A stretch of 64,000 nucleotides of DNA. Origin: Candidatus Rifleibacteriota bacterium (lineage in GTDB: Bacteria > Muiribacteriota > Ozemobacteria > Ozemobacterales > Ozemobacteraceae). How positions within the stretch are numbered: the first letter of the stretch is position 1; each line of letters starts with the position of its first letter. Location of the stretch: contig JANJUP010000022.1 in assembly GCA_024710525.1 (NCBI GenBank), positions 192,001-256,000 on the forward strand, given 5' to 3'. A program made the translations under genes and the position numbers. Below, in pieces: positions 1 through 64,000 of this stretch. The notes under the pieces were generated by a model, which saw nothing but the letters and a program-made list of their open reading frames with translations, was not told the origin of the DNA and made no database searches.

Positions 1-1404
1 CCGGGCTGCGGCCGGTCTGCCTTGCGAACTTCCAGACGCTGGCGAATTTCGTTGGCCTTCTGCCATTCAGGGTTCTGCTCTTCATAGCTCTCCTGAATTT
101 TCTGGCGCTTCTGTGAGGGGAGATCCCACAGGCGGGTCTTGGCAAGAGAAGTGCCCACTACAGCGGTCTGCATGGCGGCGTTTGACAGCATCGCGGATTT
201 TCCCGCTTCAGACAGCTTAATACTCTTGTAGGCCGTTTCGAGATCGGCAATTTTGCTTTCATAATAGGCCCAGGCCGGTGAATCTTTTTCATATTTGCTC
301 TGCAGCATGCGATTGTATTCGATCTGGTTGAGAATCTCTTTTTTATCTACTGCGGCGCTGGCGGCGCCGGTCGCAAAAGCAAACGGGTTGCTGATTACCG
401 CATTTGAAATCAGATTCGCCTTCGAAGTGCTGCCAAAGAGCTTGCTTGATGCAATTTTGGCCCAGCTGCTTTCGGCGCCGAGTCGGCCGGCAATTCCGCC
501 GAGAACCCCTGAAATGCCTGCTGAAACCAGAGCCTTGTGTTCGTCCTTGCGGAAGTTATCCCAGGTGTATTTTTCTTTGGTAATGGTGTCGAGTTCCTTG
601 AGAGCTGCGACCAGTTCTTTCTGCTGTTCTTCGTTTGGGTTTTCTATGGCTGAAAGCTTCTCGATCTTTGTTTTCAGCTCCTTCTCGCGTTCGTCGTAGT
701 TGTAGTAGTGATCATACCAGAGATTGGTTACGGCACCCTTGGCTACGTTAGAAACGGTGCTGCCGAGGAAGCTTATGGCGCCGGCCTTCGCTGCAGTCTG
801 CACTATGGTTTTTACGGTCAGTGGCCCGACCGACTGAACCAGACCACCTGTCAGCATGTTGAACGGAGCGAGTGCGCCGCTGATTGCTGCTTGAATACTG
901 ACTTCGCGCAGGATCTTATCCATGCCCTTCTTGCTGCCTTCATCTCTGAATGAATTTTTGCGCAGCTCATAAGCAAGGGTCATGGCCGCGGCAGCGGTAG
1001 CACCAACAGCTACGGCACCTACGACTACCCAGGCCAGCGGGCAGACAACGGCAGCAGAAAAAGCCATTACCGCCAGAGTCGGCAGCAGCGCCTTGCCGAT
1101 CGACCAGGCGATTTCTTCGGCCTTGCTCATCTCTTTCTTTTTTACCGCATCGTCAACTGTGGTGTCTGAGATCGTGGCAGTTGCCGAAGCTGCCTCACCG
1201 GTAGCCGAACTGACCGCCATCGGGTCATTTTTGTCAATGGCAATTTTGCTTTCGGTGAATGGGGTGGCGGTGGCGGCTTGCAGCCTGTTTATCGTAAGGT
1301 TTTCAAAAATTCCCGGGCTGACGCCGATCAATGCCGCGATCAGTAGCAGGCCAAGAATACGATGAAAGGCGTATTTTTTCTGGATTCTGCTGTTAAGGTT
1401 CATG
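1..1404 (-). CDS. Hypothetical exported/membrane protein, partial. The N-terminal 467 aa lie in the window and the gene continues past the window start.
   Basis: The minus-strand reading frame is open from an ATG at 1402-1404 (GGAG about 7 nt upstream) down to position 1. It is missing from the ORF track only because it has no stop in the window. It has an N-terminal hydrophobic signal/anchor (LGLLLIAALIGVSPG) and Ala/Gly-rich amphipathic segments. The plus-strand ORFs at 295-1365 are antisense to it. I recognise no family. Confidence 0.5.
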
Positions 1405-1610
1405 CGTGTCTCCCTGTTTCCGGTAAAATTTAACGTTAAATAATACCGCTGTTGATTGTACAAAGTTTATCAGAATTTTCTGATTTAAAAAACCACCTGC
1501 CGCCACAGAAGTCGATATTGTCGAAATTGAGTTGATAAAACGGCGGCTCTTCGTGCTATTATCGGCCGTGCAGGTTCCGCTTGATTTATCACTTTTTGCA
1601 GGAAAAGCCG

Positions 1611-2522
1611 ATGCAGCAGACAGTTTTGACAGTCAGAGAAAAAGTCGTGGCGGGTTTTTATCTGGTTTTTACCGTTCTGGCATTCTCTTCGATCGAGATA
1701 ATGGTCAGTCCGGTCAGACACGATATGGCGCCGATGCTGATGAATTTCTGGCGCTTTCTGATCGGAACTCTTACCTTACTGCCATTCGTTTTGCTGACAA
1801 GATTCAGACAGCTGACGCAATTGCAGCGAACCGATCTGTTGCATCTGGCCCTGCTCGGCTGCATGAATATTTTTTTGAGCATGGGGGCCCACTCAGTCTG
1901 TATAAAATACGCTAAAGCCTCTACCGCAGCGGTTCTGATTGCTGCCAATCCGATTGCCACCAATTTTTTTGCATGGTTGCTGCTGCGCGAAGAGATGCGT
2001 CTGAAAAGAATTTTCTCGCTGCTGCTTGGTCTGGCCGGTGTTGCACTTATTGCCGTCAGAGCTGACAGCTCTGTCGATACACCACTTGGTATTCTCTCGG
2101 GGATTGTGGCGATGGTCGGCTTTGGCTTGTATACCGTCTTATCGAAGCGCCAGCTGCAGAAACACGGCAGCCTTGTAGTTCTGGTTATGAGCTGTCTGCC
2201 GGCACTGCTTCTTTACCTGCCGGTTCTGCATTTCTTTCGGGCGGGGTTCTGGCCACCGCCGCATGCATGGCCAAATCTGCTTGGCTCGGGGATAATCGGC
2301 ACCGGTCTTGGCTATCTGACCTTCATGAAAGCAATGCAATACCTTTCGGCCGGCCGTACCAGTTACCTTTTCTTTTTCAAGCCACCCGTGGCAATGGTTC
2401 TGGCCTGGTGGTTTCTTGGCGAAAAAAGCTCGACCGCAGCGATTGCCGGGACCCTGCTGATCATGACCGGGATTCTTGTCGAGACAATCGGTCGGGCTGA
2501 AAAACCGGCTCTTAATCAGTAA
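1611..2522 (+). CDS. EamA/DMT-family transporter
   Basis: About 10 TM segments with two EamA-like halves. The track ORF starts at a TTG at 1581. I prefer the ATG at 1611, which has GGAAAAG upstream. Confidence 0.75.
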   Translation: MQQTVLTVREKVVAGFYLVFTVLAFSSIEIMVSPVRHDMAPMLMNFWRFLIGTLTLLPFVLLTRFRQLTQLQRTDLLHLALLGCMNIFLSMGAHSVCIKYAKASTAAVLIAANPIATNFFAWLLLREEMRLKRIFSLLLGLAGVALIAVRADSSVDTPLGILSGIVAMVGFGLYTVLSKRQLQKHGSLVVLVMSCLPALLLYLPVLHFFRAGFWPPPHAWPNLLGSGIIGTGLGYLTFMKAMQYLSAGRTSYLFFFKPPVAMVLAWWFLGEKSSTAAIAGTLLIMTGILVETIGRAEKPALNQ

Positions 2523-3853
2523 CCGATAATAAACGGGTCAGTATCGGGGTTTTCTACTTTTACCGGACTGGCCTTGCCTGGCGTAGCGGTGCTGCCGCGA
2601 GTCGTATATTCAACTCCTGCCGATGGCGGCTGGTCGGTGAACTGCCAGTTGCCCTGCGCATCTTTCCATTTGTAGATGGTTCCGTTTTTGTGTGTGATTA
2701 CCTGGTATTTTTCTTCTGGCTGTGGGGCGGGCGGCGTTACATTGGGCACGCTTCTGGTGGCAAGATATGCCTGTATGGCGGTGTTGTTGCCGAGAATAAG
2801 GCGAATATCCGCATCCGAAAGACGGCCAAAAGTTTCCCGGTCGAGGGTCTGCGCCACAACCGTTGTATGTTGCGGATAGTCTTTGATAAAGTTTTGCAGA
2901 AAGCGGCTCATGCGGTTTTCCTGCTGGTTGTGCTTTTCGAATGAATCGAGAACCAGTTTTTCACCGTCGGGCAGGTCTGCGGCCAGTCGGGTAAAAATCA
3001 GGGCATTGATCGCTTCGATGTCGAGAAAGCCCTCGCCATTGATCTGAACGCTGGCAATCGGGTATTCATCGTAGCCGCCCTGGGGTCTTTCGATTTTTAC
3101 GGTTTTGAGGCTGTCACGAAATTCCTTTTCCTCTTCAGGAAAGAAAAGCATTTTGATGAAGTTAGCAAAACCCTCAGCGAAAGATGCCTTTGGTTCAATT
3201 TTTTCGTTGATGTAGTGAGCGCCGTCATGACCATAGGCATTTGTTTCGGTAAATGTTTTGTCGAGTGCATGCCCGAACTCGTGGGCAAAAGTGCTTTTCA
3301 TGCTTTTGGCGGTGTTTGAGCCGTGGCCGAGGCAGTCGGTGCCGCTGATGCGGATTTCTGAATGCAGGCTGAAGCTGTCACCGGAGCGCCGGTAGGTGCG
3401 TGAATTTTGCGGCCAGAAATCATCGGTTATTTTTGTGTAACGGCTCGTATCGGTATAACCGGTGATATCGACCAGATTGAGGTCGATGGTCTTGGTCTGA
3501 CCAGGAATTCGTGGTTTCAAAGTGTCGAATTCGGCCTGTCTGGCGAAACGATAGGTTTCGAGAAGCCCTTTCTGCAGGTCGGTCAGCTCATTTTCAGTTG
3601 TTGCGCCCATCAGTCGCATGAGGTGCGTCTCGTCCGTTACTTTGATGGTTTTGACCCGGTAGGCGTTCTGGCCGTCGGCGGAGAGAACCACCTTTTCGCC
3701 TTCCGGAACATTCTGCTGCATATTGCTGGCAGGGCCAAACGCGGTTATGGCCGTATAACTGGTGACGATGGTTGTTTCGGCCGCCAGAGCAGCCGGTGCG
3801 AAACAGACCGGAAAAATTGCCAGCAGGGTCAGCAGCAGCAGGCGTTTGAACAT
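2516..3853 (-). CDS. Secreted zinc metallopeptidase-like protein (HEFGH motif) with a C-terminal DUF4124-like domain
   Basis: There is a signal peptide (LLLLTLLAIFPVCFAPAALA). An HExxH zinc-binding motif (AHEFGHALD) is present. The C-terminal YKWKDAQGNWQFTDQPP resembles the DUF4124 signature. The ATG start at 3853 has AAGGGGA upstream. Confidence 0.6.
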   Translation of the reverse strand: MFKRLLLLTLLAIFPVCFAPAALAAETTIVTSYTAITAFGPASNMQQNVPEGEKVVLSADGQNAYRVKTIKVTDETHLMRLMGATTENELTDLQKGLLETYRFARQAEFDTLKPRIPGQTKTIDLNLVDITGYTDTSRYTKITDDFWPQNSRTYRRSGDSFSLHSEIRISGTDCLGHGSNTAKSMKSTFAHEFGHALDKTFTETNAYGHDGAHYINEKIEPKASFAEGFANFIKMLFFPEEEKEFRDSLKTVKIERPQGGYDEYPIASVQINGEGFLDIEAINALIFTRLAADLPDGEKLVLDSFEKHNQQENRMSRFLQNFIKDYPQHTTVVAQTLDRETFGRLSDADIRLILGNNTAIQAYLATRSVPNVTPPAPQPEEKYQVITHKNGTIYKWKDAQGNWQFTDQPPSAGVEYTTRGSTATPGKASPVKVENPDTDPFIIGY

Positions 3854-3862
3854 AGATTCCCC

Positions 3863-4381
3863 TTATCGGTTGACGAAATGCCTGACGGCTTCGAGGTAAC
3901 GGGCGTTTTCTGACAGGTTTTTCTCTACCACTTTCAGCAGTTTCTGACGTTCAAAATCGTCGGGGTATATCTGTTTATCATTGACTGCGGCTTTAATTGC
4001 CTGGTAGTCAGGAGAGAACCTGACACCCATTTTCAGCCATGAGCCCATTTCGTCAGGCTGTTGGCCGGTTTTTACCGCGAGAATCTTGACTTTGCGCGGT
4101 GACGCCTGAGGCACTGCTTTGATGACACTGGCGTTGCTGAGAATCTGCAGGTCTTTTGAACTCTCAAAGAAGATTTCAAGATTTTCCAGAGTGCCGAGCC
4201 GACTTTCGATGATGGCAGTCAGCCTTATTTTGCCGGCCTCTTCAATCTGGTCGACAATCTGCAGAGAAATATTTGGTGGAAACACGTAAGCGAACTGATT
4301 GGCGTGCAGGCGCCCATGAATCAGTGACGTGAGAATCATAAGCATCATCAGTAGCTGCAGCCCGGCAACCTGTTTGATCAT
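3863..4381 (-). CDS. Hypothetical exported protein
   Basis: Start is the ATG at 4381 (GAGGG about 9 nt upstream); the track's TTG at 4387 adds 2 aa. An N-terminal hydrophobic segment is followed by a hydrophilic domain. It sits between the giant protein gene and the metalloprotease gene on the same strand. Confidence 0.45.
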   Translation of the reverse strand: MIKQVAGLQLLMMLMILTSLIHGRLHANQFAYVFPPNISLQIVDQIEEAGKIRLTAIIESRLGTLENLEIFFESSKDLQILSNASVIKAVPQASPRKVKILAVKTGQQPDEMGSWLKMGVRFSPDYQAIKAAVNDKQIYPDDFERQKLLKVVEKNLSENARYLEAVRHFVNR

Positions 4382-4446
4382 AAACAAACCCTCAGAATTT
4401 AGATTTCCCCAATTCTAATGATTTATCAGCAAACAGGCAATACACT

Positions 4447-7400
4447 TTACCATTCGTAGTATTGAGTTTTACCGTCGAGGCTTGTTCCTTCTGATGGAGA
4501 GATAAGTTTGCCCTTTGCACCATAGGCTGTGGGCTTTGTCTGACCTGGAATTACCGCTTTTTCAAGCTGAATACCGTCGAACAGCACCGAATATGACGCG
4601 AGAGCTACCGTGGCGTCGGGGGTGGCATTTTTAAGAACGATGAAAGTATGACTGGCACTGCTTTCGACAAACTGATAATCGAAGGTTATATACAGGCGAT
4701 ACCAGGTATGGTCGTCCTGCTGGGCGATGTTGACAGCGCCGGCATCGATTATGCCGGGGCCGCTTTGTGACAGCGTTTTATTCAGGAAATCGAAGCTGAC
4801 TTCTCTGTAGGAAGCGGTTGTCTTGTCGGCCAGAGTTTCGAGAAAGCCGATTGCTGCAGTGCCGGTTGCGGCCACGAATGCCGAAAAGATAACGGTTTCC
4901 GGGGCCAGGGCCGAGAATGAGGTTGTGGCGATTTCCTGATACAGGCTGCCGGATGCCAGGTCCGGGCCGATGGCAGAGCTGAGGACATTGAGCTGCAGCT
5001 CGCAGGTCTGTCCTTCAAGAGTTTGCACGCCGGTGTGGAGACCTGCTGCCTGAGACGAGTCGACTGGCCCGACAGTTACCTGGCAGATCGTGCTTGCCCC
5101 TACAACCAGCGGGTCAGGAATTGCAGAGAAACTGATGAGTGAAGAATCAATGGTTCCGGGGCCGGCGAGATCTGCCATGGTCCATTTTGTATCAAGGCCC
5201 GCAATGTCGACATTGCCGATGTTATTGATTGTCAGATCGAAAGGCAGTGTCGACTCGCCCGGCTTAACGTCTCCGAGGTCGGCAATAGATGGTAGAATCT
5301 CGATTCTTGGAAAAGCGTTCACGGATACTGACAGAACAAACGTGGCCGAGGCTTCGCCTGCGTCAATCGCGCCGTTGTTATTCTCATCTTCATAGATGGT
5401 CTGCAGACCGCTGTAAGACCCCGGCAACTGGTGCATCGGGATTGTCATGCTGGCTGAGGTGGCTTTGGTTCCGTTCGAAGAAACATTGAAAGGTCCGGCC
5501 GGCAGAAAGCTGAATGCGCTTACCGGTAAGGTGTTGGCACCGGAGACCAGGGCTGTTTTTGACCACTTCAACTTGGACAGCGGAATCGAGGTGAGATTTT
5601 TTACTTCGAAGGCCTTGCTCAAAACTGTGGGCGTTCCGGGGATACTGGGGTCGCCTCCGCCAAGGCCTACGGGAGTGGTTACCGAAAGCTTCTTTTCACC
5701 TACGGTTAATTTCAGCAACAGGTTGTGACTTTCTTCAGCTCCTGCGTCGAAAGTATTGTTTTGTGTCTGATAATCATCGTAAATAACCTGGTAGCCCTCG
5801 TAGGGCCCGGCGGTCTGCCCTGGTGGAACGGAAATACTGACAGTGATCGTAGCTGTCTGCCCAACGGCAAGGCTTCCGGCCAGCGGGTCATTGAAAGTGA
5901 TCTGCGTTTCCGAAATGCTTGGCGGTCCCGGAGCGACAGGGTTTAAAGGGAATTTTACCACTTTAACCACTTCTGCCGGGTTGTTGATCGGGATATTCCC
6001 GGCATTGATCAGTGTGAGTTCAATGCTGCGGCTCTGCCCCGCCGGAATAAAGAAAAAATCAGCAGGATTAGGGCTCACGGTGATTACTCTTTTTCCGGTT
6101 ACCCTGACTTCGAGAGTTACAGTATCGCTTGCCTCGGTCGGGTCAGGTAAAAAGTCGTTATTTGTGTCGTCCCATACTCTTATTGTGCAGCTATATGTGC
6201 CAATGGTCTGGCCGGCAGGAATCTGAACGGCAACCTGACCGGTTTTGATCTGTCCGGAACTCAAATAGTCGAAAGTTGCTGGCGTAAAAATACAAGCTGC
6301 CTTCGGAATAAATTTGGTCGCGTCAGATTGCTCAATGAGGTTTTCGATAGCTATTACTCTTGGCTTCGCCAGAATGAGCGAGCCGGTATTTTTTATGCGG
6401 TAAGAGGTTGAGGTCGAGGTTGAATTGGGAGTTCCGGTGGCGAGAAGGGGCCCGACTTCAATGATGTCTACCGCTTTACTGCCGACCTGGCAGGTGATTG
6501 CGAACGTGTCGCTCGCACTGATGGCAGCGTTGTCGAAAAGGCGGGCCGGGTTACCGAAATACAACCCGGGAGGCTGAGCAGGCAGAAGCTCTATGGTCAC
6601 CGTAGCATTGAATGTCTTTCCGAACCCGGTGAGGAAAAATGCTGCCGGCTCAATTGCATAACGATCGTCGGTAATCTGCAGCGCGTTGTCGAAGAGAGTG
6701 GTTTCCTGCCAGCCAAGGTTGCTCAGGTCAGTGTTGCCGGCATTGCGGCAGAGAAATCCGATGGATTTCGGCGGGTCACCGGGAGCGACGCCGCCCAGGT
6801 CGACGGTCGAAGGTATGACCTGCACAGAATAATATGGGTTGATGGTTACTTTGAGTTCAAAGGTTTTGGCGACTTCATTGGCGGTTCCGTTGTTTATTCC
6901 ATCGCCATTCTCGTCGTCAAAGACTGTTTGTAGGCCGCTGAAAACACCGACAGGGGTGCCGGCTGGTATATAAAGGCTTATGGTTGCAACTTTTGCATTG
7001 GCTGCGCCTGGCAAGATCGGCCCCGGGGGCATTTCAATGGTCAGGTAGTCCTGCGAAATCGCGTATGCACCCTGGGTAAGATCAGACAATTCAGCCGCCG
7101 GGTTAACGATATCGAGAGTGCCGACATTGGTAATGGTAACGTTGAAATTGGTTAAAGTGAAGGTTGGGGTAGCGTTACCGAGGTCTTTCGGGTTGTCGGT
7201 AATGTTAAAGTCTTTTGCTCCGACAGAGAATCTTACCATGAATGTGCATGATGCCTCGCCGGCATCGATAACATCCGGGTTAGAGGTGTCTTCCCAGAGG
7301 GTAAAAGTTGCGATGTGTTCGCCGACTGTGTCGGCGCCGACGTATGCCGAGATGCTGGCAATTTCGACGCCATCGGTTGCAAGTGCCCCGAGTGGGTTCG

Positions 7401-10400
7401 GGGAGACAGTGATGTATGAGCTCGCAAACGTCTGATCGGTCTGTTTGAATTTAAGGGCCGTCAGATTCAGGTTGCCGCCGTTAAAAATGTTGATTGTCAC
7501 AGTTGCGGTGTTCGAATCGACCGGGTAACCGCCGAGTTCGACCAGGCTGGTGTCTGTATAAACAACCTTGCATTCGCTGGCAACTGCCTCTACCGTGAAT
7601 TCGTAGTATGGCTCGCCCAGGTCTCTGGCGCTGTTGCCCGAAAGATCATCATACACCGCCATTATTGCCGTATAGGTGCCTGCCGGCTGATTGTAGGGTA
7701 TGGTCAGCCCGAAACTGCAGGCAGTTGTCAGGGTTCCGGTTGCGACTGAAAATCCTGATGCCGGTATAAAATCAAAGTAGGCATAGGGAATTTTATCGCC
7801 GCTGGTTGAAGTCGGGTAGGCTTTCTGCCAGAAAACTCTTGAGAGGTGAGTGTTACCATTATTATGCAGCTGAAATGGCCATGCAATCGTGCTGCCGCAG
7901 ACCATGGGCGCAATTTGTATCGGGTCGGGCTGCACTTCAAGGTCACGGAAAAGAATCTGGATGTTATTGCTGGTTGTTGAAGCCAGAGAAACGGTTCTCT
8001 GCGTTTCGGCGTAGGTCGTATTGAGGTCGATGCCGCTTGCCGCAGCCTGCATGGCAAAACTGCTGCCGATTGCGGTAAAGTCGGTTGTCTTGAAAACCCA
8101 GGTAAAAGTGGCCGGATTGCCAAAGCTGACACTCACTGAGGCCGGTGTTGGCCCCGAAACAAGGGTGTTGGCGGCTCCAGTGTAGGTTGGCGCTCGAATC
8201 GGCATGGTCGGTGTCGCAGGATAAATCGTTGAACTGCTGGCAACATTGTTCGTAAGCAACATGGTAACGGTAATATTGTTGCCAAGTTCGAGAGTTGTCG
8301 GAAAAATTGCCAAAGAAGCGGTAAGCTGTCCCTGCGCCTGCACAGTAAAAAACTGTTCGCCCAGATTTTCCTGTCTGTTTCCAGATGGACTCTGTACCTG
8401 CCAGATTCTCAGTCGCCACCGGTCAAGATACTGAGCTCCGGCATCGGTTGGGATTACGAATGAACAAGAGTATTTTCCAGTGGCTGAAGCCTTGCCCACC
8501 CCGGAATCAAAGCGGCCGTCGCCATCTGGGGGCGTGGTTGGGTCGTAGAGGTGGACACTGACATTTGCGTTGGCGGTCAGGCCGGAAAATTCGACAAAAA
8601 TGGTTTGCCCCTGATTATATGTGTATTGTTCAGGAGAAAAAGAGTTGTTGGCGGCGCAGCGGCCGGAAACAGCCTTGATTTCCCAGAAATAGACCGGAGC
8701 GCAGACTGTTGTCGAAGTTGATGCCGGGTTATTGGCTTCGTATGCCGTGAAAGAGGCAGAAGCGTTAACCGCGCCGATAGCAGAAACTGCATCTACAGAA
8801 ACCGTGAAGATTACGTTTAATGTAGAGTTTCCAGCCAGAAGAAAAGGGCTTGTGGTTGGGTTTGTTACGGCCTGGTGATGAGTCCCATTGCTGAATGAGA
8901 GACTGGCGGAGTCTACGTAAACGGCAGCCTCTCCCTGATTTCTTACCTGCATGGTAACACTCAGCCCCGTCTGGTTGCGGTAGACATCGCCGTAGCCTTC
9001 GGTTAATGAAACGATGCTGAGAATTGGCGGGCTTTGAATGAGGCAGAGGCTGCTGGTTTGAGTTGCTGCCGTCAATGAAGTTGAATCGTTAAGGTCATAG
9101 CCATAGCCAGCGCCCTCAAATTCAAATGAGCCAACCGAGGTGGCAGCGAACTGCCAGTTGAAGGTTGTCTGCCCCAGACCGGCTATTGATGAGACTTCTG
9201 GAGTTGGGCCTGAAAGCAGGCCAGCATTGCCGGTCAGGAGCGTCAAAACGCCGGGGAGTGCATCTGTGACAGCCGCACCACCTGAGTTTATGATGGTTGA
9301 GGTGGCTGTGAATGTCTGATTAAGGGTTACGGTTGCCGGCAGCTGGTGCTGTATGGAAATGGCAGCGGGGGTAACCACGTAAAATTGTTTTTCTGCGAGT
9401 GGTGTGCTGTCAATGACTCTTGTGGCGATTACGCGCCAGAGCCCCAGCGGCGAGGCTGCGTCGAGGCTTAACTGGTCGGTCATTATGCCATGCTCGTCTG
9501 TTGTCGACGGCGGGTCTGTAACTTGCACCAGCACGCCGGAAGGGTTATACCAGCGGAACCTTTGCTCGGTAAGAGGCTGCAGGTTTTCAGTTTTTGCATA
9601 AACGATGGTGCTGCCCTGATTGAAACTGTTCGATTCAATTATGTACGAGGGGAATTTTGGCGGGCCCTGATAGGTTTTCATGACGCCGGCGACGACTATC
9701 CAGGTGCCTGGTTCGGTTGCACCGTCATAATTTGTTGAAGGAGTCAGCAGGTTGACATCTCTGAAGGTTATGTCAGCGTCGATGACGCAGGTTCCTGTTG
9801 CCGAAAGGGGGCTGACGTCGACCAGGTAGTGGATGGTTACCGGCAGGCCAGGGTAAACCGCAACCGGAAGGGCATCGACCATGCGTATGTTTTCGTAACT
9901 GCCGAGATTGAACTTGAATGAGGTTGAATCCCAGTAAGCGGCGGCATTTTTGTTGCCGTCATTGATTACTTCGACTGCGATGGAGACATCTTTCTGGGCC
10001 CGGTAAACGGTTTCTGGGGTGGTTATTTTTTGCACCACGAGATTTGCCGGCGAACGGATCAGCCATGAATGGGTCTGTAAAGCCGAGGTGGCGACGATTG
10101 TGCGGGCCGGAACGATCTGAATATTGGTGCCGGTAGCAGTTGCATCGATTACATCGGTGTCTGGAATACTGCCTTCAAGAATGTCCACCGAGAAGGTAAT
10201 CGTTGTGCTGGCTTCACCGGAGATAGTTATTGGCAAAGCGGTCTGCAGGGTTTTATTGTAAGCCCCGATTGCCGGGTCACTGAAGTAAAGGTCGATTTCT
10301 GATAGCTTTGCCGGGGAATAACCGGTGTTTGAAACATATACCTTAACGGGAATTCCGCTCTGACCTATCGTAACGGTTGTGGGAGCAGCTTCGACTTTGG

Positions 10401-11310
10401 TGATTACCAGTTTGGCTGTTTTAAAAACCGCCACTGGCGACAGGGGAGAAACGGCACCGGTCGAATCGACGTCGGCAATTGCATAATAGACCGCGTCGGC
10501 GGCCGGAGGGGTGGGGTCGGTATGATACGAATCATTTGCTGACGAAGTAATGGTCGCTATTTGTGTCCAGGGCCCGTTTTCCGCCAGACTTCGATAAACC
10601 CGATAGGCTGAAAAGGTTACGACTGAAGAACTGCTGTTGTGCCAGTCAAGGTAGCATGCCCCAGAGGTAGTTTCTGATGCGGTCAACCCGGACGGGCTGA
10701 TATTGCAGCTTATTCTGTCGACGCGGCATTCGGCGGTGCTTTTCGGCCCGCAGCCAAGCAACCAGTAAAAATGTATACGATATCTGCTGCCCCCTGGCAG
10801 TGTTGCCGGGAAATTTGAGACGTTCTTCCAGGCGGGGAGGGGATTAGGGGTGGCTGTGCCGGAATTTTGTATGTTCAGAAAAGTGTGCGTCGGGGCTGTC
10901 TCGCTTTCTTTTCGAATGGTTCCGAGGAGGTTGTATTCCCAATTGTTGTCATCAGCGTATTCTCTATAGTATACGCTGATCAATGCATTGGTATCGGATG
11001 CTCTGGCAGCTGCCGGAAAAGTCTGCCAGAGCTCACCATCGGTATAAAGAAATACGTTGGCGCCACCGCCGGCTCCGCGGTCATACAGGCCTCTGAAATA
11101 AGCTCCATCAAGGGTCCCATCGGTGGTATTTCTTGCAAGATTTGTTAACGGGGCTATATCAACCATGGTTTTCTTGGTCCAGCCAGTTTCATTGGTTGTA
11201 AAGCTGCCGTTGGCGATCTGTTCAAGAGCGAAAACGGTCGGAAGTCGGAGCAGGGCCAGGACAAAAAATGACAAAAAAACTGCAATGCATTTTTGCCGAT
11301 GGTTAAGCAT
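4447..11310 (-). CDS. Giant (2287 aa) repetitive secreted/cell-surface protein with multiple Ig-like / CARDB-like beta-sandwich repeats
   Basis: An uninterrupted 6.86 kb ORF with an ATG and GGAGGT RBS. It has a signal peptide (VFLSFFVLALLRLPTVFA). It is Thr/Ser/Asn/Gly-rich with a recurring motif (D/E)DxNxDGxIDAGEAS...T(F/V)xL(K/E)V, for example EDENNNGAIDAGEASATFVLSV, SNPDVIDAGEASCTFMVRF and DDTNNDFLPDPTEASDTVTLEV. I see no sortase, PEP-CTERM or T9SS sorting signal at the C-terminus. Confidence 0.85.
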   Translation of the reverse strand: MLNHRQKCIAVFLSFFVLALLRLPTVFALEQIANGSFTTNETGWTKKTMVDIAPLTNLARNTTDGTLDGAYFRGLYDRGAGGGANVFLYTDGELWQTFPAAARASDTNALISVYYREYADDNNWEYNLLGTIRKESETAPTHTFLNIQNSGTATPNPLPAWKNVSNFPATLPGGSRYRIHFYWLLGCGPKSTAECRVDRISCNISPSGLTASETTSGACYLDWHNSSSSVVTFSAYRVYRSLAENGPWTQIATITSSANDSYHTDPTPPAADAVYYAIADVDSTGAVSPLSPVAVFKTAKLVITKVEAAPTTVTIGQSGIPVKVYVSNTGYSPAKLSEIDLYFSDPAIGAYNKTLQTALPITISGEASTTITFSVDILEGSIPDTDVIDATATGTNIQIVPARTIVATSALQTHSWLIRSPANLVVQKITTPETVYRAQKDVSIAVEVINDGNKNAAAYWDSTSFKFNLGSYENIRMVDALPVAVYPGLPVTIHYLVDVSPLSATGTCVIDADITFRDVNLLTPSTNYDGATEPGTWIVVAGVMKTYQGPPKFPSYIIESNSFNQGSTIVYAKTENLQPLTEQRFRWYNPSGVLVQVTDPPSTTDEHGIMTDQLSLDAASPLGLWRVIATRVIDSTPLAEKQFYVVTPAAISIQHQLPATVTLNQTFTATSTIINSGGAAVTDALPGVLTLLTGNAGLLSGPTPEVSSIAGLGQTTFNWQFAATSVGSFEFEGAGYGYDLNDSTSLTAATQTSSLCLIQSPPILSIVSLTEGYGDVYRNQTGLSVTMQVRNQGEAAVYVDSASLSFSNGTHHQAVTNPTTSPFLLAGNSTLNVIFTVSVDAVSAIGAVNASASFTAYEANNPASTSTTVCAPVYFWEIKAVSGRCAANNSFSPEQYTYNQGQTIFVEFSGLTANANVSVHLYDPTTPPDGDGRFDSGVGKASATGKYSCSFVIPTDAGAQYLDRWRLRIWQVQSPSGNRQENLGEQFFTVQAQGQLTASLAIFPTTLELGNNITVTMLLTNNVASSSTIYPATPTMPIRAPTYTGAANTLVSGPTPASVSVSFGNPATFTWVFKTTDFTAIGSSFAMQAAASGIDLNTTYAETQRTVSLASTTSNNIQILFRDLEVQPDPIQIAPMVCGSTIAWPFQLHNNGNTHLSRVFWQKAYPTSTSGDKIPYAYFDFIPASGFSVATGTLTTACSFGLTIPYNQPAGTYTAIMAVYDDLSGNSARDLGEPYYEFTVEAVASECKVVYTDTSLVELGGYPVDSNTATVTINIFNGGNLNLTALKFKQTDQTFASSYITVSPNPLGALATDGVEIASISAYVGADTVGEHIATFTLWEDTSNPDVIDAGEASCTFMVRFSVGAKDFNITDNPKDLGNATPTFTLTNFNVTITNVGTLDIVNPAAELSDLTQGAYAISQDYLTIEMPPGPILPGAANAKVATISLYIPAGTPVGVFSGLQTVFDDENGDGINNGTANEVAKTFELKVTINPYYSVQVIPSTVDLGGVAPGDPPKSIGFLCRNAGNTDLSNLGWQETTLFDNALQITDDRYAIEPAAFFLTGFGKTFNATVTIELLPAQPPGLYFGNPARLFDNAAISASDTFAITCQVGSKAVDIIEVGPLLATGTPNSTSTSTSYRIKNTGSLILAKPRVIAIENLIEQSDATKFIPKAACIFTPATFDYLSSGQIKTGQVAVQIPAGQTIGTYSCTIRVWDDTNNDFLPDPTEASDTVTLEVRVTGKRVITVSPNPADFFFIPAGQSRSIELTLINAGNIPINNPAEVVKVVKFPLNPVAPGPPSISETQITFNDPLAGSLAVGQTATITVSISVPPGQTAGPYEGYQVIYDDYQTQNNTFDAGAEESHNLLLKLTVGEKKLSVTTPVGLGGGDPSIPGTPTVLSKAFEVKNLTSIPLSKLKWSKTALVSGANTLPVSAFSFLPAGPFNVSSNGTKATSASMTIPMHQLPGSYSGLQTIYEDENNNGAIDAGEASATFVLSVSVNAFPRIEILPSIADLGDVKPGESTLPFDLTINNIGNVDIAGLDTKWTMADLAGPGTIDSSLISFSAIPDPLVVGASTICQVTVGPVDSSQAAGLHTGVQTLEGQTCELQLNVLSSAIGPDLASGSLYQEIATTSFSALAPETVIFSAFVAATGTAAIGFLETLADKTTASYREVSFDFLNKTLSQSGPGIIDAGAVNIAQQDDHTWYRLYITFDYQFVESSASHTFIVLKNATPDATVALASYSVLFDGIQLEKAVIPGQTKPTAYGAKGKLISPSEGTSLDGKTQYYEW

Positions 11311-11312
11311 GT

Positions 11313-11876
11313 TTACCTCCGGTTGCCGGTGCGGATTTCTCTGATTGCTATTGCTGCCTGCCAGATTGTCAGCGAAAGAATCACCAGGAGTGCCAGGTAT
11401 TTGAGGTTGAAGAAGTCTGCCGCTTTCGCCCGTGGTGCCTGGTCAGACGGAAATTCCTTTATTAGCCCGGAAAGCTTTGCCTTTGTGAGATATTGTTCCT
11501 GAATAGTCGTTTCGTCGGGATATTTTTTCAGATAAACCTCAAGAAGTCGCTGCTTTTGTACCGTCGGGCTGGCCAGAAAGTTGAATAGAAGCTCATTACC
11601 GGAGTCTCTGGTGATAAGACTCGATGAGATTTTTTTCTGCCCGGTTTCGTGATACGAAGACAGTGACCAGCCCGGATCGGGCAGGTCTTTCCAGATAAAC
11701 TTCGCTTTCAGCAACAGGTTTTGTGCTTTTTCGTGGTCTCCGCTATCGTGCGCCGCCCGTGCCTGTCTGAGAAGCGACATCGCCATATTTCGCTTTTTAT
11801 CTTTGGCAGTAGACGGAATAATCGTCAGAATGATCAGCAAAAAAAGCAGAAAAACCCCAACCTTTTTGTATCTCAT
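11313..11876 (-). CDS. Small bitopic membrane protein (hypothetical), immediately upstream of the giant protein gene
   Basis: Start is the ATG at 11876 (MRYKKVGVFLLFLLIILTIIPS...). The track's TTG start at 11951 would run through the upstream terminator hairpin. There is an N-terminal TM/signal and a C-terminal TM (LALLVILSLTIWQAAIAI). Its stop lies 2 nt before the giant-protein ATG. Confidence 0.5.
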   Translation of the reverse strand: MRYKKVGVFLLFLLIILTIIPSTAKDKKRNMAMSLLRQARAAHDSGDHEKAQNLLLKAKFIWKDLPDPGWSLSSYHETGQKKISSSLITRDSGNELLFNFLASPTVQKQRLLEVYLKKYPDETTIQEQYLTKAKLSGLIKEFPSDQAPRAKAADFFNLKYLALLVILSLTIWQAAIAIREIRTGNRR

Positions 11877-11909
11877 ATCCTCATGATACCAGATTAAATA
11901 TTTATCTGT

Positions 11910-11948
11910 AAAAAAATTATGACAAAAGCCCCCGGAGGATAGGGGCTT
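11910..11948 (-). terminator. Rho-independent terminator downstream of the PhaR-like gene
   Basis: A hairpin (aagcccc / 9-nt loop / ggggctt) is followed on the minus strand by a U-rich tract (revcomp ...ggggcttttgtcataattttttt). Confidence 0.5.
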
Positions 11949-11992
11949 CAATTGTCAGGCGCTTTATTTAATGTTTCACAGGAAACAGCAGG

Positions 11993-12601
11993 TCAGTCTG
12001 AGTGCAGCTTCTCCTCAAGTTCGCGCAGGCGCTTGAGAATTTCGGTCATTTTGTCGTCATCCCTTTTTGCTGCGCTGCTCTCTGTTTTTTTGGCAGATGC
12101 TTCGTTTGAAGGACCTTGAGGCTGTTGCTGCGGCTGCGCGGCGGGGGTCTGCATAAATGGGTTCATGCCCTGAAAAGGATTCGGCATCTGCATCCAGGGA
12201 TTTTGAAAGGGCATTGATGGCATCGAAGGCATTGACGGCATTGACGGCATTGACGGCATGCCTGGCATGGTCATGCCGGGCATCGAAAATTTGCCATCCT
12301 GGTAATTCTTGTACATGCTCATCATCCAGGGGAAGAACTGCTGGAAAAAATTCTCGATCGCCTCAGGCGGCGACTGCAGCATCATCTGGTAAAAATAGGT
12401 CGGGACCAGTTCATACCGGTCTTCAAGCATGACCTGCATGAGAATGTATTTGGTGATGTCTTTTCCGGTGGTTTTTTCGACAACCTTGACCTTGTCGCCG
12501 CGCTGCAGAAAATCACGGATCTCGGTCAGTGAAACATAACGGGCTTCTTCGACACAGTATAAACGACGATTGTCGTATTTTTTAATCAGAATTTCTTTCA
12601 C
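11993..12601 (-). CDS. PhaR-like (PHB/PHA accumulation regulator DNA-binding domain) protein with a C-terminal (MPS)n / Pro-Met-rich low-complexity tail
   Basis: The N-terminus IKKYDNRRLYCVEEARYVSLTEIRDFL matches the PHB_acc_N / PhaR consensus (IKKY.NRRLY...YV.L.D). GTG start at 12601 with GAGG 9 nt upstream. The tail is PGMTMPGMPSMPSMPSMPSMPSMPF followed by a Q-rich stretch. Confidence 0.6.
   Translation of the reverse strand: MKEILIKKYDNRRLYCVEEARYVSLTEIRDFLQRGDKVKVVEKTTGKDITKYILMQVMLEDRYELVPTYFYQMMLQSPPEAIENFFQQFFPWMMSMYKNYQDGKFSMPGMTMPGMPSMPSMPSMPSMPSMPFQNPWMQMPNPFQGMNPFMQTPAAQPQQQPQGPSNEASAKKTESSAAKRDDDKMTEILKRLRELEEKLHSD
12201..12300 (-). repeat. Coding tandem repeat, 9-bp unit (ggcattgac), about 3 perfect copies plus degenerate copies, encoding (MPS)n
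   Basis: The sequence ggcattgacggcattgacggcattgacggcatgcctggcatggtcatgccgggcat lies inside the PhaR-like ORF. It is a microsatellite-like stretch that could vary in length. Confidence 0.6.
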
Positions 12602-13936
12602 TCAAAACCTCGGAAATGTGATTAAGAGCCGCGGGCAGAACAGTCAGACCGACATGGTGAGTATTGAGCGTCTTAACGCTTGCAACCCTGGCACCACGAG
12701 CTGTCAGACCTTTCTGGTAAACAGCGCTCTTCAGGAACAGAACCCCGTCACTGCTGTCAGCAAATTCACCGACCGGAAATTCGAGCCAGAAGAACTTGAC
12801 AGTGTCAATCTCCTGTTTGGTTCCGGCGAGAATGTGGCAGGTCACCGAAGGGTCGATTCCTTTCGTGTTGAGTGAGCTTATCACATTTCCGGCTTCCTGT
12901 ATAGCACGGTCAATGCCCTCTGATACCAGGAGACCACTGATACCGCCTTTGTAAAGCGCGTTGCGGGAAACATTTGCGTCTGCAGTAATACTCTGATAGT
13001 TGAAGTCGATACCATCTTTAACCCAGTTGTGAAGCATCTGATACTGCCCCGGAAACAGGCGGTTGTGAGATTCGGTTTCGACATACATCCCCTGCCAGAC
13101 CATCGAACGCGCGCCGAGCGGTGCAGCAAGTTTCTGTTGCATTACAGTAAAGTTATACATGTAATATCTGAATGCGGTATCGATACCCTTCAGCGGTGAA
13201 GCAACGAATATGATTTTGCGGATATCCTTGCGGAAAGGGGTCAGCCACGAATATTGCGGATACTCAGCGCCGAGGTCAGAGGCATAAATGCGCACCGACA
13301 TGGCGCCCTTACTGTGGCAGATCACGTCTACTTTTTCGGCGGCGGTCAGTTCTTTTATTCTGGCGATGGCGTTGGCCACCTGTTGTGCCTGAAGAAAATT
13401 GTCGCCATGCGGGTGTGAAAAAGTCAGGGCGAAGACTGAAAAACCGTTTTTGACCAGATGCTGCATGATGCCTGGCTTGTCAATATTGCCACCTTCGGGA
13501 ATATCAAAAGTATAGGGGTGACAGAAGCCCCTGCAGGCGTTGTCGCCAGCGCCGTGAACGAGAAGCACCGGTGTCTTGTGTTGCGCGCGGTTCCAGCGTG
13601 GGGCCAGGTGCAGCAGAACATTGCGCGAATGCGGCTTGTTTGTGCCGAAGGCCTTCTGGATAATACTGTGATTCTGGCGACTTTTGACATGAAACGGCTC
13701 GGCGACAAAATTCGGGGTGTCGTCTTCGAGAAGTTCGATTCTCTCCCAGGGGGAGCTGTCGCGGCCGGTAACATCGCTGATAACGCGAACTGCAGCCCCG
13801 GCAAACGTCGGCAGCAGAACCAGCAGAATGAGAAAGCTTAAAAAAGCGGTTCTGAAACAAAATCGCCTGAAGTCAGTAAAATTCTTAATCACTACTCGAT
13901 CACCTTTCCTGCGAGAGGCAATGCAATACTCTTTTT
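12582..13936 (-). CDS. Membrane-anchored alpha/beta hydrolase (lipase/esterase-like, PGAP1/lipase class 2-like)
   Basis: An LLVHGAGDN oxyanion-type motif and an ICHSKGAM nucleophile elbow (a GxSxG variant) are present. There is an N-terminal signal anchor (FLSFLILLVLLPTFAGAA). I prefer the ATG at 13936; the track's alternative start is at 14024. It overlaps the PhaR-like start by 20 nt, so the two are probably cotranscribed. Confidence 0.6.
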
Positions 13937-14152
13937 CGTCTGTCATGCCGACCCTGACGGGCTTTTCGTTGATCAATACTGAGAGACTGAATGTCAGTTT
14001 CGACAGAACGGTTAATTGATACAAAACAATTTTAACCGAAAAAACTCAGATTTCCAAGACTCCCAAAAGGTTTTTTTTGCTCTGAATTCTCCGGTGCGGT
14101 ACAACCGGCTTTGAGAAAACTGACGAATTTCGTGAAAAAAATAGCAAAAGAC

Positions 14153-14181
14153 TTGCAAAAGCATTCCTTCAGGCGTAAATA
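14153..14181 (+). promoter_or_regulatory. Candidate sigma70-type promoter for the hydrogenase-like operon
   Basis: TTGCAA, then 17 nt, then TAAATA, about 20 nt upstream of the first ATG at 14201. Based on sequence pattern only. Confidence 0.25.
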
Positions 14182-14200
14182 AGCTCATGCAACTGAAACA

Positions 14201-16204
14201 ATGGCTGAGGTAAAACGTATGCAGCAATTTTTAACGGCAATTCTGGTGATAACCTGCGGCGGTCTGCTGGCATGGCTTACGGGCAGACTCAAGACTCTGT
14301 CCGCCGCTGTTGGCACCGGTTCATGCATTGGCGGGGCCGCTCTTGCCCTGATACCGGTAACGGAAATTCTTGTATCCGGCGGGCAGACTGCAGAAATGGT
14401 ATTCAATCTGCCCCTGGGTGCAGCTACCCTTAAACTTGACACTGTTTCGGCCTTTTTTTCGTTGCCGGTAATCGTTCTCGGAGCTCTTTCTGCCATATAT
14501 GCCGCCGCAACCTGCCACCACGATAAACATGAATGCGGGGGATACTGGTTCTTTTACTGCCTGTTGATGGCTTCAATGCTCTTTTTGACCGCCTCAGCCA
14601 ATGCCATACTTTTTCTCATGGCCTGGGAAATAATGTCGGTCGCGGCATTCTTCCTGATTATCCACAGAGATGAGATCGCCTCGGCCAGAAACGCCGCCTG
14701 GCGATTTCTCGTGGCCAGTCACGTCGGAACCGCCGGCCTGTTTATCATGTTTGCCGTTATCAGTTCGCAGTGCGGTTCTTTCGAGTTCGCCAGTTTTACC
14801 AGAACCCCCGTTTCGGCTGAAACCGCCTCGCTGGTTTTCTTTCTTGCCCTGTTCGGGTTCGGGGTCAAAGTTGGTCTGCTGCCTCTGCATGTCTGGATGC
14901 CTGATTCATATGCATTTGCCGATGCCCACGTCTCAGCCGTGCTTTCCGGGGCGATGAGCAAAATGGGGTTTTACGGCCTGGTCAGAGTTCTGATGCTTCT
15001 GCCGGTTCATGCGCCATCATGGGGCTGGGCGCTTGCCTTCGGCGGCCTGCTTACCGGTGTTTTCGCTCTCATCACCGCTCTCGCACAGCATGACCTCAAA
15101 AAGGTAATTGCTTACAGCAGTATGGAAAACGCCGGTATTATCATGATGGGCCTTGGCTGCGCCGTTCTTGCCGGCATCTGGAAAGTGCCGTCGCTGGCTT
15201 TTGCTGCGCTGGCCGGGGCGTTGCTGCATGTTCTCAATCATGCGGCATGCAAGGGTCTTCTTTTTCTCGGCTCTGGCGCCGTCTACTTCGGCACCGGAAC
15301 CAGGAAACTCGAAGCAATGGGCGGCCTCGCGAAAACCATGCCATATACCGCGCTGTTTTTCGGCATTGGCGCTGCGGCTATTTCAGGTCTGCCACCTTTT
15401 AACAGCTTTATCAGTGAATTTATGATTTTTCTTTCCGGTCTGCAGGCAGCCCGACTCGGAACCTCATCTGCTCTGCTGCTTGCCGGCGTAATACTTGCCG
15501 GGCTAGGCTTGATCGGCGGTCTGGCAATGGCGACCTTTTCGCGAACTTTCGGCCTGGTTTTTCTCGGAGCTTCACGCAGTGATAAAAAAGTTGAACCGAG
15601 AGAGTCCGGCTGGCTTGCCAGATTGCCAATGGCCATTCTCGTGCTGGCAATTTTCCTGCTTTCGCTGTTTTCGCCATTTATACTCATTCCGGTAACGCGC
15701 GTTGCCTCGACGATTGCCGCTGCCTCAGGCACAATATTCACTCAGGAAAGCGCGATGCTCAATATTCAACCGGTAACGGTCAGCGCCGCGGTATCATTCT
15801 TTCTGGCACTGTTTGTTGTGCTTTTCTGGCTGATCCGCAGCCGGTTTTTCAGTGCCGGCGACATTGACAACCGCTGCACCTGGGATTGCGGTTTTGCTGC
15901 CCCGGATTCCCGCATTCAGTATACCTCTTCTTCATTTTCGCAACCGGTCAGCGAGGTTTTTTCGAGTATTGTCAGGCCTTATCGCCATGGCGAAAAGGTC
16001 GCCGGCTTTTTCCCGGCGCACGCAAGCTTCAGAACAGACGCTCCTGACTCTCTGCTGCGTTATTTGTATATTCCATTGTTTGGCCTTATTGACCGGGCGA
16101 TGGTGCCCCTGCGCGCCCTTCAACACGGACGCCTGCATCTCTACATCTGTTATCTGGCAATTGTTCTTCTTGCACTCCTGATCTGGAAGGTGGTGGCAGC
16201 ATGA
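14201..16204 (+). CDS. NuoL/HyfB-like antiporter-type membrane subunit of a complex-I / group-4 hydrogenase-related (Ehr-type) complex
   Basis: 667 aa with about 16 TM segments. It carries the conserved Mrp/NuoL antiporter-like core (e.g. WMPDSYAFADAHVSAVLSGAMSKMGFYGL). It is the first gene of a translationally coupled operon. Confidence 0.85.
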   Translation: MAEVKRMQQFLTAILVITCGGLLAWLTGRLKTLSAAVGTGSCIGGAALALIPVTEILVSGGQTAEMVFNLPLGAATLKLDTVSAFFSLPVIVLGALSAIYAAATCHHDKHECGGYWFFYCLLMASMLFLTASANAILFLMAWEIMSVAAFFLIIHRDEIASARNAAWRFLVASHVGTAGLFIMFAVISSQCGSFEFASFTRTPVSAETASLVFFLALFGFGVKVGLLPLHVWMPDSYAFADAHVSAVLSGAMSKMGFYGLVRVLMLLPVHAPSWGWALAFGGLLTGVFALITALAQHDLKKVIAYSSMENAGIIMMGLGCAVLAGIWKVPSLAFAALAGALLHVLNHAACKGLLFLGSGAVYFGTGTRKLEAMGGLAKTMPYTALFFGIGAAAISGLPPFNSFISEFMIFLSGLQAARLGTSSALLLAGVILAGLGLIGGLAMATFSRTFGLVFLGASRSDKKVEPRESGWLARLPMAILVLAIFLLSLFSPFILIPVTRVASTIAAASGTIFTQESAMLNIQPVTVSAAVSFFLALFVVLFWLIRSRFFSAGDIDNRCTWDCGFAAPDSRIQYTSSSFSQPVSEVFSSIVRPYRHGEKVAGFFPAHASFRTDAPDSLLRYLYIPLFGLIDRAMVPLRALQHGRLHLYICYLAIVLLALLIWKVVAA

Positions 16205-17121
16205 TCAGCATTCATTCTGTCGTATTTTTTATTCTCACTCTTCTGCTTGCACCGATCCTGCCAGGTGTCATCAACAAGGTAAAAGCCTTCTTTGGCGGCA
16301 AAATGGGGCCGCCCGTTCTGCAGCTCTATTACGATATTGCCAAGCTGATGAGAAAATCCGCGACCTACAGCCAGACTTCAAGCCTGGTCACACGACTCGC
16401 GCCTGTCGTGATCTTTTTTTCGACTCTCGGTGCCGGCCTGTTTGTGCCTTCTTTTTTCAGGGAAGCAAGTTGCCGCTTTGCTGGCGATGTGGTTCTGATG
16501 GCCTATCTGCTGGGTATCGGCCGCTTCTTTATGGTTATTGCCGCCATGGACCGCGGTTCGGCCTTTGAAGGAATGGGCGCCAGCCGCGAAGTTCTCTACA
16601 GTGCTCTGGCCGAACCAGCCTTTTTCTGCGGTCTGCTTGTATTGATCAATGAAACTGGCGATCTGAGTCTTTCCGGAATTTTCAACGGGCTTTCGCTCGA
16701 ACTCTGGCGGCAGAACCCGGCCATAATGCTGCTGATTGCGGTGAGCTGGATGATAGTCCTGCTGACTGAAAATGCGCGAATCCCGGTCGATGACCCGAAC
16801 ACCCACCTTGAACTGACCATGATTCATGAAGTAATGATTCTCGACTACAGCAGTAAAGATCTCGGGTTGATCGAATACGCTTCTGCCCTCAAACTCTGGT
16901 TGTTTTCGAGTCTGCTGGTCGGTCTGATTATCAGCGCCGGGGCAGTTCCGCCATATCTTCATATTCCGGTATTCCTGTTCGGAATACTCGCGGTCGCGGT
17001 CGTTATTGGCTGCGTCGAATCGACCATTGCCCGCCTCAGGCTGATTCATATTCCAAAATTCATCGTCGGTTCTGGCGCTCTGGCCATAATCGCCCTGATT
17101 CTGAAAATTGCAGGGAACTGA
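16201..17121 (+). CDS. NuoH/HycD-like membrane subunit
   Basis: 306 aa with about 8 TM segments. The start overlaps the upstream stop (ATGA). Resembles the HycD/NuoH family. Confidence 0.85.
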   Translation: MISIHSVVFFILTLLLAPILPGVINKVKAFFGGKMGPPVLQLYYDIAKLMRKSATYSQTSSLVTRLAPVVIFFSTLGAGLFVPSFFREASCRFAGDVVLMAYLLGIGRFFMVIAAMDRGSAFEGMGASREVLYSALAEPAFFCGLLVLINETGDLSLSGIFNGLSLELWRQNPAIMLLIAVSWMIVLLTENARIPVDDPNTHLELTMIHEVMILDYSSKDLGLIEYASALKLWLFSSLLVGLIISAGAVPPYLHIPVFLFGILAVAVVIGCVESTIARLRLIHIPKFIVGSGALAIIALILKIAGN

Positions 17122-17126
17122 AAACC

Positions 17127-17801
17127 ATGAACAGTATAGCCACACTTCTTGCCTTGTCATGTATTTTTCTGCTCGGTTCGAGCCGGTTGCTGATGTCGAT
17201 CAGAATGGTCGCTTTTCAGGGGCTGCTGCTGGGTATCCTGCCACTGGCCGCCGCCGGTGACGGCCATCTGTCGCTGGCTCTTATTTTTCTGTCGCTCGCC
17301 AGCATTGCGTTGAAAAGCATTCTGCTGCCCTGGCTGCTGAACAAGGCCATGGTCGATTCAGGCACCCGCCGAGAGATCGAGCCATTCATCAGCTTCGGCG
17401 CCTCGATGCTGCTCGGGCTTTTTCTGCTTGCCGTGTCTGGCTGGATCGTCGACAAGCTTCAGGCAACCGAGCCGGTGCCTTCGCCGGTTACCCTGATTGC
17501 AGGGTTTTATCTGGTTTTTTCGGGTCTGCTGCTGCTGATAACAAGACGCAAAGCGCTCACCCAGACCCTTGGCTTTCTTGTTCTCGAAAACGGGGTTTTT
17601 ACTGCCGGTCTCAGCCTTGGCAGCGAGTTCTCGGTGATGGTTGAACTGGGCATTCTGCTTGACGTCTTTGTCGGCATTTTCCTGATGGGTATCATGCTTT
17701 TTCATATTGACCGCGAATTCGACCACCTCGATGCCGACCGTTTCAATGAACTGTCTGACCTCGAAATTGCCGCTTCGCCCGATGAGGAGGTAGCAGAATG
17801 A
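17127..17801 (+). CDS. HyfE/NuoK-like small membrane subunit
   Basis: 224 aa with about 6 TM segments. Its position and size match hydrogenase-4 component E-like subunits. There is an acidic C-terminal tail. Confidence 0.7.
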   Translation: MNSIATLLALSCIFLLGSSRLLMSIRMVAFQGLLLGILPLAAAGDGHLSLALIFLSLASIALKSILLPWLLNKAMVDSGTRREIEPFISFGASMLLGLFLLAVSGWIVDKLQATEPVPSPVTLIAGFYLVFSGLLLLITRRKALTQTLGFLVLENGVFTAGLSLGSEFSVMVELGILLDVFVGIFLMGIMLFHIDREFDHLDADRFNELSDLEIAASPDEEVAE

Positions 17802-19366
17802 ATACCGCCTGGGCCCTGATCATTCTGCCGGCTGTTACCGGCCTGTGTTCTCTTTTCATCGATTCGGAAAGGCTCCGCAAAAATCTGCTGGTCGTCGTTG
17901 CCTTTCTGCACCTCTATATGTCTTTGCAGCTTTGCAACGGCTCTGCTGGCGAACTTGACGGTGTCTGGCTCGGTGTCGACCATCTTACCAGAATCTTTCT
18001 TACCCTCACCAGTCTTCTGTTTACCGGCTCAGCCGTTTACTCGATGATTTACCTCGACAAACACCCGCATGCCGACGGCGCCGATCTTGCCGGCTGGCAG
18101 TTCTTGCGCAACCGCAATGCGATTTTTGTCGCCTGCATGCAGCTGTTTCTTGCGGCAATGAGCCTGGCGATTCTCAGTATGCATTTCGGCCTGCAGTGGA
18201 TCGGCATTGAAGCTACAACTCTTGCCAGCACACCCCTGATTTACTATCATCGCAACCGCCGCTCCCTCGAAGCCGCCTGGAAATACATGATCATCTGCTC
18301 GGTCGGCATTGCTCTCGCTCTGATGGGCGTCTTTTTTCTGGCCAAAACGACGACCCAGCATGTTCAGCTCTTTACGCCCGCCGGCCTGGTGCTGTTTGCC
18401 GGTTATCTCAAGCTTGGCTGGCTGAAGGTTGCCTTCATTTTCTTTCTCGTTGGTTATGGCACCAAAATGGGCCTGGCGCCGATGCATACCTGGCTGCCCG
18501 ACGCACACAGCGAAGCCCCTTCTCCAGTTTCAGCGATGCTCTCCGGCGCCCTGCTCAATTGCGCTTTTCTCGGTATTCTCAGAATCTACCAGGTCTGCGT
18601 CGCAATTCCGGCCACTGCTGCCTTTGCCTCAGAACTGCTGATCATTGCCGGCCTCGTTTCGATGGGATTCTCGGGCATTTTTATCATGCATCAGCCAGAC
18701 TATAAAAGAATGCTTGCCTATTCGAGCGTTGAACACATGGGTATTCTTGCCACCGGTATCGGCCTTGGCGGTTCTGCCATCGCCGGCGCTCTTCTGCATG
18801 CAATCTGCCATTCACTGATCAAGGCCCCGATGTTTTTGCTCGCCGGCAACATTCTTTCGGCCTTCAATACAAAAAAAGTCGAAGAAGTCTCCGGCCTGCT
18901 CAAATCTATGCCGTTCACCGGCATGCTCTGGCTTGCAGGCTTTTTAGCGATCACCGGCACCCCGCCATTCGGAACTTTCATCAGTGAATTTTCGATTCTC
19001 AAGGCAGCACTGCAGACCCGCAGCTGGACAACAGCGGGCCTCTATCTCCTCTTCCTTCTGATTGTTTTTATCGGCATGCTGACGATTGTCATGCAGATGA
19101 CTCTCGGCCGCCGCCCTGATGACCACGCCGATGAACACCATCATCATAACCCAGCCGCAAAAGACCATGAACAGAAGCACGAGAAACATCATAAACATGA
19201 TGCTGCGTCAGCGGTTTCCGGTTCTGTGATCGATGAAGATCTTCTGCAGATTATGACGCCGGTTATATTCCTGTCTCTGGCTCTAATCCTTGGTTTCTAC
19301 CTGCCCGAATACGTAAGGCAGGCGATCAATGGTGGCGCCCTGCTGCTCGGAGGTGCAATACTGTGA
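17798..19366 (+). CDS. NuoM/NuoN/HyfF-like antiporter-type membrane subunit with a His-rich C-proximal insertion
   Basis: 522 aa. It has antiporter-like core motifs (GTKMGLAPMHTWLPDAHSEAPSPVSAMLSGALL). A His-rich segment DDHADEHHHHNPAAKDHEQKHEKHHKHD sits near the C-terminus. GAGGAGG RBS, and the start overlaps the upstream stop. Confidence 0.85.
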   Translation: MNTAWALIILPAVTGLCSLFIDSERLRKNLLVVVAFLHLYMSLQLCNGSAGELDGVWLGVDHLTRIFLTLTSLLFTGSAVYSMIYLDKHPHADGADLAGWQFLRNRNAIFVACMQLFLAAMSLAILSMHFGLQWIGIEATTLASTPLIYYHRNRRSLEAAWKYMIICSVGIALALMGVFFLAKTTTQHVQLFTPAGLVLFAGYLKLGWLKVAFIFFLVGYGTKMGLAPMHTWLPDAHSEAPSPVSAMLSGALLNCAFLGILRIYQVCVAIPATAAFASELLIIAGLVSMGFSGIFIMHQPDYKRMLAYSSVEHMGILATGIGLGGSAIAGALLHAICHSLIKAPMFLLAGNILSAFNTKKVEEVSGLLKSMPFTGMLWLAGFLAITGTPPFGTFISEFSILKAALQTRSWTTAGLYLLFLLIVFIGMLTIVMQMTLGRRPDDHADEHHHHNPAAKDHEQKHEKHHKHDAASAVSGSVIDEDLLQIMTPVIFLSLALILGFYLPEYVRQAINGGALLLGGAIL

Positions 19367-20856
19367 AAAATACTCTGTTGCTGAAAAATGGCAGTTCTGC
19401 AAAACTCGAAAATGTTCCGGTAATTGAGGCTGAAGGCTTTCGCAAGCACCTGACCGTGCAGATTCAGAAAGGCGGTCGCCTGTCGGCGCTCTTCCTGGTT
19501 CCTGGCGACTCCCAGGCAAGCCTTTTTGCGATTGTTTCGCACGACCACACCAGCGAACTCGAAGTATTTTCCTGCCTCTGCGGCCGTAAATTCAACGCTC
19601 TGACCCCAATTCTGCCACAGGCTCACTGGTTCGAAAGAGAAATCGCCGAAATTCACGGCATTGAAATGGTCGGGCACCCCTGGATGAAGCCGATCCGCTT
19701 TCAGCCAAAAGCCGGGCAGAACGTTGAGATCATTCCCGGTGCCACCAGCTATTTCGAAGTTAAGGGCGAAGAGGTGCACGAGGTCGGTGTCGGACCGGTG
19801 CATGCCGGTATCATCGAACCCGGCCATTTTCGTTTTCAATGCCACGGAGAAAAGGTTTTTCATCTGGAAATCGAACTGGGATACCAGCACCGCGGTATCG
19901 AAAGGGCGATTCCCGTCTCTCAACCTCAGAAAGTTATCAGGCTTATGGAAACGGCAGCCGGCGATACCAGTATCGGTCACGCTACCGCCTATGCCATGAA
20001 TGTCGAAGCGCTCGCCGGGCTGAAGTTGAGCCAGAATGCGGCAATTATCCGCAGCGTCGCTCTCGAACTCGAACGCATGGCCAATCATACCGGCGATCTG
20101 GGTGCGCTCGCCGGCGATGTCGGCTTTCTGCCGACGGCGGCTTACTGCGGTCGTATCAGAGGCGATATTCTCAATACCACCGGCCTGATCTGCGGCAATC
20201 GCTTTGGCCGCGGCCTGATCAGAACTGGCGGCGTCGGTTACGAAATCGACGCCGAACTGAAAAAGGCGATTCTCGATAAACTGGCGCTTGTCGAAGCCGA
20301 CCTGCGTTCGGCTATCAACCTCATCTGGGATACCCCTTCGGTTGTGTCACGATTTGAAGAAACCGGTCTCGTCAGCCGGGAAGACGCGATCGCCGCTGGG
20401 CTGGTCGGCCCCGCTGCCCGTGCCTGCGGTGTCTCGATTGACATCCGCCTTTCGCACGCCTTTGCCGCCTACGGCAGAATTAAGCCTGAACTGGCGCTCG
20501 GCCGTCAGGGCGATGTTAACGGCCGGGCCACGGTGCGCTGGCTCGAAATTCAGGATTCGCTGTGCCTCATTCGAGCCATGCTCGAAGAACTTTCTGCTGA
20601 AAAAGCCGGCTGCAGTATGCCGAAGGCTGAACTGGCACCGGATTCATTGGCCGTCAGTCTTGCCGAAGGCTGGCGTGGCGAAATCTGCCATGTTGCCATT
20701 ACTGACAGCAAAGGTAATCTTAAAAGCTATAAAATCGTTGACCCCTCATTTCATAACTGGTTTGGCCTGGCTCTGGCATTGAGAAACCAGGAAATCTCAG
20801 ACTTTCCGCTCTGCAATAAGAGTTTCAACCTCTCTTACTGCGGCCACGACCTGTGA
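19363..20856 (+). CDS. Fused NuoC-NuoD / HycE-like large subunit that lacks the NiFe-ligating cysteines (Ehr large subunit-like)
   Basis: The conserved GPVHAGIIEPGHFRF...GEKV.HLE..LGY.HRGIE block is present. The position of the N-terminal R-x-C-G-x-C-xxxH motif reads ETAAGDTSIGHATAY, with no Cys. The C-terminal DPCxxCxxH/R position reads VDPSFHNWFG, with no Cys. GTG start overlapping the upstream stop, with GGAGGT RBS. Confidence 0.85.
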   Translation: MKNTLLLKNGSSAKLENVPVIEAEGFRKHLTVQIQKGGRLSALFLVPGDSQASLFAIVSHDHTSELEVFSCLCGRKFNALTPILPQAHWFEREIAEIHGIEMVGHPWMKPIRFQPKAGQNVEIIPGATSYFEVKGEEVHEVGVGPVHAGIIEPGHFRFQCHGEKVFHLEIELGYQHRGIERAIPVSQPQKVIRLMETAAGDTSIGHATAYAMNVEALAGLKLSQNAAIIRSVALELERMANHTGDLGALAGDVGFLPTAAYCGRIRGDILNTTGLICGNRFGRGLIRTGGVGYEIDAELKKAILDKLALVEADLRSAINLIWDTPSVVSRFEETGLVSREDAIAAGLVGPAARACGVSIDIRLSHAFAAYGRIKPELALGRQGDVNGRATVRWLEIQDSLCLIRAMLEELSAEKAGCSMPKAELAPDSLAVSLAEGWRGEICHVAITDSKGNLKSYKIVDPSFHNWFGLALALRNQEISDFPLCNKSFNLSYCGHDL

Positions 20857-20864
20857 GGTGAAAT

Positions 20865-21623
20865 ATGTTTCAAATTCTTAAAGCCAGATTACATCAGGGT
20901 TATCGCACTTTTCCGTTCCCCGAAAAGCAGCCGCCCATGGCCCCCCGCTATGCCGGCCGCCCGAAAATTCTGCCGGGCAGCTGCAAAGGCGACTGTGCCG
21001 CCTGCGTCGGTGTCTGTCCGACCGGCGCTCTGTCACGCGGTGCCGGCAACCGCCCGGTAATCGATCTCGGCCGCTGTATCTTCTGCCGCGCCTGTGAAGA
21101 AGCCTGCGCCGAAAAGCTCATCAGTTTTACCCAGGAATTCTCGATGGCCGCCAATTCAAAAGAGGCGCTCGTCATAGCCGATGAAAAATTCAAACAGGCC
21201 GAAGCAATGGGCAATGAACTGCGCCGCCTGTTCGGCAGATCGCTCAAACTGCGCCAGGTCAGTGCCGGCGGCTGCAACGCCTGCGAAGCCGATACCAACG
21301 TGCTTGGAACCCCGAATTTTGACCTGGCGCGCTTTGGCATTCAGTTTGTCGCTTCGCCAAGACATGCCGACGGCCTGCTGATAACCGGCCCGGTGAGCCA
21401 GAACATGAAGCTCGCCATGCAGAAAACTTACGAAGCGTTGCCTTCGCCGTCAATTGTGATTGCTGTCGGCGCCTGTGCCGTTTCAGGCGGTCTGTTCAAG
21501 GGTAACAGTGAAGTCAATGATGGTGCCGCCGGTATTGTGCCCGTCGACCTTTTTGTGCCTGGTTGCCCGCCGCATCCCTGGACAATTCTCGAAGGTATTT
21601 TACGGTTTATGGGGCGCTTATAA
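20865..21623 (+). CDS. Fused 2x[4Fe-4S] ferredoxin (HycF/NuoI-like) plus NuoB/HycG-like small subunit
   Basis: The N-terminal part has CKGDCAACVGVCP and CIFCRACEEAC ferredoxin motifs. The C-terminal NuoB-like domain keeps the proximal-cluster ligands (GGCNACE, GACAVSGG, PGCPPHP). GAGGTG RBS. Confidence 0.85.
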   Translation: MFQILKARLHQGYRTFPFPEKQPPMAPRYAGRPKILPGSCKGDCAACVGVCPTGALSRGAGNRPVIDLGRCIFCRACEEACAEKLISFTQEFSMAANSKEALVIADEKFKQAEAMGNELRRLFGRSLKLRQVSAGGCNACEADTNVLGTPNFDLARFGIQFVASPRHADGLLITGPVSQNMKLAMQKTYEALPSPSIVIAVGACAVSGGLFKGNSEVNDGAAGIVPVDLFVPGCPPHPWTILEGILRFMGRL

Positions 21624-21682
21624 ATCTGCCAGGCTTGCAAAATGCAAGAAAAGGTTGATAAGATGATGGCAGGAGAATAAAA

Positions 21683-24184
21683 ATGCCGATAAAACCCAAA
21701 AATGCCGCCAAAAAGCGCTATTATTGCCTGAAAATAGCCGTCATTTTTTTGCTTTGTTTCTCTGCACAAACCTTTTCACAGACTATTGATCTTTCTCAGT
21801 TTATCGGGCCGCTGCCGATTCCGATTCCGTCAATGCAGGCCTCAACGACTATTCAGGAAGACTTTTCTGAATCGATGGCCGAGATTCTGCCAAAGGCCGA
21901 AGCTCTGAAAGACGAGGCCGGAAAACTGGCAGAGACGGTTGCAGCTGTTGTCGACATCGATAATCTTCAGTCAGAGCATCAACTGCAGCAAAAGCGTCTG
22001 CAAACCAATCGTGATTCACTCCGCGAAATTATTGAATCCGGAACCTATGGTTTCGAGAACGTCTCTTCTTTGCGAAGCGAAACCAGAGCGCTGATCGATG
22101 CGGTAAGTCGCCATGCCCGATATATTGCTGAAAAACTCGTTAAGGTCGAGAGCCTGAAGCAGACCTGGGCAGCAAAAGAAGCTGGCTGGCAAAACCAGCA
22201 GAATTCTAAAGAAATAAATCTTAATGAGGCACTGCGCAACGTCTTTAAAGAGGCTCTGGTAGTTACAGGCAATGCCCGCAAAAGTCTTGAAGGGGTCGAA
22301 GGCCCGCTGGTGGCCTTTCAGCAGAAAGTTGTCGAACTGCAGCGTCAGTCGCAGCAGCAGCTCGAAGACATCGACAAGCTCATGGCCGAGATGCGCAAGG
22401 ATCTTTTCCGAAAATCGCGGCCAGCCATGTTTACGCCAACCTTCATCCTGCAGTTTGACCGCACCCTCTGGGAAGACTTCTGGATTGGCATTGCCAGTTT
22501 TGAGTTGCCTGACCGCAGGTTTTTTCAGACTTCAGGCTGGATATTCTTTCTGCAGCTGATTCTGATCGGCGGCTTTCTCTATTTCCTGCGCACCTGGAAA
22601 AATCGCAATCTTGAAGCGTTCAAACTCGGTTTTATTATCAATCGCTACTGGTCTACGGCCGTTTTTCTCGGTATTCTTCTGCCTTTGCCACTTTTCGATA
22701 CTGTTCCGAAGCTGTTTAAGCTTTTTTATGCCGGCATTCTAACTGTCACCGCCTCGCGGGTGGTTGGCGGCGTGATCGATCTGCCCTGGCGCCGCCGGCT
22801 TCTCTACATAATTGTCGCTCTTTACCTGACTATTCAGTTCTTTACCTTCATTGCTCTGCCGGCCCCGGCACTTCGCCTCTTCATCGCGATTGTCGGTTTT
22901 GCCGGTGCCCTGTTGTGTTCGTGGCGGGCTCGCGTCAATGAGGCAGAAGGCCGTTCGCTGACTTTTATCATTGGTGTTAAACTCGGTGGAGCCTCGCTTG
23001 CACTTGTCTTTCTGTCTCAGGTCGCCGGTTATGTCGCGTTTGCCAACCATCTTCTCGACGTGACCATCAAAACCGTTTTTCTTGGCGTCATTGCCTGGAT
23101 GATCGACCTGATATTGCGCGGCGTCATCGACTTTATTTTCGATAATGGCCTGGTGCGGCGCTACGAGCTGATTAATCGCCACTACCGTCTTTTTATTGGG
23201 CGTGCCACCATGATCGTCGACTCAGCGGTTGTGTTTGTGGCTTTTGCTGCGATGATATCGGTCTGGGGCTTTTTCGACAGTACTCTGCTTGCGGTTGAGA
23301 GAATTCTTGCCTTCGGGTTTTCTCTGCAGGGTTACCGGATATCGTTTGGCATGTTTATCTGGGCCGTTGTTCTTGTATATGCATCACTCTCCGTCTCGTG
23401 GCTGATTCAGAATATTCTGATCGAAGAGGTTTACCCGCGCCGCAAAGTCGAAAAAGGCGTCGGTATTTCGATCAATCGCCTGATCCATTATGCCTTTGTT
23501 ATCTTCGGCGTTGTTTTTGGGCTTTCTGCAATCGGGATAGACCTTCAGAGTCTGACTGTCGTAATCGGGGCGCTGGGTATCGGTATCGGTTTCGGTCTGC
23601 AGAACATCGTTAACAATTTTGCCAGCGGTCTGATTCTTCTCTTTGAACGGTCGATAAAGGTCGGCGATATCGTTCAGATCAGAGGTGACTGGGGGACAAT
23701 CAAGAACCTCGGTCTGCGCGCCACCGTCGTCGAAACATTCGACCGATCAGAGATGATCGTGCCCAACAGCGATCTTGTCTCTTCGACCGTCACCAACTGG
23801 ACCCTCTCCGACCGTCAGACCCGCCTGATCATAAAAATTGGTGTTGCCTACGGCTCTGATGTTCAGAAAGTCACCCGGATTCTTCTGGGCATTGCCCAGG
23901 AAAACCCCTTTGTCATGAAGTTTCCCGAACCGGCGGTCTTTTTTATGAACTTTGGCAGCAGCTCTCTCGATTTTGAATTGCGTACCTGGGTTGCCGACAT
24001 CGATATCAGGCTTAAAACCATGAACCAGATCAATTATGAGATCGAAAGGCTCTTTCGCGAAAATGGTATCGAAATTCCTTTCCCGCAACAGGATCTTCAT
24101 ATAAAATCCGTAGACGATTCCGTAAAAAACATGCTCAGCGGCACGCAGATCAAACCTGCCGTTGATAAAACAGAGGTAAAATGA
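21683..24184 (+). CDS. MscS-family mechanosensitive channel, MscK/KefA-like, with a large N-terminal periplasmic coiled-coil domain
   Basis: 833 aa. A signal peptide is followed by a Q/E-rich coiled-coil region, then about 11 TM segments and a C-terminal MscS core (GDIVQIRGDWGTIKNLGLRATVVETFDRSEMIVPNSDL). AGGAGA RBS. Confidence 0.8.
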   Translation: MPIKPKNAAKKRYYCLKIAVIFLLCFSAQTFSQTIDLSQFIGPLPIPIPSMQASTTIQEDFSESMAEILPKAEALKDEAGKLAETVAAVVDIDNLQSEHQLQQKRLQTNRDSLREIIESGTYGFENVSSLRSETRALIDAVSRHARYIAEKLVKVESLKQTWAAKEAGWQNQQNSKEINLNEALRNVFKEALVVTGNARKSLEGVEGPLVAFQQKVVELQRQSQQQLEDIDKLMAEMRKDLFRKSRPAMFTPTFILQFDRTLWEDFWIGIASFELPDRRFFQTSGWIFFLQLILIGGFLYFLRTWKNRNLEAFKLGFIINRYWSTAVFLGILLPLPLFDTVPKLFKLFYAGILTVTASRVVGGVIDLPWRRRLLYIIVALYLTIQFFTFIALPAPALRLFIAIVGFAGALLCSWRARVNEAEGRSLTFIIGVKLGGASLALVFLSQVAGYVAFANHLLDVTIKTVFLGVIAWMIDLILRGVIDFIFDNGLVRRYELINRHYRLFIGRATMIVDSAVVFVAFAAMISVWGFFDSTLLAVERILAFGFSLQGYRISFGMFIWAVVLVYASLSVSWLIQNILIEEVYPRRKVEKGVGISINRLIHYAFVIFGVVFGLSAIGIDLQSLTVVIGALGIGIGFGLQNIVNNFASGLILLFERSIKVGDIVQIRGDWGTIKNLGLRATVVETFDRSEMIVPNSDLVSSTVTNWTLSDRQTRLIIKIGVAYGSDVQKVTRILLGIAQENPFVMKFPEPAVFFMNFGSSSLDFELRTWVADIDIRLKTMNQINYEIERLFRENGIEIPFPQQDLHIKSVDDSVKNMLSGTQIKPAVDKTEVK

Positions 24185-25491
24185 TGCTTGAGAGATTCTT
24201 TAACCTGAAAGCCAATGAAACCAACGTCAGAACCGAGATCCTTGCCGGCATTACCACCTTCATGACCATGGCCTATATTCTCGCGGTCAACCCGATGATT
24301 CTCGAAAACGCTGGCATGTCGTTTGCCGGGGTTCTGACCGCTACGGTTCTCGTTGCATCCCTTTCGAGCATTCTCATGGGTCTGGTTGCCAATCTGCCTT
24401 TCGCTCTGGCGCCAGGCATGGGCATCAATGCCTTTTTTACCTTCAGTATGGTAATCGGCATGAAGATTCCATGGCAGACCGCGCTCGGCGCGGTTTTTAT
24501 TTCAGGCCTGATTTTTCTGCTGATGACGGTTTTCCGCCTGCGCGAGGCGATTGTCAGAGCTATTCCGCACTGTGTCAGACTTGGAGTGGCGGCCGGTATC
24601 GGGCTTTTTCTCTGTCTGCTGGCGCTTAAATCGTCGGGCTTTATTGTGGCTGACCCTGCCACGCTCGTTAAGTTTGGCGGGTTTAACGCACAAACTCTGG
24701 TTTTTCTGATCGGCCTGGCGCTCACCATCTTCTTTGAACAGAACAAAATACCGGGCAGTCTGCTGCTCGGCATTGCTTTTACGACTGTTCTTGCCGTCAG
24801 CCACGGCAGAATCTGGCCCGGTCAGATCCTCGTGCAGATCCCGGCGCAGCTTTATTCAACCCCCGATTTTTCGTCGGTATTTCTGCAGCTCGACATTCGC
24901 GGAGCACTGAGCTTTGGCGTCATGGGTGCCGTTTTTACCCTGCTGTTCACCGATATGTTCGACTCAATCTCGACTTTTCTCGGTGTCGCTTCCGTTGCCA
25001 ACATGGTCGACGAAACCGGCGAACCGCGAAACTTCGACAAAGCTCTGCTGGTTGACGCCATTTCGACGACGCTCTCGGGTCTGGTTGGCAGCAGTTCCGG
25101 CACCACTTATGTCGAAAGCGCTGCCGGCGTGGAACAGGGCGGCCGTACCGGTCTGACTGCGGTTGTCTGCGGGCTTCTGTTTCTGCCGTTTCTCTGGCTG
25201 GCCCCGATGCTGCAGATGATACCTGCCTGTGCCATCGCTCCGGCACTGCTGCTGGTCGGTTTTTTTATGCTGCGGGCGATTGCCGGTGTCGACTGGAAAG
25301 ATTATGAAGTCGGGCTTCCGGCCTTTGCGGCACTGATTCTGATTCCGTTCACCTTTTCGATCAGTCAGGGCATCAGCTGGGGTCTGATTCTCTTTCTGCT
25401 GCTGAAAGTCTACAGCGGCAAAATCAGCGAAACCTCACCAATCCTCTGGGTAATAACCTTTTTTGCCGGCATCGCTCTCTATCTTGCCTGA
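24181..25491 (+). CDS. NCS2-family purine permease (AzgA/PbuG-like adenine/guanine/hypoxanthine permease)
   Basis: 436 aa with about 12 TM segments. The N-terminus (NETNVRTEILAGITTFMTMAYILAVNPMIL) is typical of the AzgA subfamily. It is translationally coupled to the upstream MscS-family gene (ATGA overlap). Confidence 0.8.
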   Translation: MMLERFFNLKANETNVRTEILAGITTFMTMAYILAVNPMILENAGMSFAGVLTATVLVASLSSILMGLVANLPFALAPGMGINAFFTFSMVIGMKIPWQTALGAVFISGLIFLLMTVFRLREAIVRAIPHCVRLGVAAGIGLFLCLLALKSSGFIVADPATLVKFGGFNAQTLVFLIGLALTIFFEQNKIPGSLLLGIAFTTVLAVSHGRIWPGQILVQIPAQLYSTPDFSSVFLQLDIRGALSFGVMGAVFTLLFTDMFDSISTFLGVASVANMVDETGEPRNFDKALLVDAISTTLSGLVGSSSGTTYVESAAGVEQGGRTGLTAVVCGLLFLPFLWLAPMLQMIPACAIAPALLLVGFFMLRAIAGVDWKDYEVGLPAFAALILIPFTFSISQGISWGLILFLLLKVYSGKISETSPILWVITFFAGIALYLA

Positions 25492-25518
25492 TGCCAAAAT
25501 TACTGATGCAGTAAAGAA

Positions 25519-26097
25519 TTACTTGCGGCACCAGTAGACGAGCGCCGGCGGAATATTGTTCCAGACCACCGGGCTGGTTTTAACTTCTGAAAAGTGTTTC
25601 TGCAGCTTCTTTCTGAATCTGATGCCCGAAGGCAGCAGCAGACCGTGCAGATAGGCGAAGGTGGTAAAAACCCCGCCTTTTTTGAGGCTGGCGACGGTTT
25701 CGTAAAGTATCTCATCCTGAAGCTCTTCAGGAAACACTGCCCATGGCAACCCGCTGATAACCGCGTCAGCATGCTTTACCCCGTGTTGCCTGAGATATTT
25801 GCGGATCTCTGCAGCCGAATCCTGATAAATGGGCACTTCGGGGACATTCTGGCTGGCGATGCGGTTCATCTGCTCATTCAGTTCGAATCCAAAAAATATC
25901 GTCTTCTCCGGGTCGATCTGTTCAACCACTTTGCGCGTAAAAGCGCCGGTGCCAGAACCAAATTCAACGATCACCCGGGCGCGGTTGAAATTGATCGGCT
26001 GCAGCATGCGTCGCGCCAGTTTCTGCGAACTGGGCGCAATCGCCCCGATTTTTCGGGGTTCTCGACAGAACTGCTTCACAAACTGCCACCGGCTCAT
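25519..26097 (-). CDS. Class I SAM-dependent methyltransferase (small-molecule / phospholipid N-methyltransferase-like family)
   Basis: Contains an IGAIAPSS motif and an EFGSGTG glycine-rich SAM-binding loop. I prefer the ATG at 26097; the track's GTG at 26109 adds 4 aa. Confidence 0.65.
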   Translation of the reverse strand: MSRWQFVKQFCREPRKIGAIAPSSQKLARRMLQPINFNRARVIVEFGSGTGAFTRKVVEQIDPEKTIFFGFELNEQMNRIASQNVPEVPIYQDSAAEIRKYLRQHGVKHADAVISGLPWAVFPEELQDEILYETVASLKKGGVFTTFAYLHGLLLPSGIRFRKKLQKHFSEVKTSPVVWNNIPPALVYWCRK

Positions 26098-26412
26098 ATT
26101 TTCACCCACAGATTGACTTTCAGCTATTATAACTCATCAGTACAAAAATCCCATATTTTTATTTGTTCTGCCGGGCAAATGCCTGCTTGTTTTTTTCTAA
26201 ATGCTGGTTTCGGCAGATCAGGCGATTGCATAAGCGAAGCCTGGTTATTACCATGACGGTATTATGTCGTCTTCCGCTGCCGGAAGGGAAAAGACTCCCG
26301 TTTATCTTGATCCGCCAGCCGGCAGAGTAAAGTATTACTTCGTAAACATTCTTGAACATGCTGATTTTATGTTACTCTCGGTGTACCCCATTGAAGAAAG
26401 GTTCTGTCTGAG

Positions 26413-27711
26413 ATGAAAAAAAGTCTCTGTTTTCTGCTGACCGGGTTTTGGGTTTTTTGCGCTTTTTTGTGCTGTAATAACCAGGCTTTTGCCGGTGGTT
26501 TTCAGATTTATGGCGCCGCCGCCCCTGATGCCATCGCTCTTGGCGCCGCTAATGTGGCACGCGATGATCTTGTTTCGAGCGCCTGGTATAACCCGGCCGC
26601 CGTCATGGACTTTAAAAAACCTGAGTATAATTCGGGCTTTTCGCTGGTTAAGCTCAACTGGAACTACGAGCCCGGTAACGGCCAGAACCGCATCAAAATA
26701 AAAGACAAAACTCAGGTCATACCCGGAACGAACATCGTTTACCCCATAAACAGCCGTTACACTGCCGCATTTTCACTCTATACACCATTCGGACTTGGCA
26801 TGAAATGGAATGACGAAGATGTGCGCCGTCTTGCAGATTCCGGCATTTTCAATGACCCGGCCGGTTCCCCCGCCGGAACACTTCTGACCAGAGCAATCCC
26901 TGCTCAGGCCGATCTGCAGGTGCCTTATCTGAATTCGACCGTTGCCACCAGGCTGAGCGATAAGCTGTCGGTGGCGGCCGGCATCAGCCTGATCAAGGCC
27001 GACATGAAGCTCAGGTTTCATTCAAAGGGAACCCTGCTGCCGAACACCCTTCTGTGGGATAAATTCACCAAATACCAGGCCGATGGTTGGGGAATGGGTT
27101 ACGTTCTCGCTGCCCACTACAATGACGGCAACCACTGGAAATTCGGGGTGAGATACCTTTCTGAAGCAGATGTGAAAATGAAGGGCGCCGTCGAAGATCA
27201 TCCAGAAATTGGAGTGATTGGGGTAAAAGGCACTCTCAAACTGCCTTACACTCTTACCCTCGGCCTGGCCAATTCTTCTGTTGATCGCTGGATCTTCTCT
27301 TTCGACGTTACTAAAACCGGCTGGAACCGCTTTGAAGAGCTAAAAATCGTGCCTCGCGATGCCTGGCAGACCAAAGGTGGCTTTGCCGCCCCCAAAAACT
27401 GGGAAGACTCCCTGACCTGGCGTTTCGGTGCAGAATTTAAACATGACGAGCGCTGGACTTTCAGAGGTGGTTACGCTTATGACAACTCTCCGGTCGGCGA
27501 TGAAACTCGTAATTTTGAACTTCCCGGCACCGACGGTCATATTTTTTCGCTTGGGGCCTCGCGAAAGACGAGAACCTTCGTTTATGACGTCGGCTACAGC
27601 TATATGCTGCTCGAAAAGGGCCGTGCCGGCTCGACTTCTCTCGGCAGCGTCGGCGAATTCACCGGCGCCGACAACCATTTCCTGATGTTCAGCGCTACCC
27701 GCGAGTTTTAA
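26413..27711 (+). CDS. FadL/TodX/OmpP1-family outer-membrane hydrophobic-compound transporter
   Basis: There is a signal peptide. The N-terminal AGGFQIYGAAAPDAIALGAANVARDD segment is characteristic of FadL-family proteins. The C-terminus ends in Phe (...FSATREF), as in beta-barrel proteins. Confidence 0.8.
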   Translation: MKKSLCFLLTGFWVFCAFLCCNNQAFAGGFQIYGAAAPDAIALGAANVARDDLVSSAWYNPAAVMDFKKPEYNSGFSLVKLNWNYEPGNGQNRIKIKDKTQVIPGTNIVYPINSRYTAAFSLYTPFGLGMKWNDEDVRRLADSGIFNDPAGSPAGTLLTRAIPAQADLQVPYLNSTVATRLSDKLSVAAGISLIKADMKLRFHSKGTLLPNTLLWDKFTKYQADGWGMGYVLAAHYNDGNHWKFGVRYLSEADVKMKGAVEDHPEIGVIGVKGTLKLPYTLTLGLANSSVDRWIFSFDVTKTGWNRFEELKIVPRDAWQTKGGFAAPKNWEDSLTWRFGAEFKHDERWTFRGGYAYDNSPVGDETRNFELPGTDGHIFSLGASRKTRTFVYDVGYSYMLLEKGRAGSTSLGSVGEFTGADNHFLMFSATREF

Positions 27712-27752
27712 GCATACATGAGCTGATAAACCGGGTTTTCGAACCAAATATC

Positions 27753-27786
27753 AAAAGGGTCAGGCGATATTGCCTGACCCTTTTTG
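27753..27786. terminator. Bidirectional rho-independent terminator between the convergent fadL-like and kamE genes
   Basis: A 9-bp stem (gggtcaggc / gcctgaccc) with a 6-nt loop, flanked by an A-tract upstream and a T-tract downstream. Confidence 0.6.
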
Positions 27787-27807
27787 AATAGCGAGTTTGC
27801 GGCGCGA

Positions 27808-28596
27808 TTATTTCATTTTGCGTTTGACGAATTCATCGACGAAGAATGAAGCGACGTGCTCGGCATATTTGCCCGGGCCGAAGCCGGCATCGTAACCGAG
27901 TTCTTTGGCCAGATCGTTGGTGATGCGCGGGCCACCGGCAACCAGAACCACTTTGTTGCGCAGATTGGCGGCTTCAAGCAGTTCAACCAGTTCGACCATG
28001 TTGGTGACGTGGACGTCTTTCTGGGTGACGGTCTGCGAGACCAGCAGCACGTCAGCTTTTAGCTCGACCGCTTTTTTGACGAAATCTTCGTTGGTTACCT
28101 GACTGCCGAGATTGTAGGCTTCGATCATCTGGTAGCGCTCGAGCCCGTAGTGGCCGGCGTAACCCTTCATGTTCATGATCGCATCGATGCCGACGGTGTG
28201 AGCGTCGGTGCCGGTGCTGGCGCCAACGACGACGAGCTTGCGTCCGATGTTTTCTTTGATGAATTCATCGACGCCGTGCATGTCCATGATCGTTGAATCG
28301 ATGGTGGCGACCTTGATGCTGGTGATGTCGACCGTGTGAGTCAGGTTGCCATAGACGACGAAGAATGAAAAGTTCTTGTCGAGAGCTTCGTGATGCGAAA
28401 CCTGCACATCTGACAGGCCCATTTTGGCACCGAGCTGGCGGGCCGCTTCGATGGCGCGTTCGTCATCGGCAACCGGCAGGGTGAAGCTGAGCTGCACCTT
28501 GCCGTCGTTCATCGTGTCGCCATAGGGCTTGAGACGGGTCAGATCGAGTTCTTTACTGAAATTCTTCTCTTTGGTTGAATAAAGGCCGCTGCTCAT
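27808..28596 (-). CDS. kamE: Lysine 5,6-aminomutase beta subunit (B12-binding)
   Basis: 262 aa. It carries the DxHxxG cobalamin-binding motif (TDAHTVGID). Its size and its pairing with the alpha subunit fit kamE. The start overlaps the kamD stop (ATGA). Confidence 0.85.
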   Translation of the reverse strand: MSSGLYSTKEKNFSKELDLTRLKPYGDTMNDGKVQLSFTLPVADDERAIEAARQLGAKMGLSDVQVSHHEALDKNFSFFVVYGNLTHTVDITSIKVATIDSTIMDMHGVDEFIKENIGRKLVVVGASTGTDAHTVGIDAIMNMKGYAGHYGLERYQMIEAYNLGSQVTNEDFVKKAVELKADVLLVSQTVTQKDVHVTNMVELVELLEAANLRNKVVLVAGGPRITNDLAKELGYDAGFGPGKYAEHVASFFVDEFVKRKMK

Positions 28597-30152
28597 TTGT
28601 TGCCCCCCTTCAGCATCATGTCAACGAACGGGTTGAAATAGCTGCTCTGCTTTTCGACAACGCCATCGAGCCCCTTGCCACCGGTAAATGGTCGTTTGAC
28701 CCCGGCGAATTTGCCCTGTTCAAGAGTTTTGAACAGACCGTCGCGTCTGATATTTTCAAGCATGTTGCAGGCTTCGTTGAGAACCTGATTGGCGCGGGTG
28801 GTAATAATGCCGTCTTTCTTGAATTCAAGCTCATCGCCGAGATCGGCCATGGTATTGAAAATATAGCGGGCATTTTCTATCGAAAGGGCGCGGTCTGACA
28901 TCAGCGGCGTGTGAATCGCTTCGGTCAGCATGCCGAGCAGATGCAGTTTCTGGTTGGTCAGCACCGTCACCATATTGAACAGCGCATCCTGCACGTGGCC
29001 CCGGAAAATATTGCCGGTCTTGAACTTGGTCGGTGGCATATACTTCAACGGCGCTTTCGGAAAGATTTCTCGTGCCATCTGTGCCTGCGCCAGTTCATAA
29101 ACAAAGCCGTTTTTCAGGTCAGGGTTGATTTCGAACGCATGCCCTAGGCCCATCTGTTCTTCTGGAATGCCGCTGATCAGAGCGAACTGTTCATTGATGA
29201 ACTGCGAGGCCAACACGGTATGCGCCTCTTCGACGGCATCGGCAGTGGTCAGGTAATTGTCTTCGCCGGTATTGATGATTACGCCGGCAAAACCGTTGAT
29301 GATGCGCGAAAAATACTGGTCGACGAGAGTGCGCTGCATGTTGATGTCGCGGAACAGAATGCCATAGAGTGCGTCGTTGAGCATGACATCGAGGCGTTCG
29401 AGAGCGCCCATGGCGGCTATTTCAGGCATGCACAGGCCGGAGCAGTAGTTGCACAGCCTGATGTAGCGACCCTGCTTCTCTGATACCTCGTCAAGGGCGG
29501 CGCGCATCAGCCGGAAGTTTTCCTGGGTGGCAAAGGTGCCGCCAAAGCCTTCGGTAGTGGCGCCAAAAGGCACGAAGTCGAGCAGGCTCTGCCCGGTGGT
29601 TCTGATGACGGCGATGATATCGGCGCCCTGGTTGGCGGCAGCGCGGGCCTGAATGATGTCTTCGTAGATATTGCCGGTGGCAACGATTACGTAGAGATAG
29701 GGGCCTTTTTTGTCGCCGTAGCGGCCAAGGTATTCTTCCCGCTGGCGGCGGTTGCTTCTGATTCTTTCGACAGTCTGGCGGGCGATTTCTTCGATTCTGG
29801 CACGAATTTCAAACATGTCGGCCATTTTGAGCCGGGTGATGTCGAGTTCGCCACTGGCAACCGCTTCAGCGATCTGCTGCGGGGTTTTGCCGGTCTGAAT
29901 CATGGCATTGCCGATATAAGCCGAAAGGCCGAGGCTCAAACCGTTGTTACTGCGAATGTTGTCGACCAGAACGTTTGGCAGAGGTACACCCTGGGCATCG
30001 ACCCCGTCGATACCAAGCAGGCGGGCGACGGTCCGCTCGATTGTCACGCTGGTGTGCTTTTCGATGAACTTCTGGGTGTCGGCCGCGATTTCGCGGGCAT
30101 ACTGTCTGGCTTTGTCGACTATGGCAAAATTGAGATTGAGTTTGCTTTTCAT
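28593..30152 (-). CDS. kamD: Lysine 5,6-aminomutase alpha subunit
   Basis: 519 aa. It is the large PLP/TIM-barrel subunit family, sitting next to the B12-binding beta subunit. It lies in a lysine fermentation cluster with kamA, kdd and kce. Confidence 0.85.
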   Translation of the reverse strand: MKSKLNLNFAIVDKARQYAREIAADTQKFIEKHTSVTIERTVARLLGIDGVDAQGVPLPNVLVDNIRSNNGLSLGLSAYIGNAMIQTGKTPQQIAEAVASGELDITRLKMADMFEIRARIEEIARQTVERIRSNRRQREEYLGRYGDKKGPYLYVIVATGNIYEDIIQARAAANQGADIIAVIRTTGQSLLDFVPFGATTEGFGGTFATQENFRLMRAALDEVSEKQGRYIRLCNYCSGLCMPEIAAMGALERLDVMLNDALYGILFRDINMQRTLVDQYFSRIINGFAGVIINTGEDNYLTTADAVEEAHTVLASQFINEQFALISGIPEEQMGLGHAFEINPDLKNGFVYELAQAQMAREIFPKAPLKYMPPTKFKTGNIFRGHVQDALFNMVTVLTNQKLHLLGMLTEAIHTPLMSDRALSIENARYIFNTMADLGDELEFKKDGIITTRANQVLNEACNMLENIRRDGLFKTLEQGKFAGVKRPFTGGKGLDGVVEKQSSYFNPFVDMMLKGGNK

Positions 30153-30424
30153 CGTCTTCCCTTAACCTTGAAATATTTGCTCAATTATACCGCCGAAACG
30201 TCGTTTCTGCAGTATTTTTTTAGCCTTGCAGGCACCCGGGCACTTCTTACTGCAACTTTTCAGCTTTTTCCAGATGACAAGTTCACCAATATGCCTATAT
30301 ACTCATGGTAGATACAGTAAATAAAGATTCTGGTTTTCGGTCATGCCTGAGAGAGTTTGTTCCCCTGCGTTGTGTTTCACCGCAGATATATGACCACATT
30401 CGGCCTGGTTGGAGAGAAACAGAC

Positions 30425-32146
30425 ATGGCAAAACTGCCCGGCAGCATATATGACCGGCTTTTAATTATATGCATCTCACTGTTTCTGACCATCGTTATCT
30501 GGGGAGCATACATTTTTCGCGTCGAAAAAATGCTGCAGGACGAGAAACAAAGAATGGCAGACGAGGCTAAGACCTCTCTCGATGCTTCTGTGCAGCATAC
30601 CTTGATGTTGTTGAACCAGATCGGCGTTTTTCTGCGCAGTGTAAGAGAATTTTACGGTCATTGCCGTTCGGTTGAACAAACAGAAAGGTTCATCGAGGCC
30701 ATGCAGCTCGACCGGTCGCTTACCCCCAACTTTTTTCTGGTTGACGTCGACGGCAACTTTCTGATTCCACGCAATGGGGCCGGCCAGGGGCCGAATGTCG
30801 CCGACCGCAGTTATTTCAGATATCATCAGCAGAATCCTGGCGACAGCCTTTTTATTTCGGCAGTAGAGATTGGGCGCATTACCGGAAAATTTCACTTTCG
30901 AGTTGCTTTGCGAATCGACAAACCAGACGGGGCCTTCGATGGAGTCGCTCTCGTGACAGTCAGCCCGGAACTTTTTACCCGCTATTTCAAAGAATTGCAG
31001 CTGGGGCCTCAGTTTGTCGCGTCTTTAATCGGAATACACGACAGAAAAATGCGTGCCAGAATTCCGGAACCCGCAAATGACATGTGGGCCACAAGTCTGC
31101 AGAACCCCGAGTGGGAGAAGATAATTTTCGATGCTTCGGCAAGCTTTCAGACCAGAAGCCCGGTTGATCAGATTTATCGAAACTTTGTTTCCAAAAGGGT
31201 TGGTGACTTTCCTCTCGGAATGCTCGTCGGCTTTTCCGACGCGGATGTCATGAACCGGGTTGAAGAGGCAAAAAAATTATTGCAGCTGATTGCAATCATG
31301 CTGACCATTTTCCTTGCTGTCGTTGTAGTCGCGATGCTGGAAAAGGTTAAAGCCAACCAGCTGCTGCTGCAGCGAAACCAGCTGATGCTTGCAGATCTGG
31401 CTGCAGCCGCGAAAATTCAGAGTGCTTTGCTGCCCCGTACCGATTTTCTGAGTCACCGGGTTGATATGCATCTGCGCTTTTTACCCTGTAATCAGGTTGG
31501 CGGTGACATGGTCAACGTAATTCCATTTTCTGAGACCGAAATAGGAGTGTATTGTCTGGATGTGTCTGGTCATGGGATTCCGGCGGCTCTTACCGGAGTG
31601 GCGCTATCGCATATGCTGCGCAGCGACGGAAAAATTGTCAGCCAGATGCGGGATGGCAGCATTGTTCCCAATTCACCGGGCGAAATTATTGCCGGTCTGG
31701 AACGTGAGTTCCCCTTTGAGGAGCTGGGTCAGTATTTAACCATGGTTTTTTTGCTGATGGACCGTGCGAAAAACCAGCTGAAAATAGCTGCTGCCGGTCA
31801 TCCTGCACCATTACTGGTAATGCCGGACGGTCAGGTCGAAGAAATAAAAGTCGGTGGTTTACCGGTTGGCTTTGGTGATGGTGAGGTGCGTGAGGAAATT
31901 GTGATTGAGATTCCGGCCGGTGCGGCTTTGATTATCTATTCAGATGGTATTACCGAGCAGGCGGACTCGAAGGGCAGGCGATTTGGTACCGACAGGCTGA
32001 AAAAATCTCTGGCTGCGCATGCGCGCGATGGAGTTGTGGAAATGGTAGACGCTGTCTGGAACGAGCTTACGGCTTTTCGGGGCAAAGCATTGCGGGATGA
32101 CGACATGAGCCTGCTGGGTGTAAGTTTTCCGATTGAAAAAAAGTAA
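30425..32146 (+). CDS. Membrane sensor PP2C (SpoIIE/RsbU-type) Ser/Thr phosphatase with a periplasmic dCache-like domain
   Basis: The order is TM1, then about 270 aa periplasmic domain with Cache-like signatures (RSYFRYHQQNPGDSLFISAVEIGRITGKFHF), then TM2, a coiled coil and a PPM/SpoIIE domain (CLDVSGHGIPAALTGVAL). I prefer the ATG at 30425 (GGAGAG 8 nt upstream) over the track's ATG at 30305. Confidence 0.75.
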   Translation: MAKLPGSIYDRLLIICISLFLTIVIWGAYIFRVEKMLQDEKQRMADEAKTSLDASVQHTLMLLNQIGVFLRSVREFYGHCRSVEQTERFIEAMQLDRSLTPNFFLVDVDGNFLIPRNGAGQGPNVADRSYFRYHQQNPGDSLFISAVEIGRITGKFHFRVALRIDKPDGAFDGVALVTVSPELFTRYFKELQLGPQFVASLIGIHDRKMRARIPEPANDMWATSLQNPEWEKIIFDASASFQTRSPVDQIYRNFVSKRVGDFPLGMLVGFSDADVMNRVEEAKKLLQLIAIMLTIFLAVVVVAMLEKVKANQLLLQRNQLMLADLAAAAKIQSALLPRTDFLSHRVDMHLRFLPCNQVGGDMVNVIPFSETEIGVYCLDVSGHGIPAALTGVALSHMLRSDGKIVSQMRDGSIVPNSPGEIIAGLEREFPFEELGQYLTMVFLLMDRAKNQLKIAAAGHPAPLLVMPDGQVEEIKVGGLPVGFGDGEVREEIVIEIPAGAALIIYSDGITEQADSKGRRFGTDRLKKSLAAHARDGVVEMVDAVWNELTAFRGKALRDDDMSLLGVSFPIEKK

Positions 32147-32181
32147 AAACCGAGAGTTGATCGGCGCTTTCGAGAAAACCG

Positions 32182-33642
32182 TTACGACTGGTAATGGCGG
32201 CGTAATATAGCGAGAAATTCGGAGTCGAGACCAAGGATCGTGGCAATGTGCATCGCATCTTTTGGTACCTGATAGTCATCGTTGATTTTCAGCAGCCGGT
32301 AATCCATTTTTTCACACAGTTTTTGTAGAAGTGTCTCGCGGTCGGTATGTTCTTCAATAGTGTTTTTGTCTTTAAGGCCGATTACCTGATAATAAGCTGC
32401 CCCCTCGATTCTTATGCCATCGAAGTGTGTGGCAATAATTCCGTATGACCCGCTTTGCTGCAGAAACTCGCCGAGGGCCTGCACAAACCTGCTGCCCTCA
32501 GAGGGGTTCGTCGATCTGGCGAATTCGTCACAGACGGCAAGCCCGATTCCCTGACGGGTCAGGGCGGTCAGTTCGCTGAGTCTGATTATTTCAGCGCCGA
32601 AACTGCTCAGACCCGATGCCTGGTTCTGGCCATCGCCGGCGATCAGGCAGATAAAGTCAAACAGCGGCATGCAGAAGCGGCGCGCAAAAACGAAAAAGCC
32701 AAGGGTCGCCAGCTCGGCATTCATGGCCAGGGTCAGCAGAGCTACAGATTTGCCGCCCATGTTGGCTCCGGTCAGTAGTGTCGTGCCCGGACTCAGCTCG
32801 ATCGATACCGGCGTGAACTGTTTGCCACGACTGGCAAGAATTGCCTCTACTTCAGGGTTTATCATCTCTTCTGCCCGCAACGGCACTTTTTCGGCGGCGG
32901 CGAACACTTCCGGGCAGGTGCAGTTAAATTGGCAGGCCAGGCGGGTTTTGGCGAGCAGCAGTTCAAAACGTCCGGCAGCCAGACCGTTATGCCGCATTCT
33001 TGTGACCCATTCGAGCAGCTGTCTGCCGAGATTTTCTCTGACCAGGTGCTCTTCAGCCTTTTCTGACTGAACCAGGCGCGCCCGCTGATCGCGCAGTTCA
33101 TCGCGCTTCTGCTGGTCAGTACACTGCAATATGCAATTTTCGAGCTGAATTTTTTCGGCTCTGATCTCTTTGAGCTTCTGCGAATAGGCCTCGTGTACGT
33201 GAAACGAAGTGACTACTGTGCGGTCAGGATTGAGAATTTTGATAACCGGTTCGATGTCGCTGAACGAAACTGATGGCAGCTGCAGACCAGATCGCTCATA
33301 CCAGTTTTTCAGGCTGGTGAGCAGCATCGCAAAACCTTTGATTTCGAGCAGCTCCGTTTCGTCGGGTACCTGTCCGGCTTCGAGATTGTCGAGCGAGCCG
33401 TTGATGTAACGCAGGCACTTAAAAATACTGCCGGCCTGATCAAAAAAACTTTTATCGTTCCGGGCAGCAGTAACCATGATTTCAAGTTCAGCAAGGCTCT
33501 GGCGCAACTGTTCCAGCTGATCAGATTTTGCCGGTCGCAGGTTTTTAAGAGCTTCGCGGCCGTAGAGCGATTCTATCTGCAGCTCAGAAAGCAGCCAGGC
33601 AACCCCGGGGGTGCTGGCGCGGTATTTTTTCTGTCTATGCAT
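32182..33642 (-). CDS. MutS domain-V-like ABC ATPase (MutS2-related; no Smr domain seen)
   Basis: A MutS-type Walker A motif (TGANMGGKS) is present. I chose the ATG at 33642 (AGAAAGG upstream, 2 nt after the upstream stop); the track's start at 33747 would overlap the upstream gene by 113 nt. Confidence 0.65.
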   Translation of the reverse strand: MHRQKKYRASTPGVAWLLSELQIESLYGREALKNLRPAKSDQLEQLRQSLAELEIMVTAARNDKSFFDQAGSIFKCLRYINGSLDNLEAGQVPDETELLEIKGFAMLLTSLKNWYERSGLQLPSVSFSDIEPVIKILNPDRTVVTSFHVHEAYSQKLKEIRAEKIQLENCILQCTDQQKRDELRDQRARLVQSEKAEEHLVRENLGRQLLEWVTRMRHNGLAAGRFELLLAKTRLACQFNCTCPEVFAAAEKVPLRAEEMINPEVEAILASRGKQFTPVSIELSPGTTLLTGANMGGKSVALLTLAMNAELATLGFFVFARRFCMPLFDFICLIAGDGQNQASGLSSFGAEIIRLSELTALTRQGIGLAVCDEFARSTNPSEGSRFVQALGEFLQQSGSYGIIATHFDGIRIEGAAYYQVIGLKDKNTIEEHTDRETLLQKLCEKMDYRLLKINDDYQVPKDAMHIATILGLDSEFLAILRRHYQS

Positions 33643-34687
33643 GCTGGGGCGCCTTTCTGCCGAATGTTTGATTCTGTGCAGCACACACATCGAAAATCGG
33701 CAGGTTGATTTTTTCAGACAGGTTCCGGCAGAGCTCTGCACCGTCAAGCTTCAGGCCTGATGGTGCGGTCGGATTGACCGTCACCGCTATCAGATTGACC
33801 TGGCGTCTGACCGCCAGTCTGGCACCACGGTCGATCAGGTCACATTTCTGGCGGCTGTTGATGAGATATCTGGTGCCGTCTTCGGCGACAAGCTGCAGCC
33901 ATTCGAGCCGTCGGCACTTATCGAGCAGTCGCTGCAGCATTGGCCTGGTTACGGCGCCGTTGAACAAAGCCGTGGTTGGTTGCCCGCTGCGGCCGGCGAT
34001 CTGGTCGGCACATTCGTCGCTGAGCGCGCTGACCCTGCCGCAGATGTTACCGTCCTGGTCGAGAAGAATACAATTGTTGGCATCTTCACTTTTGCACGTA
34101 AAAGCTGCATCTGACTTGAATTCTGGCAGAGTGAGAAGTCCGGTGTAATGGCGGGTCTGCTCGACAATATCATCGGAGTTTGGCGAAAATGCTGCCCCGG
34201 TTGCCAGTATGCAGGCCTCTGAACTGGCGATTGCCGCAGTAGACTTGCGGGCGGCGGCGCCGTCGACGAGAACCTGTGTGGCGCCAAGTTCGTGCAGCAT
34301 ACTGATCAATGCCGACATCTGCGCCGTGGTAGAGGGTCCGGCGATCTGGGCAAAACCATCGCTGCGGGCTCTGGTGATAACGACCTCGCCCATCGGTGTG
34401 TTAAAGCCGGTAAAACGCAGAAGCTCACGGGTAAAATCACATTGCCCGAGAAGACTGCTGGCTGTGGCAACCATTGTGCCACAGCCAACATATATCGACG
34501 GTTTGTCAGTTCCGGTCACCTGATCGGTATCTTCACCATCGTAGCCGATCGAGGTGATCGCCTGAACCACGGGCGGTCTGCTGCTGAGAAGATGGTTGAG
34601 CACCGTTGTTTTGCCGGCATTTTTTTCCATGCCGATGATGGCAACGCAGCTGTAACCTTCGATCAGTTCAGCAAGTGACCTGCCCAT
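33635..34687 (-). CDS. P-loop NTPase of unknown function, embedded in the lysine fermentation cluster
   Basis: Walker A motif IIGMEKNAGKTT. 350 aa. Its start lies 3 nt after the kamA stop. I recognise no family. Confidence 0.5.
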   Translation of the reverse strand: MGRSLAELIEGYSCVAIIGMEKNAGKTTVLNHLLSSRPPVVQAITSIGYDGEDTDQVTGTDKPSIYVGCGTMVATASSLLGQCDFTRELLRFTGFNTPMGEVVITRARSDGFAQIAGPSTTAQMSALISMLHELGATQVLVDGAAARKSTAAIASSEACILATGAAFSPNSDDIVEQTRHYTGLLTLPEFKSDAAFTCKSEDANNCILLDQDGNICGRVSALSDECADQIAGRSGQPTTALFNGAVTRPMLQRLLDKCRRLEWLQLVAEDGTRYLINSRQKCDLIDRGARLAVRRQVNLIAVTVNPTAPSGLKLDGAELCRNLSEKINLPIFDVCAAQNQTFGRKAPQHA

Positions 34688-34690
34688 TGT

Positions 34691-35962
34691 TCATGATCTT
34701 TTTTTGCGTTTTTTGCGCTTCAAACCTTCGGGTTCGAGCGAAATTTTGCCCTGATGCAGGCCGGCAACGCCTTCGATTTCGACGTCGCCCTTCTGGCAGG
34801 CATCACATTTGCAGCTCGGTTTGTAACCCTCGGGTTCGTTATAGCAGGTGATGACACCTTCATAATTGCGCAGAATCGTCTTCTCGTAGCCGCTCGAAAT
34901 CAGGTAATTCGGCATTACCGGAATCTTGCCGCCACCACCCGGTGCGTCAACCACGTAAGTCGGCACGCAGAAACCGCTGGTATGGCCGCGCAGACCTTCG
35001 ATTATCTCGATGCCCTTGGCTACCGGGGTTCTGAAGTGTGACAGCCCGTAAGAAAGGTCGCACTGATAGATGTAATAAGGTCTTACTCTGACTTTGACCA
35101 GCTCATGCACCAGCTTGCGCATTACATGAACGCAGTCGTTGACACCGGCCAGCAGAACCGACTGGTTCCCGATCGGAATTCCGGCATAACTCAGCAGTTC
35201 GCAGGCTTTGGCGGCGTCGGTGGTGATTTCTTTCGGATGGTTGTAGTGGGTGTTGACCCAGATCGGGTGATACTTCTTGAGCATATCGCAGAGCTCGGGC
35301 GTAATGCGCTGAGGCAGAACGACCGGGGTGCGGGTGCCGATTCTGATGATTTCGACGTGCGGAATGGCGCGCAGTTTCTGCAGAATGCCTTCGAGTTTAT
35401 TGTCTGCCAGCAGCAGCGGGTCGCCGCCCGAGACGACGACGTCGCGAATCTGCGGATTGGCTGCAATATACTCAATGGCCTTGTCGATGTGGCTGCTGGG
35501 CATTGCCGTGTCTTTCTGACCGGCAAAGCGTCTGCGGGTGCAGTGGCGGCAATACATCGAGCACTGGTCGGTGACCAGAAGCAGGGCGCGGTCAGGGTAG
35601 CGGTGGGTCAGTCCGTGAACTGGCGAATCGCCGTCTTCGTGCAGCGGGTCTTCGAGATCGGCCGGCGAACGATAAAGTTCGAGGTCGGTCGGAATAGCCT
35701 GCTTGCGCACCGGATCATTGGGGTTGTCCGGATCGATGAGGGTCAGATAATACGGCGTAATCGCCATGCGCAGGGTTGTCAGACAGTCTTTGACGCCGTC
35801 GACTTCCATTTCGGTCAGCTTAACGTATTTTCTGAGATCGTCGATGGTTTCGATACGGTTGCGGACATGCCATTTCCAGTCGTTCCAGTCGGTGTCGCTG
35901 ACGTTCGGAAACAGCTTTGCCCGTCGCTGAATGTGCTCATCACGAGTGTAACTGCTGTTCAA
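34691..35962 (-). CDS. kamA: L-lysine 2,3-aminomutase (radical SAM)
   Basis: Very close to characterised KamA sequences (SDTDWNDWKWHVRNRIET; CSMYCRHCTRRRFAGQ radical-SAM Cys triad; HVEIIRIGTRTPVVLPQRITPEL; PYYIYQCDLS; VVDAPGGGGK). TTG start at 35962 with GGAAAGGA upstream. Confidence 0.95.
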   Translation of the reverse strand: MNSSYTRDEHIQRRAKLFPNVSDTDWNDWKWHVRNRIETIDDLRKYVKLTEMEVDGVKDCLTTLRMAITPYYLTLIDPDNPNDPVRKQAIPTDLELYRSPADLEDPLHEDGDSPVHGLTHRYPDRALLLVTDQCSMYCRHCTRRRFAGQKDTAMPSSHIDKAIEYIAANPQIRDVVVSGGDPLLLADNKLEGILQKLRAIPHVEIIRIGTRTPVVLPQRITPELCDMLKKYHPIWVNTHYNHPKEITTDAAKACELLSYAGIPIGNQSVLLAGVNDCVHVMRKLVHELVKVRVRPYYIYQCDLSYGLSHFRTPVAKGIEIIEGLRGHTSGFCVPTYVVDAPGGGGKIPVMPNYLISSGYEKTILRNYEGVITCYNEPEGYKPSCKCDACQKGDVEIEGVAGLHQGKISLEPEGLKRKKRKKRS

Positions 35963-36003
35963 TTACTGATTCCTTTCCCTGTTGGGGCACTTTGTGAGGT
36001 GTC

Positions 36004-37047
36004 TCAGCAGTACATTTCTTCGAAAAGTTTGCGGAGTGCCGGGCTTTCGCGCAGAACCTGCAGCGAAATGGCGGCGTGGTCTTTGCAGTAGCCATTACCG
36101 ATGATCATGTTAACGTCTTTGCCAACGCCTTCAGCGCCAAGAGCAGCCTGAGTGAAGCTGGTGGCCATGCTGAAGAAATAAACGGTGCCGCCTTCTCTGC
36201 AGGAGAGAATGCTTGCCATTTCGGTGTTGGGGATGTTAACGCAGTTGATTACCAGGTCAGCGAGCTTGCTATCGGTAAGAGCGCTGATTTTGTTGTAGAT
36301 GCTGATTGCATCAGTGGCGTCAGCGGCGAAATATTCGTCGGCGAGACCGAGCTGGCGGGCGCGTTCGGTGCTCTTTTCTGAGCCGCCGATGCAGATTACC
36401 TTGCCGGTGATGCCGGCGCGTTTTTTCGCTTCATACAGGCAGAGAAGACCTGATTTTCCGCCGCCGCCGATTACAACGACGATGTCGCCGGGGCGAACGA
36501 GCTTGGCAGCCTGAGCAGGGGCACCGGCCACGTCGAGAACCGAGAGGGCGAGGGTTTCGGGCATATCATTCGGCAGAACGGCATAGATGCCGCTTTCAAA
36601 CAGAATTGCCTGGCCCTTGATGTCGACCTGGTCGATGTCGGGTCTTACTTCGAGAATTTTTTCGATTTTGAGCGGGGTGAGAGAGAGAGAGACGAGAGTG
36701 GCGATCTTGTCGCCGACTTTCAGCGGGGTTTTCCCTTTGAGGGCCGGGCCGATTTCTTTAACGGTGCCGATCAGCATCCCGCCTGAACCGGTAACCGGGT
36801 TTTTGTGCTTGCCCTGCTTTTCAACGAGGCCCATCATGATTTTCTTGATCTCTTCGATATCATGGTTGGCCTGTTTTTCGATCTGGGTGAAACTGGCTGA
36901 GTCGACATTGAGAGTCCTGACGTCGATCAGAATCTCGTTGTCATAAATCTCCATGGTGTTGTCGATTCTGAGTGCCGGCTGCGGCAGAACGCCTTTGGGC
37001 TCGATAACACGGTGGGTTCCATAGGGGCATCCTTTTTTCACAGTCAT
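36004..37047 (-). CDS. kdd: L-erythro-3,5-diaminohexanoate dehydrogenase
   Basis: 347 aa. It is an NAD(P)-binding Rossmann protein (VVVIGGGGKSGL). Its N-terminal region resembles Kdd. It sits between kamA and the CoA transferase genes. AGGAGA RBS. Confidence 0.85.
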   Translation of the reverse strand: MTVKKGCPYGTHRVIEPKGVLPQPALRIDNTMEIYDNEILIDVRTLNVDSASFTQIEKQANHDIEEIKKIMMGLVEKQGKHKNPVTGSGGMLIGTVKEIGPALKGKTPLKVGDKIATLVSLSLTPLKIEKILEVRPDIDQVDIKGQAILFESGIYAVLPNDMPETLALSVLDVAGAPAQAAKLVRPGDIVVVIGGGGKSGLLCLYEAKKRAGITGKVICIGGSEKSTERARQLGLADEYFAADATDAISIYNKISALTDSKLADLVINCVNIPNTEMASILSCREGGTVYFFSMATSFTQAALGAEGVGKDVNMIIGNGYCKDHAAISLQVLRESPALRKLFEEMYC

Positions 37048-37164
37048 TTCTCCTTGCGTATGTTGATTTTATGAAGACTTTGCTATGTACAAAACAGAAC
37101 CTTGCTCAGCTATGATAGCAGCAAATATTCAACTTACCAACCGGGAATTTTTCAACCCCCGGGC

Positions 37165-37830
37165 TTAAACTTCCATCGTTTTCAGATTATCTGAAACTAT
37201 GAAATCGGCTTCAGTGTTTGCGCGTATTTCGTCGATGGTCGTGTCTTTATTGATCTCGATCAGAGCGAGGCCACCCGGGGTGACCCTGAAAACGCCAAGT
37301 TCGGTTACGATCATGTTGACAACGTGGCGTGCCGTCAGCGGCAGGCGGCATTTTTTGAGAATCTTCGGCTTGCCGCGCTCGGTGTGCAGTGTCGAAACGA
37401 TGACGTTTTTAGCGCCGACGACGAGGTCCATCGCGCCGCCCATTCCAGGAACCTTCTTGCCCGGGATGATCCAGCTGGCGAGGCTGCCTTCCTGGTCGAC
37501 TTCGAGGGCGCCAAGAACCGTGTATTCAACGTGCTTGCCGCGAATCAGGGCGAACGACATGGCGCTGTCGAAATAGCAGCCGTGTGGCAGAATCGTGACC
37601 ATGGCGCCGCCGGCATTGGTGAGTTCCGGGTTTTCTTTGCCCGGTTCGGGGGCGGGGCCCATGCCGATCATGCCGTTTTCAGACTGGAGAATGACATTGA
37701 CGCCCTGTGGGATATGATTGGCAACCATGGTCGGCAGGCCGATACCCAGGTTAACCAGCTGATTGTTCTTGAATTCGCGGGCGATGCGCTTCGCGATAAT
37801 GTTTTTGGCCAGTTCGATATCTTCGATCAT
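37165..37830 (-). CDS. 3-oxoacid CoA-transferase, B subunit
   Basis: 221 aa. It has the typical AtoA/ScoB N-terminus ([23 protein letters not shown]) and glutamate active-site region (ENGMIGMGP). Confidence 0.85.
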
Positions 37831-37848
37831 CTTGTTGCTCCTTGCCCG

Positions 37849-38508
37849 TCAGCGTTTTTCGGATTTGAAAATATGGGTGACCAGCGGGCCCGGGGTCATT
37901 ACCAGTTCGGGCATCAGTTCGCCTGGTTCAACCAGTTTTTCGGCTTCAACCACGACAACGCCGGCAGCCATAGCCATCAGCGGGTTGAAGTTGCGGGTAG
38001 TTGCGTTGTAAACGACGTTGCCGGCCTTGTCGACACTGCTGCCGTTGATAATGGCCAGGTCAGCGCGCAACGGCAGTTCGAGCAGATACTCGTGGCCGTC
38101 GACGGTGATTTTCTGCTTGCCCTCTTCAACGACGGTGCCGACACCAGTTGGGGTCAGCACGCCGCCGAGCCCGGCACCGGCGCATCTGATGCGTTCAGCC
38201 AGAGTGCCCTGCGGAACCAGTTCGACGTTGAGGGTGCCTTCGACCATCTGTTTGCCGGTCTCAGGGTTGGTGCCGATATGTGAAGTGATGACCTTTGCCG
38301 CCTGCTTGGCGGCAACCAGGCGGCCAACGCCGCGGTCGACGAACGAGGTGTCGTTGCAGATAAGAGTAAGGTTTTTGGCACCGCTGGCGAGAATGAGGTC
38401 GATCAGCGTTTCGGGGGTGCCGCAACCAAGAAAACCGCCAACCATGATGACCATGCCGTCTTTGATCAGGCTGGTAAAGTCATTTTTGTTGATAATCTTG
38501 TCAAACAT
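37849..38508 (-). CDS. 3-oxoacid CoA-transferase, A subunit
   Basis: 219 aa, AtoD/ScoA-like (DGMVIMVGGFLGCGTPETL). It lies directly upstream of the B subunit. Confidence 0.85.
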   Translation of the reverse strand: MFDKIINKNDFTSLIKDGMVIMVGGFLGCGTPETLIDLILASGAKNLTLICNDTSFVDRGVGRLVAAKQAAKVITSHIGTNPETGKQMVEGTLNVELVPQGTLAERIRCAGAGLGGVLTPTGVGTVVEEGKQKITVDGHEYLLELPLRADLAIINGSSVDKAGNVVYNATTRNFNPLMAMAAGVVVVEAEKLVEPGELMPELVMTPGPLVTHIFKSEKR

Positions 38509-38535
38509 CAGTTGAGCCTTTCCTTATTATTTTAC

Positions 38536-39360
38536 TCAGCGGGGCTTGAGACCGAGAATGGCGCGGGCTTCGTCGGGGGTGGCGATTTCACGGCCGAGTT
38601 CTTTGGCGATGCGCACCGCTTTGGCGACCAGTTCGCCGTTAGAAGTGGCGAGAACACCTTTCGACAGGTAGGTGTTGTCTTCAAAACCAACCCTGACGTG
38701 GCCGCCAAGCAGAATGGCGGTAGTGGCCATCTGGAACTGCGATCTGCCGATACCGGAAACGGTAAAGGTACTGCCGGCCGGAATACTGCCCTGCATGTAA
38801 ACCACGTCGCGAACACTGGCGCTGATACCGCCGGTAACGCCCATAACGAAGTTAAAATGCATCGGCGACGCGATAAAGCCTTTTTTCTGTAGTCTGATCG
38901 CCGTGTCGATCATGCCCTTGTCGAATACTTCGACTTCGGGTTTGACGCCGAGTTCGAGCATTTTTTTGCCGAAGGCGATGATCGTGTTTTCGGAATTGAC
39001 GAAGATATCGTCGTTGCCGAAATTCACGGTGCCGCAGTCGAGAGTCGCCATTTCAGGCTTCAGATCGACCGGCTGCAGGCGTTCTTCGTTCGACATGCCG
39101 ACGGCGCCGCCGGTCGAAGGCTGAATGATGGCCTTCGGGCAGCGTTCCTGAATGGCATTGATCGCGGCACGAAAGCGCTCACGACTCTGGGTCGGAGTGC
39201 CGTTGTCTTCGCGCACATGCAGATGAATGATCGATGCGCCAGCGTTAACTGCCGATTCGGCTTCACGCACCAGTTCGGCGATTGTATAAGGTACCGCCGG
39301 GTTATTTTCTTTGGTTACTTCAGCGCCGCAGATGGCGGCAGTAATGATGAGTTTTTCCAT
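38536..39360 (-). CDS. kce: 3-keto-5-aminohexanoate cleavage enzyme (BKACE / DUF849 family)
   Basis: 274 aa. It belongs to the BKACE TIM-barrel family (IITAAICGAEVTKENNPAVPYT...ASIIHLHVRED), and its lysine-fermentation context fits kce. Confidence 0.85.
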   Translation of the reverse strand: MEKLIITAAICGAEVTKENNPAVPYTIAELVREAESAVNAGASIIHLHVREDNGTPTQSRERFRAAINAIQERCPKAIIQPSTGGAVGMSNEERLQPVDLKPEMATLDCGTVNFGNDDIFVNSENTIIAFGKKMLELGVKPEVEVFDKGMIDTAIRLQKKGFIASPMHFNFVMGVTGGISASVRDVVYMQGSIPAGSTFTVSGIGRSQFQMATTAILLGGHVRVGFEDNTYLSKGVLATSNGELVAKAVRIAKELGREIATPDEARAILGLKPR

Positions 39361-39371
39361 GTTTCCCTGCC

Positions 39372-40625
39372 TCAGTATTTCTTTTCGTCGACGAACGAAA
39401 GTGATTCGTCAATTGCCTTGAGCGTGTATTTGAGATCTTCATCAGTGTGCCGGTAGCAGATGTAACCGTGGTGATACGGCTGCAGGAACACCTTGCGTCT
39501 GATCAGCTGGGTATAGAAGTCGACGCGCTTTGCCTTGTAGGTTTTCGACTCGTCTTTGTTGAAAGTGACGAAAGGCATCTGTGGCACCGGAGAAGCGCCG
39601 GTCGAAACTTTGTGCTTTGCCAGAACCTTGCCGAGCTCAGCGTTGAACCATTCACCCTTGGCTTTGATCACATCGAGAACCTTGTCGCGTTCGAGCATTT
39701 CGATGGTTTTGAGAGCGGCGGCGAATTCAAGGCTGTTCGGGAAGAAAGTCGATGAAATGAAAACTTCCTTTTCGATTTTTTTCATGAACTGCGCTTTGCC
39801 GACACAGGCGCCGATCGGGTAACCATTCGCCATTGCTTTGCCGAAGGTTGACAGGTCGGGGGTGACGCCAAACAGGGTCTGGGCGCCACCGATATGAACT
39901 CTGAAGCCGGAGCGGATTTCGTCAAAAATAAGAACCGCGCCGTATTTGTCGGCCAGAGCTCTTACGCCTTCGAGAAAGCCGGGTTTCGGATATTCGACCT
40001 GCTCGGCGAGGGGGTGCCCGATCGGGGTAACGATGATGGCAGCAGTCTGGTCGCCATGCTGCTTCATCAGATCTTCGAGCTGTTCGAGATGGTTATAGTG
40101 AAATTCATAAACATCTTCATAGAGTTTGGCAGGAACGCCACCTTTTACTTCGACGCACCAGTCATGCCAGCCATGGTACCCGCAGCGCATGATCTTGTTC
40201 CGGCCAGTGTAGCCACGGGCAACGCGGGTTGCCAGAGTTGTGGCATCTGAGCCGGTTTTGACGAAAACGGTCATTTCGGCACATTTGATCAAGTTTTTCA
40301 ACTTAACTGCCAGCTGATTCTGAATTGGCTGGGTGAGAGAAAAACAGAAGCCTTTGTTGCGCATCTGGTCGATTGCGGCGTTATCGATTTCTTCTTCGCG
40401 GTGGCCGATGATGATCGGGCCGTAGGCACAAAGGTAATCGAGATATTCGTTGCCGTCGATATCGGTTATTCTGCCGCCTTTACCGTGGTCGAAATATATC
40501 GGGTATTCGCCCTCGACAAAGTTGTATGGGCGTCTGATACCGAGAACACCACCCGGGGTGCAGGTCTTGCCGTGTTCGAATTCGGCCATGCTTTTCTTTA
40601 AATTGAGCTTCGGTGCGTCGTACAT
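39372..40625 (-). CDS. Class III (glutamate-1-semialdehyde aminomutase-like) PLP aminotransferase. Candidate 3-aminobutyryl-CoA aminotransferase (Kat-like).
   Basis: Class-III aminotransferase fold, with the PLP-lysine region (FDEIRSGFR...). It sits where kal (the ammonia lyase) is found in canonical clusters. I prefer the ATG at 40625 with GGAGG upstream. Confidence 0.7.
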   Translation of the reverse strand: MYDAPKLNLKKSMAEFEHGKTCTPGGVLGIRRPYNFVEGEYPIYFDHGKGGRITDIDGNEYLDYLCAYGPIIIGHREEEIDNAAIDQMRNKGFCFSLTQPIQNQLAVKLKNLIKCAEMTVFVKTGSDATTLATRVARGYTGRNKIMRCGYHGWHDWCVEVKGGVPAKLYEDVYEFHYNHLEQLEDLMKQHGDQTAAIIVTPIGHPLAEQVEYPKPGFLEGVRALADKYGAVLIFDEIRSGFRVHIGGAQTLFGVTPDLSTFGKAMANGYPIGACVGKAQFMKKIEKEVFISSTFFPNSLEFAAALKTIEMLERDKVLDVIKAKGEWFNAELGKVLAKHKVSTGASPVPQMPFVTFNKDESKTYKAKRVDFYTQLIRRKVFLQPYHHGYICYRHTDEDLKYTLKAIDESLSFVDEKKY

Positions 40626-40749
40626 AATTCCTTCCCTCCTGATATATGTTCTGATGAGGTAAAACAAGCTGCGAATCAAGTATTGAACCACTTGCAGGGC
40701 AAATCAGCCGCAGCCTTGTTAATGCTATCACAAACTCTGGTTTCTTTCT

Positions 40750-40790
40750 GCAAAAAAAAATCCCCCGTTGCCGGGGGATTTTCGCTGGTT
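40750..40790 (-). terminator. Rho-independent terminator of the acidic repeat protein gene
   Basis: An 8-bp GC stem (atcccccg / ttgc / cgggggat). On the minus strand it is followed by a 9-U tract (the plus-strand A9 at 40752-40760). Confidence 0.6.
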
Positions 40791-40796
40791 TTAAAG

Positions 40797-41456
40797 TCAG
40801 TCTTCAGAAGAACTGTCGTCAGATGAGCTGTCTGTAGCCGACGAATCTGCGTCAGAGTCATCGCTGCCGCTGTCTGAATCGCCCGAGTCATCAGAACTAC
40901 CGGAATCTGAGTCCCCGGAGTCGCCCGAATCGTCAGAGTCATCCGGTTTATCAGAGTCACCCGAATCGTCTGGGTTGTCAGAGTCGCCCGAATCATCCGG
41001 CTTGTCCGAATCATCGGTATCATCCGAATCTCCAGAATCTCCAGAATCACCGGAGTCGCCTGAGTCGCCCGAATCACCGGAATCACCCGAATCACCCGAA
41101 TCACCCGAATAGCCTGAGCCTGAACTTCCGGAAGAAGATCCGGAGGCGCTGTCTGGAACGCTTTCCCAGGTGTCGGCCTTGATTTCTTTGCCTACGAGGG
41201 TACCTTCAATTTTGATATCTTTGTTTTCATACTGCTCGGCAATGGCCTTGCCGTTTTCATCCATAACCAGTGTGTAGGTTACCGGATTACCGGCGCCATC
41301 ACGATTGCTGGTCTGAAGGACAGCGCCGCTGATCTGCCTGCTGGCATCTCTGGTAACGGTAATCATGCCGGAAAAGAATGCAGCAGAAGCAGAGGCCAGG
41401 GACATGGCAAAGAACCCTGCCGCCAGGGCGGCAACGGTAATTTTTTTGGATCTCAT
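40797..41456 (-). CDS. Secreted protein with a long acidic Ser/Gly/Asp (SGD)n low-complexity tail
   Basis: A signal peptide is followed by a folded domain of about 100 aa. The tail is about 110 aa of GDSGDSGDS...DDSGDSDKPDDS repeats with strongly negative charge. Confidence 0.7.
   Translation of the reverse strand: MRSKKITVAALAAGFFAMSLASASAAFFSGMITVTRDASRQISGAVLQTSNRDGAGNPVTYTLVMDENGKAIAEQYENKDIKIEGTLVGKEIKADTWESVPDSASGSSSGSSGSGYSGDSGDSGDSGDSGDSGDSGDSGDSGDSDDTDDSDKPDDSGDSDNPDDSGDSDKPDDSDDSGDSGDSDSGSSDDSGDSDSGSDDSDADSSATDSSSDDSSSED
40985..41110 (-). repeat. Coding tandem repeats (9/18-bp units, gaatcaccc-like) encoding (SGD)n
   Basis: Seen directly, for example ccggaatcacccgaatcacccgaatcacccgaat. 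It is a length-variable microsatellite-like stretch. Confidence 0.6.
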
Positions 41457-41776
41457 TCAGGGTACTTCCTTTCAGGGAACTTACGGGCTATTAGTAAGAT
41501 CAACCATCAGTCTTCGTTACTATAATAATCTAATTCATCTTTATCGTCTGTAAAAATTTTCACCCCGCGTCTGGGCTTTTTTGCCTTTGCCCGCCGTGGC
41601 TCATTGGCAAAATCGAAATCATCGTATTCTCTCTTCATCTTTTTCAACACTTTTTTATCTGGTTTTTGAGTTTTCACCTTTCATTCTCCTTTGTATACAA
41701 AGAAAAATCAATAAAATAGACAGACTCCTACCTTGCTTATGCCAAGTTTGCAGAATTTTGTCAAGAGGGGTACACG

Positions 41777-42757
41777 CTAGGGTCTGGTGGCAACGATAAC
41801 CGCCCGCACCGGGGCAGGCAGCCCTTCGATTGTCAGATCGTGATTTTGCGGGTCGAGGCATTTTTCAAGCGATTCCCCCGGCATCCAGGTCGTGGTTCTC
41901 TGTTCTTCGACAGTTGTTCTGGCTGCATCGGCAAGTCTGACGTCGGCAAAACCAATTTTGGTAAGCCATTTGCATAGAGCCGGCACCGACGGAATGAACC
42001 AGACATTGTTCATTCTCGCGTAGCGATCCTGCGGTACAAGCACCTGGTTTTCGTCGCCGGCAATTACGAGAGTTTCAAGAACCAGTTCACCGCCTCGGCG
42101 CAGCAGCATTTTCAGACTTTTGAGAAAATCGAAGGGCGAGCGGCGATGATAGAAAACCCCCATCGAAAAAACCGTGTCAAAAGCTTCCATGTTTTCCGGA
42201 AGATCTTCGAATCCCACCGGCAAAAGAAAGGTGTCTGTCACTTTGAGATATTTCTGTACAGCTGAAAATTGCGCCAGAAAAAGCATTGATGGATCGATGC
42301 CGATAGTAAGAGCGGCTCCCATGGAGGCCATGCGAAAGAGGTAGTAGCCGTTGCCACACCCGACGTCAAGAACTTTGCGCCCACGCAGACTACTGATGTG
42401 CGGCGCTACACGCTCCCATTTCATGTCACAACGCCATTCGCTGTCGATAAAAGTTCCACATATATCGAAGGGGCCTTTTCGCCAGGGTTGCAGCTGCAGA
42501 AGCGCCTGTCTGAGATTTTCAGCCGACCCGGTCGATACCGGTGCTTTGCTGATTGCAGACACAATTTTGCGGTCAATTTCGGCCCGGCAGTCAGCCAGTT
42601 CCGGAAGTTTCTGCAATGCGGCCAGCCACCCGGGAAGGTTGCCGTCTGGCTTGTTTGTAGCGGTTTCTACTGCATTCTGCAGATGCTTTTGCCACCTTTG
42701 CAGGCCGTGCCGGTTCAGTGCCTGATAAAATTCTGAAAAATCGAATGGACTGGTCAT
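41777..42757 (-). CDS. cmoB: tRNA U34 carboxymethyltransferase
   Basis: 326 aa, closely CmoB-like (LQPWRKGPF; VLDVGCGNGYY; FDTVFSMGVFYHRRSPFDFL). It overlaps cmoA by 4 nt. Confidence 0.85.
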   Translation of the reverse strand: MTSPFDFSEFYQALNRHGLQRWQKHLQNAVETATNKPDGNLPGWLAALQKLPELADCRAEIDRKIVSAISKAPVSTGSAENLRQALLQLQPWRKGPFDICGTFIDSEWRCDMKWERVAPHISSLRGRKVLDVGCGNGYYLFRMASMGAALTIGIDPSMLFLAQFSAVQKYLKVTDTFLLPVGFEDLPENMEAFDTVFSMGVFYHRRSPFDFLKSLKMLLRRGGELVLETLVIAGDENQVLVPQDRYARMNNVWFIPSVPALCKWLTKIGFADVRLADAARTTVEEQRTTTWMPGESLEKCLDPQNHDLTIEGLPAPVRAVIVATRP

Positions 42758-43488
42758 TTGATAGCGAGCATCGACATGAAATTAAAACACTGAAACCAGA
42801 CGTCGGCACTGCTGAAGCCCGCGTCGAGCAGCCGTTGCGTATGGGTTTCGATGGTTTCGGGAATCAGCACGTTTTCGAGAGCGGTGCGCTTCTGACTTAT
42901 TTCGAGCTCACTGTAGCCGTTGGCCTTTTTAAAAGCGTGGTATACGTCGATCAGAAGTTCGTTGACATGCTGATTGTTGAACTTAACTTTTTCAGAGAGA
43001 ATCAGAATTCCGCCAGGAAGCATGCCGTCGGCGATTTTTTTGAGCAGTGGCCTTCTCTGTGACGGGTCGATGAACTGCAGAGTAAAATTCATTACCACCA
43101 CTGAAGCGTTGGTAAATTCACAGCTGTTGGCATCGGCGCAGATGAACTCCATTCTGGCGGCGTCTTCGGGGCGGCTGGCGATCTGACGGCAGCGGTCGAT
43201 CATCGCGTTGGAAGTATCGATGCCGACAATCAGGCAGTTTTTGACTTTCAGCCCTTTGAGCATGGCCAGCGAACTGGCTCCGAGCGAACACCCGAGGTCA
43301 TAAAGATTCGAGCCAGGTTGAGCATAGCGGGCGGTAAGGGTTTCGATCATGTTGATAATCGCCGGGTAACCGGGAATCGATCTTTTCAGCATATCTGGAA
43401 ATACCGCTGCAACCCTGTCGTCAAAAACAAAATCCGCGGGTTTTTCGATTATTTCCGCAAAAATTCGATCCCTGTTCGTTTCAGACAT
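42754..43488 (-). CDS. cmoA: Carboxy-S-adenosyl-L-methionine synthase
   Basis: 244 aa, CmoA-like (FDDRVAAVFPDMLKRSIPGY; YDLGCSLGA). Confidence 0.85.
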   Translation of the reverse strand: MSETNRDRIFAEIIEKPADFVFDDRVAAVFPDMLKRSIPGYPAIINMIETLTARYAQPGSNLYDLGCSLGASSLAMLKGLKVKNCLIVGIDTSNAMIDRCRQIASRPEDAARMEFICADANSCEFTNASVVVMNFTLQFIDPSQRRPLLKKIADGMLPGGILILSEKVKFNNQHVNELLIDVYHAFKKANGYSELEISQKRTALENVLIPETIETHTQRLLDAGFSSADVWFQCFNFMSMLAIK

Positions 43489-43492
43489 GAAA

Positions 43493-43522
43493 AATGCGCC
43501 TCAATTTGAATTGAGACGCATT
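43493..43522 (-). terminator. Hairpin between the EEP gene and cmoA. Probably a terminator, or an RBS-proximal structure.
   Basis: A 12-bp stem with one mismatch (aatgcgcctcaa / ttgagacgcatt), followed on the minus strand by UUUU. It ends only about 5 nt before the cmoA ATG. Confidence 0.35.
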
Positions 43523-43545
43523 ATAACAGCAGGTCGGCAATAAGT

Positions 43546-44463
43546 CTATCTGCCCGGCTGGGCTTTTAGGAGCCAGAAATCATTATAGAGAAGGCCATGG
43601 TCAGAGTAGTCGAGGTCGAACCCGGTGACCTTGCTGGTTGCATAACGCCACGGGCCGTAAGTGAACAGATAATCAATCTTAACGTCTGGCAGATTCTTGA
43701 AAGTGGTGTTCAGATTGGCAGAGGCATCTTTCATTCTCTGAGACAGCCACTTGATGCGGTCTGATTTGGGGCGCGAATTGAAATCGCCGCACAAAATGAC
43801 CGGAAACTCACTCTTTTCAACGATTTCCCAGATTTGTTCAACCTGTCGGTTTGATTCTTCTGCTTTCAGGCTGAGATGGGCGACGAGAATCTTGACTTTG
43901 CCAGCTGTTCCCAGGTCGACGGTGGCTTCGAGACAGCTTCTCTGTTCATTCTTTTCGTCAGAACGGTACAGGTTGTGGTTCTTGTGGTCAACGATCGGAA
44001 ATCGCGAAACGATGGCATTGCCCTGTGTCGCCATTTTGCCGAACAGGCCGCGTTTGAGGTTCTGGGCATAAACATGATGAAAGCCGAGATATTCAGCAAT
44101 GAATTTGGGCTGATTTTTGAACAGAACCCTCAGATCGCCACTGGCAATTTCTGTGAAACCAATGATATCGAGACGGTTGTTTTTTACCAGTCTGGCGATT
44201 CCCTTCAGTTTTGAAGGCTTGCCGACTTCATTGAGCCCGCCGGTGTTTTCGCCGCGCGCATGTGCGATGTTGTAGCCGCCGACTCTGATCTTTTTCAATC
44301 CGTTCTCCGGCTTGAGTACGGCCCTGGCCGGGGCCTGATCCAGAGACGCTGCCGCATCGCTGACCTTAACCGTTTCATTGGCAAATGGCGAGGCCGCCCC
44401 TGCGGTCGACAGGCAGAAAAAGCACAAAAAGGCAAGCAGACCCAGACAGCAAAGGTTGCGCAT
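43546..44463 (-). CDS. Secreted endonuclease/exonuclease/phosphatase (EEP)-family protein
   Basis: A signal peptide (LLAFLCFFCLSTAGAA) is followed by an EEP fold with catalytic-type motifs (GFTEI...; LCGDFN; SDHG). I chose the ATG at 44463 (AAGGAG 7 nt upstream); the track's longer start is at 44562. Confidence 0.7.
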   Translation of the reverse strand: MRNLCCLGLLAFLCFFCLSTAGAASPFANETVKVSDAAASLDQAPARAVLKPENGLKKIRVGGYNIAHARGENTGGLNEVGKPSKLKGIARLVKNNRLDIIGFTEIASGDLRVLFKNQPKFIAEYLGFHHVYAQNLKRGLFGKMATQGNAIVSRFPIVDHKNHNLYRSDEKNEQRSCLEATVDLGTAGKVKILVAHLSLKAEESNRQVEQIWEIVEKSEFPVILCGDFNSRPKSDRIKWLSQRMKDASANLNTTFKNLPDVKIDYLFTYGPWRYATSKVTGFDLDYSDHGLLYNDFWLLKAQPGR

Positions 44464-44595
44464 ATGCATGCTCCTTAAGCAATTCAGTCTCAATTTATAA
44501 TATACCTGCGATCTGAGCATCGGTTTAAAAAATATTGAGAAAATTCTGACCCGGCTGTACAATGGGAGCTAATTCCTGGAGTTGCGGAGAACCTC

Positions 44596-45564
44596 ATGAA
44601 AAACCGTCTTTTTTCTATTGTCAGGGAAAGCTGTGCCCGAGTGGCCGGTCTGGCGCGGTCGGTCAGCATCAATCACGACCTTCTTGGTGACTATGTTGCC
44701 TCTCTTCCTGTCGAAATAGCATTGAATCCGGTAATGGATACCGAAAATCATTTTTGCGATGACCCGGAAGCAGCGCTGGTCTATTTTCTCGTGCTCGACT
44801 GTATAAACTTTGGTTCAGGCTGGTTCAATGCTCTTGACCTTGAATCTGGCTGTAAAAACGGCTATTTTACGATAGCCTCACGCCTTAAACGCGATTTTAT
44901 AGCCAGGGGAAGCTACCAGGCCGACTTTCTGCAGCAGATAAGCGCCGAAGAATGCTGCCGTGTTTTCGGCCAGAACCCTGATAACTCCGCAGCCTTTCAA
45001 TTGATGAATCTTTTTGCTGCGGCTCTGCGTGATTTTGGCGAACTGCTGCTGCGAGAATTTTCTGGTTCGTGCCGGGAGCTGGTTTTGGGTTCCGGTCATT
45101 CAGCTGCTGAACTAGGTGTCAGGCTTCTGAAAATGCCATTCTATCGTGATATCTTTCCTTATGCCGGGCGAGATACTTATATTTTGAAAAGGGTTCAGAT
45201 AACGGCTTCTGATCTGCATATTGCCTTTAAAGGCAGCGGTTACGGCAGGTTTGACGATATTGGTGACCTGACTATCTTTGCCGATAATCTGGTGCCGCAT
45301 GTGCTGATGCACGATGGCATTCTGCAATACAGTGATGCGCTTGCCGGTGCGATTGCTTCTGGTCAGCCACTTGCTTCTGGTTCTGACGAGGAAATCGAGT
45401 TGAGAGCCTGCTGTGTGCATGCGGTTGAGCTGCTGCGCGAAGAGTTTGCCCGCCGAAATGTCGCGGTGACCTCTCAGGGGCTTGATTTCCTGCTCTGGAA
45501 CCGTGGCCTCGACGAAAAATACGCCAGAACGCCGTCGCATTTCACCAGATGTGTTTTTTATTGA
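44596..45564 (+). CDS. Queuosine salvage protein (Qng1/DUF2419 family; queuosine 5'-phosphate N-glycosylase/hydrolase-like)
   Basis: Blockwise similarity to the Qng1/C9orf64 family: VLDCINFGSGWF, LTIFADNLVPHVLMHDGILQYSDAL, EIELRACCVHAVELLR and LDFLLWNRG. GGAGA RBS. Confidence 0.7.
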   Translation: MKNRLFSIVRESCARVAGLARSVSINHDLLGDYVASLPVEIALNPVMDTENHFCDDPEAALVYFLVLDCINFGSGWFNALDLESGCKNGYFTIASRLKRDFIARGSYQADFLQQISAEECCRVFGQNPDNSAAFQLMNLFAAALRDFGELLLREFSGSCRELVLGSGHSAAELGVRLLKMPFYRDIFPYAGRDTYILKRVQITASDLHIAFKGSGYGRFDDIGDLTIFADNLVPHVLMHDGILQYSDALAGAIASGQPLASGSDEEIELRACCVHAVELLREEFARRNVAVTSQGLDFLLWNRGLDEKYARTPSHFTRCVFY

Positions 45565-45571
45565 CCGGGAT

Positions 45572-45601
45572 AAAAAATGGCCGCTGTCGGCGGCCATTTT
45601 T
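45572..45601. terminator. Bidirectional rho-independent terminator
   Basis: aaaaa-atggccgc-tgtcg-gcggccat-ttttt. An 8-bp GC-rich stem is flanked by A5 and T5. It lies between the convergent genes ending at 45564 (+) and 45632 (-). Confidence 0.65.
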
Positions 45602-45631
45602 ATAGAGAAAAAGAACAGATACAGGTTGAGG

Positions 45632-45853
45632 TTATTTGAGGTAGGTTGGTTGCGGAATATTAGCGGTTTTTACTTCCGGGCGCAGTTCTTCGCCGAAGGT
45701 CATCACCCGGTCGTTCTGGCGTGGGTCTGAAGGTGCATACATCGAAGCGATGAACTGAAAAATACCGCCGGCGCTGAAGTTTTCCTGCGAGAGCGCCAGC
45801 CCTGAGCAGAGAGAGGCCATTAGCAACAGAATTATCAAGGTAGTTTTCTGCAT
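45632..45853 (-). CDS. Small exported protein (hypothetical, 73 aa)
   Basis: There is a signal peptide (TTLIILLLMASLCSGLALS). Its end is followed by the bidirectional terminator. I see no homology. Confidence 0.4.
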   Translation of the reverse strand: MQKTTLIILLLMASLCSGLALSQENFSAGGIFQFIASMYAPSDPRQNDRVMTFGEELRPEVKTANIPQPTYLK

Positions 45854-46033
45854 ACTTCATTCACCAGCTTTTGTTCTGTCTGATTTACAACAAGCAAGAT
45901 ACGTACCATTCTTTCGACATTTTGCATGCGAAAATTTAGCTGAAAAAGGCTAATTTAAAGGCATTAAGATAAAAACAGTGTGAAAAAAAGGCCCATTGTG
46001 CTGAAATTTCAGCATCTCGCTGCCAGTTTTTAG

Positions 46034-46966
46034 CTAAGCAATGTCGCAGCGGGATTTTCCCTGCCAGAGATTTTCTGCTGCCAGCTCTTTCTCAAGTCTG
46101 CGCCGAAACTCGGTTTCTGTGATTCCACCCCAGCGCGGCGCAATAAGAAACTCTTCCGGCACCCGGTTCAAAAACCGCTCAATATGAATCTCCGTTGATA
46201 AATGGCTGATGAAGCGGGTGAGTAGAGAAATATAGCTTGCCGGAGTGTGAAGCTGAAACATCGCAGGAGTGGTTTTAAACATATCTGCCGCAGTGGTATC
46301 TTTGACAATCTGCAGATGGTGAAGTTTGACCAGGCGAACTTTCGATTCTGATATGATTCTGGCACTGCTTTCAGGGGCCTGCGGGCTTTCTTCGGGCAAC
46401 CCGAAAATCAAATGAACGCAGGTTTCTATTTCAGCCCGCCGCAGACTTGCAAGAGCGATAAGAGAAGTCTGCGTGTCATGACAGCGGTTGATTCTTTGCA
46501 GAACCCTGTCTTCAAACGACTCTACTCCCAATTCAACCCTGAGATAGACCTTGCCGGCGATCTCTTTGAGCAGTTCAATCACTTCGCCACCCAGGCAGTC
46601 AGGACGCGTTGCGACAACCAGACCCTCGATTCCTTCAATCGACAAGGCTTCCCGATAGAGTCTGTTCAGGGTTTCGACCGGTGCAAAAGTGCCTGAGAAC
46701 GTCTGAAGGTAAGCGAAAAACCGGCTGCAGCTGTAACGGTCAGAGAAAAACCTGATTCCTGCCTGCAGCTGCTCGGTGATTGTTTTTTCGGCGGTAACAT
46801 AAAATGGCGAAAAGCTTCTGTTGCTGCAATAGATACAACCCGCGGCAGAAACCGTGCCATCGCGGTTTGGGCAGGAAAAACCGGCATCGACGGGAATTTT
46901 TTGCACCCGCCCGCCAAATATTCTCTGGTAGTAGCTTCCGGCGGGGTTAAACAGTGGTCTGCTCAA
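46034..46966 (-). CDS. TIGR01212-family radical SAM protein
   Basis: The cysteine motif and N-terminal context of the TIGR01212/YhcC family are present (FSCPNRDGTVSAAGCIYC). TTG start overlapping the upstream stop. Confidence 0.8.
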   Translation of the reverse strand: MSRPLFNPAGSYYQRIFGGRVQKIPVDAGFSCPNRDGTVSAAGCIYCSNRSFSPFYVTAEKTITEQLQAGIRFFSDRYSCSRFFAYLQTFSGTFAPVETLNRLYREALSIEGIEGLVVATRPDCLGGEVIELLKEIAGKVYLRVELGVESFEDRVLQRINRCHDTQTSLIALASLRRAEIETCVHLIFGLPEESPQAPESSARIISESKVRLVKLHHLQIVKDTTAADMFKTTPAMFQLHTPASYISLLTRFISHLSTEIHIERFLNRVPEEFLIAPRWGGITETEFRRRLEKELAAENLWQGKSRCDIA

Positions 46967-48702
46967 AATTTATACATGGTGTGGTCGCAGGCGTGGTTGA
47001 GAGAGCTGAGCAGACTGTCGATGCTGCGCAGCGAATCAAGAAGAATGATGCTCTCAAGCGGGTCGTGCTGACTGGTTTTGATCCGGTGCAGAAGATTGCT
47101 TCTGGCGGCACGGTTCAGCATTGCCTGACTGTAAACCTGCTGTGAAATATCTTCGGCTTCCTGTTCGGTCAGCTTCAGATTCCCTATCAGGCAACCGTAG
47201 ATTTCCATGATACGTTCCATGCACAGATGGAGCTCTTCTCTTGCCTCGGGTGTCAGCGATTTGCTGTTTTCTGACTGCTCGGTCAGGAGCGCCATGAATT
47301 TTTCGAGCTGAGAAGAGATGATTTCAAGGTCTTTGCTTAGATATATGGCTCTGGTTACCTGCCGGCTGAGATTTTCCGGCAGATTTTTCTGGGCCAGAGC
47401 AATAAGAAACCGGTTGAGGTCGCGGGTAATTTCGTCACGCTGTTTACGCAGCGAGTCTATGCTGCTGGTGGCTGAGGCGATTTCGTCGATATCGCTTTCC
47501 TGGTTCTGCAGCAGCTCGTTGATCTTGATGAATTTTTTCTTCATGATGTCGGTCGCGACCTTCAACTGGGCTTCAGCCTGGGCGATGGCGACCGGTGGAG
47601 TGGCTAGAAAGCGCTTGTCAAGATTGGTGACAGTTGAGATTTCTTCTTCGGATTGTGGCAGAATTAACATTACGGCTGAGCGCAGTACCCCCGTCATCGG
47701 CAGGAAAATCATGACGTTGATCAGATTGAAAAGAGAGTGGGCATTGGCCACCTGGCGCAACGAGTCGGCAGAGGTCATCATGATCAGCTGGCAGTAATAA
47801 TGCAGAACCGGAAGAACCAGAAGGGTGCCGAATACATTGAACATGGTGTGGGCAAGGGCAGCTCTTTGAGCGGCGCGTGATGCCCCCAGCGCTGCGAGAA
47901 CCGCAGTTATGCAAGTGCCGATGTTATCGCCGAGAATGATGGGAATGGCCGCCATAAGGGCAAGGTAGGGGTCGTCACCGAAAGCGCCTGTTCCCATAAG
48001 GCTCATGGTCAGGCCGACGGTTGCCGAACTGCTTTGAACGATCAATGTGACGAACAGGCCGGCAAAAACGCCAAGAAAGCGGTTGTGGGAAAGGGCGACA
48101 AAAATCTGTTTGAAGGTTTCGTGGTCTTTGTAGGCTTTCAGGGTTTCGCCCATGAATTTCATGCCGAGAAAAAGCAGCGCGAAGCCGAGCAGAACTTCGC
48201 CCCAGGATCGATTTTTGCGGCTTTTACAGATCATGATCATGGTGCTGCCGATTGCCAGAACCGGCCAGGCAAGGTCATCGAGTTTGAAGGCGATCAGCTG
48301 TGCCGTTACCGTAGTACCGATGTTGGCGCCGAGTATGACTCCGATAGCCTGTGTCAGCGTCATCAAGCCGGCATTGACGAAGCCGACGATCATGACCGTT
48401 GTGGCCGAACTGCTTTGAATCACTGCGGTAACGGCCAGACCTGTCAGCATGGCTGTGACCGGGTTTCGGGTCAGGGTCGATATAATGGCTTTCAGGCGGT
48501 TGCCGGCAATCATCTGCAGGCTGTTACTCATCATGTTCATACCGAAAATGAACATTCCGAGAGCCCCGGAAAATATTGCAAAACTGTCACAGGCTTTTTT
48601 GCCGTAAATCAGGTGAATTGCAGTTAAAGTTACCAGGAAAACGACCAATAGAAGCCATTTTGCGGCCAGTTTCAGGTTGCGACGTGTGGTTTTATTAAGC
48701 AT
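46963..48702 (-). CDS. Na+/phosphate cotransporter family protein (NptA-like with a C-terminal PhoU-like domain)
   Basis: 579 aa. It has two Na_Pi_cotrans repeats (e.g. GANIGTTVTAQLIAF / GDNIGTCITAVLAAL) and a C-terminal helical PhoU-like region. Confidence 0.8.
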   Translation of the reverse strand: MLNKTTRRNLKLAAKWLLLVVFLVTLTAIHLIYGKKACDSFAIFSGALGMFIFGMNMMSNSLQMIAGNRLKAIISTLTRNPVTAMLTGLAVTAVIQSSSATTVMIVGFVNAGLMTLTQAIGVILGANIGTTVTAQLIAFKLDDLAWPVLAIGSTMIMICKSRKNRSWGEVLLGFALLFLGMKFMGETLKAYKDHETFKQIFVALSHNRFLGVFAGLFVTLIVQSSSATVGLTMSLMGTGAFGDDPYLALMAAIPIILGDNIGTCITAVLAALGASRAAQRAALAHTMFNVFGTLLVLPVLHYYCQLIMMTSADSLRQVANAHSLFNLINVMIFLPMTGVLRSAVMLILPQSEEEISTVTNLDKRFLATPPVAIAQAEAQLKVATDIMKKKFIKINELLQNQESDIDEIASATSSIDSLRKQRDEITRDLNRFLIALAQKNLPENLSRQVTRAIYLSKDLEIISSQLEKFMALLTEQSENSKSLTPEAREELHLCMERIMEIYGCLIGNLKLTEQEAEDISQQVYSQAMLNRAARSNLLHRIKTSQHDPLESIILLDSLRSIDSLLSSLNHACDHTMYKF

Positions 48703-48772
48703 TCGCTTCTCCGGTTCAATTTTTGCGCAGTAAAAATAAAAAAGTGCGATTTAAGCAATTAATGTGCCAGAA

Positions 48773-51700
48773 TTACTTCTGCTCGATTTCGTTTTTAAGA
48801 AGGTTAAGGTCTTCGGCAATTTCATTGAGAAGCTTTTTGATTTCGGGTATGTGAGCTACGGCCTGATCGAATTTGCCATCACGGCTCAGGAATTCAATCT
48901 CTCTGGCCAGTTCAAAGGCAGTGGCGGCGGCCAGCATGCCGGCAAGACCCTTGATCGAGTGCGCCGTCTCACGCAGCCGCTCACAGTTGCTGGTACTGAC
49001 ACAATCTTCGAGATCCTTCTGGAGAATGCCGGAACGTCGCTGAAAGATCTCGTTTATCTGAAGAATGTTTTCGGGTTTCTTCAGAACACGCAACTCGAGT
49101 TCATTGCGGTCGATCTGCTTCAGACCGCTGGTGGGCGCTTTTACGATGACTTCTTCGGTCGCCGGGATCGGGCTGGTTTCTTCGGTGATTTTGTCTGCGA
49201 AAATCTCAGAAATTGCCTTTAACAGGTCTTCCGGAAAATATGGTTTGCTGATGTAGCTCTGGGCTCCGGCATCCCTGGCCATGTTTTTTTCCTGTTCGGA
49301 AGCAAAGGCACTGATGGCTATGGCTGGGATCTCTGCGGCCGGTCCAGACATTTTGCGGATTTCTCTGAGGGCGGCGATGCCGTCCATGCGCGGCATTTGA
49401 ATATCCATCAGAACCGCGTCAAAACGGTTGGCTTTAAGGGCGGCAATGGCTTCGATACCGTCGTTGACACATGTCGCAGTACCGTTGAATTTTTCAATTA
49501 TCGAGCTGGCGAGGAAAAGATTGATTTCGTTGTCATCTGCGATGAGAAAATTGAGAGGCCGGCCATCTCTGGTGAGACTTACGCTTTCAGTTGTTTCAGG
49601 CGTATGAGAGGCTGCAATCGATTTTATGGTTACCGGTATTGAAACATTGAAGGTGGTCCCTTCTTCGATGTTTGTCACGACGCCGATCTTACCACCCATG
49701 AGATCGATCAGCTGCTTGCTGATTGACAACCCCAGACTGTTGTCCCGTTTTTCATCTTTTATGTAGGGGTCGTTGAAAACAAAGGCGCCAAAAAGGTTTT
49801 TCTGCATCTGTTCAGAATTTCCGGCCCGGGAATCGGAAACGGAGAACTCAATGATGCAGGCCGCGTGTGAAGTTTTCAGAAGTGAAGTATTCAGGCGCAC
49901 TTCACCGTGGTGGGCAAACTTAATGGCGTTGGCAAGAAGGTTAAGCAGAATCTGGCGAATGCGGTCCGGGTCCGAGATGACCATTTCAGGCACATCCGGA
50001 TTGATTTTTAGAAGTGTGCGGACCGACTTCTTTTCGGCCTGAAATTGAATTATTTCGACGAGATCTTTCAGCAGCAGATGCAGGTTGAACTGAACTGGAT
50101 TGATGGTGAGCTTTCCTGAGGCAATCTGCGCCAGGTCGAAGATGTCGTTGAGAAGCGTCAGCATCGACTTGCTCGAAGATCTGATCAGCTCAAGCATGTG
50201 TTTCTGTCGGTCATCGGCGCAATTTGAAGCGGCCAGCTCCGTCAGACCAATTATTGCAGTCATCGGTGTTCTGATTTCGTGGCTGGCATTGGCGAAGAAG
50301 CGCCCCTTCAGGGCATTGGCCTCTTCGGCGGCATTTTTGGCTTCTCTGAGTCGTGACTCGATTTCGCGGTGCATGGTAATATCGTGCAGAATCAGCAGCA
50401 GGGCCCTTTCCCTGTTGAATTCCATGATGGCGCCGGTTACCTCGGCCGAAAAAATTTCACCGGTCTGTTTTCTGAATTCGCGCTCGTGCTTGAACATTTT
50501 TTTTGAAGCACTGTGCCATGAATTGGTCAGATTGCGTTTTTTAGTCGGCATCAGATCGAAATAATTCATGCCTATCGCTGACTGGGTCAGCTGAAACTGG
50601 CGCAGCATGCTCTGATTGGCTTCTATTATCTTCAGGGTCACGAGAGAAACCACGAAAATGCTTTCAGGGGCATTATCGAAAAGGGTTTTGAAGCGGTTCT
50701 GGGCAACTTCGAGCGAGCGCATCACTTCTGCGGTGCGTGTAATACCATTCAGGATAACCACAAAGACAATAACAATCAGTAGAATTACCATCAAAACCCA
50801 TATCTGATTGTTGCGAACATTTGATTCCATCAGCATCAGAACTTTGCTGTCAAGCGTCTGCAACGGTTCGATGCCGAGCAGGTAGCGGGAAGCCTCGATC
50901 TCCGGAAGCTGCAGTTCGGGAAAGGCTTTGAGCGGGGTAATATTTCTGTTGGAGCGGTTCGCGATGGCAACCCGTCGGCCGAGATATGAATAGTCGCTTG
51001 AAAGAAAAACCGTTCCGGTGGCATCGGCGATCATGGCCGGGTGGTAGAGTCTGAGGGTTTTGTCGAGGTCGTCTAAATTACGCTTGACAGCACAAACACC
51101 GATTACCTGATTCTCGGGCCCGCGAATTGGATAGCTCGAATAAAACCCCAGGGTGCTTGTCAAAACGCCAATATCGATCTGTACGCCAGATTTGCCCTGC
51201 ATTGCAGATTTGAAATAATCACGGAATGAAAGGTCTTTGCCTATGAAAAGGTGTTCAAGATCTGATGAAGCATGGACAATGCCTTTCAGATCCATTACGT
51301 AGCAGATTGCTCCGGGATTATTGGCGGTAAAATTCTTCAAATAGCGGTTCAGACGCTCGAGGTTTTCGGGAGCGGGGTTGACGAAATAATCCGACATGAT
51401 CGGGGCCGAGCCCATGATGACTGATGAGGTTGACGCAAAGGCAAAGCGCTGGTCAACAATCTTGGAAAGCAGCTGAATAGTCTTTTCAAGCGTCAGGGTT
51501 GCATGCTGGTTCTGCTGCAGGGCCATTGAGTGTGACAGTCGCAGGCCGAACACAGTTACGCAAATGATAGAAATGAAGATTACGGCTGGAGCCAGTCGGC
51601 CAAAAGAAGTCTGCGTCGAGAGTTTCCCGGTGTTTTCGCGCAGATATCTCACGGCGATAACCAGAGCTGAAATACTGAGCAGGATTATCAGGTCAAGATG

Positions 51701-52297
51701 CAGAATCAGGTTAAGGACTTCTTCTGACAGCAGTGTGGCGGGAATTTCTTTAGTTACTGTGGCCAGATGCAGAAATGTTTGCAGCAGCACTGCGCAGATT
51801 GCCAGCAGAAAGCTTGAAGTTGCGACCAGGCGGTTTTCGGTTGCCAGATTTCGGGCCAGTTTAAGGCCTGCAAGCATTGCCGCACACTTGACGATCAGAA
51901 AAATGATTATCAGGCCGACATAAGTGTGCCCACCGGAAATCAGGTATAATCCGCCGATAATAGCCGCCAGGGGAATATGGAGCAGGTATGCCGGCAGTGC
52001 TTCGTCTTCATTGAACCAGGTTTTTCTGAAAAACTCTGCGACACAAAGTGTGCCGGCAAGGCGGACAAAGGCTTCGAACCAGAGAAAAACGCTCTCAGGG
52101 AAAAGGGAGTCGAACGCCATCAGAATTCTGCTTAATCCGGATGCAAAAACCCCAAGAGTCAGCCAGTGCAGCTTCAGATGCTCTTTGACTGGCGAAGAGG
52201 TTGAATTCAGCAGGGCGCCAAGAATTATCAGACACACTCCGCCGAGATAGACGTAGTAGCCTGGCAATAGAAGAAAAATGTCAGATAATGCGAGCAT
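48773..52297 (-). CDS. Hybrid sensor histidine kinase/response regulator (multi-TM sensor, PAS, HisKA, HATPase, REC, Hpt)
   Basis: 1174 aa. The N-terminal region has 7 or more TM segments, then a periplasmic domain, a further TM and a PAS domain. The H-box is SHEIRTPMTAIIGLTEL. HATPase motifs are NLLANAIKF and GLGLSISKQLIDLMGG. The receiver has DAVLMDIQMPRMDG. The C-terminal Hpt has AHSIKGLAGM. Confidence 0.85.
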   Translation of the reverse strand: MLALSDIFLLLPGYYVYLGGVCLIILGALLNSTSSPVKEHLKLHWLTLGVFASGLSRILMAFDSLFPESVFLWFEAFVRLAGTLCVAEFFRKTWFNEDEALPAYLLHIPLAAIIGGLYLISGGHTYVGLIIIFLIVKCAAMLAGLKLARNLATENRLVATSSFLLAICAVLLQTFLHLATVTKEIPATLLSEEVLNLILHLDLIILLSISALVIAVRYLRENTGKLSTQTSFGRLAPAVIFISIICVTVFGLRLSHSMALQQNQHATLTLEKTIQLLSKIVDQRFAFASTSSVIMGSAPIMSDYFVNPAPENLERLNRYLKNFTANNPGAICYVMDLKGIVHASSDLEHLFIGKDLSFRDYFKSAMQGKSGVQIDIGVLTSTLGFYSSYPIRGPENQVIGVCAVKRNLDDLDKTLRLYHPAMIADATGTVFLSSDYSYLGRRVAIANRSNRNITPLKAFPELQLPEIEASRYLLGIEPLQTLDSKVLMLMESNVRNNQIWVLMVILLIVIVFVVILNGITRTAEVMRSLEVAQNRFKTLFDNAPESIFVVSLVTLKIIEANQSMLRQFQLTQSAIGMNYFDLMPTKKRNLTNSWHSASKKMFKHEREFRKQTGEIFSAEVTGAIMEFNRERALLLILHDITMHREIESRLREAKNAAEEANALKGRFFANASHEIRTPMTAIIGLTELAASNCADDRQKHMLELIRSSSKSMLTLLNDIFDLAQIASGKLTINPVQFNLHLLLKDLVEIIQFQAEKKSVRTLLKINPDVPEMVISDPDRIRQILLNLLANAIKFAHHGEVRLNTSLLKTSHAACIIEFSVSDSRAGNSEQMQKNLFGAFVFNDPYIKDEKRDNSLGLSISKQLIDLMGGKIGVVTNIEEGTTFNVSIPVTIKSIAASHTPETTESVSLTRDGRPLNFLIADDNEINLFLASSIIEKFNGTATCVNDGIEAIAALKANRFDAVLMDIQMPRMDGIAALREIRKMSGPAAEIPAIAISAFASEQEKNMARDAGAQSYISKPYFPEDLLKAISEIFADKITEETSPIPATEEVIVKAPTSGLKQIDRNELELRVLKKPENILQINEIFQRRSGILQKDLEDCVSTSNCERLRETAHSIKGLAGMLAAATAFELAREIEFLSRDGKFDQAVAHIPEIKKLLNEIAEDLNLLKNEIEQK

Positions 52298-52320
52298 TCG
52301 AATCAGCTTTTAAGTTTTAT

Positions 52321-52476
52321 TCAGAAAAGCTGGAAGCCTGTTTTTTTCTTGATGGTTACGACAATTGCTGCGAATGAGCCGAGCAGGCAGCCAGCCCCGA
52401 GAATGAGAAAAAGAAAGCCCATCGCGCCGAGGGCCGCACCGGCGAAGCCGTAAATGTAGTTTTCCCAGTTTCTCAT
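52321..52476 (-). CDS. Small membrane protein (51 aa)
   Basis: ATG at 52476 with GGAGG 5 nt upstream. It has a single TM segment (GFAGAALGAMGFLFLILGAGCLLGSFAAIVV). It lies between speH and the histidine kinase gene. Confidence 0.5.
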   Translation of the reverse strand: MRNWENYIYGFAGAALGAMGFLFLILGAGCLLGSFAAIVVTIKKKTGFQLF

Positions 52477-52573
52477 AGTTCCTCCAGTTATTTCATTGTA
52501 CAGCTTATGTTTTTTTCGATGAAAAAGCAACCGAAAATCATCTGTTGGTGCTTAATTGGCGACCTGAGAAAAA

Positions 52574-52945
52574 TCAGGCTTCGGCAAGACTGCTGAGGCG
52601 GCGGAAAAGAATTTTCTCTGCGACATGATCGGGGCTGAATGCTTCTTTCAGCTGCTTATAGGCTTTTCTGGCTTTGTCGTGACTGCCGCAGGTGAAAATG
52701 TCGATCTGCACGGCCTGATGCTCGGGCCATGTATGCAGAGTTATGTGAGATTCGGTCAGCAGTGCCGCCGCGGTATAACCGGAGGGCTCGAACTGATGCG
52801 ACCTTATCAGAACACAGCTCAAGCCACTGGTTTCGATTGCGCGATGCAGAATCATTTCACCACTGTGGCTTCGCTCAAGCAGTTCTGGCCGGCAGCCGCT
52901 GAAATCGGCAATGATATGAATGGCATCCGGTCTCAGAGGGCCCAT
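52574..52945 (-). CDS. speH: S-adenosylmethionine decarboxylase proenzyme (small class 1a, SpeH-type)
   Basis: 123 aa. It matches bacterial/archaeal SpeH (IIADFSGC; the ESHITLHTWPE processing site at Ser of ESH). It overlaps the speE end by 13 nt. Confidence 0.85.
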   Translation of the reverse strand: MGPLRPDAIHIIADFSGCRPELLERSHSGEMILHRAIETSGLSCVLIRSHQFEPSGYTAAALLTESHITLHTWPEHQAVQIDIFTCGSHDKARKAYKQLKEAFSPDHVAEKILFRRLSSLAEA

Positions 52946-54474
52946 TTTTCCCAGCCTTCTTCGTAATATGATTTGACAACGTGAGTGTCGATGGTATTTA
53001 CGTCGGTTTCAACCCTGGCAATATCCGGTGGAAATCGGTTCATTACTTTGATGAAATCATTATTCACAAACCTTGCCGGCACAGTGATTTCGATATTCTG
53101 CCAGTCGAAAGGGGCATTCGAAGCCATGACAAAACCCCAGCTGCCAAAAGATGGAACGTAACAGTGATATGCTTCCGGCTGCAGATAAATGGTTCCTGAG
53201 GCTGTGTCGCTTTTAAAAAGCGGGTTTTCGATGGCAGCGAAGGTGTTGTAGATACACCAGAAAGCTTTATGGGCATAGAGAGGCGAAGTTGCCTGGGTTA
53301 CGATCTTGCCGCCGCGCGCCAGCTTGCCGGCCAGCAGCCGGTAAAAGGTTTTTGAATAAAGGCGGCTCAGCGACAGGTTATCGGGGTCGGGCAGATCGAT
53401 GATGATTACGTCATACATTTCCGGAACATTTTCGAGATATTTCCAGGCGTCGTCATTAACGATAAGGGTTTTGGGGTTGCGCATCGAGTCTTTGTTGAGG
53501 TCGCGCATCAGCAGATTGTCGCGGGCAAAAGTCGTTATGGCGGGGTCGATGTCCACTATGGTGATCTTTTCGACTTCGGCGAACTTGAGTATCTCTCGGG
53601 CGGCCAGGCCATCACCGCCACCGATAACCAGAATATTGCGGCGTGAATGGGCAGAAGCCATTGCCGGAAAAACCAGAGCTTCGTGATAACGGTATTCGTC
53701 CTGGCTGCTGAACTGGATGCTGCCGTTGATGAACATGCGAATATCATTTTTGGTGCGGGTAACGACGACACGCTGGTAGGGTGAAGTCGTTGAATAGATG
53801 ATTTCGTCTTTATAGAGAGTGTCTTCTGTGAAGGTCGAAATGTTGTCGGCGTAGACGAAACAGGTGCCAAGCAGAAGCATGCCGGTTACTGCCAGCGCCA
53901 GAAGGCTGTTGCGAGCTTTGAGACGGTCTTTGAAAACATAGATTGCCGAGGCGGCTACCGCCACGTTCATGGTACCGAACATCAGGCCGGTGCGAACCAA
54001 CCCCAGCTGCGGCACCAGAATGATCGGAAAAAGCAGCGAAGCGAACAGAGCGCCGGCGTAATCTACGGTCATGACATTCGAAACAACTATTTTAAGGGTG
54101 TTGTGTTCTTTGACAATGCGCAGGATGATTGGCAGTTCAAGCCCGATCAGCGTACCGATGGTCACCGAAACCAACAGCAGAAACGGCGTGTAGTTATCGA
54201 TGCGGGCAAAGGCTATGAACAGAACGATCGAGCTTAAGCCCCCGGCCATGCCGGTCAGAATTTCGACCAGCACGAACCAGTCGTGCAGTTTGTCGTTGAT
54301 GAAGCGCGATAAAAAAGAGCCAAGTCCCATCGAGCTCATAAACAGGCCGATTACCAGGGAAAACTGGTAAACAGAGTCGCCGACGAGGTAACTTGAAATG
54401 GTGCCGGCCAGCAGTTGATAAATCAGGCCGCAGACGGCAATAAGGAATACCGCGGTTAGGAGAAAAACCTGCAA
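52933..54474 (-). CDS. speE: Spermidine synthase (aminopropyltransferase) with an N-terminal multi-TM membrane domain (COG4262 type)
   Basis: The N-terminal ~200 aa carry about 7 TM segments. The PABS domain has ILVIGGGDGLAAREILKF, TIVDIDPAIT and VIIIDLPDPDN. TTG start with GAAAGG upstream. Confidence 0.85.
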   Translation of the reverse strand: MQVFLLTAVFLIAVCGLIYQLLAGTISSYLVGDSVYQFSLVIGLFMSSMGLGSFLSRFINDKLHDWFVLVEILTGMAGGLSSIVLFIAFARIDNYTPFLLLVSVTIGTLIGLELPIILRIVKEHNTLKIVVSNVMTVDYAGALFASLLFPIILVPQLGLVRTGLMFGTMNVAVAASAIYVFKDRLKARNSLLALAVTGMLLLGTCFVYADNISTFTEDTLYKDEIIYSTTSPYQRVVVTRTKNDIRMFINGSIQFSSQDEYRYHEALVFPAMASAHSRRNILVIGGGDGLAAREILKFAEVEKITIVDIDPAITTFARDNLLMRDLNKDSMRNPKTLIVNDDAWKYLENVPEMYDVIIIDLPDPDNLSLSRLYSKTFYRLLAGKLARGGKIVTQATSPLYAHKAFWCIYNTFAAIENPLFKSDTASGTIYLQPEAYHCYVPSFGSWGFVMASNAPFDWQNIEITVPARFVNNDFIKVMNRFPPDIARVETDVNTIDTHVVKSYYEEGWEKWAL

Positions 54475-54532
54475 AATTATGACCTTTCAGGCTTTCGAGA
54501 GCGAAAAGCCCGCTTGTAAAGAATGCAGTGAA

Positions 54533-54757
54533 TCAGTGCATGGCAGAAGCGATGATTATAGAAAGGCCGATCATGACCGAACCAATGATGATACCAAGTG
54601 AAGTGTTCTGATCGATTTCAATTTCCTTGCGCACCGAAAATGGCGAAATCTTGCAGATTACCCAGAAAGCGATGATATAAATTACCAGACCGATCAGAGA
54701 GTAGGCGATCGTCGAAAGAATCGGGCCGGTCGAGAGATCTGCTACGTTGGTTCCCAT
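54533..54757 (-). CDS. DUF350-family small membrane protein
   Basis: 74 aa with two TM helices. The sequence pattern is that of DUF350 (ILSTIAYSLIGLVIYIIAFWVI...GIIIGSVMIGLSIIIASAM). Confidence 0.7.
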   Translation of the reverse strand: MGTNVADLSTGPILSTIAYSLIGLVIYIIAFWVICKISPFSVRKEIEIDQNTSLGIIIGSVMIGLSIIIASAMH

Positions 54758-54811
54758 GTTATTTCTGCTCCAGATTTTATTTTGATGATCTGCGCCAGGC
54801 GCAGATAAAAG

Positions 54812-54994
54812 TTACTTACCGTGCATGAAACCGCGGTGTCCACCATGCGTATAAACACTGCGCTCACGAATATTTTTTTCCTTGCGGATCTGCGGTGTTG
54901 TCGAAAAGCCTTCTGGCCGCATGAAATCAGTTGCGATGGCCAGAACTGTAATCAGGCTGAAAATACCTGCGAACATCAGGGCTAGTTTATTCAT
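54812..54994 (-). CDS. Small membrane ORF (60 aa)
   Basis: Its start is coupled to the DUF4178 stop (TGATG). There is an N-terminal TM segment (LALMFAGIFSLITVLAIA). Confidence 0.45.
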   Translation of the reverse strand: MNKLALMFAGIFSLITVLAIATDFMRPEGFSTTPQIRKEKNIRERSVYTHGGHRGFMHGK

Positions 54995-56298
54995 CAGTCG
55001 TCATCCTCGTCGTCGTCATCGTCATGCCATCTTTTCTGCTCAAAGCTGAGGGCTTTGAAAAAGTAGGGGATGGCGAGCAGCAGGCAGGTGAAAAACCAGG
55101 CCAGCGTGTAGTGCCCAAGGCGAACGCCTTTGTAGATGTAAACATTGACATTGCCGAGCGAAAAGTCGGGTGCCGGCTGTTCAGATTCACCTGGCGCCCC
55201 TTCACCTTCTAATGACAGCTTGTAATCGCCAGGTTCTGGAATCCTGAAATAAGAAACGACTTCTGTGTCGCCTTCTGACCAGTATTCACCGTCTTCGTAG
55301 CCTTCGTAGAAGGCAAGAACGGTCGGCATGGTGAAAAACTGGTTTTCTTCGTTCCGGTCGACCACCTTGACGTCAAAAAATGACCAGGCGTTTTTGAGAT
55401 TCGGTGTGTTAACTGAAATGCCATAAAGGGAACCGGGCGTTTCAACCTTGAATTCTTTCGAGGTTTCGCCTTCCGTGAAAAGCTGGGTGCCGAATTTATG
55501 CTGCATCACCGGGGTGCCGCCTGAGGAAATTCCAAAATACATCAGCAGAGCCAGCCCGGCTGACAGCAAAGCGCCCTGCGACATGGCAGCGAAGGTCGGG
55601 TTGGTAACGAACGGCTGGCAACAGAACACGGAGAATGGCTGAATGTTTTCGATTCTGAACGCTTCGCTGATTTCGCCGGTCGAGATATATTCGCCCCAGA
55701 AGAATTCCTGCTCCTGTCCGCGCATTTCGATTGAATACATATAGGGCGGGCAGACGCCATCCATGTATCTGATCTTTTCGCCCTGCTTTGCCTGCCAGGT
55801 CATTTCGCCTTCTACGTAAGATATCTGTGCTCCGGCACTTTCAAATACCTTGAAGGCGCGGTCGCGTACCGTGAATTTTGTTTTACGCGGGCTGACAATT
55901 TCTACCGACGTTTCGGGCAGATCTTTGACCTCGTGCATCAATACGTAGTGCCCGTCTTCATAGCAGAGCCAGGCGTAGCCGTGTGTGTGCGAGAAGAGCA
56001 GATATTCGAGCCAGCGGTAGACTTCGCCGTCTTCTCTTTGCTCATACTGGATTACACCGATGGCGGTGAACAAAACCCCTCTGAGTTTGGCTGTGGCTCC
56101 TACTTTAATGGGCAAAAAGGGGCGTTTCTGATTTAAAAACTTGTGCAGCAGTTTGAATTGATCTTTGCTGTCGAGGCATGAGCCGCAATACTGGCAGACT
56201 ATAGACCTGACGTTGTGGCCGCCGCGCAGCTCGATCGAACCGCCGCACTGGGTGCAGCTGAGTTTTCGCAGTTTCAGAGGCTGGTTTGCTGTGGCCAT
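54994..56298 (-). CDS. Zinc-ribbon plus DUF4178 domain protein with a C-terminal TM segment and poly-Asp tail
   Basis: The N-terminus has CTQCGGS...CQYCGS (two CxxC pairs). A DUF4178-like region follows. The C-terminal TM segment (AWFFTCLLLAIPYFF) is followed by DDDDDEDDD. GAGGT RBS. Confidence 0.7.
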   Translation of the reverse strand: MATANQPLKLRKLSCTQCGGSIELRGGHNVRSIVCQYCGSCLDSKDQFKLLHKFLNQKRPFLPIKVGATAKLRGVLFTAIGVIQYEQREDGEVYRWLEYLLFSHTHGYAWLCYEDGHYVLMHEVKDLPETSVEIVSPRKTKFTVRDRAFKVFESAGAQISYVEGEMTWQAKQGEKIRYMDGVCPPYMYSIEMRGQEQEFFWGEYISTGEISEAFRIENIQPFSVFCCQPFVTNPTFAAMSQGALLSAGLALLMYFGISSGGTPVMQHKFGTQLFTEGETSKEFKVETPGSLYGISVNTPNLKNAWSFFDVKVVDRNEENQFFTMPTVLAFYEGYEDGEYWSEGDTEVVSYFRIPEPGDYKLSLEGEGAPGESEQPAPDFSLGNVNVYIYKGVRLGHYTLAWFFTCLLLAIPYFFKALSFEQKRWHDDDDDEDDD

Positions 56299-56300
56299 GG

Positions 56301-56915
56301 TTAAACCTCAGAAATTTCGAAAGGGTCGATCCAGACGCCACGGTAGCATTCTATGCCGCCGGTCTGGTATTCGATGGTAAACGATGCGCGCTTGGGGCCA
56401 AGAAGATCGATATAATTGTATTTTTCGCCGGGTACCGCTCTGAACGGCAGTTCGCCCTGCGCTCCGATCATAGTTGCGGTATTCATTTCGATTACCGTCA
56501 TGCGAATACGGTTGATGTTCAATACACTGCCGATTTTGAGGCTTTCGTAAGCCGGAACGTTCAGTTTGTCCTGGACAAGGGTTTCAATGGCAATTTCGCC
56601 TTCGTCGACCGATACCCAGCTTTCTTTGCCGTTATCGCTTCTGACGAACCATTCATCCCACCAGCCGTCACCGTAGTCGTACCTGACCCGGCCGACCGGC
56701 GAAAACCGCCAGTCTTTATGTCTGAAAGTTCGGCCAATCCGAAAAATGCTGGGGGTGTCGGTAAGAACGGCTGATTTTCCGATGTCTTCAAGCTTGCCAT
56801 CCTGCAGAAAACTGGTCGTATTACACGCCGGGCATACCAGAATCTGAGAAGATCTGGTAACCTGCGTGATCTGGTTGCCGCAGGAAGGGCAGGTAAGAGT
56901 TATGGCCATCCTCAA
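56301..56915 (-). CDS. Zinc-ribbon plus DUF4178 domain protein (shorter paralog)
   Basis: CPSCGN...CPACNT zinc ribbon followed by a DUF4178-like body. It is in tandem with the larger paralog. The start is the TTG at 56915 or the ATG at 56909. Confidence 0.65.
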   Translation of the reverse strand: MRMAITLTCPSCGNQITQVTRSSQILVCPACNTTSFLQDGKLEDIGKSAVLTDTPSIFRIGRTFRHKDWRFSPVGRVRYDYGDGWWDEWFVRSDNGKESWVSVDEGEIAIETLVQDKLNVPAYESLKIGSVLNINRIRMTVIEMNTATMIGAQGELPFRAVPGEKYNYIDLLGPKRASFTIEYQTGGIECYRGVWIDPFEISEV

Positions 56916-56976
56916 AACCCCCGGCAGTTGATTTATGCCTTAATGATATAACCAAATCGCAGCAAATGTCTACTGC

Positions 56977-59334
56977 TCAGGAAGCGTTGTCGGTAGAGGG
57001 TTGATCGGCTTCTGGCTTTTTGTCGTCGGCAAAGTCAGATGAGAGAAAGCGGTGCAGCAGGCAGACCTGTGCCGGCAAGATCGTCAGTTCACAGAACAGG
57101 GCGACGATTATCGTCATTGACAGCAGCAGACCGAAATAGATAACCGATTTGATACTGGCAAAAACCATGAAGAGAAAGCCGATCGAATAAATCAGTGAGG
57201 TTGCCACGATTGCCGGGCCGGCTTCGCGGATCCCGTCGACCACGGCTGCAACCGGCGCAAACTTCGATCTTGAAGGATCGTAGAACAGGTAGAGGGCGTG
57301 AATGGTATCGTCAACGACGATACCCATGGCGATTGCCGCAATGGTAACCGTGGCGATATCGAGTTTTATGCCAAACCAGCCCATAAAACCAAGTGTGAAC
57401 AGAATCGGAAAGATATTCGGGAGAATAACCAGTATCATTGCTTTCAGGCGCCGGAAAAGGATAAATATGGCTCCGAAAACGAAGACGAAGGCCGAGGCGA
57501 AGCTGTTGATCTGGCTCCAGGTGACATAGCTGATGATGCGGGCATACAGAGGCACGTAGCCGCCAAATTTCCAGGTGGTGCCGCTGCCGCCGAAATTTTT
57601 CTCTAGGATTGCCTGAGTTTTCTGTTCAAATTCATAAAGCCCGGCGGCGCTGATCATCGGAACTCTTATCGTCAGACGGGTTTCGCTGTAATCAGGGTTG
57701 TCGGTCATATATTCGAGATCGTTATCCGGGTCTGATTCATAGAGCAGCAGCAGCTGGCTGACCGCTTCATCGCTGGCCGGAACCACATAGGTTTCAGAGG
57801 TTGGCCCATCGCTCATGACTTCATTCATTTTCTTGAGCACATCGAGAATCGAGGCTGGTTTTTCCATGCCCGGAACTGCAAGAAGTTCTTTGATTGTCTG
57901 ATCGAGGCGGCGCAGAAATTCAACTTTCTTGATACCTTCTTTCTGGCCGGTTATCAGACGTACTTCCAGCGGCAGATAATTGCCGTAGTTTGCTTCGACC
58001 GCGTCGCTGTCCACTCTTATCGGGTTGCTTTCATGCAGAAAGCCCATCGAGTAGGTGTCGACCTGCAGTTTTGATATGCCATAAATTGACATGACCGAAA
58101 GAACAGCCACAATTACCAGAATGTGTACGTAATAGTTTGGCATGCGCTGCATCCACCAGTTGACCGGGGTTTCGAAAGGTCTTCTGATCTGAACTTCTTC
58201 TTTGAGATCTATCTGACCGAGAACGAAGGCTGCGACAATCATCGAAACGACGTATTCGGCCATGCAGGCAAAGGCCGCGAAAGCACCAAACACGCGTAAT
58301 ACATCGAGCGGGCTGGTTACGAGGGCGAGAAAACCGGCAAAATTGGTGAGAGAAGTAAAAAGACAGGGTGAAAGAACTTCGTAAAAAATGTGTTCGAGGC
58401 CCTCTTCGCGGTTCTTTTTGACCAGCGCAGAATTGAAACAGTAGTTATTGTAGGCATAGGCCACATCTGAAACTGAAAGAATCATCATCAGGGTTGGCAG
58501 AACAATGGTGACCATGTTGAAGTTCTGCCCGAACAGGCCATAAAAACCGAGAAAGCCGAGGCCGCTGAAGAACATGGCGCCAAGCGCCATGAACAGAAAA
58601 ACCCATGAACGGTAGAGAATGAAGATCAGCGAAGCGATGGCCACATAGGCGACTGCGTTGAATACCGCCCCATCCTGAATGCTGAGGCGGTTGAGCTCGT
58701 TATACATGACACCCATGCCGGCCAGCTTGAAGTTGAAGCCGTTGAGCTTCTGTCGCATTGCATCGATGATTTCCGGACGGCGGCTGTCCATGTCGGGCGT
58801 TGCAACGGGTTCGGCGATAATGATCGCCCAGGTGGAACTGGCATTCTGCAGTATTCTTTGTTTGAACGGGTCATCCATGAATCGCTGCTGGATTTTTTCG
58901 GCCTCTTCAATTGTGTTAACCGGGCCGCTCATCAGATCTTCTATGATCAATTCTTCGCCACTCAGGCCTATGAACGGCGAAAGACCAACACTGAGAACCC
59001 GTTTGAAATTATGAGTGTCGTCTTCTATCTCTTTTGAGGCTTTGTAGATGGCCGAAAGCATGGCCGGCGAAAACATGCCGTCGCGGCTGCAGTCGACCAT
59101 TGCCAGAATTACTTCGTCGTTGCCGTAGCGCTTTTTGAATTCATTGTAGGCTTCAAGCGCCGGGTCACCTTCGAGAAACCAGAGTTCGAGACTGTTATCG
59201 ATGCTGATGTTGCGTGAAAAATAGAGTCCGCCGACCGAAACAATCACCAGCAGCGTGAAAAGCAGGCGCCGCCATCTGATGATGAAGCCGGCTCCCCACT
59301 TGAAATAAGCATCTGCGAACTTGGTATTCGACAT
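56977..59334 (-). CDS. MMPL/RND-superfamily exporter (two 6-TM bundles with periplasmic loops)
   Basis: 785 aa with duplicated MMPL-type TM blocks, resembling the HpnN/MmpL-like lipid exporters. Confidence 0.8.
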   Translation of the reverse strand: MSNTKFADAYFKWGAGFIIRWRRLLFTLLVIVSVGGLYFSRNISIDNSLELWFLEGDPALEAYNEFKKRYGNDEVILAMVDCSRDGMFSPAMLSAIYKASKEIEDDTHNFKRVLSVGLSPFIGLSGEELIIEDLMSGPVNTIEEAEKIQQRFMDDPFKQRILQNASSTWAIIIAEPVATPDMDSRRPEIIDAMRQKLNGFNFKLAGMGVMYNELNRLSIQDGAVFNAVAYVAIASLIFILYRSWVFLFMALGAMFFSGLGFLGFYGLFGQNFNMVTIVLPTLMMILSVSDVAYAYNNYCFNSALVKKNREEGLEHIFYEVLSPCLFTSLTNFAGFLALVTSPLDVLRVFGAFAAFACMAEYVVSMIVAAFVLGQIDLKEEVQIRRPFETPVNWWMQRMPNYYVHILVIVAVLSVMSIYGISKLQVDTYSMGFLHESNPIRVDSDAVEANYGNYLPLEVRLITGQKEGIKKVEFLRRLDQTIKELLAVPGMEKPASILDVLKKMNEVMSDGPTSETYVVPASDEAVSQLLLLYESDPDNDLEYMTDNPDYSETRLTIRVPMISAAGLYEFEQKTQAILEKNFGGSGTTWKFGGYVPLYARIISYVTWSQINSFASAFVFVFGAIFILFRRLKAMILVILPNIFPILFTLGFMGWFGIKLDIATVTIAAIAMGIVVDDTIHALYLFYDPSRSKFAPVAAVVDGIREAGPAIVATSLIYSIGFLFMVFASIKSVIYFGLLLSMTIIVALFCELTILPAQVCLLHRFLSSDFADDKKPEADQPSTDNAS

Positions 59335-59370
59335 CTCTGATTCCTTTACTTCTGGAAATTCTGTCTGCAG

Positions 59371-59404
59371 TTACTGATATTTCAGCACCAACACCCGGTG
59401 TTGG
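59371..59404. repeat. Perfect 14-bp inverted repeat (hairpin) in the MMPL-esterase intergenic region
   Basis: ttcagcaccaaca-cccgg-tgttggtgctgaa. There is no clear U-tract. It could be a terminator, attenuator, RNA-processing site or protein-binding site. Confidence 0.5.
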
Positions 59405-59413
59405 TGCTGAAAG

Positions 59414-60220
59414 TCAGATTGAATGAAAGTTGTGCAGAAAATTCCGGCTCTGTTCCTGAGTCATGCGGTGCTTCGAGGTCAGAAAGCCTGCCCGGTCAAA
59501 TTTGCCGAGAAAGTAGATGATCATCTTTTTCCACCAGGGCCAGTCGTGGTTGACATCATAGCCCCACAGGTCGAGCAACACCGGAACACCGGCGGCGCTG
59601 AGATTGTCGCACATGTGAATCGCTTCGCCGGTCCACTCTTCCCAGGCGCCCTGACCGCTGCAGACGATCAGAAGGTTATTTTTCAGCTTTTCGACAATGT
59701 CTTTGCCCTTGATATCGCCGCTGTAACGCATCGGGTTGTGCAGATGCATTTCGTTGCTGTAAAAGCCCTGCATCGCGAATTCGATGTTGTAACAGCCGCT
59801 GAGAGCGATTCCTGAGTCAAAAGCCTCTGGCTGGCGCAGTGCGAAATTGGCTGTATGAAAGGCGCCGAAGCTGCAGCCGTGGGCGATAACCCCGGCCCCT
59901 TCATGCCCGTCGTTCATGATGTGTGGGATGACATCTTCTCTGACTGCACGGTCGTAGTCGTTGGCGCGCTTGACCCGCTCAACCGGGTTGGTGCGGGCAA
60001 ACCAGCTTTCGTGGTCGATGCTGTCGATGCAGTAGACATGGATCTTACCGCTTTGAATGAATGGTGCCAGGGTATCGATCATGCCGAAGTTTTCGTAATC
60101 GAAGAAGCGGCCTTCCTGTGAAGGAAAAACCACCATCGGCTTGCCGGAAGTGCCGTAAACCAGCATTTCCATCTGTCTGCCCAGGGCGTTGCTGTGGATA
60201 GTGCGGTATTCCCTGTTCAT
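59414..60220 (-). CDS. Esterase-family alpha/beta hydrolase (putative esterase PF00756-like: esterase D / enterochelin esterase / mycolyltransferase superfamily)
   Basis: 268 aa. It has a GxSxG-type nucleophile region (IAHGCSFGAF). GGGAGG RBS. The start overlaps the ATP-grasp stop (ATGA). Confidence 0.75.
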   Translation of the reverse strand: MNREYRTIHSNALGRQMEMLVYGTSGKPMVVFPSQEGRFFDYENFGMIDTLAPFIQSGKIHVYCIDSIDHESWFARTNPVERVKRANDYDRAVREDVIPHIMNDGHEGAGVIAHGCSFGAFHTANFALRQPEAFDSGIALSGCYNIEFAMQGFYSNEMHLHNPMRYSGDIKGKDIVEKLKNNLLIVCSGQGAWEEWTGEAIHMCDNLSAAGVPVLLDLWGYDVNHDWPWWKKMIIYFLGKFDRAGFLTSKHRMTQEQSRNFLHNFHSI

Positions 60221-61377
60221 CAGGCCTCCCAGGTAATGTCACGAATGACATTCTTGAGCTCGTCGAGATTGGCTGAGCGGGCCAGATAGCCCCAGTGACC
60301 CATGACTTCGTATTCGATCGGGTTCATTGGCTGGCTGTGAACGATGCGGTCGCCCCATTTGGCGTAGAGCTGATCGTGGGAATATTTATAAGGGCGGTTA
60401 TGCTTGCGGCTGATGAAGGCACAGTGATAGCGGCGGGTAAACGGTCGCTTTGGTTCGTGCCCGGCCATGATCGATGCCCACCAGTCGTAGACGTCGATAT
60501 CGCAGGCAAAATTGAACATGTGGGTGGTCAGGCCTCCGGGGGGGCGCATATTGATTTCGAGAGCCTGGAATTTGCCATTTTTCAGCTTGAAAAATTCGAT
60601 ATGGAAAAACTTCTCACGCACGTTGGCGGCTTTGACAATGGCTCTGCCGTATTTTTCGAGTTCGGCCGGTATATCGATAAGGGAGTAATACCAGACGTTT
60701 TCGTTGTTTTTCACGACCTTGTGAATGTCGTTACTGAAATAATGCGATGTACAGAAAACAATATTGCCGTCTTTGTCGGTGAGGCCGTCGAATGACTGCA
60801 GTTCGCCATCGACGAATTCTTCCATGAAATAGTCGTAATCCTGTTTGATTGAGAAGAAATGTTTGAGGTCTTCTTCGGTGCGGATTGTATAGGTATCAGC
60901 AGCGCCAACCCCGATGTCGGGCTTGATGAAAACCGGGTAATGGCCATTGATGAATTCCTGACACTGCTTGATGTCTTTGATGACAATACCTCTGGCTGCT
61001 GGAACCTGGGCTTGTTTAAAGATGTCTTTCATCATCGACTTGCGTTTGATGAACTGCAGATTGTTTGATTTGGGGCCGGTGACGTTGTAGGCATCGCGAA
61101 CCAGTGCTTCAAGTTCTATCCAGGGTTCGAGATGTGATTCAACCCGGTCGATTTCGCCAAGGTGTTCTTTGAAAAATCCGGCCGCATCGACGACCTGTTG
61201 ATTGTTCTCAAGTCGTTCGACCCGGTAATGTCCGCTGAGAGACTGTCTGACTCTCGGATCAAGGGCTTCGTCAGGCAGATCAGAGATGCCAAAGACTCTG
61301 ACACCATATTTAGCGAGAGATTCAACGAACTGAGAGTAGTGTGAGGGGTAATGTGGCGAAATATAGACGAGATTCAT
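60220..61377 (-). CDS. ATP-grasp domain protein (probable carboxylate-amine ligase)
   Basis: ATP-grasp signatures YPVFIKPDIGVGAADT and ALEINMRPPGG are present. I prefer the ATG at 61377 (GGAGA 7 nt upstream); the track's ATG at 61410 adds 11 aa. Confidence 0.7.
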   Translation of the reverse strand: MNLVYISPHYPSHYSQFVESLAKYGVRVFGISDLPDEALDPRVRQSLSGHYRVERLENNQQVVDAAGFFKEHLGEIDRVESHLEPWIELEALVRDAYNVTGPKSNNLQFIKRKSMMKDIFKQAQVPAARGIVIKDIKQCQEFINGHYPVFIKPDIGVGAADTYTIRTEEDLKHFFSIKQDYDYFMEEFVDGELQSFDGLTDKDGNIVFCTSHYFSNDIHKVVKNNENVWYYSLIDIPAELEKYGRAIVKAANVREKFFHIEFFKLKNGKFQALEINMRPPGGLTTHMFNFACDIDVYDWWASIMAGHEPKRPFTRRYHCAFISRKHNRPYKYSHDQLYAKWGDRIVHSQPMNPIEYEVMGHWGYLARSANLDELKNVIRDITWEA

Positions 61378-61543
61378 CGTTTTTTCTCCGGGCAATGATT
61401 TTACAGACATTTATACACTAAAACACCCATAATCAGGAAGTGCCTTGAAGAGAAAAACAAAAAGGCAGTTACCGTTTTATAGAAAATCCGTTATAATGGT
61501 CAAAAATGTACGCTCTTTAGCCCTCGAGTAAGGAGAATTGATT

Positions 61544-64000
61544 ATGAGTAAGAGAATACTGGCCGCGTTACTGGTTGTTATACACCTTTTGACGCTTGGC
61601 CCAAGTTGGGGTGCCGCTGCAACTGCGACTGCGACGAAGCAGAAAAAGAAGCCGACCACCGCAGCCACGGCCACCAAAAAGAAGACCACGGCAAAGCCTG
61701 CAACCAAACCGGCAGAGAAAAAAGAAACTACTGCTGCCAAAAAGCCGGCCTCGACCAAAAAACCTGCTACAACAGCAAAGAAACCTGCCAGCACCAAACA
61801 GACTTCAGCTGCGACAGCGCCAAAAACGACTTCAAAGGCCCTGACTGCTAATCAGCAGCAGGTCCTTGAACATCTGCAGATGCTCCAGGAAGTCTGGCAG
61901 CGCAAGATAACCCTTGAATTTCTTGCCGACAAGCGCTCTGATAAGCTGCTTGCCGAAATTCTCGCCGATTTCCCGAAAAAGCTGCAGAGCAACTTCGTCT
62001 CTAATATCCGTGGCGATTACCAGGCCGAATTTATGGCCAACTATGCCGCCAAATCAGACGAAGAGACCAGTCGCGCCTATGACATGTTCAAAGATCAGCC
62101 AGCTCTCGACCCGGTTCTGGGTGCAGTAATCAAGCAGTCTGCTTCGCCCCTCGAACTTGCTTATTTCGATCTGGTCAAAAAAGTGACCACTCGCCGCAAG
62201 TTTCAGGCAAATAACGACCCCAGCCCCGAAATCAAGAAGCTCGACACTTTCTGGCAGACCGTCTACGGCAAGATGCGCGAAAATGCCAATAAAGACCGCT
62301 ACGATGCAATCGCTGCGCTCTATAAAGATGCTTCTGCCAAAGATTTTCCGATTCACTGGTATGATGATGCCCAGCATGCGGTTGCTTTCGAAACCGAAGG
62401 CCGCAAAACCGGCACACCACACAAAAAAGGCCGCAAAAAATGGACAATTCTCGCCTATATCTGCGCCGACAACGATCTCGAACATTTCGGTCTCGTTGAT
62501 ATCAATGAAATGGAACAGGTCGGCAGCAGCGATAATGTAAATATCGTCGCTCAGATCGACCGCATGGCCGGCGGTAAGGGTGATACCATCGCTGATGGCA
62601 ACTGGGTTGGCACCAGAAGATATTTTGTCGACAAAGACAACGATATGAGCAAGGTCAGCAGCAAGATGGTCATGAATCTTGGCGAACAGTGCATGGGCAA
62701 CAAAGCGACGCTGGCCGATTTCCTTAAATGGGGCGTTAAAACCTATCCGGCCGATAACGTCGTCGTCATCGTCTGGAACCATGGCGCCGGCTGGTCAGGC
62801 ATCGCGCACGATGAAGAGTCAGACCGCATGCTCAGTATGACCGACGTTTCTTATGCGCTGCGAGAAGGCCAGAAAGAACTTTCAAAGGTCAACGGCAAAG
62901 AATCGAAGTTTGCCATTGTCGACTTTGATGCCTGTCTGATGGGCACTATCGAAGTTGCCTACGAAATCTCTGATACTGCCCAGTATATGGTTGCATCTGA
63001 AGAGAACGAGCCCGGCAACGGCATGCCCTACGCCGATTATCTCGCTCCTCTAGTGAAGAACCCAGATCTGAGCCCCGCCGAAATGACCAAACGCATGGTC
63101 GGCACCTATGTCTATTCTTATGCCAAGGGCGGTTCGGCTTCTAACTCATTTGTTAAAGGCTCGCCGGTAACCAAGGCCGCAACCGACCTCAGCAAAATCG
63201 GCTCACTGGTTAAAAAGTTCGACAAACTTGGTCAGGCACTGCTGGCCAATCACGAGGCCTATTCTGACCTGCTGGTCGCCGAAGGCGGTCGTTTCGCCTC
63301 TATCAAACGCTATTCTGATGAAACGCTCGTCGACCTGATCGACTTTACCCACAAGCTTGCCCAGATGCCCGAAGCACCCTCTGACATCAGAGAACTCTGC
63401 ATCGATATCATCAAGTCTTACGGTTACCCGGTCGAAAACGATCGTCTGGCCAAGCCGGTTCTCATAACCAGCACCAAGCCCGGCGTCGTCATCTGGGGCT
63501 ACAATGGCTGGCGCATGCCTCCCAAAGAACTGTGGCCTTCAGGCACCCGGGTTTTCCAGTCACGACTGGCTCTGACGCCGCTGCGCGAAATGCAGGGTGG
63601 TGGTTATTCCTGCCAGATCGGGCCTTTTGAGCCGGTTGTTGATGAAGCCCTCGAAAAGAAGGTCTTTGTTGAAGAAATCAACTACCAGGTAGTTGAGCAG
63701 AACGGTAAAGCTCAGGACAAACGCCGCATCAAGCAGGGCAAAGAATATCTGATCGTTTCGAAGTTCCCCGAAACCTCACCGATGGTAATCGAAGGCCACA
63801 CCCAGGGTATGGGCGACAGCCACGGCCTCTCGATCTATTTCCCGCCTTCCTATAATTTCCGCAATAACTACAAGGCTCTGAAGTTTGCCAAAGATACAAG
63901 CTGGGATGAATTCCTCGAAAAAACGCCGGTGTTCAAACGCAAAGCCGACGTGTTGCTGTGCGGTCAGATGGTCCAGGATCCGATGACTTTACCTCTGGTG
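61544..64000 (+). CDS. Secreted clostripain-like cysteine peptidase (family C11) with an N-terminal Lys/Thr/Ala/Pro-rich linker. The first 819 aa lie in the window and the gene continues past the window end.
   Basis: ATG at 61544 with AGGAGA 7 nt upstream. The frame is open to the window end, so it is absent from the ORF track. There is a signal peptide (LAALLVVIHLLTLGPSWGAAA). About 80 aa of KKKPTTAATATKKKTTAKPATKPAEKK low-complexity sequence follows. The C11 catalytic dyad context is present (VVVIVWNHGAGWSG and VDFDACLMG). Confidence 0.75.
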   Translation, partial: MSKRILAALLVVIHLLTLGPSWGAAATATATKQKKKPTTAATATKKKTTAKPATKPAEKKETTAAKKPASTKKPATTAKKPASTKQTSAATAPKTTSKALTANQQQVLEHLQMLQEVWQRKITLEFLADKRSDKLLAEILADFPKKLQSNFVSNIRGDYQAEFMANYAAKSDEETSRAYDMFKDQPALDPVLGAVIKQSASPLELAYFDLVKKVTTRRKFQANNDPSPEIKKLDTFWQTVYGKMRENANKDRYDAIAALYKDASAKDFPIHWYDDAQHAVAFETEGRKTGTPHKKGRKKWTILAYICADNDLEHFGLVDINEMEQVGSSDNVNIVAQIDRMAGGKGDTIADGNWVGTRRYFVDKDNDMSKVSSKMVMNLGEQCMGNKATLADFLKWGVKTYPADNVVVIVWNHGAGWSGIAHDEESDRMLSMTDVSYALREGQKELSKVNGKESKFAIVDFDACLMGTIEVAYEISDTAQYMVASEENEPGNGMPYADYLAPLVKNPDLSPAEMTKRMVGTYVYSYAKGGSASNSFVKGSPVTKAATDLSKIGSLVKKFDKLGQALLANHEAYSDLLVAEGGRFASIKRYSDETLVDLIDFTHKLAQMPEAPSDIRELCIDIIKSYGYPVENDRLAKPVLITSTKPGVVIWGYNGWRMPPKELWPSGTRVFQSRLALTPLREMQGGGYSCQIGPFEPVVDEALEKKVFVEEINYQVVEQNGKAQDKRRIKQGKEYLIVSKFPETSPMVIEGHTQGMGDSHGLSIYFPPSYNFRNNYKALKFAKDTSWDEFLEKTPVFKRKADVLLCGQMVQDPMTLPLV

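Follow-up and report, generated by a model that had tools for sequence, protein, structure and literature searches.

The window analyzed here (the whole stretch of DNA, 64 kb in length) contains a Kat-variant lysine-fermentation cluster, in the middle of which lies a gene encoding a membrane phosphatase with a dCache sensor domain (Table 1). NCBIfam scores exceed the cutoffs not only of the KamD and KamE models but also of KamC (446.9 vs. 300), KamB (313.6 vs. 210), AblA (617 vs. 525), KDD (275 vs. 200) and KCE (446.5 vs. 382), and the rest of the minus-strand block downstream is supported by Pfam CoA_trans and Aminotran_3. This variant of the pathway, in which Kat uses alpha-ketoglutarate, has been described (PMC3149608). 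The phosphatase gene is the only plus-strand gene from kamE (27808) to kat (40625). It splits kamD and kamE from kamC, kamB, kamA, kdd, ctfAB, kce and kat, so that it is flanked by the reactivase genes kamB/kamC on one side and the mutase genes kamD/kamE on the other. An earlier note, made from the letters of the sequence, had already described this position, and the gene calls across 27808–40625 agree with it.

The reading frame of the phosphatase gene is open over 30305–32146, and the ATG at 30425 is likely the start codon, since it is preceded by GGAGAG, is kept in the orthologues and agrees with the start of P0003. The orthologues are P0001 (100%), P0002 (84%) and P0003 (82%). Across three species the gene is under purifying selection, with a dN/dS of 0.14–0.17 in both domains at a dS of about 0.6, which equals the level of the neighboring genes, and neither frameshifts nor internal stops were found. 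Its non-synonymous rate is 5–10 times that of the flanking enzymes, and its GC3 is 0.53 vs. 0.63–0.72 for the same enzymes. A foreign origin judged by composition was considered and rejected, as this GC3 value matches those of other sensor and membrane genes of the window and thus gives no clear signal of foreign origin.

By consensus match and conservation, the gene has a promoter of its own. This putative sigma-70-like promoter shows 10 of 12 consensus matches in a consensus scan, and both hexamers are invariant in three species, whereas the spacer and the 5′ UTR diverge; the ribosome-binding site is conserved as well. It stands back to back with the putative kamDE promoter, about 90 bp away. 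The kamDE promoter region includes a perfect palindrome, GAAACGTCGTTTC, which may serve as an operator. The roughly 100 nt 5′ of kamD are nearly invariant in three species, the palindrome recurs with one mismatch in L005, and the kamD copy, GAAACGNCGTTTC, is the sole exact match in the window. A CRP-like site was found upstream of kat only; together with the restriction of the exact palindrome to kamD, this leaves no candidate for a common operator, and a comparison of the kamD and kat promoter regions returned no significant common motif. One candidate for such a motif, CCTGCAAG, had 4 matches vs. 2.9 expected and is not enriched. A sigma-54 promoter, sought by eye in 30153–30424, was also rejected, the best candidate (GGGCAC...CTGCA) being wrongly spaced and not kept in L001 or L005. 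An Rfam search found no family at threshold and therefore no lysine riboswitch. The small hairpin downstream of the phosphatase gene is a weak terminator candidate, because terminator-like sites in this region do not exceed the shuffle expectation.

Table 1. Genes, predicted domains and putative regulatory features at the locus (window positions)
Feature	Position	Strand	Remarks
kamE, lysine 5,6-aminomutase beta subunit	27808–28596	-	NCBIfam equivalog 399.6 vs. cutoff 280; Pfam
kamD, lysine 5,6-aminomutase alpha subunit	28593–30152	-	NCBIfam equivalog 929.6 vs. cutoff 600; Pfam; kamDE (27808–30152) divergent from phosphatase gene
Putative kamDE promoter	30184–30207	-	-10 box TATAAT at 30189–30184; palindrome in spacer
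Perfect palindrome (putative operator)	30195–30207		GAAACG-N-CGTTTC, in kamDE promoter spacer
Putative sigma-70-like promoter of phosphatase gene	30274–30303	+	ATGACA-18 nt-TATACT
dCache-PP2C membrane phosphatase gene	30425–32146	+	573 aa; stop codon included
TM1	30455–30517	+	aa 11–31; hydropathy peak 2.6; runs on into Cache stalk helix
Periplasmic dCache domain	30518–31276	+	aa 32–284; stalk helix and two PAS-like modules
TM2	31277–31342	+	aa 285–306; hydropathy peak 2.9
Cytoplasmic helical linker, no HAMP	31343–31444	+	aa 307–340; homologous to REC-PP2C linker of P. aeruginosa RssB
Predicted PPM/PP2C (SpoIIE-type) phosphatase domain	31445–32143	+	GGD361, D379VSGHG, SD507G, D558DD
Small hairpin followed by T-run, terminator-like	32149–32165	-	in 35-nt gap between convergent stops of phosphatase gene and kamC
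kamC, kamB, kamA, kdd, ctfB, ctfA, kce, kat	32182–40625	-	convergent with phosphatase gene

Sensor and phosphatase domains

The architecture proposed in the earlier note, i.e., a TM segment, a periplasmic Cache-like domain, a second TM segment and a PPM/SpoIIE phosphatase, is borne out by hydropathy, Pfam SpoIIE, AF2 and Foldseek. Two hydropathic TM segments enclose a loop of about 250 residues. In the full-length AF2 model, a single helix (aa 6–80) covers TM1 and the stalk, and TM2 lies inside one helix spanning aa 272–334. The model of the sensor domain (pLDDT 88.6, pTM 0.84) runs from a helix (2–49) through two sets of strands (71–148 and 167–240) to a closing helix (241–253). A Foldseek search of this model against the PDB gave 3LIF as the best match (E 7e-17, TM 0.71–0.77), followed by PctA, Mlp37, Tlp3 and KinD, and nearly all of the top 50 fold matches are dCache domains. 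The predicted structure thus confirms a dCache fold. Pfam missed the domain at its gathering thresholds (16.7 bits vs. 45 for PF02743, dCache_1; 20.7 vs. 27 for PF22588, dCache_1_like). However, 49 of the 60 closest sensor relatives match PF02743 at E ≤ 1e-3 and the family profile finds 3LIF in the PDB at E 4e-33, suggesting that the miss reflects divergence rather than another fold.

The cytoplasmic domain matches Pfam PF07228 (SpoIIE) over aa 371–568 with an E-value of 3.8e-35 and 122 bits (cutoff 25). All four metal-coordinating Asp motifs (GD, DxxGHG, DG and DD) are present and align with those of RssB and of 6K4E, which we take to be SiaA, and D361, D379 and D559 are invariant or nearly so in the family alignment (A7). 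The PDB relatives, with aligned motifs, are RssB (3ES2, 2e-23), the serine phosphatase 6K4E (1e-11) and Rv1364c (1e-6). The domain is a predicted phosphoserine/threonine phosphatase whose catalytic motifs are intact. SiaA and Rv1364c work on STAS-like partners. Here, Pfam, applied to all likely genes and to the small intergenic ORFs of the 64 kb window, detected neither a STAS nor a HATPase_c_2 protein, and a phmmer search of every ORF of at least 50 aa, with fusion proteins carrying STAS and HATPase_c_2 as queries, found nothing either. An RsbU/RsbV/RsbW-type partner-switching module is thus not encoded with the phosphatase within the window, just as the earlier note had stated for a STAS partner or an anti-sigma antagonist. 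The nearest relatives of the PP2C domain are REC-SpoIIE proteins (P0007, P0009 and P0010), which have a conserved Hpt neighbor and no STAS protein, so that they do not help to name the substrate.

Relatives, distribution and ligand class

Its 5383 relatives at E ≤ 1e-3 place the sensor in a large and generic dCache subfamily, in which histidine kinases or GGDEF domains are the usual fusion partners. Among the 60 closest relatives, the output is a histidine kinase in 36 and GGDEF in 14, and SpoIIE occurs only in the window protein. None of 80 metagenomic relatives has kam genes nearby. The closest of them sit in ordinary two-component operons with adjoining response regulators of the NtrC, AraC, OmpR and HD_5 types, and such neighbors do not help in naming a ligand.

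The earlier note had made its regulatory hypothesis depend on synteny with the kam genes in related genomes, which does not extend beyond a narrow clade. Among 80 genomes with kamD, the phosphatase gene was found only in the window's own clade (the window and L001–L006), and homologues of either domain within 10 kb of kamD are likewise confined to that clade (L001–L006) and missing from 79 other genomes. In the nearest Ozemobacteraceae/Rifleibacteriota loci (L010 and L012), kamC adjoins kamD across a gap of about 70 nt with no phosphatase gene, and the two genes also adjoin in most Firmicutes, Fusobacteria and Zixibacteria loci in which kamC was detected. In L007–L009, kamDE is separated from the remaining cluster and the genes 5′ of kamD are unrelated (RF3, an MFS/cNMP-binding protein, DUF2325 and FHA-GAF-GGDEF), with no alternative conserved regulator 5′ of kamD in these loci. 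The three species that keep the phosphatase gene are collinear over the whole region, for about 20 kb or more, so that its retention is not specific to this gene. The most plausible account of the place of the phosphatase gene, with kamBC on one side and kamDE on the other, is a lineage-specific insertion into a junction that has been disrupted in other Riflebacteria as well.

The ligand class was read from the sequence register against 3LIF, GcbC and KinD. The membrane-distal module has an RxYF motif, R128-S-Y130-F131, whose arginine is kept in 114 of 137 relatives, and further arginines follow at R151 (+23) and at R159/R163 (+31/+35), spaced as in 3LIF. In GcbC, the arginine triad for citrate and isocitrate begins at the RxYF arginine (PMC6050961). 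The aligned arginine in the DRSFF of KinD appears to be R131, by count from the construct numbering; 4JGQ and 4JGR are KinD sensor structures with a mutation at R131. Citrate was present in the 3LIF crystal, and both citrate and isocitrate are sensed by the related GcbC (PMC6050961); across the characterized members of the 3LIF/GcbC-like subfamily, citrate, isocitrate or succinate is bound and, reportedly, AI-2. The register resembles this arginine-lined, citrate-binding type of pocket, and the RxYF arginine together with the further arginines suggests that the ligand most likely carries a carboxylate, as an organic acid does. Lysine and beta-lysine carry a carboxylate too.

An amino-acid-binding dCache pocket, which the note had suggested, is not what the alignment points to. 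[quoted passage not shown] At the equivalents of Y121/R126/W128/Y129, the window protein has P, R, Y and F, in the register set by RxYF and by sequence. No aromatic residue occurs in the span allowed for Y144 (aa 145–149, S A V E I), and T178 takes the position of D173, where the family has T, A or S and never D. The window clade alone combines L162, at a position that is Arg in 92% of the family, with D172, where Gly or Ala is found in most members. These two residues make the distal module less positively charged, and the ligand could differ from that of the rest of the family.

Several known systems resemble parts of this protein. First, the transmembrane RsbU of Chlamydia trachomatis also combines a cytoplasmic PPM phosphatase with a periplasmic ligand-binding domain that lies between two TM segments, and is reported to sense the carboxylate alpha-ketoglutarate and to dephosphorylate STAS proteins (PMC11619594). 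However, it is absent from the PDB sequence and fold matches of the window protein, with no detectable sequence relationship. Its RsbV and RsbW partners are known, whereas none is encoded in the 64 kb here, and, in contrast to it, the window protein runs from TM2 to the phosphatase with neither HAMP nor another cytoplasmic module in between. Second, P. aeruginosa RssB (PA2798; 3EQ2, 3ES2 and 3F7A) has the closest solved phosphatase domain, in which DVSGHG is identical; the phmmer alignment to 3EQ2 begins at RssB residue 141, within the RssB linker, and NCBIfam RssB_Pseudo aligns with aa 309–512 of the window protein. RssB carries a cytoplasmic receiver domain where the window protein has a membrane dCache sensor, and its gene shares an operon with rssC, an rsbV homologue whose product, the STAS partner RssC, is needed for the adaptor function of RssB. 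At 80 bits vs. an equivalog cutoff of 700, the window protein is not an RssB. Third, rpHK1S-Z16 (3LIF) and P. fluorescens GcbC belong to the same dCache subfamily, with RxYF and arginines at +23 and about +34, but their output is GGDEF rather than PP2C, the identity is about 22%, and the window clade differs from them by the Leu at the family's most conserved distal-module Arg and by the extra Asp at 172.

The dCache_1AA Ser/Thr phosphatases, such as that of Tautonia marina (WP_152054232.1), share the overall dCache_1 and SpoIIE architecture, SpoIIE being listed among the known dCache_1 output types (Gumerov et al. 2022, PMC8915833); these proteins carry Y-x4-R-x-W-Y...Y...D, whereas the window protein keeps the Arg only. 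Finally, SiaA of the P. aeruginosa SiaABCD system (NCBIfam name, biofilm regulation protein phosphatase SiaA) has a related PP2C domain, and its NCBIfam model matches aa 310–568, but with 47.9 bits vs. an equivalog cutoff of 700. SiaA is membrane-anchored and acts on the partner-switch protein SiaC, and SiaB, SiaC and SiaD are encoded beside it, whereas nothing comparable to these three was found in the window. Taken as a whole, the protein falls into a known class, dCache sensors fused to SpoIIE/PP2C outputs, of which it is a domain-shuffled example.

Proposed function and alternatives

With a probability of roughly 0.55, the product of the gene is a functional transmembrane sensor phosphatase, confined to one lineage, that responds to a periplasmic ligand of the carboxylate type and acts on a protein whose gene lies elsewhere. 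The 3LIF/GcbC-like dCache domain would bind a small periplasmic molecule, most likely one bearing a carboxylate, and the signal would travel via TM2 along a single unbroken helix, not through a HAMP domain, to the RssB/RsbU-type PPM phosphatase. This helical linker would turn the phosphatase on or off, which would then strip the phosphate from a Ser/Thr of a partner, most probably a partner-switching protein of the STAS type, whose gene lies outside the window. Whereas the topology, the dCache fold, the intact catalytic motifs, the purifying selection, the conserved promoter and the restriction to one clade are established, we infer what kind of ligand is bound, how the helix activates the phosphatase and what its partner is. 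Linker control of PPM dimers has been described, and so has the swapping of sensor modules between these phosphatases on the one hand and kinases and GGDEF proteins on the other (PMC12143880).

The position of the gene is the sole tie of the phosphatase to lysine, and a link to lysine fermentation is possible. Even so, a gene that three species have kept within the cluster at a dS of about 0.6, divergent from kamDE and with its promoter about 90 bp from theirs, shows the layout that is typical of a regulator specific to its pathway. The gene may encode a dedicated regulator of the cluster, whose dCache domain detects periplasmic lysine, beta-lysine or an acid related to the pathway (e.g., 2-oxoglutarate, the co-substrate of Kat, or acetoacetate, acetate or butyrate) and whose phosphatase switches the pathway on via a phospho-protein target. 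In addition to the mid-cluster position, the conserved back-to-back promoters and the purifying selection, the clade-specific L162 and D172 are compatible with an amino-carboxylate ligand, and the reported sensing of periplasmic alpha-ketoglutarate by the chlamydial RsbU recalls the use of the same compound by Kat. However, the gene is missing from 79 of the 80 kamD-bearing genomes, including the nearest Ozemobacteraceae/Riflebacteria, and collinearity extends over more than 20 kb among the three species that retain it. Its sensor relatives never occur near kam genes in the metagenomic set, the essential Asp of the amino-acid motif is found in no family member, no partner or target lies within the window, and the kamD and kat promoters share no significant motif. 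We consider this reading rather unlikely. What still favors the lysine- or beta-lysine-sensing controller that the earlier note proposed is position, with the back-to-back promoters; the lack of synteny beyond the clade and of the amino-acid motif counts against it.

A more specific form of such a regulator is improbable. Here, the clade would have acquired a regulator of its own for a fermentation that depends on B12 and radical SAM, with a dCache domain re-tuned to lysine, beta-lysine or a pathway acid through the Arg-to-Leu162 change and Asp172, and the phosphatase would control the pathway post-translationally or by a partner switch, e.g., through the neighboring KamB/KamC reactivase, KamDE or a STAS protein gating kam transcription. 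To our knowledge, no control of an amino-acid fermentation pathway by Ser/Thr phosphorylation from a periplasmic signal has been described.

Equally doubtful is a receptor for a quorum or interspecies signal, in which the sensor binds autoinducer-2 as rpHK1S-Z16 does and the phosphatase relays population density. For the ligand-binding domain of 3LIF, the best structural and profile match, a Kd of 0.18 uM for AI-2 has been reported, along with a stimulation of the cyclase activity by this signal (PMC7584622). However, 3LIF has none of the five PctA residues for AI-2 (PMC7584622), the same crystal contained citrate, the window protein is only about 22% identical to it, and the window shows no sign of AI-2 metabolism. 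A decaying or mis-called ORF, i.e., a functionless insertion remnant, as the fast non-synonymous change and the lower GC3 relative to the flanking enzymes might suggest, is essentially refuted by the selection analysis, and the intact catalytic motifs, the confident AF2 models of both domains, the conserved promoter and ribosome-binding site, and the GC3 shared with other sensor and membrane genes also speak against it.

The lineage-restricted sensor phosphatase thus offers a natural example of a sensor module usual for histidine kinases and diguanylate cyclases that is grafted by a continuous helix onto an RssB-like PPM phosphatase, which fits the "exchangeable toolkit" model (PMC12143880). 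It also marks the kamC/kamD junction as a point of rearrangement in a poorly known phylum, with Riflebacteria relatives from anaerobic digesters. If it were true that the phosphatase controls lysine fermentation, it would provide an unusual periplasmic input to an amino-acid fermentation through Ser/Thr dephosphorylation.

Architecture of the phosphatase and its sensor domain

The reading frame at 30305–32146 is the sole plus-strand ORF within a run of minus-strand genes, and the ORF list and the NCBIfam/Pfam assignments of its neighbours agree with the earlier note that it splits kamDE from the remainder of the lysine-fermentation cluster. The ATG at 30425 is the likely start: GGAGAG precedes it, orthologous loci share the bases around it, and P0003, an orthologue, begins at the equivalent methionine. 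Hydropathy analysis of the 573-aa product gave two strong transmembrane segments (aa 11–31 and 285–306) flanking a loop of ~250 aa, and Pfam gave a SpoIIE/PP2C match at aa 371–568 (E = 3.8e-35); the dCache_1 and dCache_1_like matches were both sub-threshold. An AF2 model of the sensor (aa 32–285, from an 8-sequence alignment; pLDDT 88.6, pTM 0.84) showed a long helix followed by two α/β modules. Foldseek against the PDB returned almost exclusively dCache domains, the best being 3LIF (rpHK1S-Z16; E = 7e-17, TM 0.71–0.77), followed by PctA, Mlp37, Tlp3, CtaA and KinD. Both the Cache-like periplasmic domain and the overall TM, Cache-like, TM, PPM/SpoIIE order read earlier from the sequence were thus confirmed.

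Searched exhaustively with HMMER, 1.84 billion representatives yielded 5383 relatives of the sensor domain at E ≤ 1e-3, of which 54 reached E ≤ 1e-30. Among the best 60 of the 5383, 49 matched Pfam dCache_1, and the outputs included histidine kinase (36) and GGDEF (14), with SpoIIE in the window protein alone. The family profile matched 3LIF (E = 4e-33) and otherwise only KinD and DctB, weakly; it matched no amino-acid chemoreceptor.

The nearest solved sequences to the phosphatase are P. aeruginosa RssB (3ES2/3EQ2; E = 2e-23), whose alignment begins inside the receiver–phosphatase linker, followed by the serine phosphatase 6K4E (1e-11) and Rv1364c (1e-6). The motifs GGD361, D379VSGHG, SD507G and D558DD are all intact. 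Identity as RssB or SiaA was ruled out, as the NCBIfam scores (80 and 47.9 bits, respectively) lie far below the equivalog cutoffs of 700 bits. In the full-length AF2 model (pLDDT 84.7), a single helix runs from the last dCache helix via TM2 to aa 334, followed by the PP2C fold, with no HAMP or other module between them. This predicted continuous helix fits a published model, according to which PPM phosphatase dimers are controlled through crossing helical linkers, and phosphatases, kinases and GGDEF proteins can swap sensor modules (PMC12143880). The combination of dCache_1 with SpoIIE has been catalogued before, and Chlamydia RsbU is already known as a transmembrane protein with a periplasmic metabolite sensor; the window protein therefore falls in a known class.

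Relation to lysine fermentation

The neighbouring genes form a complete lysine-fermentation set, every one exceeding its NCBIfam equivalog cutoff, with KamE and KamD on one side and KamC (a MutS-like reactivase ATPase), KamB, KamA, Kdd, two CoA-transferase subunits and Kce on the other. Since a class-III (HemL-like) aminotransferase follows Kce in the place of Kat, and the cluster (27808–40625) contains no kal, it is the Kat variant of the pathway, which was described from a digester metagenome (PMC3149608). Its host here is a relative of Candidatus Riflebacteria/Ozemobacteraceae.

A KamD scan of one genome per GTDB species yielded 80 loci, onto which all cluster genes were mapped. The closest locus (98%) lies within the window clade, in an uncultured MAG from a digester, followed by Candidatus Riflebacteria, Ozemobacteraceae and Rifleibacteriota (80–85%). 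Among these 80 loci the phosphatase is confined to the window clade (the window and L001–L006), and for the remaining 79 genomes relaxed tblastn, run with the two domains separately, gave no match closer than 10 kb to kamD. In two loci from Ozemobacteraceae and Rifleibacteriota (L010, L012), a few tens of bases separate the end of kamC from kamD, and the two genes also closely adjoin in most Firmicutes, Fusobacteria and Zixibacteria loci with a detected kamC. In L007–L009 of other Riflebacteria, kamDE is separate from the cluster remainder with unrelated genes ahead, so the kamC/kamD junction has been broken more than once in the phylum. No kam gene or PP2C was found at 80 metagenomic loci encoding sensor-domain relatives, the closest of which are ordinary two-component operons.

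The earlier note had proposed a lysine-linked regulator of the pathway. That interpretation is partly supported. The architecture it described stands; position in the cluster is the one basis for the lysine link, which is weakened, as the note had foreseen, by the lack of synteny in related genomes, and we consider pathway regulation unlikely. Across the 64-kb window, small intergenic ORFs included, neither a STAS protein nor an anti-sigma kinase is encoded; the lack of a STAS partner had also been noted earlier. The nearest PP2C relatives, REC-SpoIIE proteins, likewise have no adjacent STAS gene, so orphan placement is common in this subfamily.

Separately, KamD and KamE are encoded at Asgard archaeal loci (Promethearchaeota, Hodarchaeota; L058, L061, L062, L071, L084) and at L035, labelled uncultured archaeon, with KamD 68–71% identical to that of the window. 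On the longer contigs (L058, L071, L035) they are accompanied by kat, kce, kdd and kamA, and in L058, L062, L071 and L035 the stretch from kamB to kamD gave no KamC homologue.

Ligand motif of the sensor

Amino-acid binding by dCache_1AA domains involves Y121, R126, W128, Y129, Y144 and D173, of which D173 is essential (PMC8915833). The register was anchored by sequence, rather than superposition, on the universal RxYF/RxWY (here R128-S-Y-F131), and in it the window protein retains the Arg alone. The Y121 and W128 positions are Pro and Tyr, the interval allowed for Y144 (aa 145–149, SAVEI) holds no aromatic residue, and the D173 position is T178, a column of T, A or S among 137 relatives with Asp in none. 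The amino-acid binding suggested earlier was therefore not supported in this register.

The window sensor carries the RxYF Arg, R151 (+23) and R159/R163 (+31/+35), a spacing matched in 3LIF (R, R+23, R+34/35). 3LIF was crystallised with citrate; GcbC, a relative of it, uses an arginine triad including the RxYF Arg to respond to citrate and isocitrate, and a paralogue responds to succinate (PMC6050961). AI-2 binding has also been reported for 3LIF (PMC7584622). Based on this spacing and these reports, our best guess is a carboxylate-bearing ligand. An AI-2-type sensor is improbable. However, one lead points the other way. L162 (nt 30908–30910) occupies a column that is Arg in 92% of relatives, the family's most conserved distal-module Arg, and D172 (nt 30938–30940) one that is mostly Gly/Ala; the combination, unique to the window clade, lowers the positive charge and may alter ligand specificity, its placement in the pocket being putative.

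Maintenance, promoters and proposed role

Full-length orthologues are confined to three 90%-identity clusters (100, 84 and 82%), on contigs collinear with the window over at least 20 kb. The dN/dS of the phosphatase is 0.14–0.17, alike in sensor, linker and phosphatase, and its dS (~0.6) equals or exceeds that of flanking genes; flanking enzymes show dN/dS of 0.01–0.04 and KamB 0.14. The gene was thus present before the three species diverged and is under purifying selection, far looser than that on the enzymes; a dead gene is very improbable.

Features of the window other than the core kam genes
Feature	Position	Strand	Description
2287-aa protein	4447–11310	-	weak Ig-like and MG2 domain matches only
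Six-gene Mrp-antiporter/complex-I-like cluster	14201–21623	+	NuoL/M-like, NuoH-like, fused NuoC/D-like, ferredoxin–NuoB-like fusion
Putative kamD promoter	30184–30207	-	TATAAT -10 box; perfect 6-1-6 palindrome GAAACGTCGTTTC in spacer
Sigma-70-like promoter	30274–30303	+	ahead of the phosphatase gene; ATGACA-18-TATACT; both hexamers invariant, spacer variable
kat	39372–40625	-	likely start ATG at 40625, RBS AGGAGGG; GTG at 40691 in ORF list
CRP/FNR-like site	40717–40732	-	TGTGATAGCATTAACA, upstream of kat; invariant in three species
Intrinsic terminator	about 40755–40785	-	strong; after preceding gene, upstream of kat
219-aa protein, no family	40797–41456	-	signal-peptide-like N-terminus, long acidic Gly/Asp/Ser repeat region
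1174-aa hybrid histidine kinase	48773–52297	-	second dCache sensor: dCache_1, PAS, HisKA, HATPase_c, REC, Hpt
AdoMet decarboxylase	52574–52945	-	adjoins spermidine-synthase-domain membrane protein
Spermidine-synthase-domain membrane protein	52933–54474	-	

The region upstream of kamD is nearly invariant across the three species, and its palindrome, a candidate operator for a transcription factor, occurs as a single exact copy in the window and with one mismatch in L005. This arrangement suggests that a DNA-binding repressor, and not the phosphatase, controls kamDE directly. The kat upstream site differs from this palindrome, and one such match is not significant alone, at least one occurring in 15% of shuffles.

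Elsewhere in the window, the six-gene cluster resembles a membrane-bound energy-converting hydrogenase or Mbx-type complex, and the AdoMet decarboxylase pair represents polyamine synthesis, unconnected to the phosphatase. The protein of no family differs in length by species (219, 240 and 246 aa), with a possibly conserved ORF of 43–56 aa upstream of its gene.

Taken together, we favour, at a probability of roughly 0.55, a lineage-specific dCache–PP2C sensor phosphatase, whose dCache domain would detect a probably carboxylate-type ligand, whose phosphatase would act on a partner encoded elsewhere, and whose gene would have been inserted at a cluster junction unstable in this phylum.

Follow-up and report, generated by a model that had tools for sequence, protein, structure and literature searches.

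Lysine 5,6-aminomutase is a biocatalyst of interest that self-inactivates fast in vitro, and a lysine fermentation cluster from Candidatus Rifleibacterium raises the question of which genes encode the factor that would keep it active. The native enzyme consists of E1 (KamDE) and an ATP-dependent sulfhydryl protein of ~80 kDa, E2, the reactivator of E1, and recombinant KamDE, when E2 is left out, inactivates itself in a suicide reaction (PMC3958899; PMC9081730). In the window, the whole stretch of 64,000 nucleotides that was analysed, a first-pass annotation had singled out two ATPase genes beside kamA as a candidate reactivase or chaperone. The pair is interpreted here, with a probability of roughly 0.8, as KamBC, an accessory ATP-dependent reactivase of the AdoCbl/PLP lysine 5,6-aminomutase KamDE and likely the classical ATP-requiring E2.

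Both ATPase ORFs were present on the minus strand where the first-pass annotation had located them, though the MutS-like gene it had listed first is the second of the two. Read 5' to 3', the order is kamA (35962..34691; lysine 2,3-aminomutase, TIGR03820, 617 bits, cutoff 525; Pfam LAM_C and Radical_SAM), kamB (34687..33635; 350 aa, 37.3 kDa), and kamC (33642..32182; 486 aa, 54.6 kDa). The kamA stop (TGA, 34693..34691) is followed by a spacer of ACA and the kamB ATG at 34687, in agreement with the 3 nt originally given. The second start, described as lying 2 nt further on, in fact falls inside the preceding gene, with the kamB TAG stop and the kamC ATG (33642) sharing an 8-nt overlap (octamer ATGCATAG, 33642..33635). 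Translational coupling links kamB and kamC with one another as well as with kamA. An alternative TTG start for kamC, giving a 521-aa ORF, was rejected as a mechanical maximum only; the 486-aa product of the ATG fits the homologue lengths (483–490 aa) with 100% coverage.

Upstream of kamA, on the same strand, the lysine fermentation operon also contains a class-III aminotransferase gene resembling kat, kce (BKACE), genes for both CoA-transferase subunits (A and B), and kdd (36004..40691; Pfam and NCBIfam). The cluster represents the kat-type variant of the pathway, with an aminotransferase, and this gene order, from the kat-like aminotransferase to kdd, is kept in the Rifleibacteria loci (L001–L011). 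Downstream, the placement of the pair between kamA and kamDE was only half right, as kamA is directly upstream, but kamC does not adjoin kamDE. A plus-strand gene for a SpoIIE/PP2C phosphatase with a dCache-like sensor (30305..32146; 613 aa; Pfam SpoIIE E = 4.5e-35, weak dCache matches) lies before kamD (28593..30152, minus strand; NF052384, 929.6 bits; Pfam Lys-AminoMut_A E = 1e-272), the presumed KamBC client, and kamE (27808..28596, minus strand; NF052385, 399.6 bits; Pfam OAM_dimer and B12-binding). The phosphatase gene interrupts the kamC–kamD junction and is no part of the reactivase; it is missing from this position in the closest relative, where the kamC–kamD spacing is 88 nt. A consensus scan, in which the overall site count was not above the shuffled expectation, placed a strong terminator-like hairpin 3' of kamE (27784..27753) and a minus-strand hairpin that likewise resembles a terminator and has a T-run, 17 nt past the kamC stop (32149..32165), the latter suggesting the probable end of a kat-kce-ctfAB-kdd-kamA-kamB-kamC transcription unit in this genome. 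In the window, kamDE appears to be transcribed separately from kamBC, with a gene of the opposite strand in between, which counts against the reading of KamBC as a reactivase. At gathering thresholds, Rfam returned no riboswitches or other structured RNAs in the whole window. The flanking genes encode an MscS channel, a permease, a FadL-type porin, CmoA/CmoB-like methyltransferases, an EEP nuclease-fold protein, and a queuosine-salvage protein.

The 350-aa protein, for which no family had been recognised initially, is KamB. It matched the NF052386 equivalog ("lysine 5,6-aminomutase reactivase subunit KamB") at 313.6 bits (cutoff 210, E = 1.3e-93), with residues 15–334 aligned to model positions 1–326 of 326. 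The family motifs GxxKNxGKT (19–27), TSIGxDGE (45–52), AGPS (116–119), and DGAxxR (142–147), the last a Walker-B/switch-like motif, are all present, and among 56 homologues the motif positions are mostly invariant (T45, S119, and A144 nearly so). Within the Walker A motif GMEKNAGKTT (residues 19–28; 34604..34633, minus strand), G19, K22, N23, G25, K26, and T27 are invariant and T28 nearly invariant. The predicted structure has a divergent SIMIBI-class P-loop NTPase domain at the N-terminus, a β-rich insertion (about residues 60–115), and an extra C-terminal α/β domain. Searches of the KamB sequence against PDB chains returned no matches, Foldseek against the PDB gave nothing significant (best E = 0.02), and profile and structure searches did not assign the protein to any unrelated, well-characterised family. 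A C-terminal domain that mimics KamD or KamE, comparable to the subunit swapping of DdrB, was considered and rejected at the profile level, as hhalign comparisons of the N- and C-terminal halves of KamB with KamD, KamE, and KamA profiles gave probabilities ≤3%.

The MutS-like protein matched the NF052383 equivalog (lysine 5,6-aminomutase "reactivase ATPase KamC") at 446.9 bits (cutoff 300, E = 9.7e-134), with residues 14–483 aligned to model positions 3–507 of 508. KamC has the full set of catalytic motifs expected for a MutS-type ABC ATPase. In the Walker A motif TGANMGGKS (residues 291–299; 32746..32772, minus strand), which like that of KamB had been read correctly and occupies invariant family columns, T291, G292, N294, M295, G296, G297, and K298 are invariant among 53 homologues; GLSSFGAE (344–351), the Walker B motif DEFARSTNPxEG (372–383), and TH (405–406) are conserved in the same set, where the majority of their positions show no or almost no variation. 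MutS_V was the only Pfam match (55 bits, cutoff 30), and MutS_I, II, III, and IV were all absent. The AlphaFold2 model (pLDDT 91) aligned by Foldseek to the MutS2 cores of T. maritima (9kce; TM 0.70/0.71) and T. thermophilus (7vuf; TM 0.69/0.72). The earlier description as an ABC ATPase alone stands for the missing mismatch-binding and Smr regions and falls short for the rest, as the predicted fold covers the whole MutS2 core (helical lever and ATPase) without KOW or Smr domains. No deposited structure of KamB or KamC was found in the PDB searches.

That kamB and kamC are real genes rather than chance ORFs follows from their curated-HMM E-values (1e-93 and 1e-133), their hundreds of homologues, and the purifying selection seen against the closest relative (dN/dS 0.19 and 0.11, respectively). 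Based on their full-length matches, the two proteins are assigned as orthologues of KamB and KamC and members of the curated equivalog families, from which they show no protein-level difference, sharing the end-to-end match, gene order, and kam context. At the level of the locus, the window departs from the named RefSeq kam loci in the opposite-strand SpoIIE/PP2C gene that splits kamDE from kamBC and in its kat-type cluster. The identity of KamB/KamC as a reactivase is already known at the annotation level. RefSeq and UniRef use these names for orthologues, e.g. Clostridium senegalense WP_010293638.1, while the records of Candidatus Rifleibacterium itself still label the pair 'hypothetical protein'. 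The initial statement that no dedicated reactivase had been firmly assigned to this aminomutase is out of date for annotation (NF052386, NF052383), and the initial reactivase or chaperone proposal coincides with the curated names, as judged from two models above cutoff. A search of the open-access literature recovered no papers with a biochemical test of the KamB or KamC of the aminomutase, and all 'KamB/KamC' matches were aminoglycoside-resistance methyltransferases.

Conservation of the pair in other kam clusters, a check suggested by the first-pass annotation, was explored in 80 genomes holding KamB, with 10 kb examined on each side, and the pair was found in Clostridium, Fusobacterium, Alkaliphilus, Rifleibacteria, and archaeal metagenome-assembled genomes (MAGs). 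Overall, the surveyed loci span Rifleibacteria, Clostridia, Fusobacteria, and archaeal MAGs. Of the 70 loci whose downstream sequence was long enough, 68 had KamC after KamB, and in 66 of them it was immediately adjacent; among the 34 loci flanked by 8 kb or more on each side, KamA and KamD occurred within 10 kb of KamB in 27. Loci of Clostridium, Fusobacterium, Alkaliphilus, and Rifleibacteria, and one in an archaeal MAG, have the kam genes in the order kamA-kamB-kamC-kamD-kamE. Across distant phyla, kamB and kamC are almost always direct neighbours and as a rule lie between kamA and kamDE. Two results count against a reactivase of KamDE: kamBC without kamDE within 10 kb in 7 of the 34 well-flanked loci, and two loci with kamB and no kamC (L008, L070). 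No DNA-repair genes, the company that had been named as evidence against the proposal, were present in the flanks of the pair within the window or in the inspected loci, including the stand-alone kamBC loci.

Support for a reactivase role of KamBC comes from membership of the curated families, from the context of the genes, and from analogy. The most likely function, judging from these, would be to rid KamDE of damaged cobalamin at the expense of ATP, after which fresh AdoCbl binds. In this scheme, KamDE would inactivate itself during turnover through an electron transfer and retain cob(III)alamin in a tightly bound state, and the inactivated α2β2 enzyme would be bound by KamB and by KamC, the latter probably dimeric like MutS, with ATP sites formed jointly by both protomers. 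Nucleotide binding and hydrolysis would then pry the B12-binding domain of KamE off the TIM barrel so that the damaged cofactor could leave, and the apoenzyme would be let go to rebind intact AdoCbl. According to a review, Krishnan et al. 2020 proposed that MutS variants in operons of AdoCbl enzymes aid the ATP-dependent assembly of metalloprotein complexes (PMC9164220). In favour of the assignment, KamB and KamC sum to 91.9 kDa and are Cys-rich (12 and 10 Cys, respectively). Against it, the ~80 kDa of E2 does not fit a KamC dimer plus KamB and is an inexact match to the 92 kDa heterodimer, and the old report of 'AdoCbl synthetase' activity for E2 is unexplained by a pure exchange model.

Comparable factors are known for other AdoCbl enzymes. 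DdrA, GdrA, and EutA are ASKHA (Hsp70/actin-like) ATPases. The two-component DdrAB and GdrAB and the single-component EutA make room for AdoCbl to bind anew by releasing the damaged cobalamin (PMC3958899; PMC9081730), and KamBC resembles them as a proposed ATP-dependent factor encoded beside a suicide-inactivated AdoCbl enzyme. The folds are unrelated, however, with KamC a predicted MutS-type ABC ATPase and KamB a predicted SIMIBI P-loop NTPase, neither of which has the actin/Hsp70-like fold of the ASKHA type, and KamBC comprises two nucleotide-binding proteins compared to one in DdrAB, GdrAB, or EutA. For KamB, a comparison can also be made with MeaB/MMAA, the G3E GTPase that acts as chaperone of methylmalonyl-CoA mutase. 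KamB lacks the G4 NKxD motif and a Pfam ArgK/CobW match, carries the β-rich insertion and the extra C-terminal α/β domain, and is better matched by BioD, SRP54, and FlhF than by MMAA; with no [NT]KxD motif, it falls outside the G3E family (MeaB/MMAA, CobW, UreG, HypB), and its likeness to that family holds at the general SIMIBI level only. KamC resembles the core of MutS2 (RqcU) in its long helical lever, ABC ATPase, and C-terminal helices (TM about 0.7 in both directions) and in its Walker A, signature-like, Walker B, and TH motifs. It differs from MutS2 in an identity of only 18–20%, the lack of the C-terminal KOW/Smr half, a reduced clamp region, and its constant pairing with KamB in an amino-acid fermentation operon.

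These comparisons bear on what else KamBC could be. The pair could act on KamDE as a cofactor-delivery or gating chaperone, or as an ATP-dependent allosteric activator, in place of a repair factor, loading AdoCbl into new apoenzyme or re-adenosylating it in situ as MeaB/MMAA and an adenosyltransferase do for methylmalonyl-CoA mutase. Preparations of E2 did confer ATP allostery and showed AdoCbl synthetase activity, with label from [8-14C]ATP passing to E1 (PMC3958899), in favour of such a role. Set against this, KamB resembles MeaB no more closely than it does BioD, SRP54, or MinD, it lacks NKxD and any Pfam ArgK/CobW match even at E = 10, and the term chosen by the NCBIfam curators is 'reactivase', making a chaperone in place of a reactivase improbable. 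The two roles are not mutually exclusive, as DdrAB and MeaB do both. The neighbourhood could alternatively reflect a broader or different client, either another B12 or radical enzyme, including KamA, with kamDE as one of several uses. Stand-alone kamB–kamC pairs with unrelated neighbours do occur in MAGs of the Christensenellales, Eubacteriales, and other Clostridia (L013, L018, L026, L036, L048, and L075), and the coupling in the window is to kamA and not to kamD. The flanks covered 10 kb per side, however, so those genomes may have kamDE at another site; in loci of the Oscillospiraceae and their relatives (L016, L031, L045, L060, L066, and L072) kamBC lies a few genes upstream of kce-kdd-kamA-kamD-kamE, and no second B12 enzyme was found beside any pair within the 10-kb flanks. 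KamA is an AdoMet/[4Fe-4S] enzyme, for which no ATP-dependent repair factor is known, and its candidacy as the client is weakened on that account. Taken together, service to another client appears very unlikely.

A role apart from the aminomutase altogether, with the kam neighbourhood incidental, is barely credible. KamC would in that case be a nucleic-acid- or ribosome-directed MutS2 paralogue, acting in recombination suppression or ribosome-collision rescue, or an ABC-ATPase component of a defence system, and its best sequence and fold matches are indeed MutS2 and MutS. Nevertheless, KamC scored 118.3 bits against MutS2 (TIGR01069, cutoff 400) and 63.5 and 66 bits against MutS1 (TIGR01070 and NF003810, cutoffs 642 and 480), ends at residue 486 with no Smr match, and lacks the MutS_I and KOW domains, while the kam synteny holds strictly across phyla and repair or defence genes occurred in none of the inspected neighbourhoods. 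The one defence match, a marginal PADLOC hit to PtuA (E = 1e-4), is confined to the Walker A region (KamC residues 271–307), and KamC was rejected as part of a defence system.

If KamBC is the reactivase of KamDE, its repair could proceed unlike that of any characterised B12 reactivase, a suggestion that is speculative and rather unlikely to be correct. KamC, as a dimer similar to MutS2, would close around the α2β2 aminomutase with its two-fold symmetry, much like MutS2 on collided ribosomes, and KamB would be more than a helper, acting directly on the corrinoid, which it would re-adenosylate in situ or hand over. Such corrinoid handling by KamB would explain the 'AdoCbl synthetase' activity of E2 and the transfer of ATP label to E1. 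The stand-alone kamBC pairs of the Christensenellales and Oscillospiraceae possibly serve a different, unrecognised client enzyme.

For the use of lysine 5,6-aminomutase as a biocatalyst, the identity of the reactivase genes allows their co-expression with the enzyme, and the names used by NCBIfam and RefSeq already record this identity; the window adds only one more KamB/KamC orthologue pair, from Candidatus Rifleibacterium. For the B12-dependent enzymes as a whole, KamBC would be a third, structurally unrelated solution to repair, besides the ASKHA reactivases and the G3E GTPases, and one that would combine a MutS-type ABC ATPase (KamC) with a SIMIBI NTPase (KamB).

Read 5′ to 3′ on the minus strand, the locus runs from a class-III aminotransferase (40691..39372) through kce/BKACE (39360..38536), two CoA-transferase subunits (38508..37849 and 37830..37165), kdd (37047..36004) and kamA (35962..34691), all assigned with Pfam and NCBIfam, to kamB (34687..33635), encoding a 350-aa P-loop protein, and kamC (33642..32182), encoding a 486-aa MutS-like protein, both assigned with NCBIfam. 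The first-pass annotation correctly placed the kamB start 3 nt past kamA (stop TGA, 34693..34691; spacer ACA; then ATG), but kamC does not start 2 nt further on; it overlaps kamB by 8 nt, with its ATG at 33642 within the octamer ATGCATAG, which also contains the kamB TAG stop. A 521-aa form of kamC starting at TTG was rejected as an over-extension because homologues of 483–490 aa cover 100% of the 486-aa form. The pair had been described as lying between kamA and kamDE, and kamD (30152..28593, minus) and kamE (28596..27808, minus) do come after it, though a plus-strand gene for a 613-aa SpoIIE/PP2C phosphatase with a dCache-like sensor (30305..32146) intervenes. A terminator scan placed a terminator-like hairpin 17 nt past the kamC stop (32165..32149, minus) and a strong one 3′ of kamE; together with the opposite-strand gene, these hairpins indicate that kamDE is probably a separate transcription unit in this genome.

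The kamC/kamD junction is variable among Rifleibacteria. In the closest relative, L001, 88 nt separate the two genes (12503-12592), where the window has the SpoIIE/PP2C gene (30305-32146, plus); L006 carries an arginine-deiminase-family gene and an unknown 328-aa ORF at this position (12522-14838), and in L004 the 8.5 kb downstream contain no kamDE (12509-21050). The first gene of the operon (39372-40691, minus) resembles glutamate-1-semialdehyde aminomutase, scores below every NCBIfam cutoff, and is kept in the Rifleibacteria loci and two Alkaliphilus/Natronincolaceae loci (L059, L065); its presence agrees with lysine fermentation by the kat-type route (3-aminobutyryl-CoA aminotransferase), as known from Cloacimonas (PMC3149608). 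Just upstream of the operon, and separated from it by a terminator-like hairpin (40778..40762), is a 219-aa ORF (40797-41456, minus) with a hydrophobic, signal-peptide-like N-terminus followed by ~100 residues of acidic SGDSGD/DDSGDSD repeats and no Pfam family. Three long plus-strand ORFs of 220–328 aa (35105-36091, 37324-38283 and 25594-26256), antisense to the kamA/CoA-transferase genes or in a spacer, have low-complexity, Arg-, Ala- and Gly-rich translations and are very likely shadow ORFs, not genes.

The 350-aa protein had been thought to belong to no recognisable family, which holds for Pfam but not for NCBIfam, where it matches NF052386 (“lysine 5,6-aminomutase reactivase subunit KamB”) essentially end to end (313.6 bits; cutoff, 210). 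Its MutS-like partner matches NF052383 (“lysine 5,6-aminomutase reactivase ATPase KamC”; 446.9 bits; cutoff, 300) and falls far under the MutS2 and MutS1 cutoffs. The two are almost certainly KamB and KamC orthologues, and their function as a reactivase is given a probability of about 0.8. NCBIfam release 20.0 contains the reactivase assignment, and these names are already in use for orthologues in RefSeq and UniRef, including KamB (WP_010293638.1) and KamC of Clostridium senegalense and KamC of Alkaliphilus hydrothermalis. The ATP-dependent reactivase proposed from the sequence is thus a correct and independently reasoned re-discovery of an assignment known at the annotation level. A search of open-access literature found no experimental source for the names, and neither protein has a deposited structure. 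The same two genes are drawn as “HP” and “mutS”, with no role assigned, in Cloacimonas and Bacteroidetes clusters (PMC3149608), and a passage of a 2022 review citing Krishnan et al. 2020 places MutS-like proteins in AdoCbl-enzyme operons, where they may aid ATP-dependent assembly of metalloprotein complexes (PMC9164220). Proteins identical to the window KamB in Candidatus Rifleibacterium sp. MAGs are labelled “hypothetical protein”. Its 90%-identity cluster, whose other named members are from Candidatus Rifleibacterium, includes one protein under the label ‘Erysipelotrichia bacterium’ (GAB1355064.1), probably because that MAG was wrongly binned or classified.

Scanning one genome per species gave 586 KamB-encoding stretches; 80 loci were retained, with neighbouring genes detected by tblastn using the window proteins. 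Downstream sequence was long enough in 70 loci, and in 68 of these KamC came after KamB (immediately adjacent in 66); KamD and KamA lay ≤10 kb away in 27 of 34 loci with ≥8 kb on both sides; the other seven lacked kamDE within 10 kb. The order kamA-kamB-kamC-kamD-kamE occurred in Clostridium, Fusobacterium, Alkaliphilus, Alkalithermobacter, Vallitalea, Rifleibacteria and one archaeal MAG, and kamB-kamC-x-kce-kdd-kamA-kamD-kamE was frequent in Oscillospiraceae and Christensenellales. No DNA-repair genes were among the neighbours of the inspected stand-alone kamBC loci, which were unrelated housekeeping genes, or in the flanks of the window's own locus. The pair therefore travels with kam genes and not, in the neighbourhoods inspected, with DNA repair, and KamB did not fall into an unrelated, well-characterised family, both as expected if the reactivase proposal is right. 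The stand-alone pairs (L013, L018, L026, L036, L048 and L075; kamB mostly at ~10001), which lack other kam genes, kce and kdd ≤10 kb away, were hosted by Christensenellales, Eubacteriales and other Clostridia MAGs. Lysine-fermentation kam clusters also occurred in archaeal MAGs, one of them Asgard-affiliated, with kamB-kamC-kamD-kamE in an uncultured archaeon (L071, 3875-8735). The two loci without KamC after KamB were from a Promethearchaeia MAG (L070, 10001-13398), in which kamD-kamE comes immediately after kamB and kamC is missing from the 17 kb examined, and a reindeer Rifleibacteria MAG (L008), in which kdd-kamA-kamB is followed by neither kamC nor kamDE ≤10 kb downstream.

Comparison scores for KamB were 12.1 for dethiobiotin synthetase, 11.2 for SRP54, 10.9 for FlhF, 10.4 for DUF1611, about 10 for MinD/ParA proteins, 9.5 for UreG and 8.1 for MMAA/MeaB, and Foldseek against the PDB gave no significant match, while a sequence-profile search of PDB chains gave none. 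The Walker A residues G19, K22, N23, G25, K26 and T27 are among the invariant positions, as are S46-I47-G48, D50-G51-E52, A116-G117-P118, D142-G143 and R147 in three further motifs, and N305-P306, with C83 nearly invariant and no NKxD motif in the sequence. A beta-rich insertion (about residues 60–115) and a C-terminal alpha/beta domain (about 190–340) have no assigned relatives. KamC had been described as reduced to the ABC ATPase; the mismatch-binding and Smr parts are indeed absent, along with connector and KOW parts (Pfam, NCBIfam), but the predicted model (pLDDT 91) superposes on the MutS2 core constructs 9kce and 7vuf (TM about 0.7 in both directions), so that a helical lever/core domain is predicted to be retained besides the ATPase domain. 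The model also superposes on the equivalent portion of MutS and MSH proteins. The Walker A, GLSSFGAE, Walker B (DEFARSTNPxEG) and TH motifs are conserved, most positions being (near-)invariant, a pattern that points to an active ABC-type ATPase, probably working as a dimer.

Between the window and L001, DNA identity was about 88–90% over the operon genes and 83–86% in the flanks, with protein identities of 97–99% for the pathway enzymes, 88% for KamB and 86% for KamC. Across 27808-40691, the dN/dS ratios were 0.185 for KamB, 0.113 for KamC and 0.011–0.049 for the eight other genes, with dS highest in KamC (0.73 against 0.21–0.43); non-synonymous evolution of the accessory genes was 4–10 times faster than that of the pathway enzymes. 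Median identities to the window across all loci were 38% (KamB), 35% (KamC) and 69–75% (KamA/KamD/KamE). KamB and KamC are clearly under selection, with constraint much below that of the catalytic enzymes.

Native lysine 5,6-aminomutase comprises an alpha2beta2 core, E1 (KamDE), and a ~80 kDa sulfhydryl protein, E2, required for reactivation and ATP-dependent regulation of E1; recombinant KamDE by itself self-inactivates via electron transfer, yielding cob(III)alamin, and E2 may swap bound damaged cobalamin for free AdoCbl (PMC3958899; PMC9081730). KamB (37.3 kDa, 12 Cys) and KamC (54.6 kDa, 10 Cys) sum to 91.9 kDa, a mass consistent with E2 once the accuracy of the old sizing is taken into account. 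An “AdoCbl synthetase” activity once reported in E2 (PMC3958899) leaves room for a re-adenosylation role. In the most likely mechanism, KamBC would bind inactivated KamDE, ATP binding and hydrolysis would open the B12-binding domain and expel the damaged cofactor, and KamBC would then let go of the apoenzyme for fresh AdoCbl to rebind, a proposed function resembling that of DdrAB/GdrAB and EutA, though with unrelated folds.

Follow-up and report, generated by a model that had tools for sequence, protein, structure and literature searches.

Ten same-strand genes and a hairpin

We examined a 64,000-nt stretch of a Candidatus Rifleibacteriota (Ozemobacteraceae) genome, hereafter the window, in which ten ORFs lie on the minus strand from position 61377 down to 52321. 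All ten were present at the coordinates given in an earlier reading of the DNA alone (the sequence-only reading), and the same ten genes were recovered by independent gene calls on contigs of the same species. Searches of the ten ORFs with Pfam and NCBIfam profiles upheld the earlier domain assignments. The tight spacing that had been described stood in part: there is a 79-nt gap with a hairpin, and starts and stops do overlap (by 1 nt between the ATP-grasp and esterase genes, 1 nt between DUF4178L and a microprotein gene, and 13 nt between the genes for SpeE and AdoMet decarboxylase), but there are further gaps of 61, 54, 58 and 97 nt. When PADLOC defense models were run against the region, the sole match was of SpeE to mad2, a generic methyltransferase fold. 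On comparison with about 110 related loci, the 9-kb run splits into four separable units, A, B, C and D.

Unit A begins with a gene (60220..61377, minus strand) for a 385-aa ATP-grasp carboxylate-amine ligase with a 37-bit match to PF13535 (ATP-grasp_4); depending on the caller, its start is at 61377 (385 aa), 61395 or 61410. The protein had been proposed to lie outside the housekeeping families PurK and Ddl, and it falls far under both cutoffs (TIGR01161, 19.2 bits against 318 for PurK; TIGR01205, 20 bits against 246 for Ddl), with profile and Foldseek searches pointing to L-amino-acid ligases. The top match of its profile in the PDB was RizA (4wd3, 2.6e-20), and the leading Foldseek matches of its AF2 model (pLDDT 91.7) were RizA (4wd3, 8.7e-25), 3vot (2.9e-19) and YwfE/BacD, which PurK trailed by about 5-8 orders of magnitude in E-value. 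A Pfam search at E <= 0.01 gave no match to GSP_synth (PF03738). By profile and model the protein is closest to the L-amino-acid ligases, and it may ligate two L-amino acids. It has in common with RizA (4wd3), BL00235 (3vot) and YwfE/BacD (3vmm, 3wnz) the three-domain ATP-grasp fold, although its identity to these characterized enzymes is just 12-16% and, unlike them, it has an obligatory hydrolase partner. That partner (59414..60220, minus strand) is a 268-aa alpha/beta serine hydrolase of the PF00756 "putative esterase" family, with a GCSFG nucleophile elbow and an HDW motif; its PF00756 score is borderline (22.9 bits against a cutoff of 22), and most of its homologs carry the domain.

Directly 3' of the esterase stop lies a perfect 15-bp inverted repeat with a 3-nt loop (59380..59412, minus strand; TTTCAGCACCAACAC-CGG-GTGTTGGTGCTGAAA, -24.6 kcal/mol), which bears out the perfect hairpin noticed earlier in this gap. 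No U-run follows it in the window, and a consensus terminator scan did not list it. Terminator-like hairpins stand 3' of the esterase gene in several lineages; the equivalent position is occupied in locus L007 by a canonical terminator, U-run included, and in L021 and L029 by hairpins of -27 kcal/mol. The window hairpin probably marks a transcript boundary, or acts on transcript stability, at the junction of unit A with what follows, with read-through possible in the window because the U-tract is missing.

Unit B is a single gene (56977..59334, minus strand) for a 785-aa MMPL/RND transporter of the HAE3-like kind. The protein matches PF03176 (58.8 bits) in two stretches, and shows two hydrophobic blocks by hydropathy, in keeping with the paired domains and roughly 12 TM helices of the MMPL/RND group; against the HAE3 subfamily model TIGR00921 it scored 137 bits, under the cutoff of 352. 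At the other end of the run, unit D comprises a single-TM ORF (52321..52476, minus strand), most likely of 51 aa with its start at ATG 52476, which is preceded by GGAGG, and a 1174-aa hybrid histidine kinase (48773..52297, minus strand) that is collinear in Rifleibacteriota only. The kinase is a multi-TM protein with dCache_1, PAS, HisKA, HATPase_c, REC and Hpt domains.

The six-gene core

Between units B and D lie, in order, DUF4178s, DUF4178L, a microprotein gene, DUF350, a 7TM-aminopropyltransferase and an AdoMet decarboxylase. Domain profiles agree with the sequence-only reading on the identity of this core as an AdoMet decarboxylase, a TM-fused SpeE, a DUF350 protein, a small membrane ORF and two DUF4178 proteins.

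The aminopropyltransferase (52933..54474, minus strand; 513 aa) combines an N-terminal domain of about seven hydrophobic segments within residues 1-210, as judged by hydropathy, with a catalytic domain that matches PF01564 at 114 bits. The whole protein scores 596 bits against NF002956/PRK03612 (cutoff 472), and its GGGDG and DLPDP motifs are intact. Nearest to the catalytic domain is thermospermine synthase (6bq2, 6.5e-35), along with the Thermus thermophilus enzymes 1uir and 3anx. The motifs QxxDExxYHE, GGG(D/E)G and DLxDP are common to all of these, but ACL5 (6bq2) and the T. thermophilus triamine/agmatine aminopropyltransferase are soluble and have no 7TM domain, whereas the window enzyme is fused to a membrane domain.

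The last gene of the core (52574..52945, minus strand) encodes a 123-aa class 1b pyruvoyl AdoMet decarboxylase proenzyme that matches PF02675 at 111 bits and TIGR03330 at 97 bits (cutoff 75.65). The ES/H motif for self-processing, LLTESHITLHTWPE (LLTE-SHITLHTWPE), is present, as is FTCG, and family membership and intact motifs mark the protein as a maker of decarboxylated AdoMet. The gene adjoins the core in all Rifleibacteriota loci in which the contig reaches past TM-SpeE, and in just 3 of 60 loci from outside the phylum.

Both DUF4178 proteins carry a Zn-ribbon and match PF13785, at 50 and 59 bits. The soluble DUF4178s (56301..56915, minus strand; 204 aa; 50.4 bits; CxxC...CxxC) has its gene immediately upstream of the DUF4178L gene in almost all of 80 genome loci. 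DUF4178L itself (54994..56298, minus strand; 434 aa) had been described as membrane-anchored with a poly-Asp tail, and both features are not only real but conserved. Its Zn-ribbon is followed by a DUF4178 beta-domain at about residues 65-205, a TM helix (234-258), a beta-sandwich predicted to be extracytoplasmic (262-390), a second TM helix (396-424), FExxRW and the poly-Asp/Glu tail.

The start of the microprotein gene (54812..54994, minus strand; 60 aa) overlaps the DUF4178L stop. An ORF occupies this position in almost every locus across five phyla. The product has a single hydrophobic helix at its N-terminus, its tail is basic or Gly-rich, and it carries a motif of the S[VI]R.GS type. Its C-terminal Lys is invariant; when aligned, 31 of 31 lineages end in Lys and 23 of the 31 in Gly-Lys, and the tails are otherwise divergent and of low complexity, with a mean net charge of +3. 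It had no Pfam or NCBIfam match, and we found no earlier description of the invariant Lys. Because L038, L061 and L075 have the microprotein and the DUF4178 pair but no adjacent TM-SpeE, we regard DUF4178L rather than SpeE as its tightest partner. The DUF350 (YjfL-family) membrane protein (54533..54757, minus strand; 74 aa; PF03994, 47.6 bits) is of half length, with two TM helices by hydropathy and a match that covers positions 5-65 of the 133 in the profile; its gene keeps a conserved position, here 58 nt upstream of TM-SpeE.

The order DUF4178s-DUF4178L-microprotein-DUF350-TM-SpeE is kept in Rifleibacteriota, Gamma- and Alphaproteobacteria, Campylobacterota, Planctomycetes and Victivallales. 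TM-SpeE is directly downstream in 44 of the 60 loci from outside Rifleibacteriota, and most of the others end at contig ends.

Several known systems bear comparison with this arrangement. In Pseudomonas aeruginosa, PA4773-PA4775, a locus studied by Johnson et al. in 2012 and Bolard et al. in 2019, reportedly includes speD2/speE2 and makes a surface polyamine under PmrAB control. We take it to resemble the window in having a dedicated AdoMet decarboxylase and aminopropyltransferase pair apart from housekeeping synthesis, a role in envelope protection and a two-component system; to our knowledge it has no DUF350, DUF4178 or TM fusion. In 2019 Li et al. (Biochem J) are said to have linked AdoMet decarboxylase, membrane-SpdSyn fusions and DUF350, and the fusions reportedly failed to rescue an E. 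coli speE deletion and came from organisms without spermidine.

Ravi et al. (mSystems 2024, PMC11237479) report operons of a 7TM-spermine/spermidine-synthase, DUF350 (YjfL) and DUF4178, with Shewanella AAN56744-AAN56747 as an example, and for "aminopropylation of other substrates" they refer to Li et al. 2019. Computational work (Ravi 2024; Li 2019) had already reported the core association. Together with the gene order across phyla, that work (PMC11237479) agrees with the earlier statement that DUF350, DUF4178 and membrane SpeE recur together and are uncharacterized. The window core has the TM-fused aminopropyltransferase, DUF350, DUF4178 and class 1b AdoMet decarboxylase of this cassette, and it has in common with it the membrane setting and, among core loci, a nearby Band_7/SPFH association. 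It differs in having two DUF4178 paralogs, of which DUF4178L spans the membrane and bears a beta-sandwich ectodomain and an acidic tail; in its 74-aa, two-TM DUF350, where the form of Ravi et al. is 8TM; and in its microprotein, with C-terminal Lys and no lipobox Cys, which occupies the place where they list a lipoprotein. The CesT/Tir-PspA dyad of their group 2 is absent from the window's ten genes and from 96 sampled core neighbors.

In the operons of the E. coli yjfIJKLMC type, a PspA-like YjfJ and the DUF350 protein YjfL accompany YjfC, an ATP-grasp protein related to glutathionylspermidine synthetase (PMC11237479). These operons are like the window in that DUF350 and an ATP-grasp amide ligase are close to each other and the setting has a flavor of polyamine metabolism, but the window ligase (PF13535, L-amino-acid-ligase-like, no GSP_synth match) belongs to another family than YjfC and, unlike it, always has a PF00756 hydrolase as its partner, usually where there is no DUF350 or polyamine gene. 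We conclude that the six genes from 56915 to 52574 are the biologically coherent part of the run and belong to a widespread, previously noted cassette.

Neighbors of the core

The sequence-only reading had treated the MMPL, esterase and ATP-grasp genes as an extension of the core; comparison of neighborhoods across genomes shows them to be separable neighbors instead. Units A and B were beside the core in 0 of the 60 loci from outside Rifleibacteriota, and no ATP-grasp, esterase, MMPL or PspA gene was among 96 immediate core neighbors. Those neighbors are heterogeneous, with 117 Pfam families and more than half of them on the opposite strand. The only membrane- or polyamine-relevant families among the 96 were Band_7 (4), AdoMet_dc (2) and Orn/Arg decarboxylase (2), and the other recurrent ones, such as histidine-kinase/response-regulator domains and radical SAM, are generic.

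The ATP-grasp/esterase pair is an autonomous, widely distributed two-gene module outside the conserved core. In all five independently sampled contexts (L090, L091, L092, L093, L094) it occurs without the core, and no polyamine genes are near it. Its adjacency to the core is limited to one Rifleibacteriota clade, in every member of which it is kept beside the core on the same strand; in L012, L013 and L015 the upstream flank has changed and the pair still adjoins the core. As a synteny control, flanking genes that are unrelated and divergently transcribed proved just as collinear in the same genomes. Because the whole region is collinear in the clade, the adjacency of pair and core carries little weight. 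The Rifleibacteriota locus L028 has the core without the pair, and the relative L102 has the ATP-grasp, esterase, aminotransferase, MMPL, 51-aa ORF and kinase genes with the entire core absent.

The MMPL gene came in recently, as a lineage-specific insertion. It stands beside the core only in the closest relatives (L001-6, L010-16, L024 and L095-98, among others) and is missing from most Rifleibacteriota clusters. The slot between esterase and DUF4178s varies: it may be empty or hold an aminotransferase, an MMPL gene or both. Homologs at 90%, 70% and 53% identity occupy unrelated contexts; the 90%-identical copy adjoins genes for an H+-PPase and a VTT/DedA protein (L099).

The tenth ORF, previously counted as part of the polyamine module, travels with the histidine kinase instead. 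It stays directly upstream of the kinase gene even with Band_7 genes between or the core missing, and a conserved element, GTTGCaTTTT...TGTACA, precedes it in three genomes. The two genes probably form a transcription unit of their own. In most Rifleibacteriota two opposite-strand Band_7 genes separate kinase from core, and in view of these and the unit's own upstream element a regulatory link between kinase and core is not indicated.

Interpretation of the locus

We put at about 65% the probability that the 9-kb run is four separable same-strand units juxtaposed, and not one system, with the core as the coherent part. A system in which all ten genes cooperate, with a polyamine made at the membrane, joined to a carboxylate by the ATP-grasp enzyme or released by the esterase, exported by the MMPL protein and controlled by the kinase, is very unlikely in our judgment. 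The compact arrangement on one strand would suit it, as would a ligase of the amide-forming type, and DUF350 is tied to a polyamine-ligating ATP-grasp family in other operons (PMC11237479). The adjacency of pair and core in about 14 Rifleibacteriota loci, three of them with a changed upstream flank, also speaks for it, but is weakened by the region-wide collinearity of that clade. Against it, the MMPL gene is absent from most clusters of the phylum and has copies at 90% identity elsewhere; the pair is autonomous in every other context sampled, and the core does without it in L028 and in all 60 loci from other phyla; L102 retains the pair, MMPL and kinase genes with no core; a hairpin or terminator stands between units; and the ATP-grasp protein has no PF03738 signal. 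We consider the integrated reading of conjugation and export largely unsupported. There may nevertheless have been a lineage-specific functional recruitment of the pair to the core in the one clade that keeps the two together on one strand, even with a changed upstream flank. The link of DUF350 elsewhere to YjfC/glutathionylspermidine-synthetase-like ATP-grasp proteins makes an analogous ligase partnership conceivable.

In the likely mode of action of the core, the class 1b AdoMet decarboxylase would supply decarboxylated AdoMet to the membrane aminopropyltransferase, which would pass the aminopropyl moiety to an amine on the cytoplasmic side of the membrane. The enzymes nearest to its catalytic domain, thermospermine synthase and the T. 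thermophilus triamine/agmatine aminopropyltransferase, have large acceptor pockets. DUF350, the microprotein with its C-terminal Lys and the DUF4178 pair may form a membrane partner complex of the enzyme. DUF4178L would span the membrane, with its Zn-ribbon, DUF4178 domain and acidic tail inside and its beta-sandwich outside, and might link the enzyme to an envelope signal or to a cationic product.

That the core enzymes carry out ordinary polyamine synthesis, an AdoMet decarboxylase and a tethered spermidine/thermospermine synthase making bulk polyamine with the DUF genes accessory or unrelated, strikes us as unlikely. Both enzymes pass their equivalog models (TM-SpeE that for "polyamine aminopropyltransferase", 596 against 472), the dcAdoMet and catalytic motifs are intact, and the two genes overlap; yet the strict order of TM-SpeE, DUF350, microprotein and two DUF4178 genes across phyla is unexpected for a housekeeping enzyme, AdoMet decarboxylase is usually not adjacent outside Rifleibacteriota, and the published inference is that such fusions use a non-putrescine substrate (PMC11237479).

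The acceptor might instead be the microprotein, its C-terminal Lys being aminopropylated, possibly repeatedly, by TM-SpeE with dcAdoMet from the adjacent decarboxylase; we think this a long shot. We give no better odds to the accompanying proposal, in which the basic tail of the microprotein would dock onto the acidic one of DUF4178L, with DUF4178 and DUF350 as a membrane scaffold. Lysine epsilon-aminopropylation is known from diatom silaffins, and the Lys side chain, with four carbons and an amine, is putrescine-like. Lys is the last residue in every lineage aligned though the tails diverge, the microprotein is translationally coupled to DUF4178L, and its positive tail complements the conserved poly-Asp tail. 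Its use as acceptor would also account for the "non-putrescine substrate" (PMC11237479). On the other side, the microprotein occurs with the DUF4178 pair in the three loci where TM-SpeE is not adjacent, and its N-terminal segment could be a signal peptide, which would put the tail outside, away from dcAdoMet. If the microprotein were the acceptor, the core would be a bacterial protein-lysine polyamination system.

The run and its flanks

The sequence-only reading had gathered ten minus-strand genes (61377 down to 52321) into one system for making and exporting a polyamine conjugate; its observation stands, while its integrated interpretation is only partly supported. All ten ORFs are present as described, and Pfam and NCBIfam upheld each of the domain assignments. 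An ATP-grasp_4 protein (60220-61377; Pfam/NCBIfam) leads the run, followed by an alpha/beta hydrolase of family PF00756 with a borderline Pfam score and a GCSFG elbow (59414-60220; hereafter the esterase) and an MMPL/RND transporter (56977-59334; Pfam/NCBIfam). The six genes that we call the core come next: a 204-aa zinc-ribbon and DUF4178 protein (56301-56915; Pfam); a 434-aa zinc-ribbon and DUF4178 protein with TM helices and a poly-Asp tail (54994-56298; Pfam); a 60-aa membrane ORF (54812-54994); a DUF350 protein (54533-54757; Pfam); a 513-aa aminopropyltransferase (52933-54474; PRK03612, 596 bits against a cutoff of 472) with about seven TM segments at its N-terminus by hydropathy, hereafter TM-SpeE; and a class 1b AdoMet decarboxylase (AdoMetDC, 52574-52945; TIGR03330, 97 bits against 75.65). 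We correct the last ORF of the run, whose best reading is 51 aa from an ATG at 52476 with GGAGG ahead of it. Exact sequence matches and the names of homologues assign the window to Candidatus Rifleibacteriota (Ozemobacteraceae), from metagenomes of the anaerobic-digester type.

The perfect hairpin that had been described is there, a 15-bp inverted repeat at 59380-59412 (-24.6 kcal/mol) 3' of the esterase stop; the spacing is not uniformly tight otherwise, as further gaps of 54-97 nt occur elsewhere in the run. No U-run follows the window hairpin. Strong hairpins lie 3' of the esterase gene in several lineages, and at one relative's locus (L007; L numbers denote loci or contigs of relatives fetched for comparison) a canonical terminator with a U-run occupies this position. 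A sigma-70 promoter scan returned 9 sites against 9.2 expected by chance, in a phylum whose promoters may differ, and PADLOC did not find membership in a defence system.

Upstream, and divergent from the ATP-grasp gene, a large clostripain-family Peptidase_C11 gene (61544-64000, plus strand) runs past the window end; its product has no domain match in the first approximately 300 residues. Both strands are repetitive in composition at 61480-61850. The largest ORF of the window, 2287 aa, lies at 4447-11310 on the minus strand.

A cassette shared among distant phyla

Homologues of the long DUF4178 protein were aligned and used to scan one genome per species, which yielded 265 confirmed relatives, and 80 of these loci were taken with 10-kb flanks. 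Synteny was then examined by TBLASTN of every window protein against the 80 loci, together with ORF clustering. Across them we found a conserved, tight order of short DUF4178, long DUF4178, small ORF, DUF350 and TM-SpeE, which is kept in Rifleibacteriota, Thiotrichales and other Gammaproteobacteria, Rhodobacterales, Geminicoccales, Neomegalonema, Campylobacterota, one planctomycete and one Victivallales MAG. TM-SpeE is directly downstream in 44 of the 60 loci outside Rifleibacteriota, with contig ends interrupting most of the others, and AdoMetDC adjoins the core in only 3 of the 60. TBLASTN homologues of the ATP-grasp, esterase and MMPL proteins were found at none of these 60 loci.

When the Pfam families of the core's 96 immediate neighbours were tallied, 117 different ones appeared, and more than half of the neighbours were on the opposite strand. 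Among the families that recurred, those that relate to membranes or polyamines were Band_7/SPFH (4), AdoMet_dc (2) and Orn/Arg decarboxylase (2); a few generic families (histidine-kinase and response-regulator domains, radical SAM) recurred two to four times. Most Rifleibacteriota carry two Band_7 genes between AdoMetDC and the kinase, and several Gammaproteobacteria carry a gene that combines Band_7_1 with a zinc ribbon directly upstream of the short DUF4178 gene. We note that Band_7/SPFH genes near the core occur in varied phyla and positions (L007, 17775-19801; L031, 8328-9344 and 13942-14889; L054; L045), and that the window lineage has lost the two typical of the AdoMetDC-kinase interval. 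We also note two clusters on MAG contigs, one labelled Erysipelotrichia (L016) and one labelled Methylomirabilis (L017), that are 65-83% identical to those of Rifleibacteriota in the same gene order; these contigs are probably mis-binned Rifleibacteriota.

The 60-aa ORF (54812-54994, minus strand), which is unannotated, belongs to this conserved set. Between the long DUF4178 and DUF350 genes, essentially every locus (L030-L089), across five phyla, has a homologous ORF of 50-67 aa. Its product carries a single hydrophobic helix at the N-terminus, a motif of the type S[VI]R.GS and a tail that is basic or Gly-rich; the final residue is Lys in 31 of 31 aligned lineages (Gly-Lys in 23). The window copy overlaps the stop of the long DUF4178 gene by 1 nt. 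Because the microprotein also occurs 3' of a DUF4178 pair that has no adjacent TM-SpeE (L038, L061, L075), the long DUF4178 protein is its tightest partner.

Neighbours of the core

The slot between the esterase and the short DUF4178 gene is variable among Rifleibacteriota: nothing occupies it in L017-L023 and L027, an aminotransferase does so in L007 and L026, the window and its nearest relatives have an MMPL gene there, and L012, L015 and L109 have both. The MMPL gene had been read as the exporter of the system, a role that its distribution does not bear out, as a metagenome scan located copies of 90%, 70% and 53% identity among unrelated genes, an H+-PPase and a VTT/DedA protein being the neighbours in one case (L099). 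The most telling case is a close relative (L102, Ga0116142_10003642, 516-9922) in which ATP-grasp, esterase, aminotransferase, MMPL, 51-aa ORF and kinase genes are present and the entire six-gene core is absent, a naturally occurring polymorphism for the presence of the cassette.

The ATP-grasp and esterase genes form a conserved two-gene unit, encoding proteins of approximately 386 aa and 245-268 aa. The families have 2270 and 1240 hits, respectively, with identity tiers that run parallel. In all five independently sampled contexts (L090-L094: two Bacteroidota-like contigs, a second Ozemobacteraceae locus, GCA_040772725 and one Marinimicrobia contig) the two genes lie side by side among unrelated neighbours, with no polyamine genes nearby. 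Within Rifleibacteriota the pair adjoins the core in about 14 loci, with L028 an exception. One explanation is that the pair was recruited functionally to the core in this lineage, and the sole point in favor of the adjacency is that in L012, L013 and L015 the pair-core block is kept where the upstream flank differs. We consider such recruitment unlikely. In the same Rifleibacteriota genomes the upstream Peptidase_C11 and three or more unrelated genes, and the kinase and Na/Pi transporter downstream, are just as collinear, so that the adjacency is for the most part a regional collinearity passed on by descent. The arrangements in L092, L102 and L028 hint that pair and core are independent of each other.

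A concern that the ATP-grasp protein might group with a housekeeping family such as PurK or Ddl was not borne out. Its predicted structure (pLDDT 91.7) and its sequence profile both match best to the L-amino-acid ligases RizA (4wd3; 2.6e-20 by profile, 8.7e-25 by structure), 3vot and YwfE/BacD, well ahead of PurK and biotin carboxylases. Since every housekeeping NCBIfam model falls well short of its cutoff, Pfam gives no GSP_synth signal and L-amino-acid ligases are nearest, the protein is not PurK, Ddl or YjfC-type. At L008, a 270-aa gene beside a 60%-identical ATP-grasp gene was considered as a diverged esterase and ruled out, as BLASTP found no similarity.

At the other end of the run, the L102 spacer between MMPL and the 51-aa ORF aligns with the window spacer between AdoMetDC and that ORF. 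An element of the form GTTGC(A/T)TTTT...ATA..TGTACA lies upstream of the 51-aa ORF and kinase in three genomes, whatever precedes it (window, 52477-52573, minus strand; L102, 6078-6218; L109, about 13840-13943), and probably serves this unit as promoter or operator. The kinase had been proposed to regulate the core, a link to which the loci do not point: two opposite-strand Band_7 genes intervene in most relatives, the kinase has retained an upstream element of its own, and it is still found where the core is absent. The hybrid kinase itself (48773-52297, minus strand) has an unusual sensor layout, with about eight N-terminal hydrophobic segments before dCache_1 and one after. No cognate DNA-binding response regulator lies near it, the next genes encoding a Na/Pi cotransporter and a radical-SAM protein.

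By the synteny test that the sequence-only reading had set for itself, the MMPL gene fails and the ATP-grasp/esterase pair essentially fails too. The best-supported reading of the run is that separate modules lie side by side: a ligase/hydrolase pair that stands on its own, a wandering RND transporter, a conserved aminopropyl-transfer membrane cassette and an independent unit of 51-aa ORF and kinase.

The proposed aminopropyl-transfer core

The core is a known, functionally uncharacterised cassette. Li and co-workers reportedly found that 7TM fusions failed to complement an E. coli speE mutant and that their hosts are without spermidine, and are said to have noted DUF350 as a clustered partner. 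In the literature library searched, DUF4178 is mentioned solely by Ravi et al. 2024 (PMC11237479), which describes operons joining a 7TM-spermine/spermidine-synthase fusion, DUF350/YjfL, a lipoprotein, DUF4178 and a CesT/Tir-PspA dyad, as well as separate operons that tie DUF350 to a glutathionylspermidine-synthetase-like ATP-grasp enzyme. The PspA linkage of their group 2 was rejected here, as it is absent from the window genes and the sampled flanks; in contrast to those operons, the window version is a sub-architecture that lacks PspA and has a pair of DUF4178 genes together with the microprotein. For AdoMetDC linkages and "aminopropylation of other substrates", Ravi et al. refer to Li et al. 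2019, and published work suggests that the cassette product is not a normal polyamine. Other papers that cite Li et al. 2019 draw on it solely for methods or for class 2 AdoMetDC.

The TM-SpeE catalytic domain has thermospermine synthase and the T. thermophilus triamine/agmatine aminopropyltransferase as its nearest matches, and its decarboxylated AdoMet and catalytic motifs are intact. We infer a mechanism in which decarboxylated AdoMet would be supplied locally to the membrane-anchored aminopropyltransferase, which would act on an amine acceptor, with DUF350, the microprotein and the DUF4178 proteins as a possible membrane partner or sensor complex. That the C-terminal lysine of the microprotein is itself the acceptor strikes us as a long shot; the microprotein, with its invariant final residue, is a concrete candidate acceptor or partner that is cheap to test.

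The ligase/hydrolase pair is a useful lead in its own right, an autonomous L-amino-acid-ligase-like enzyme and PF00756 hydrolase present in several phyla, for which we found no described function. Reading the run as modular halts the spread of a "polyamine-conjugate exporter" annotation and, once the passengers beside the core are set aside, shows which six genes an experimenter should clone. The combination of AdoMetDC with a membrane aminopropyltransferase, DUF350 and DUF4178 occurs widely; the long form of DUF4178 by itself accounts for 265 confirmed relatives in species-dereplicated genomes.
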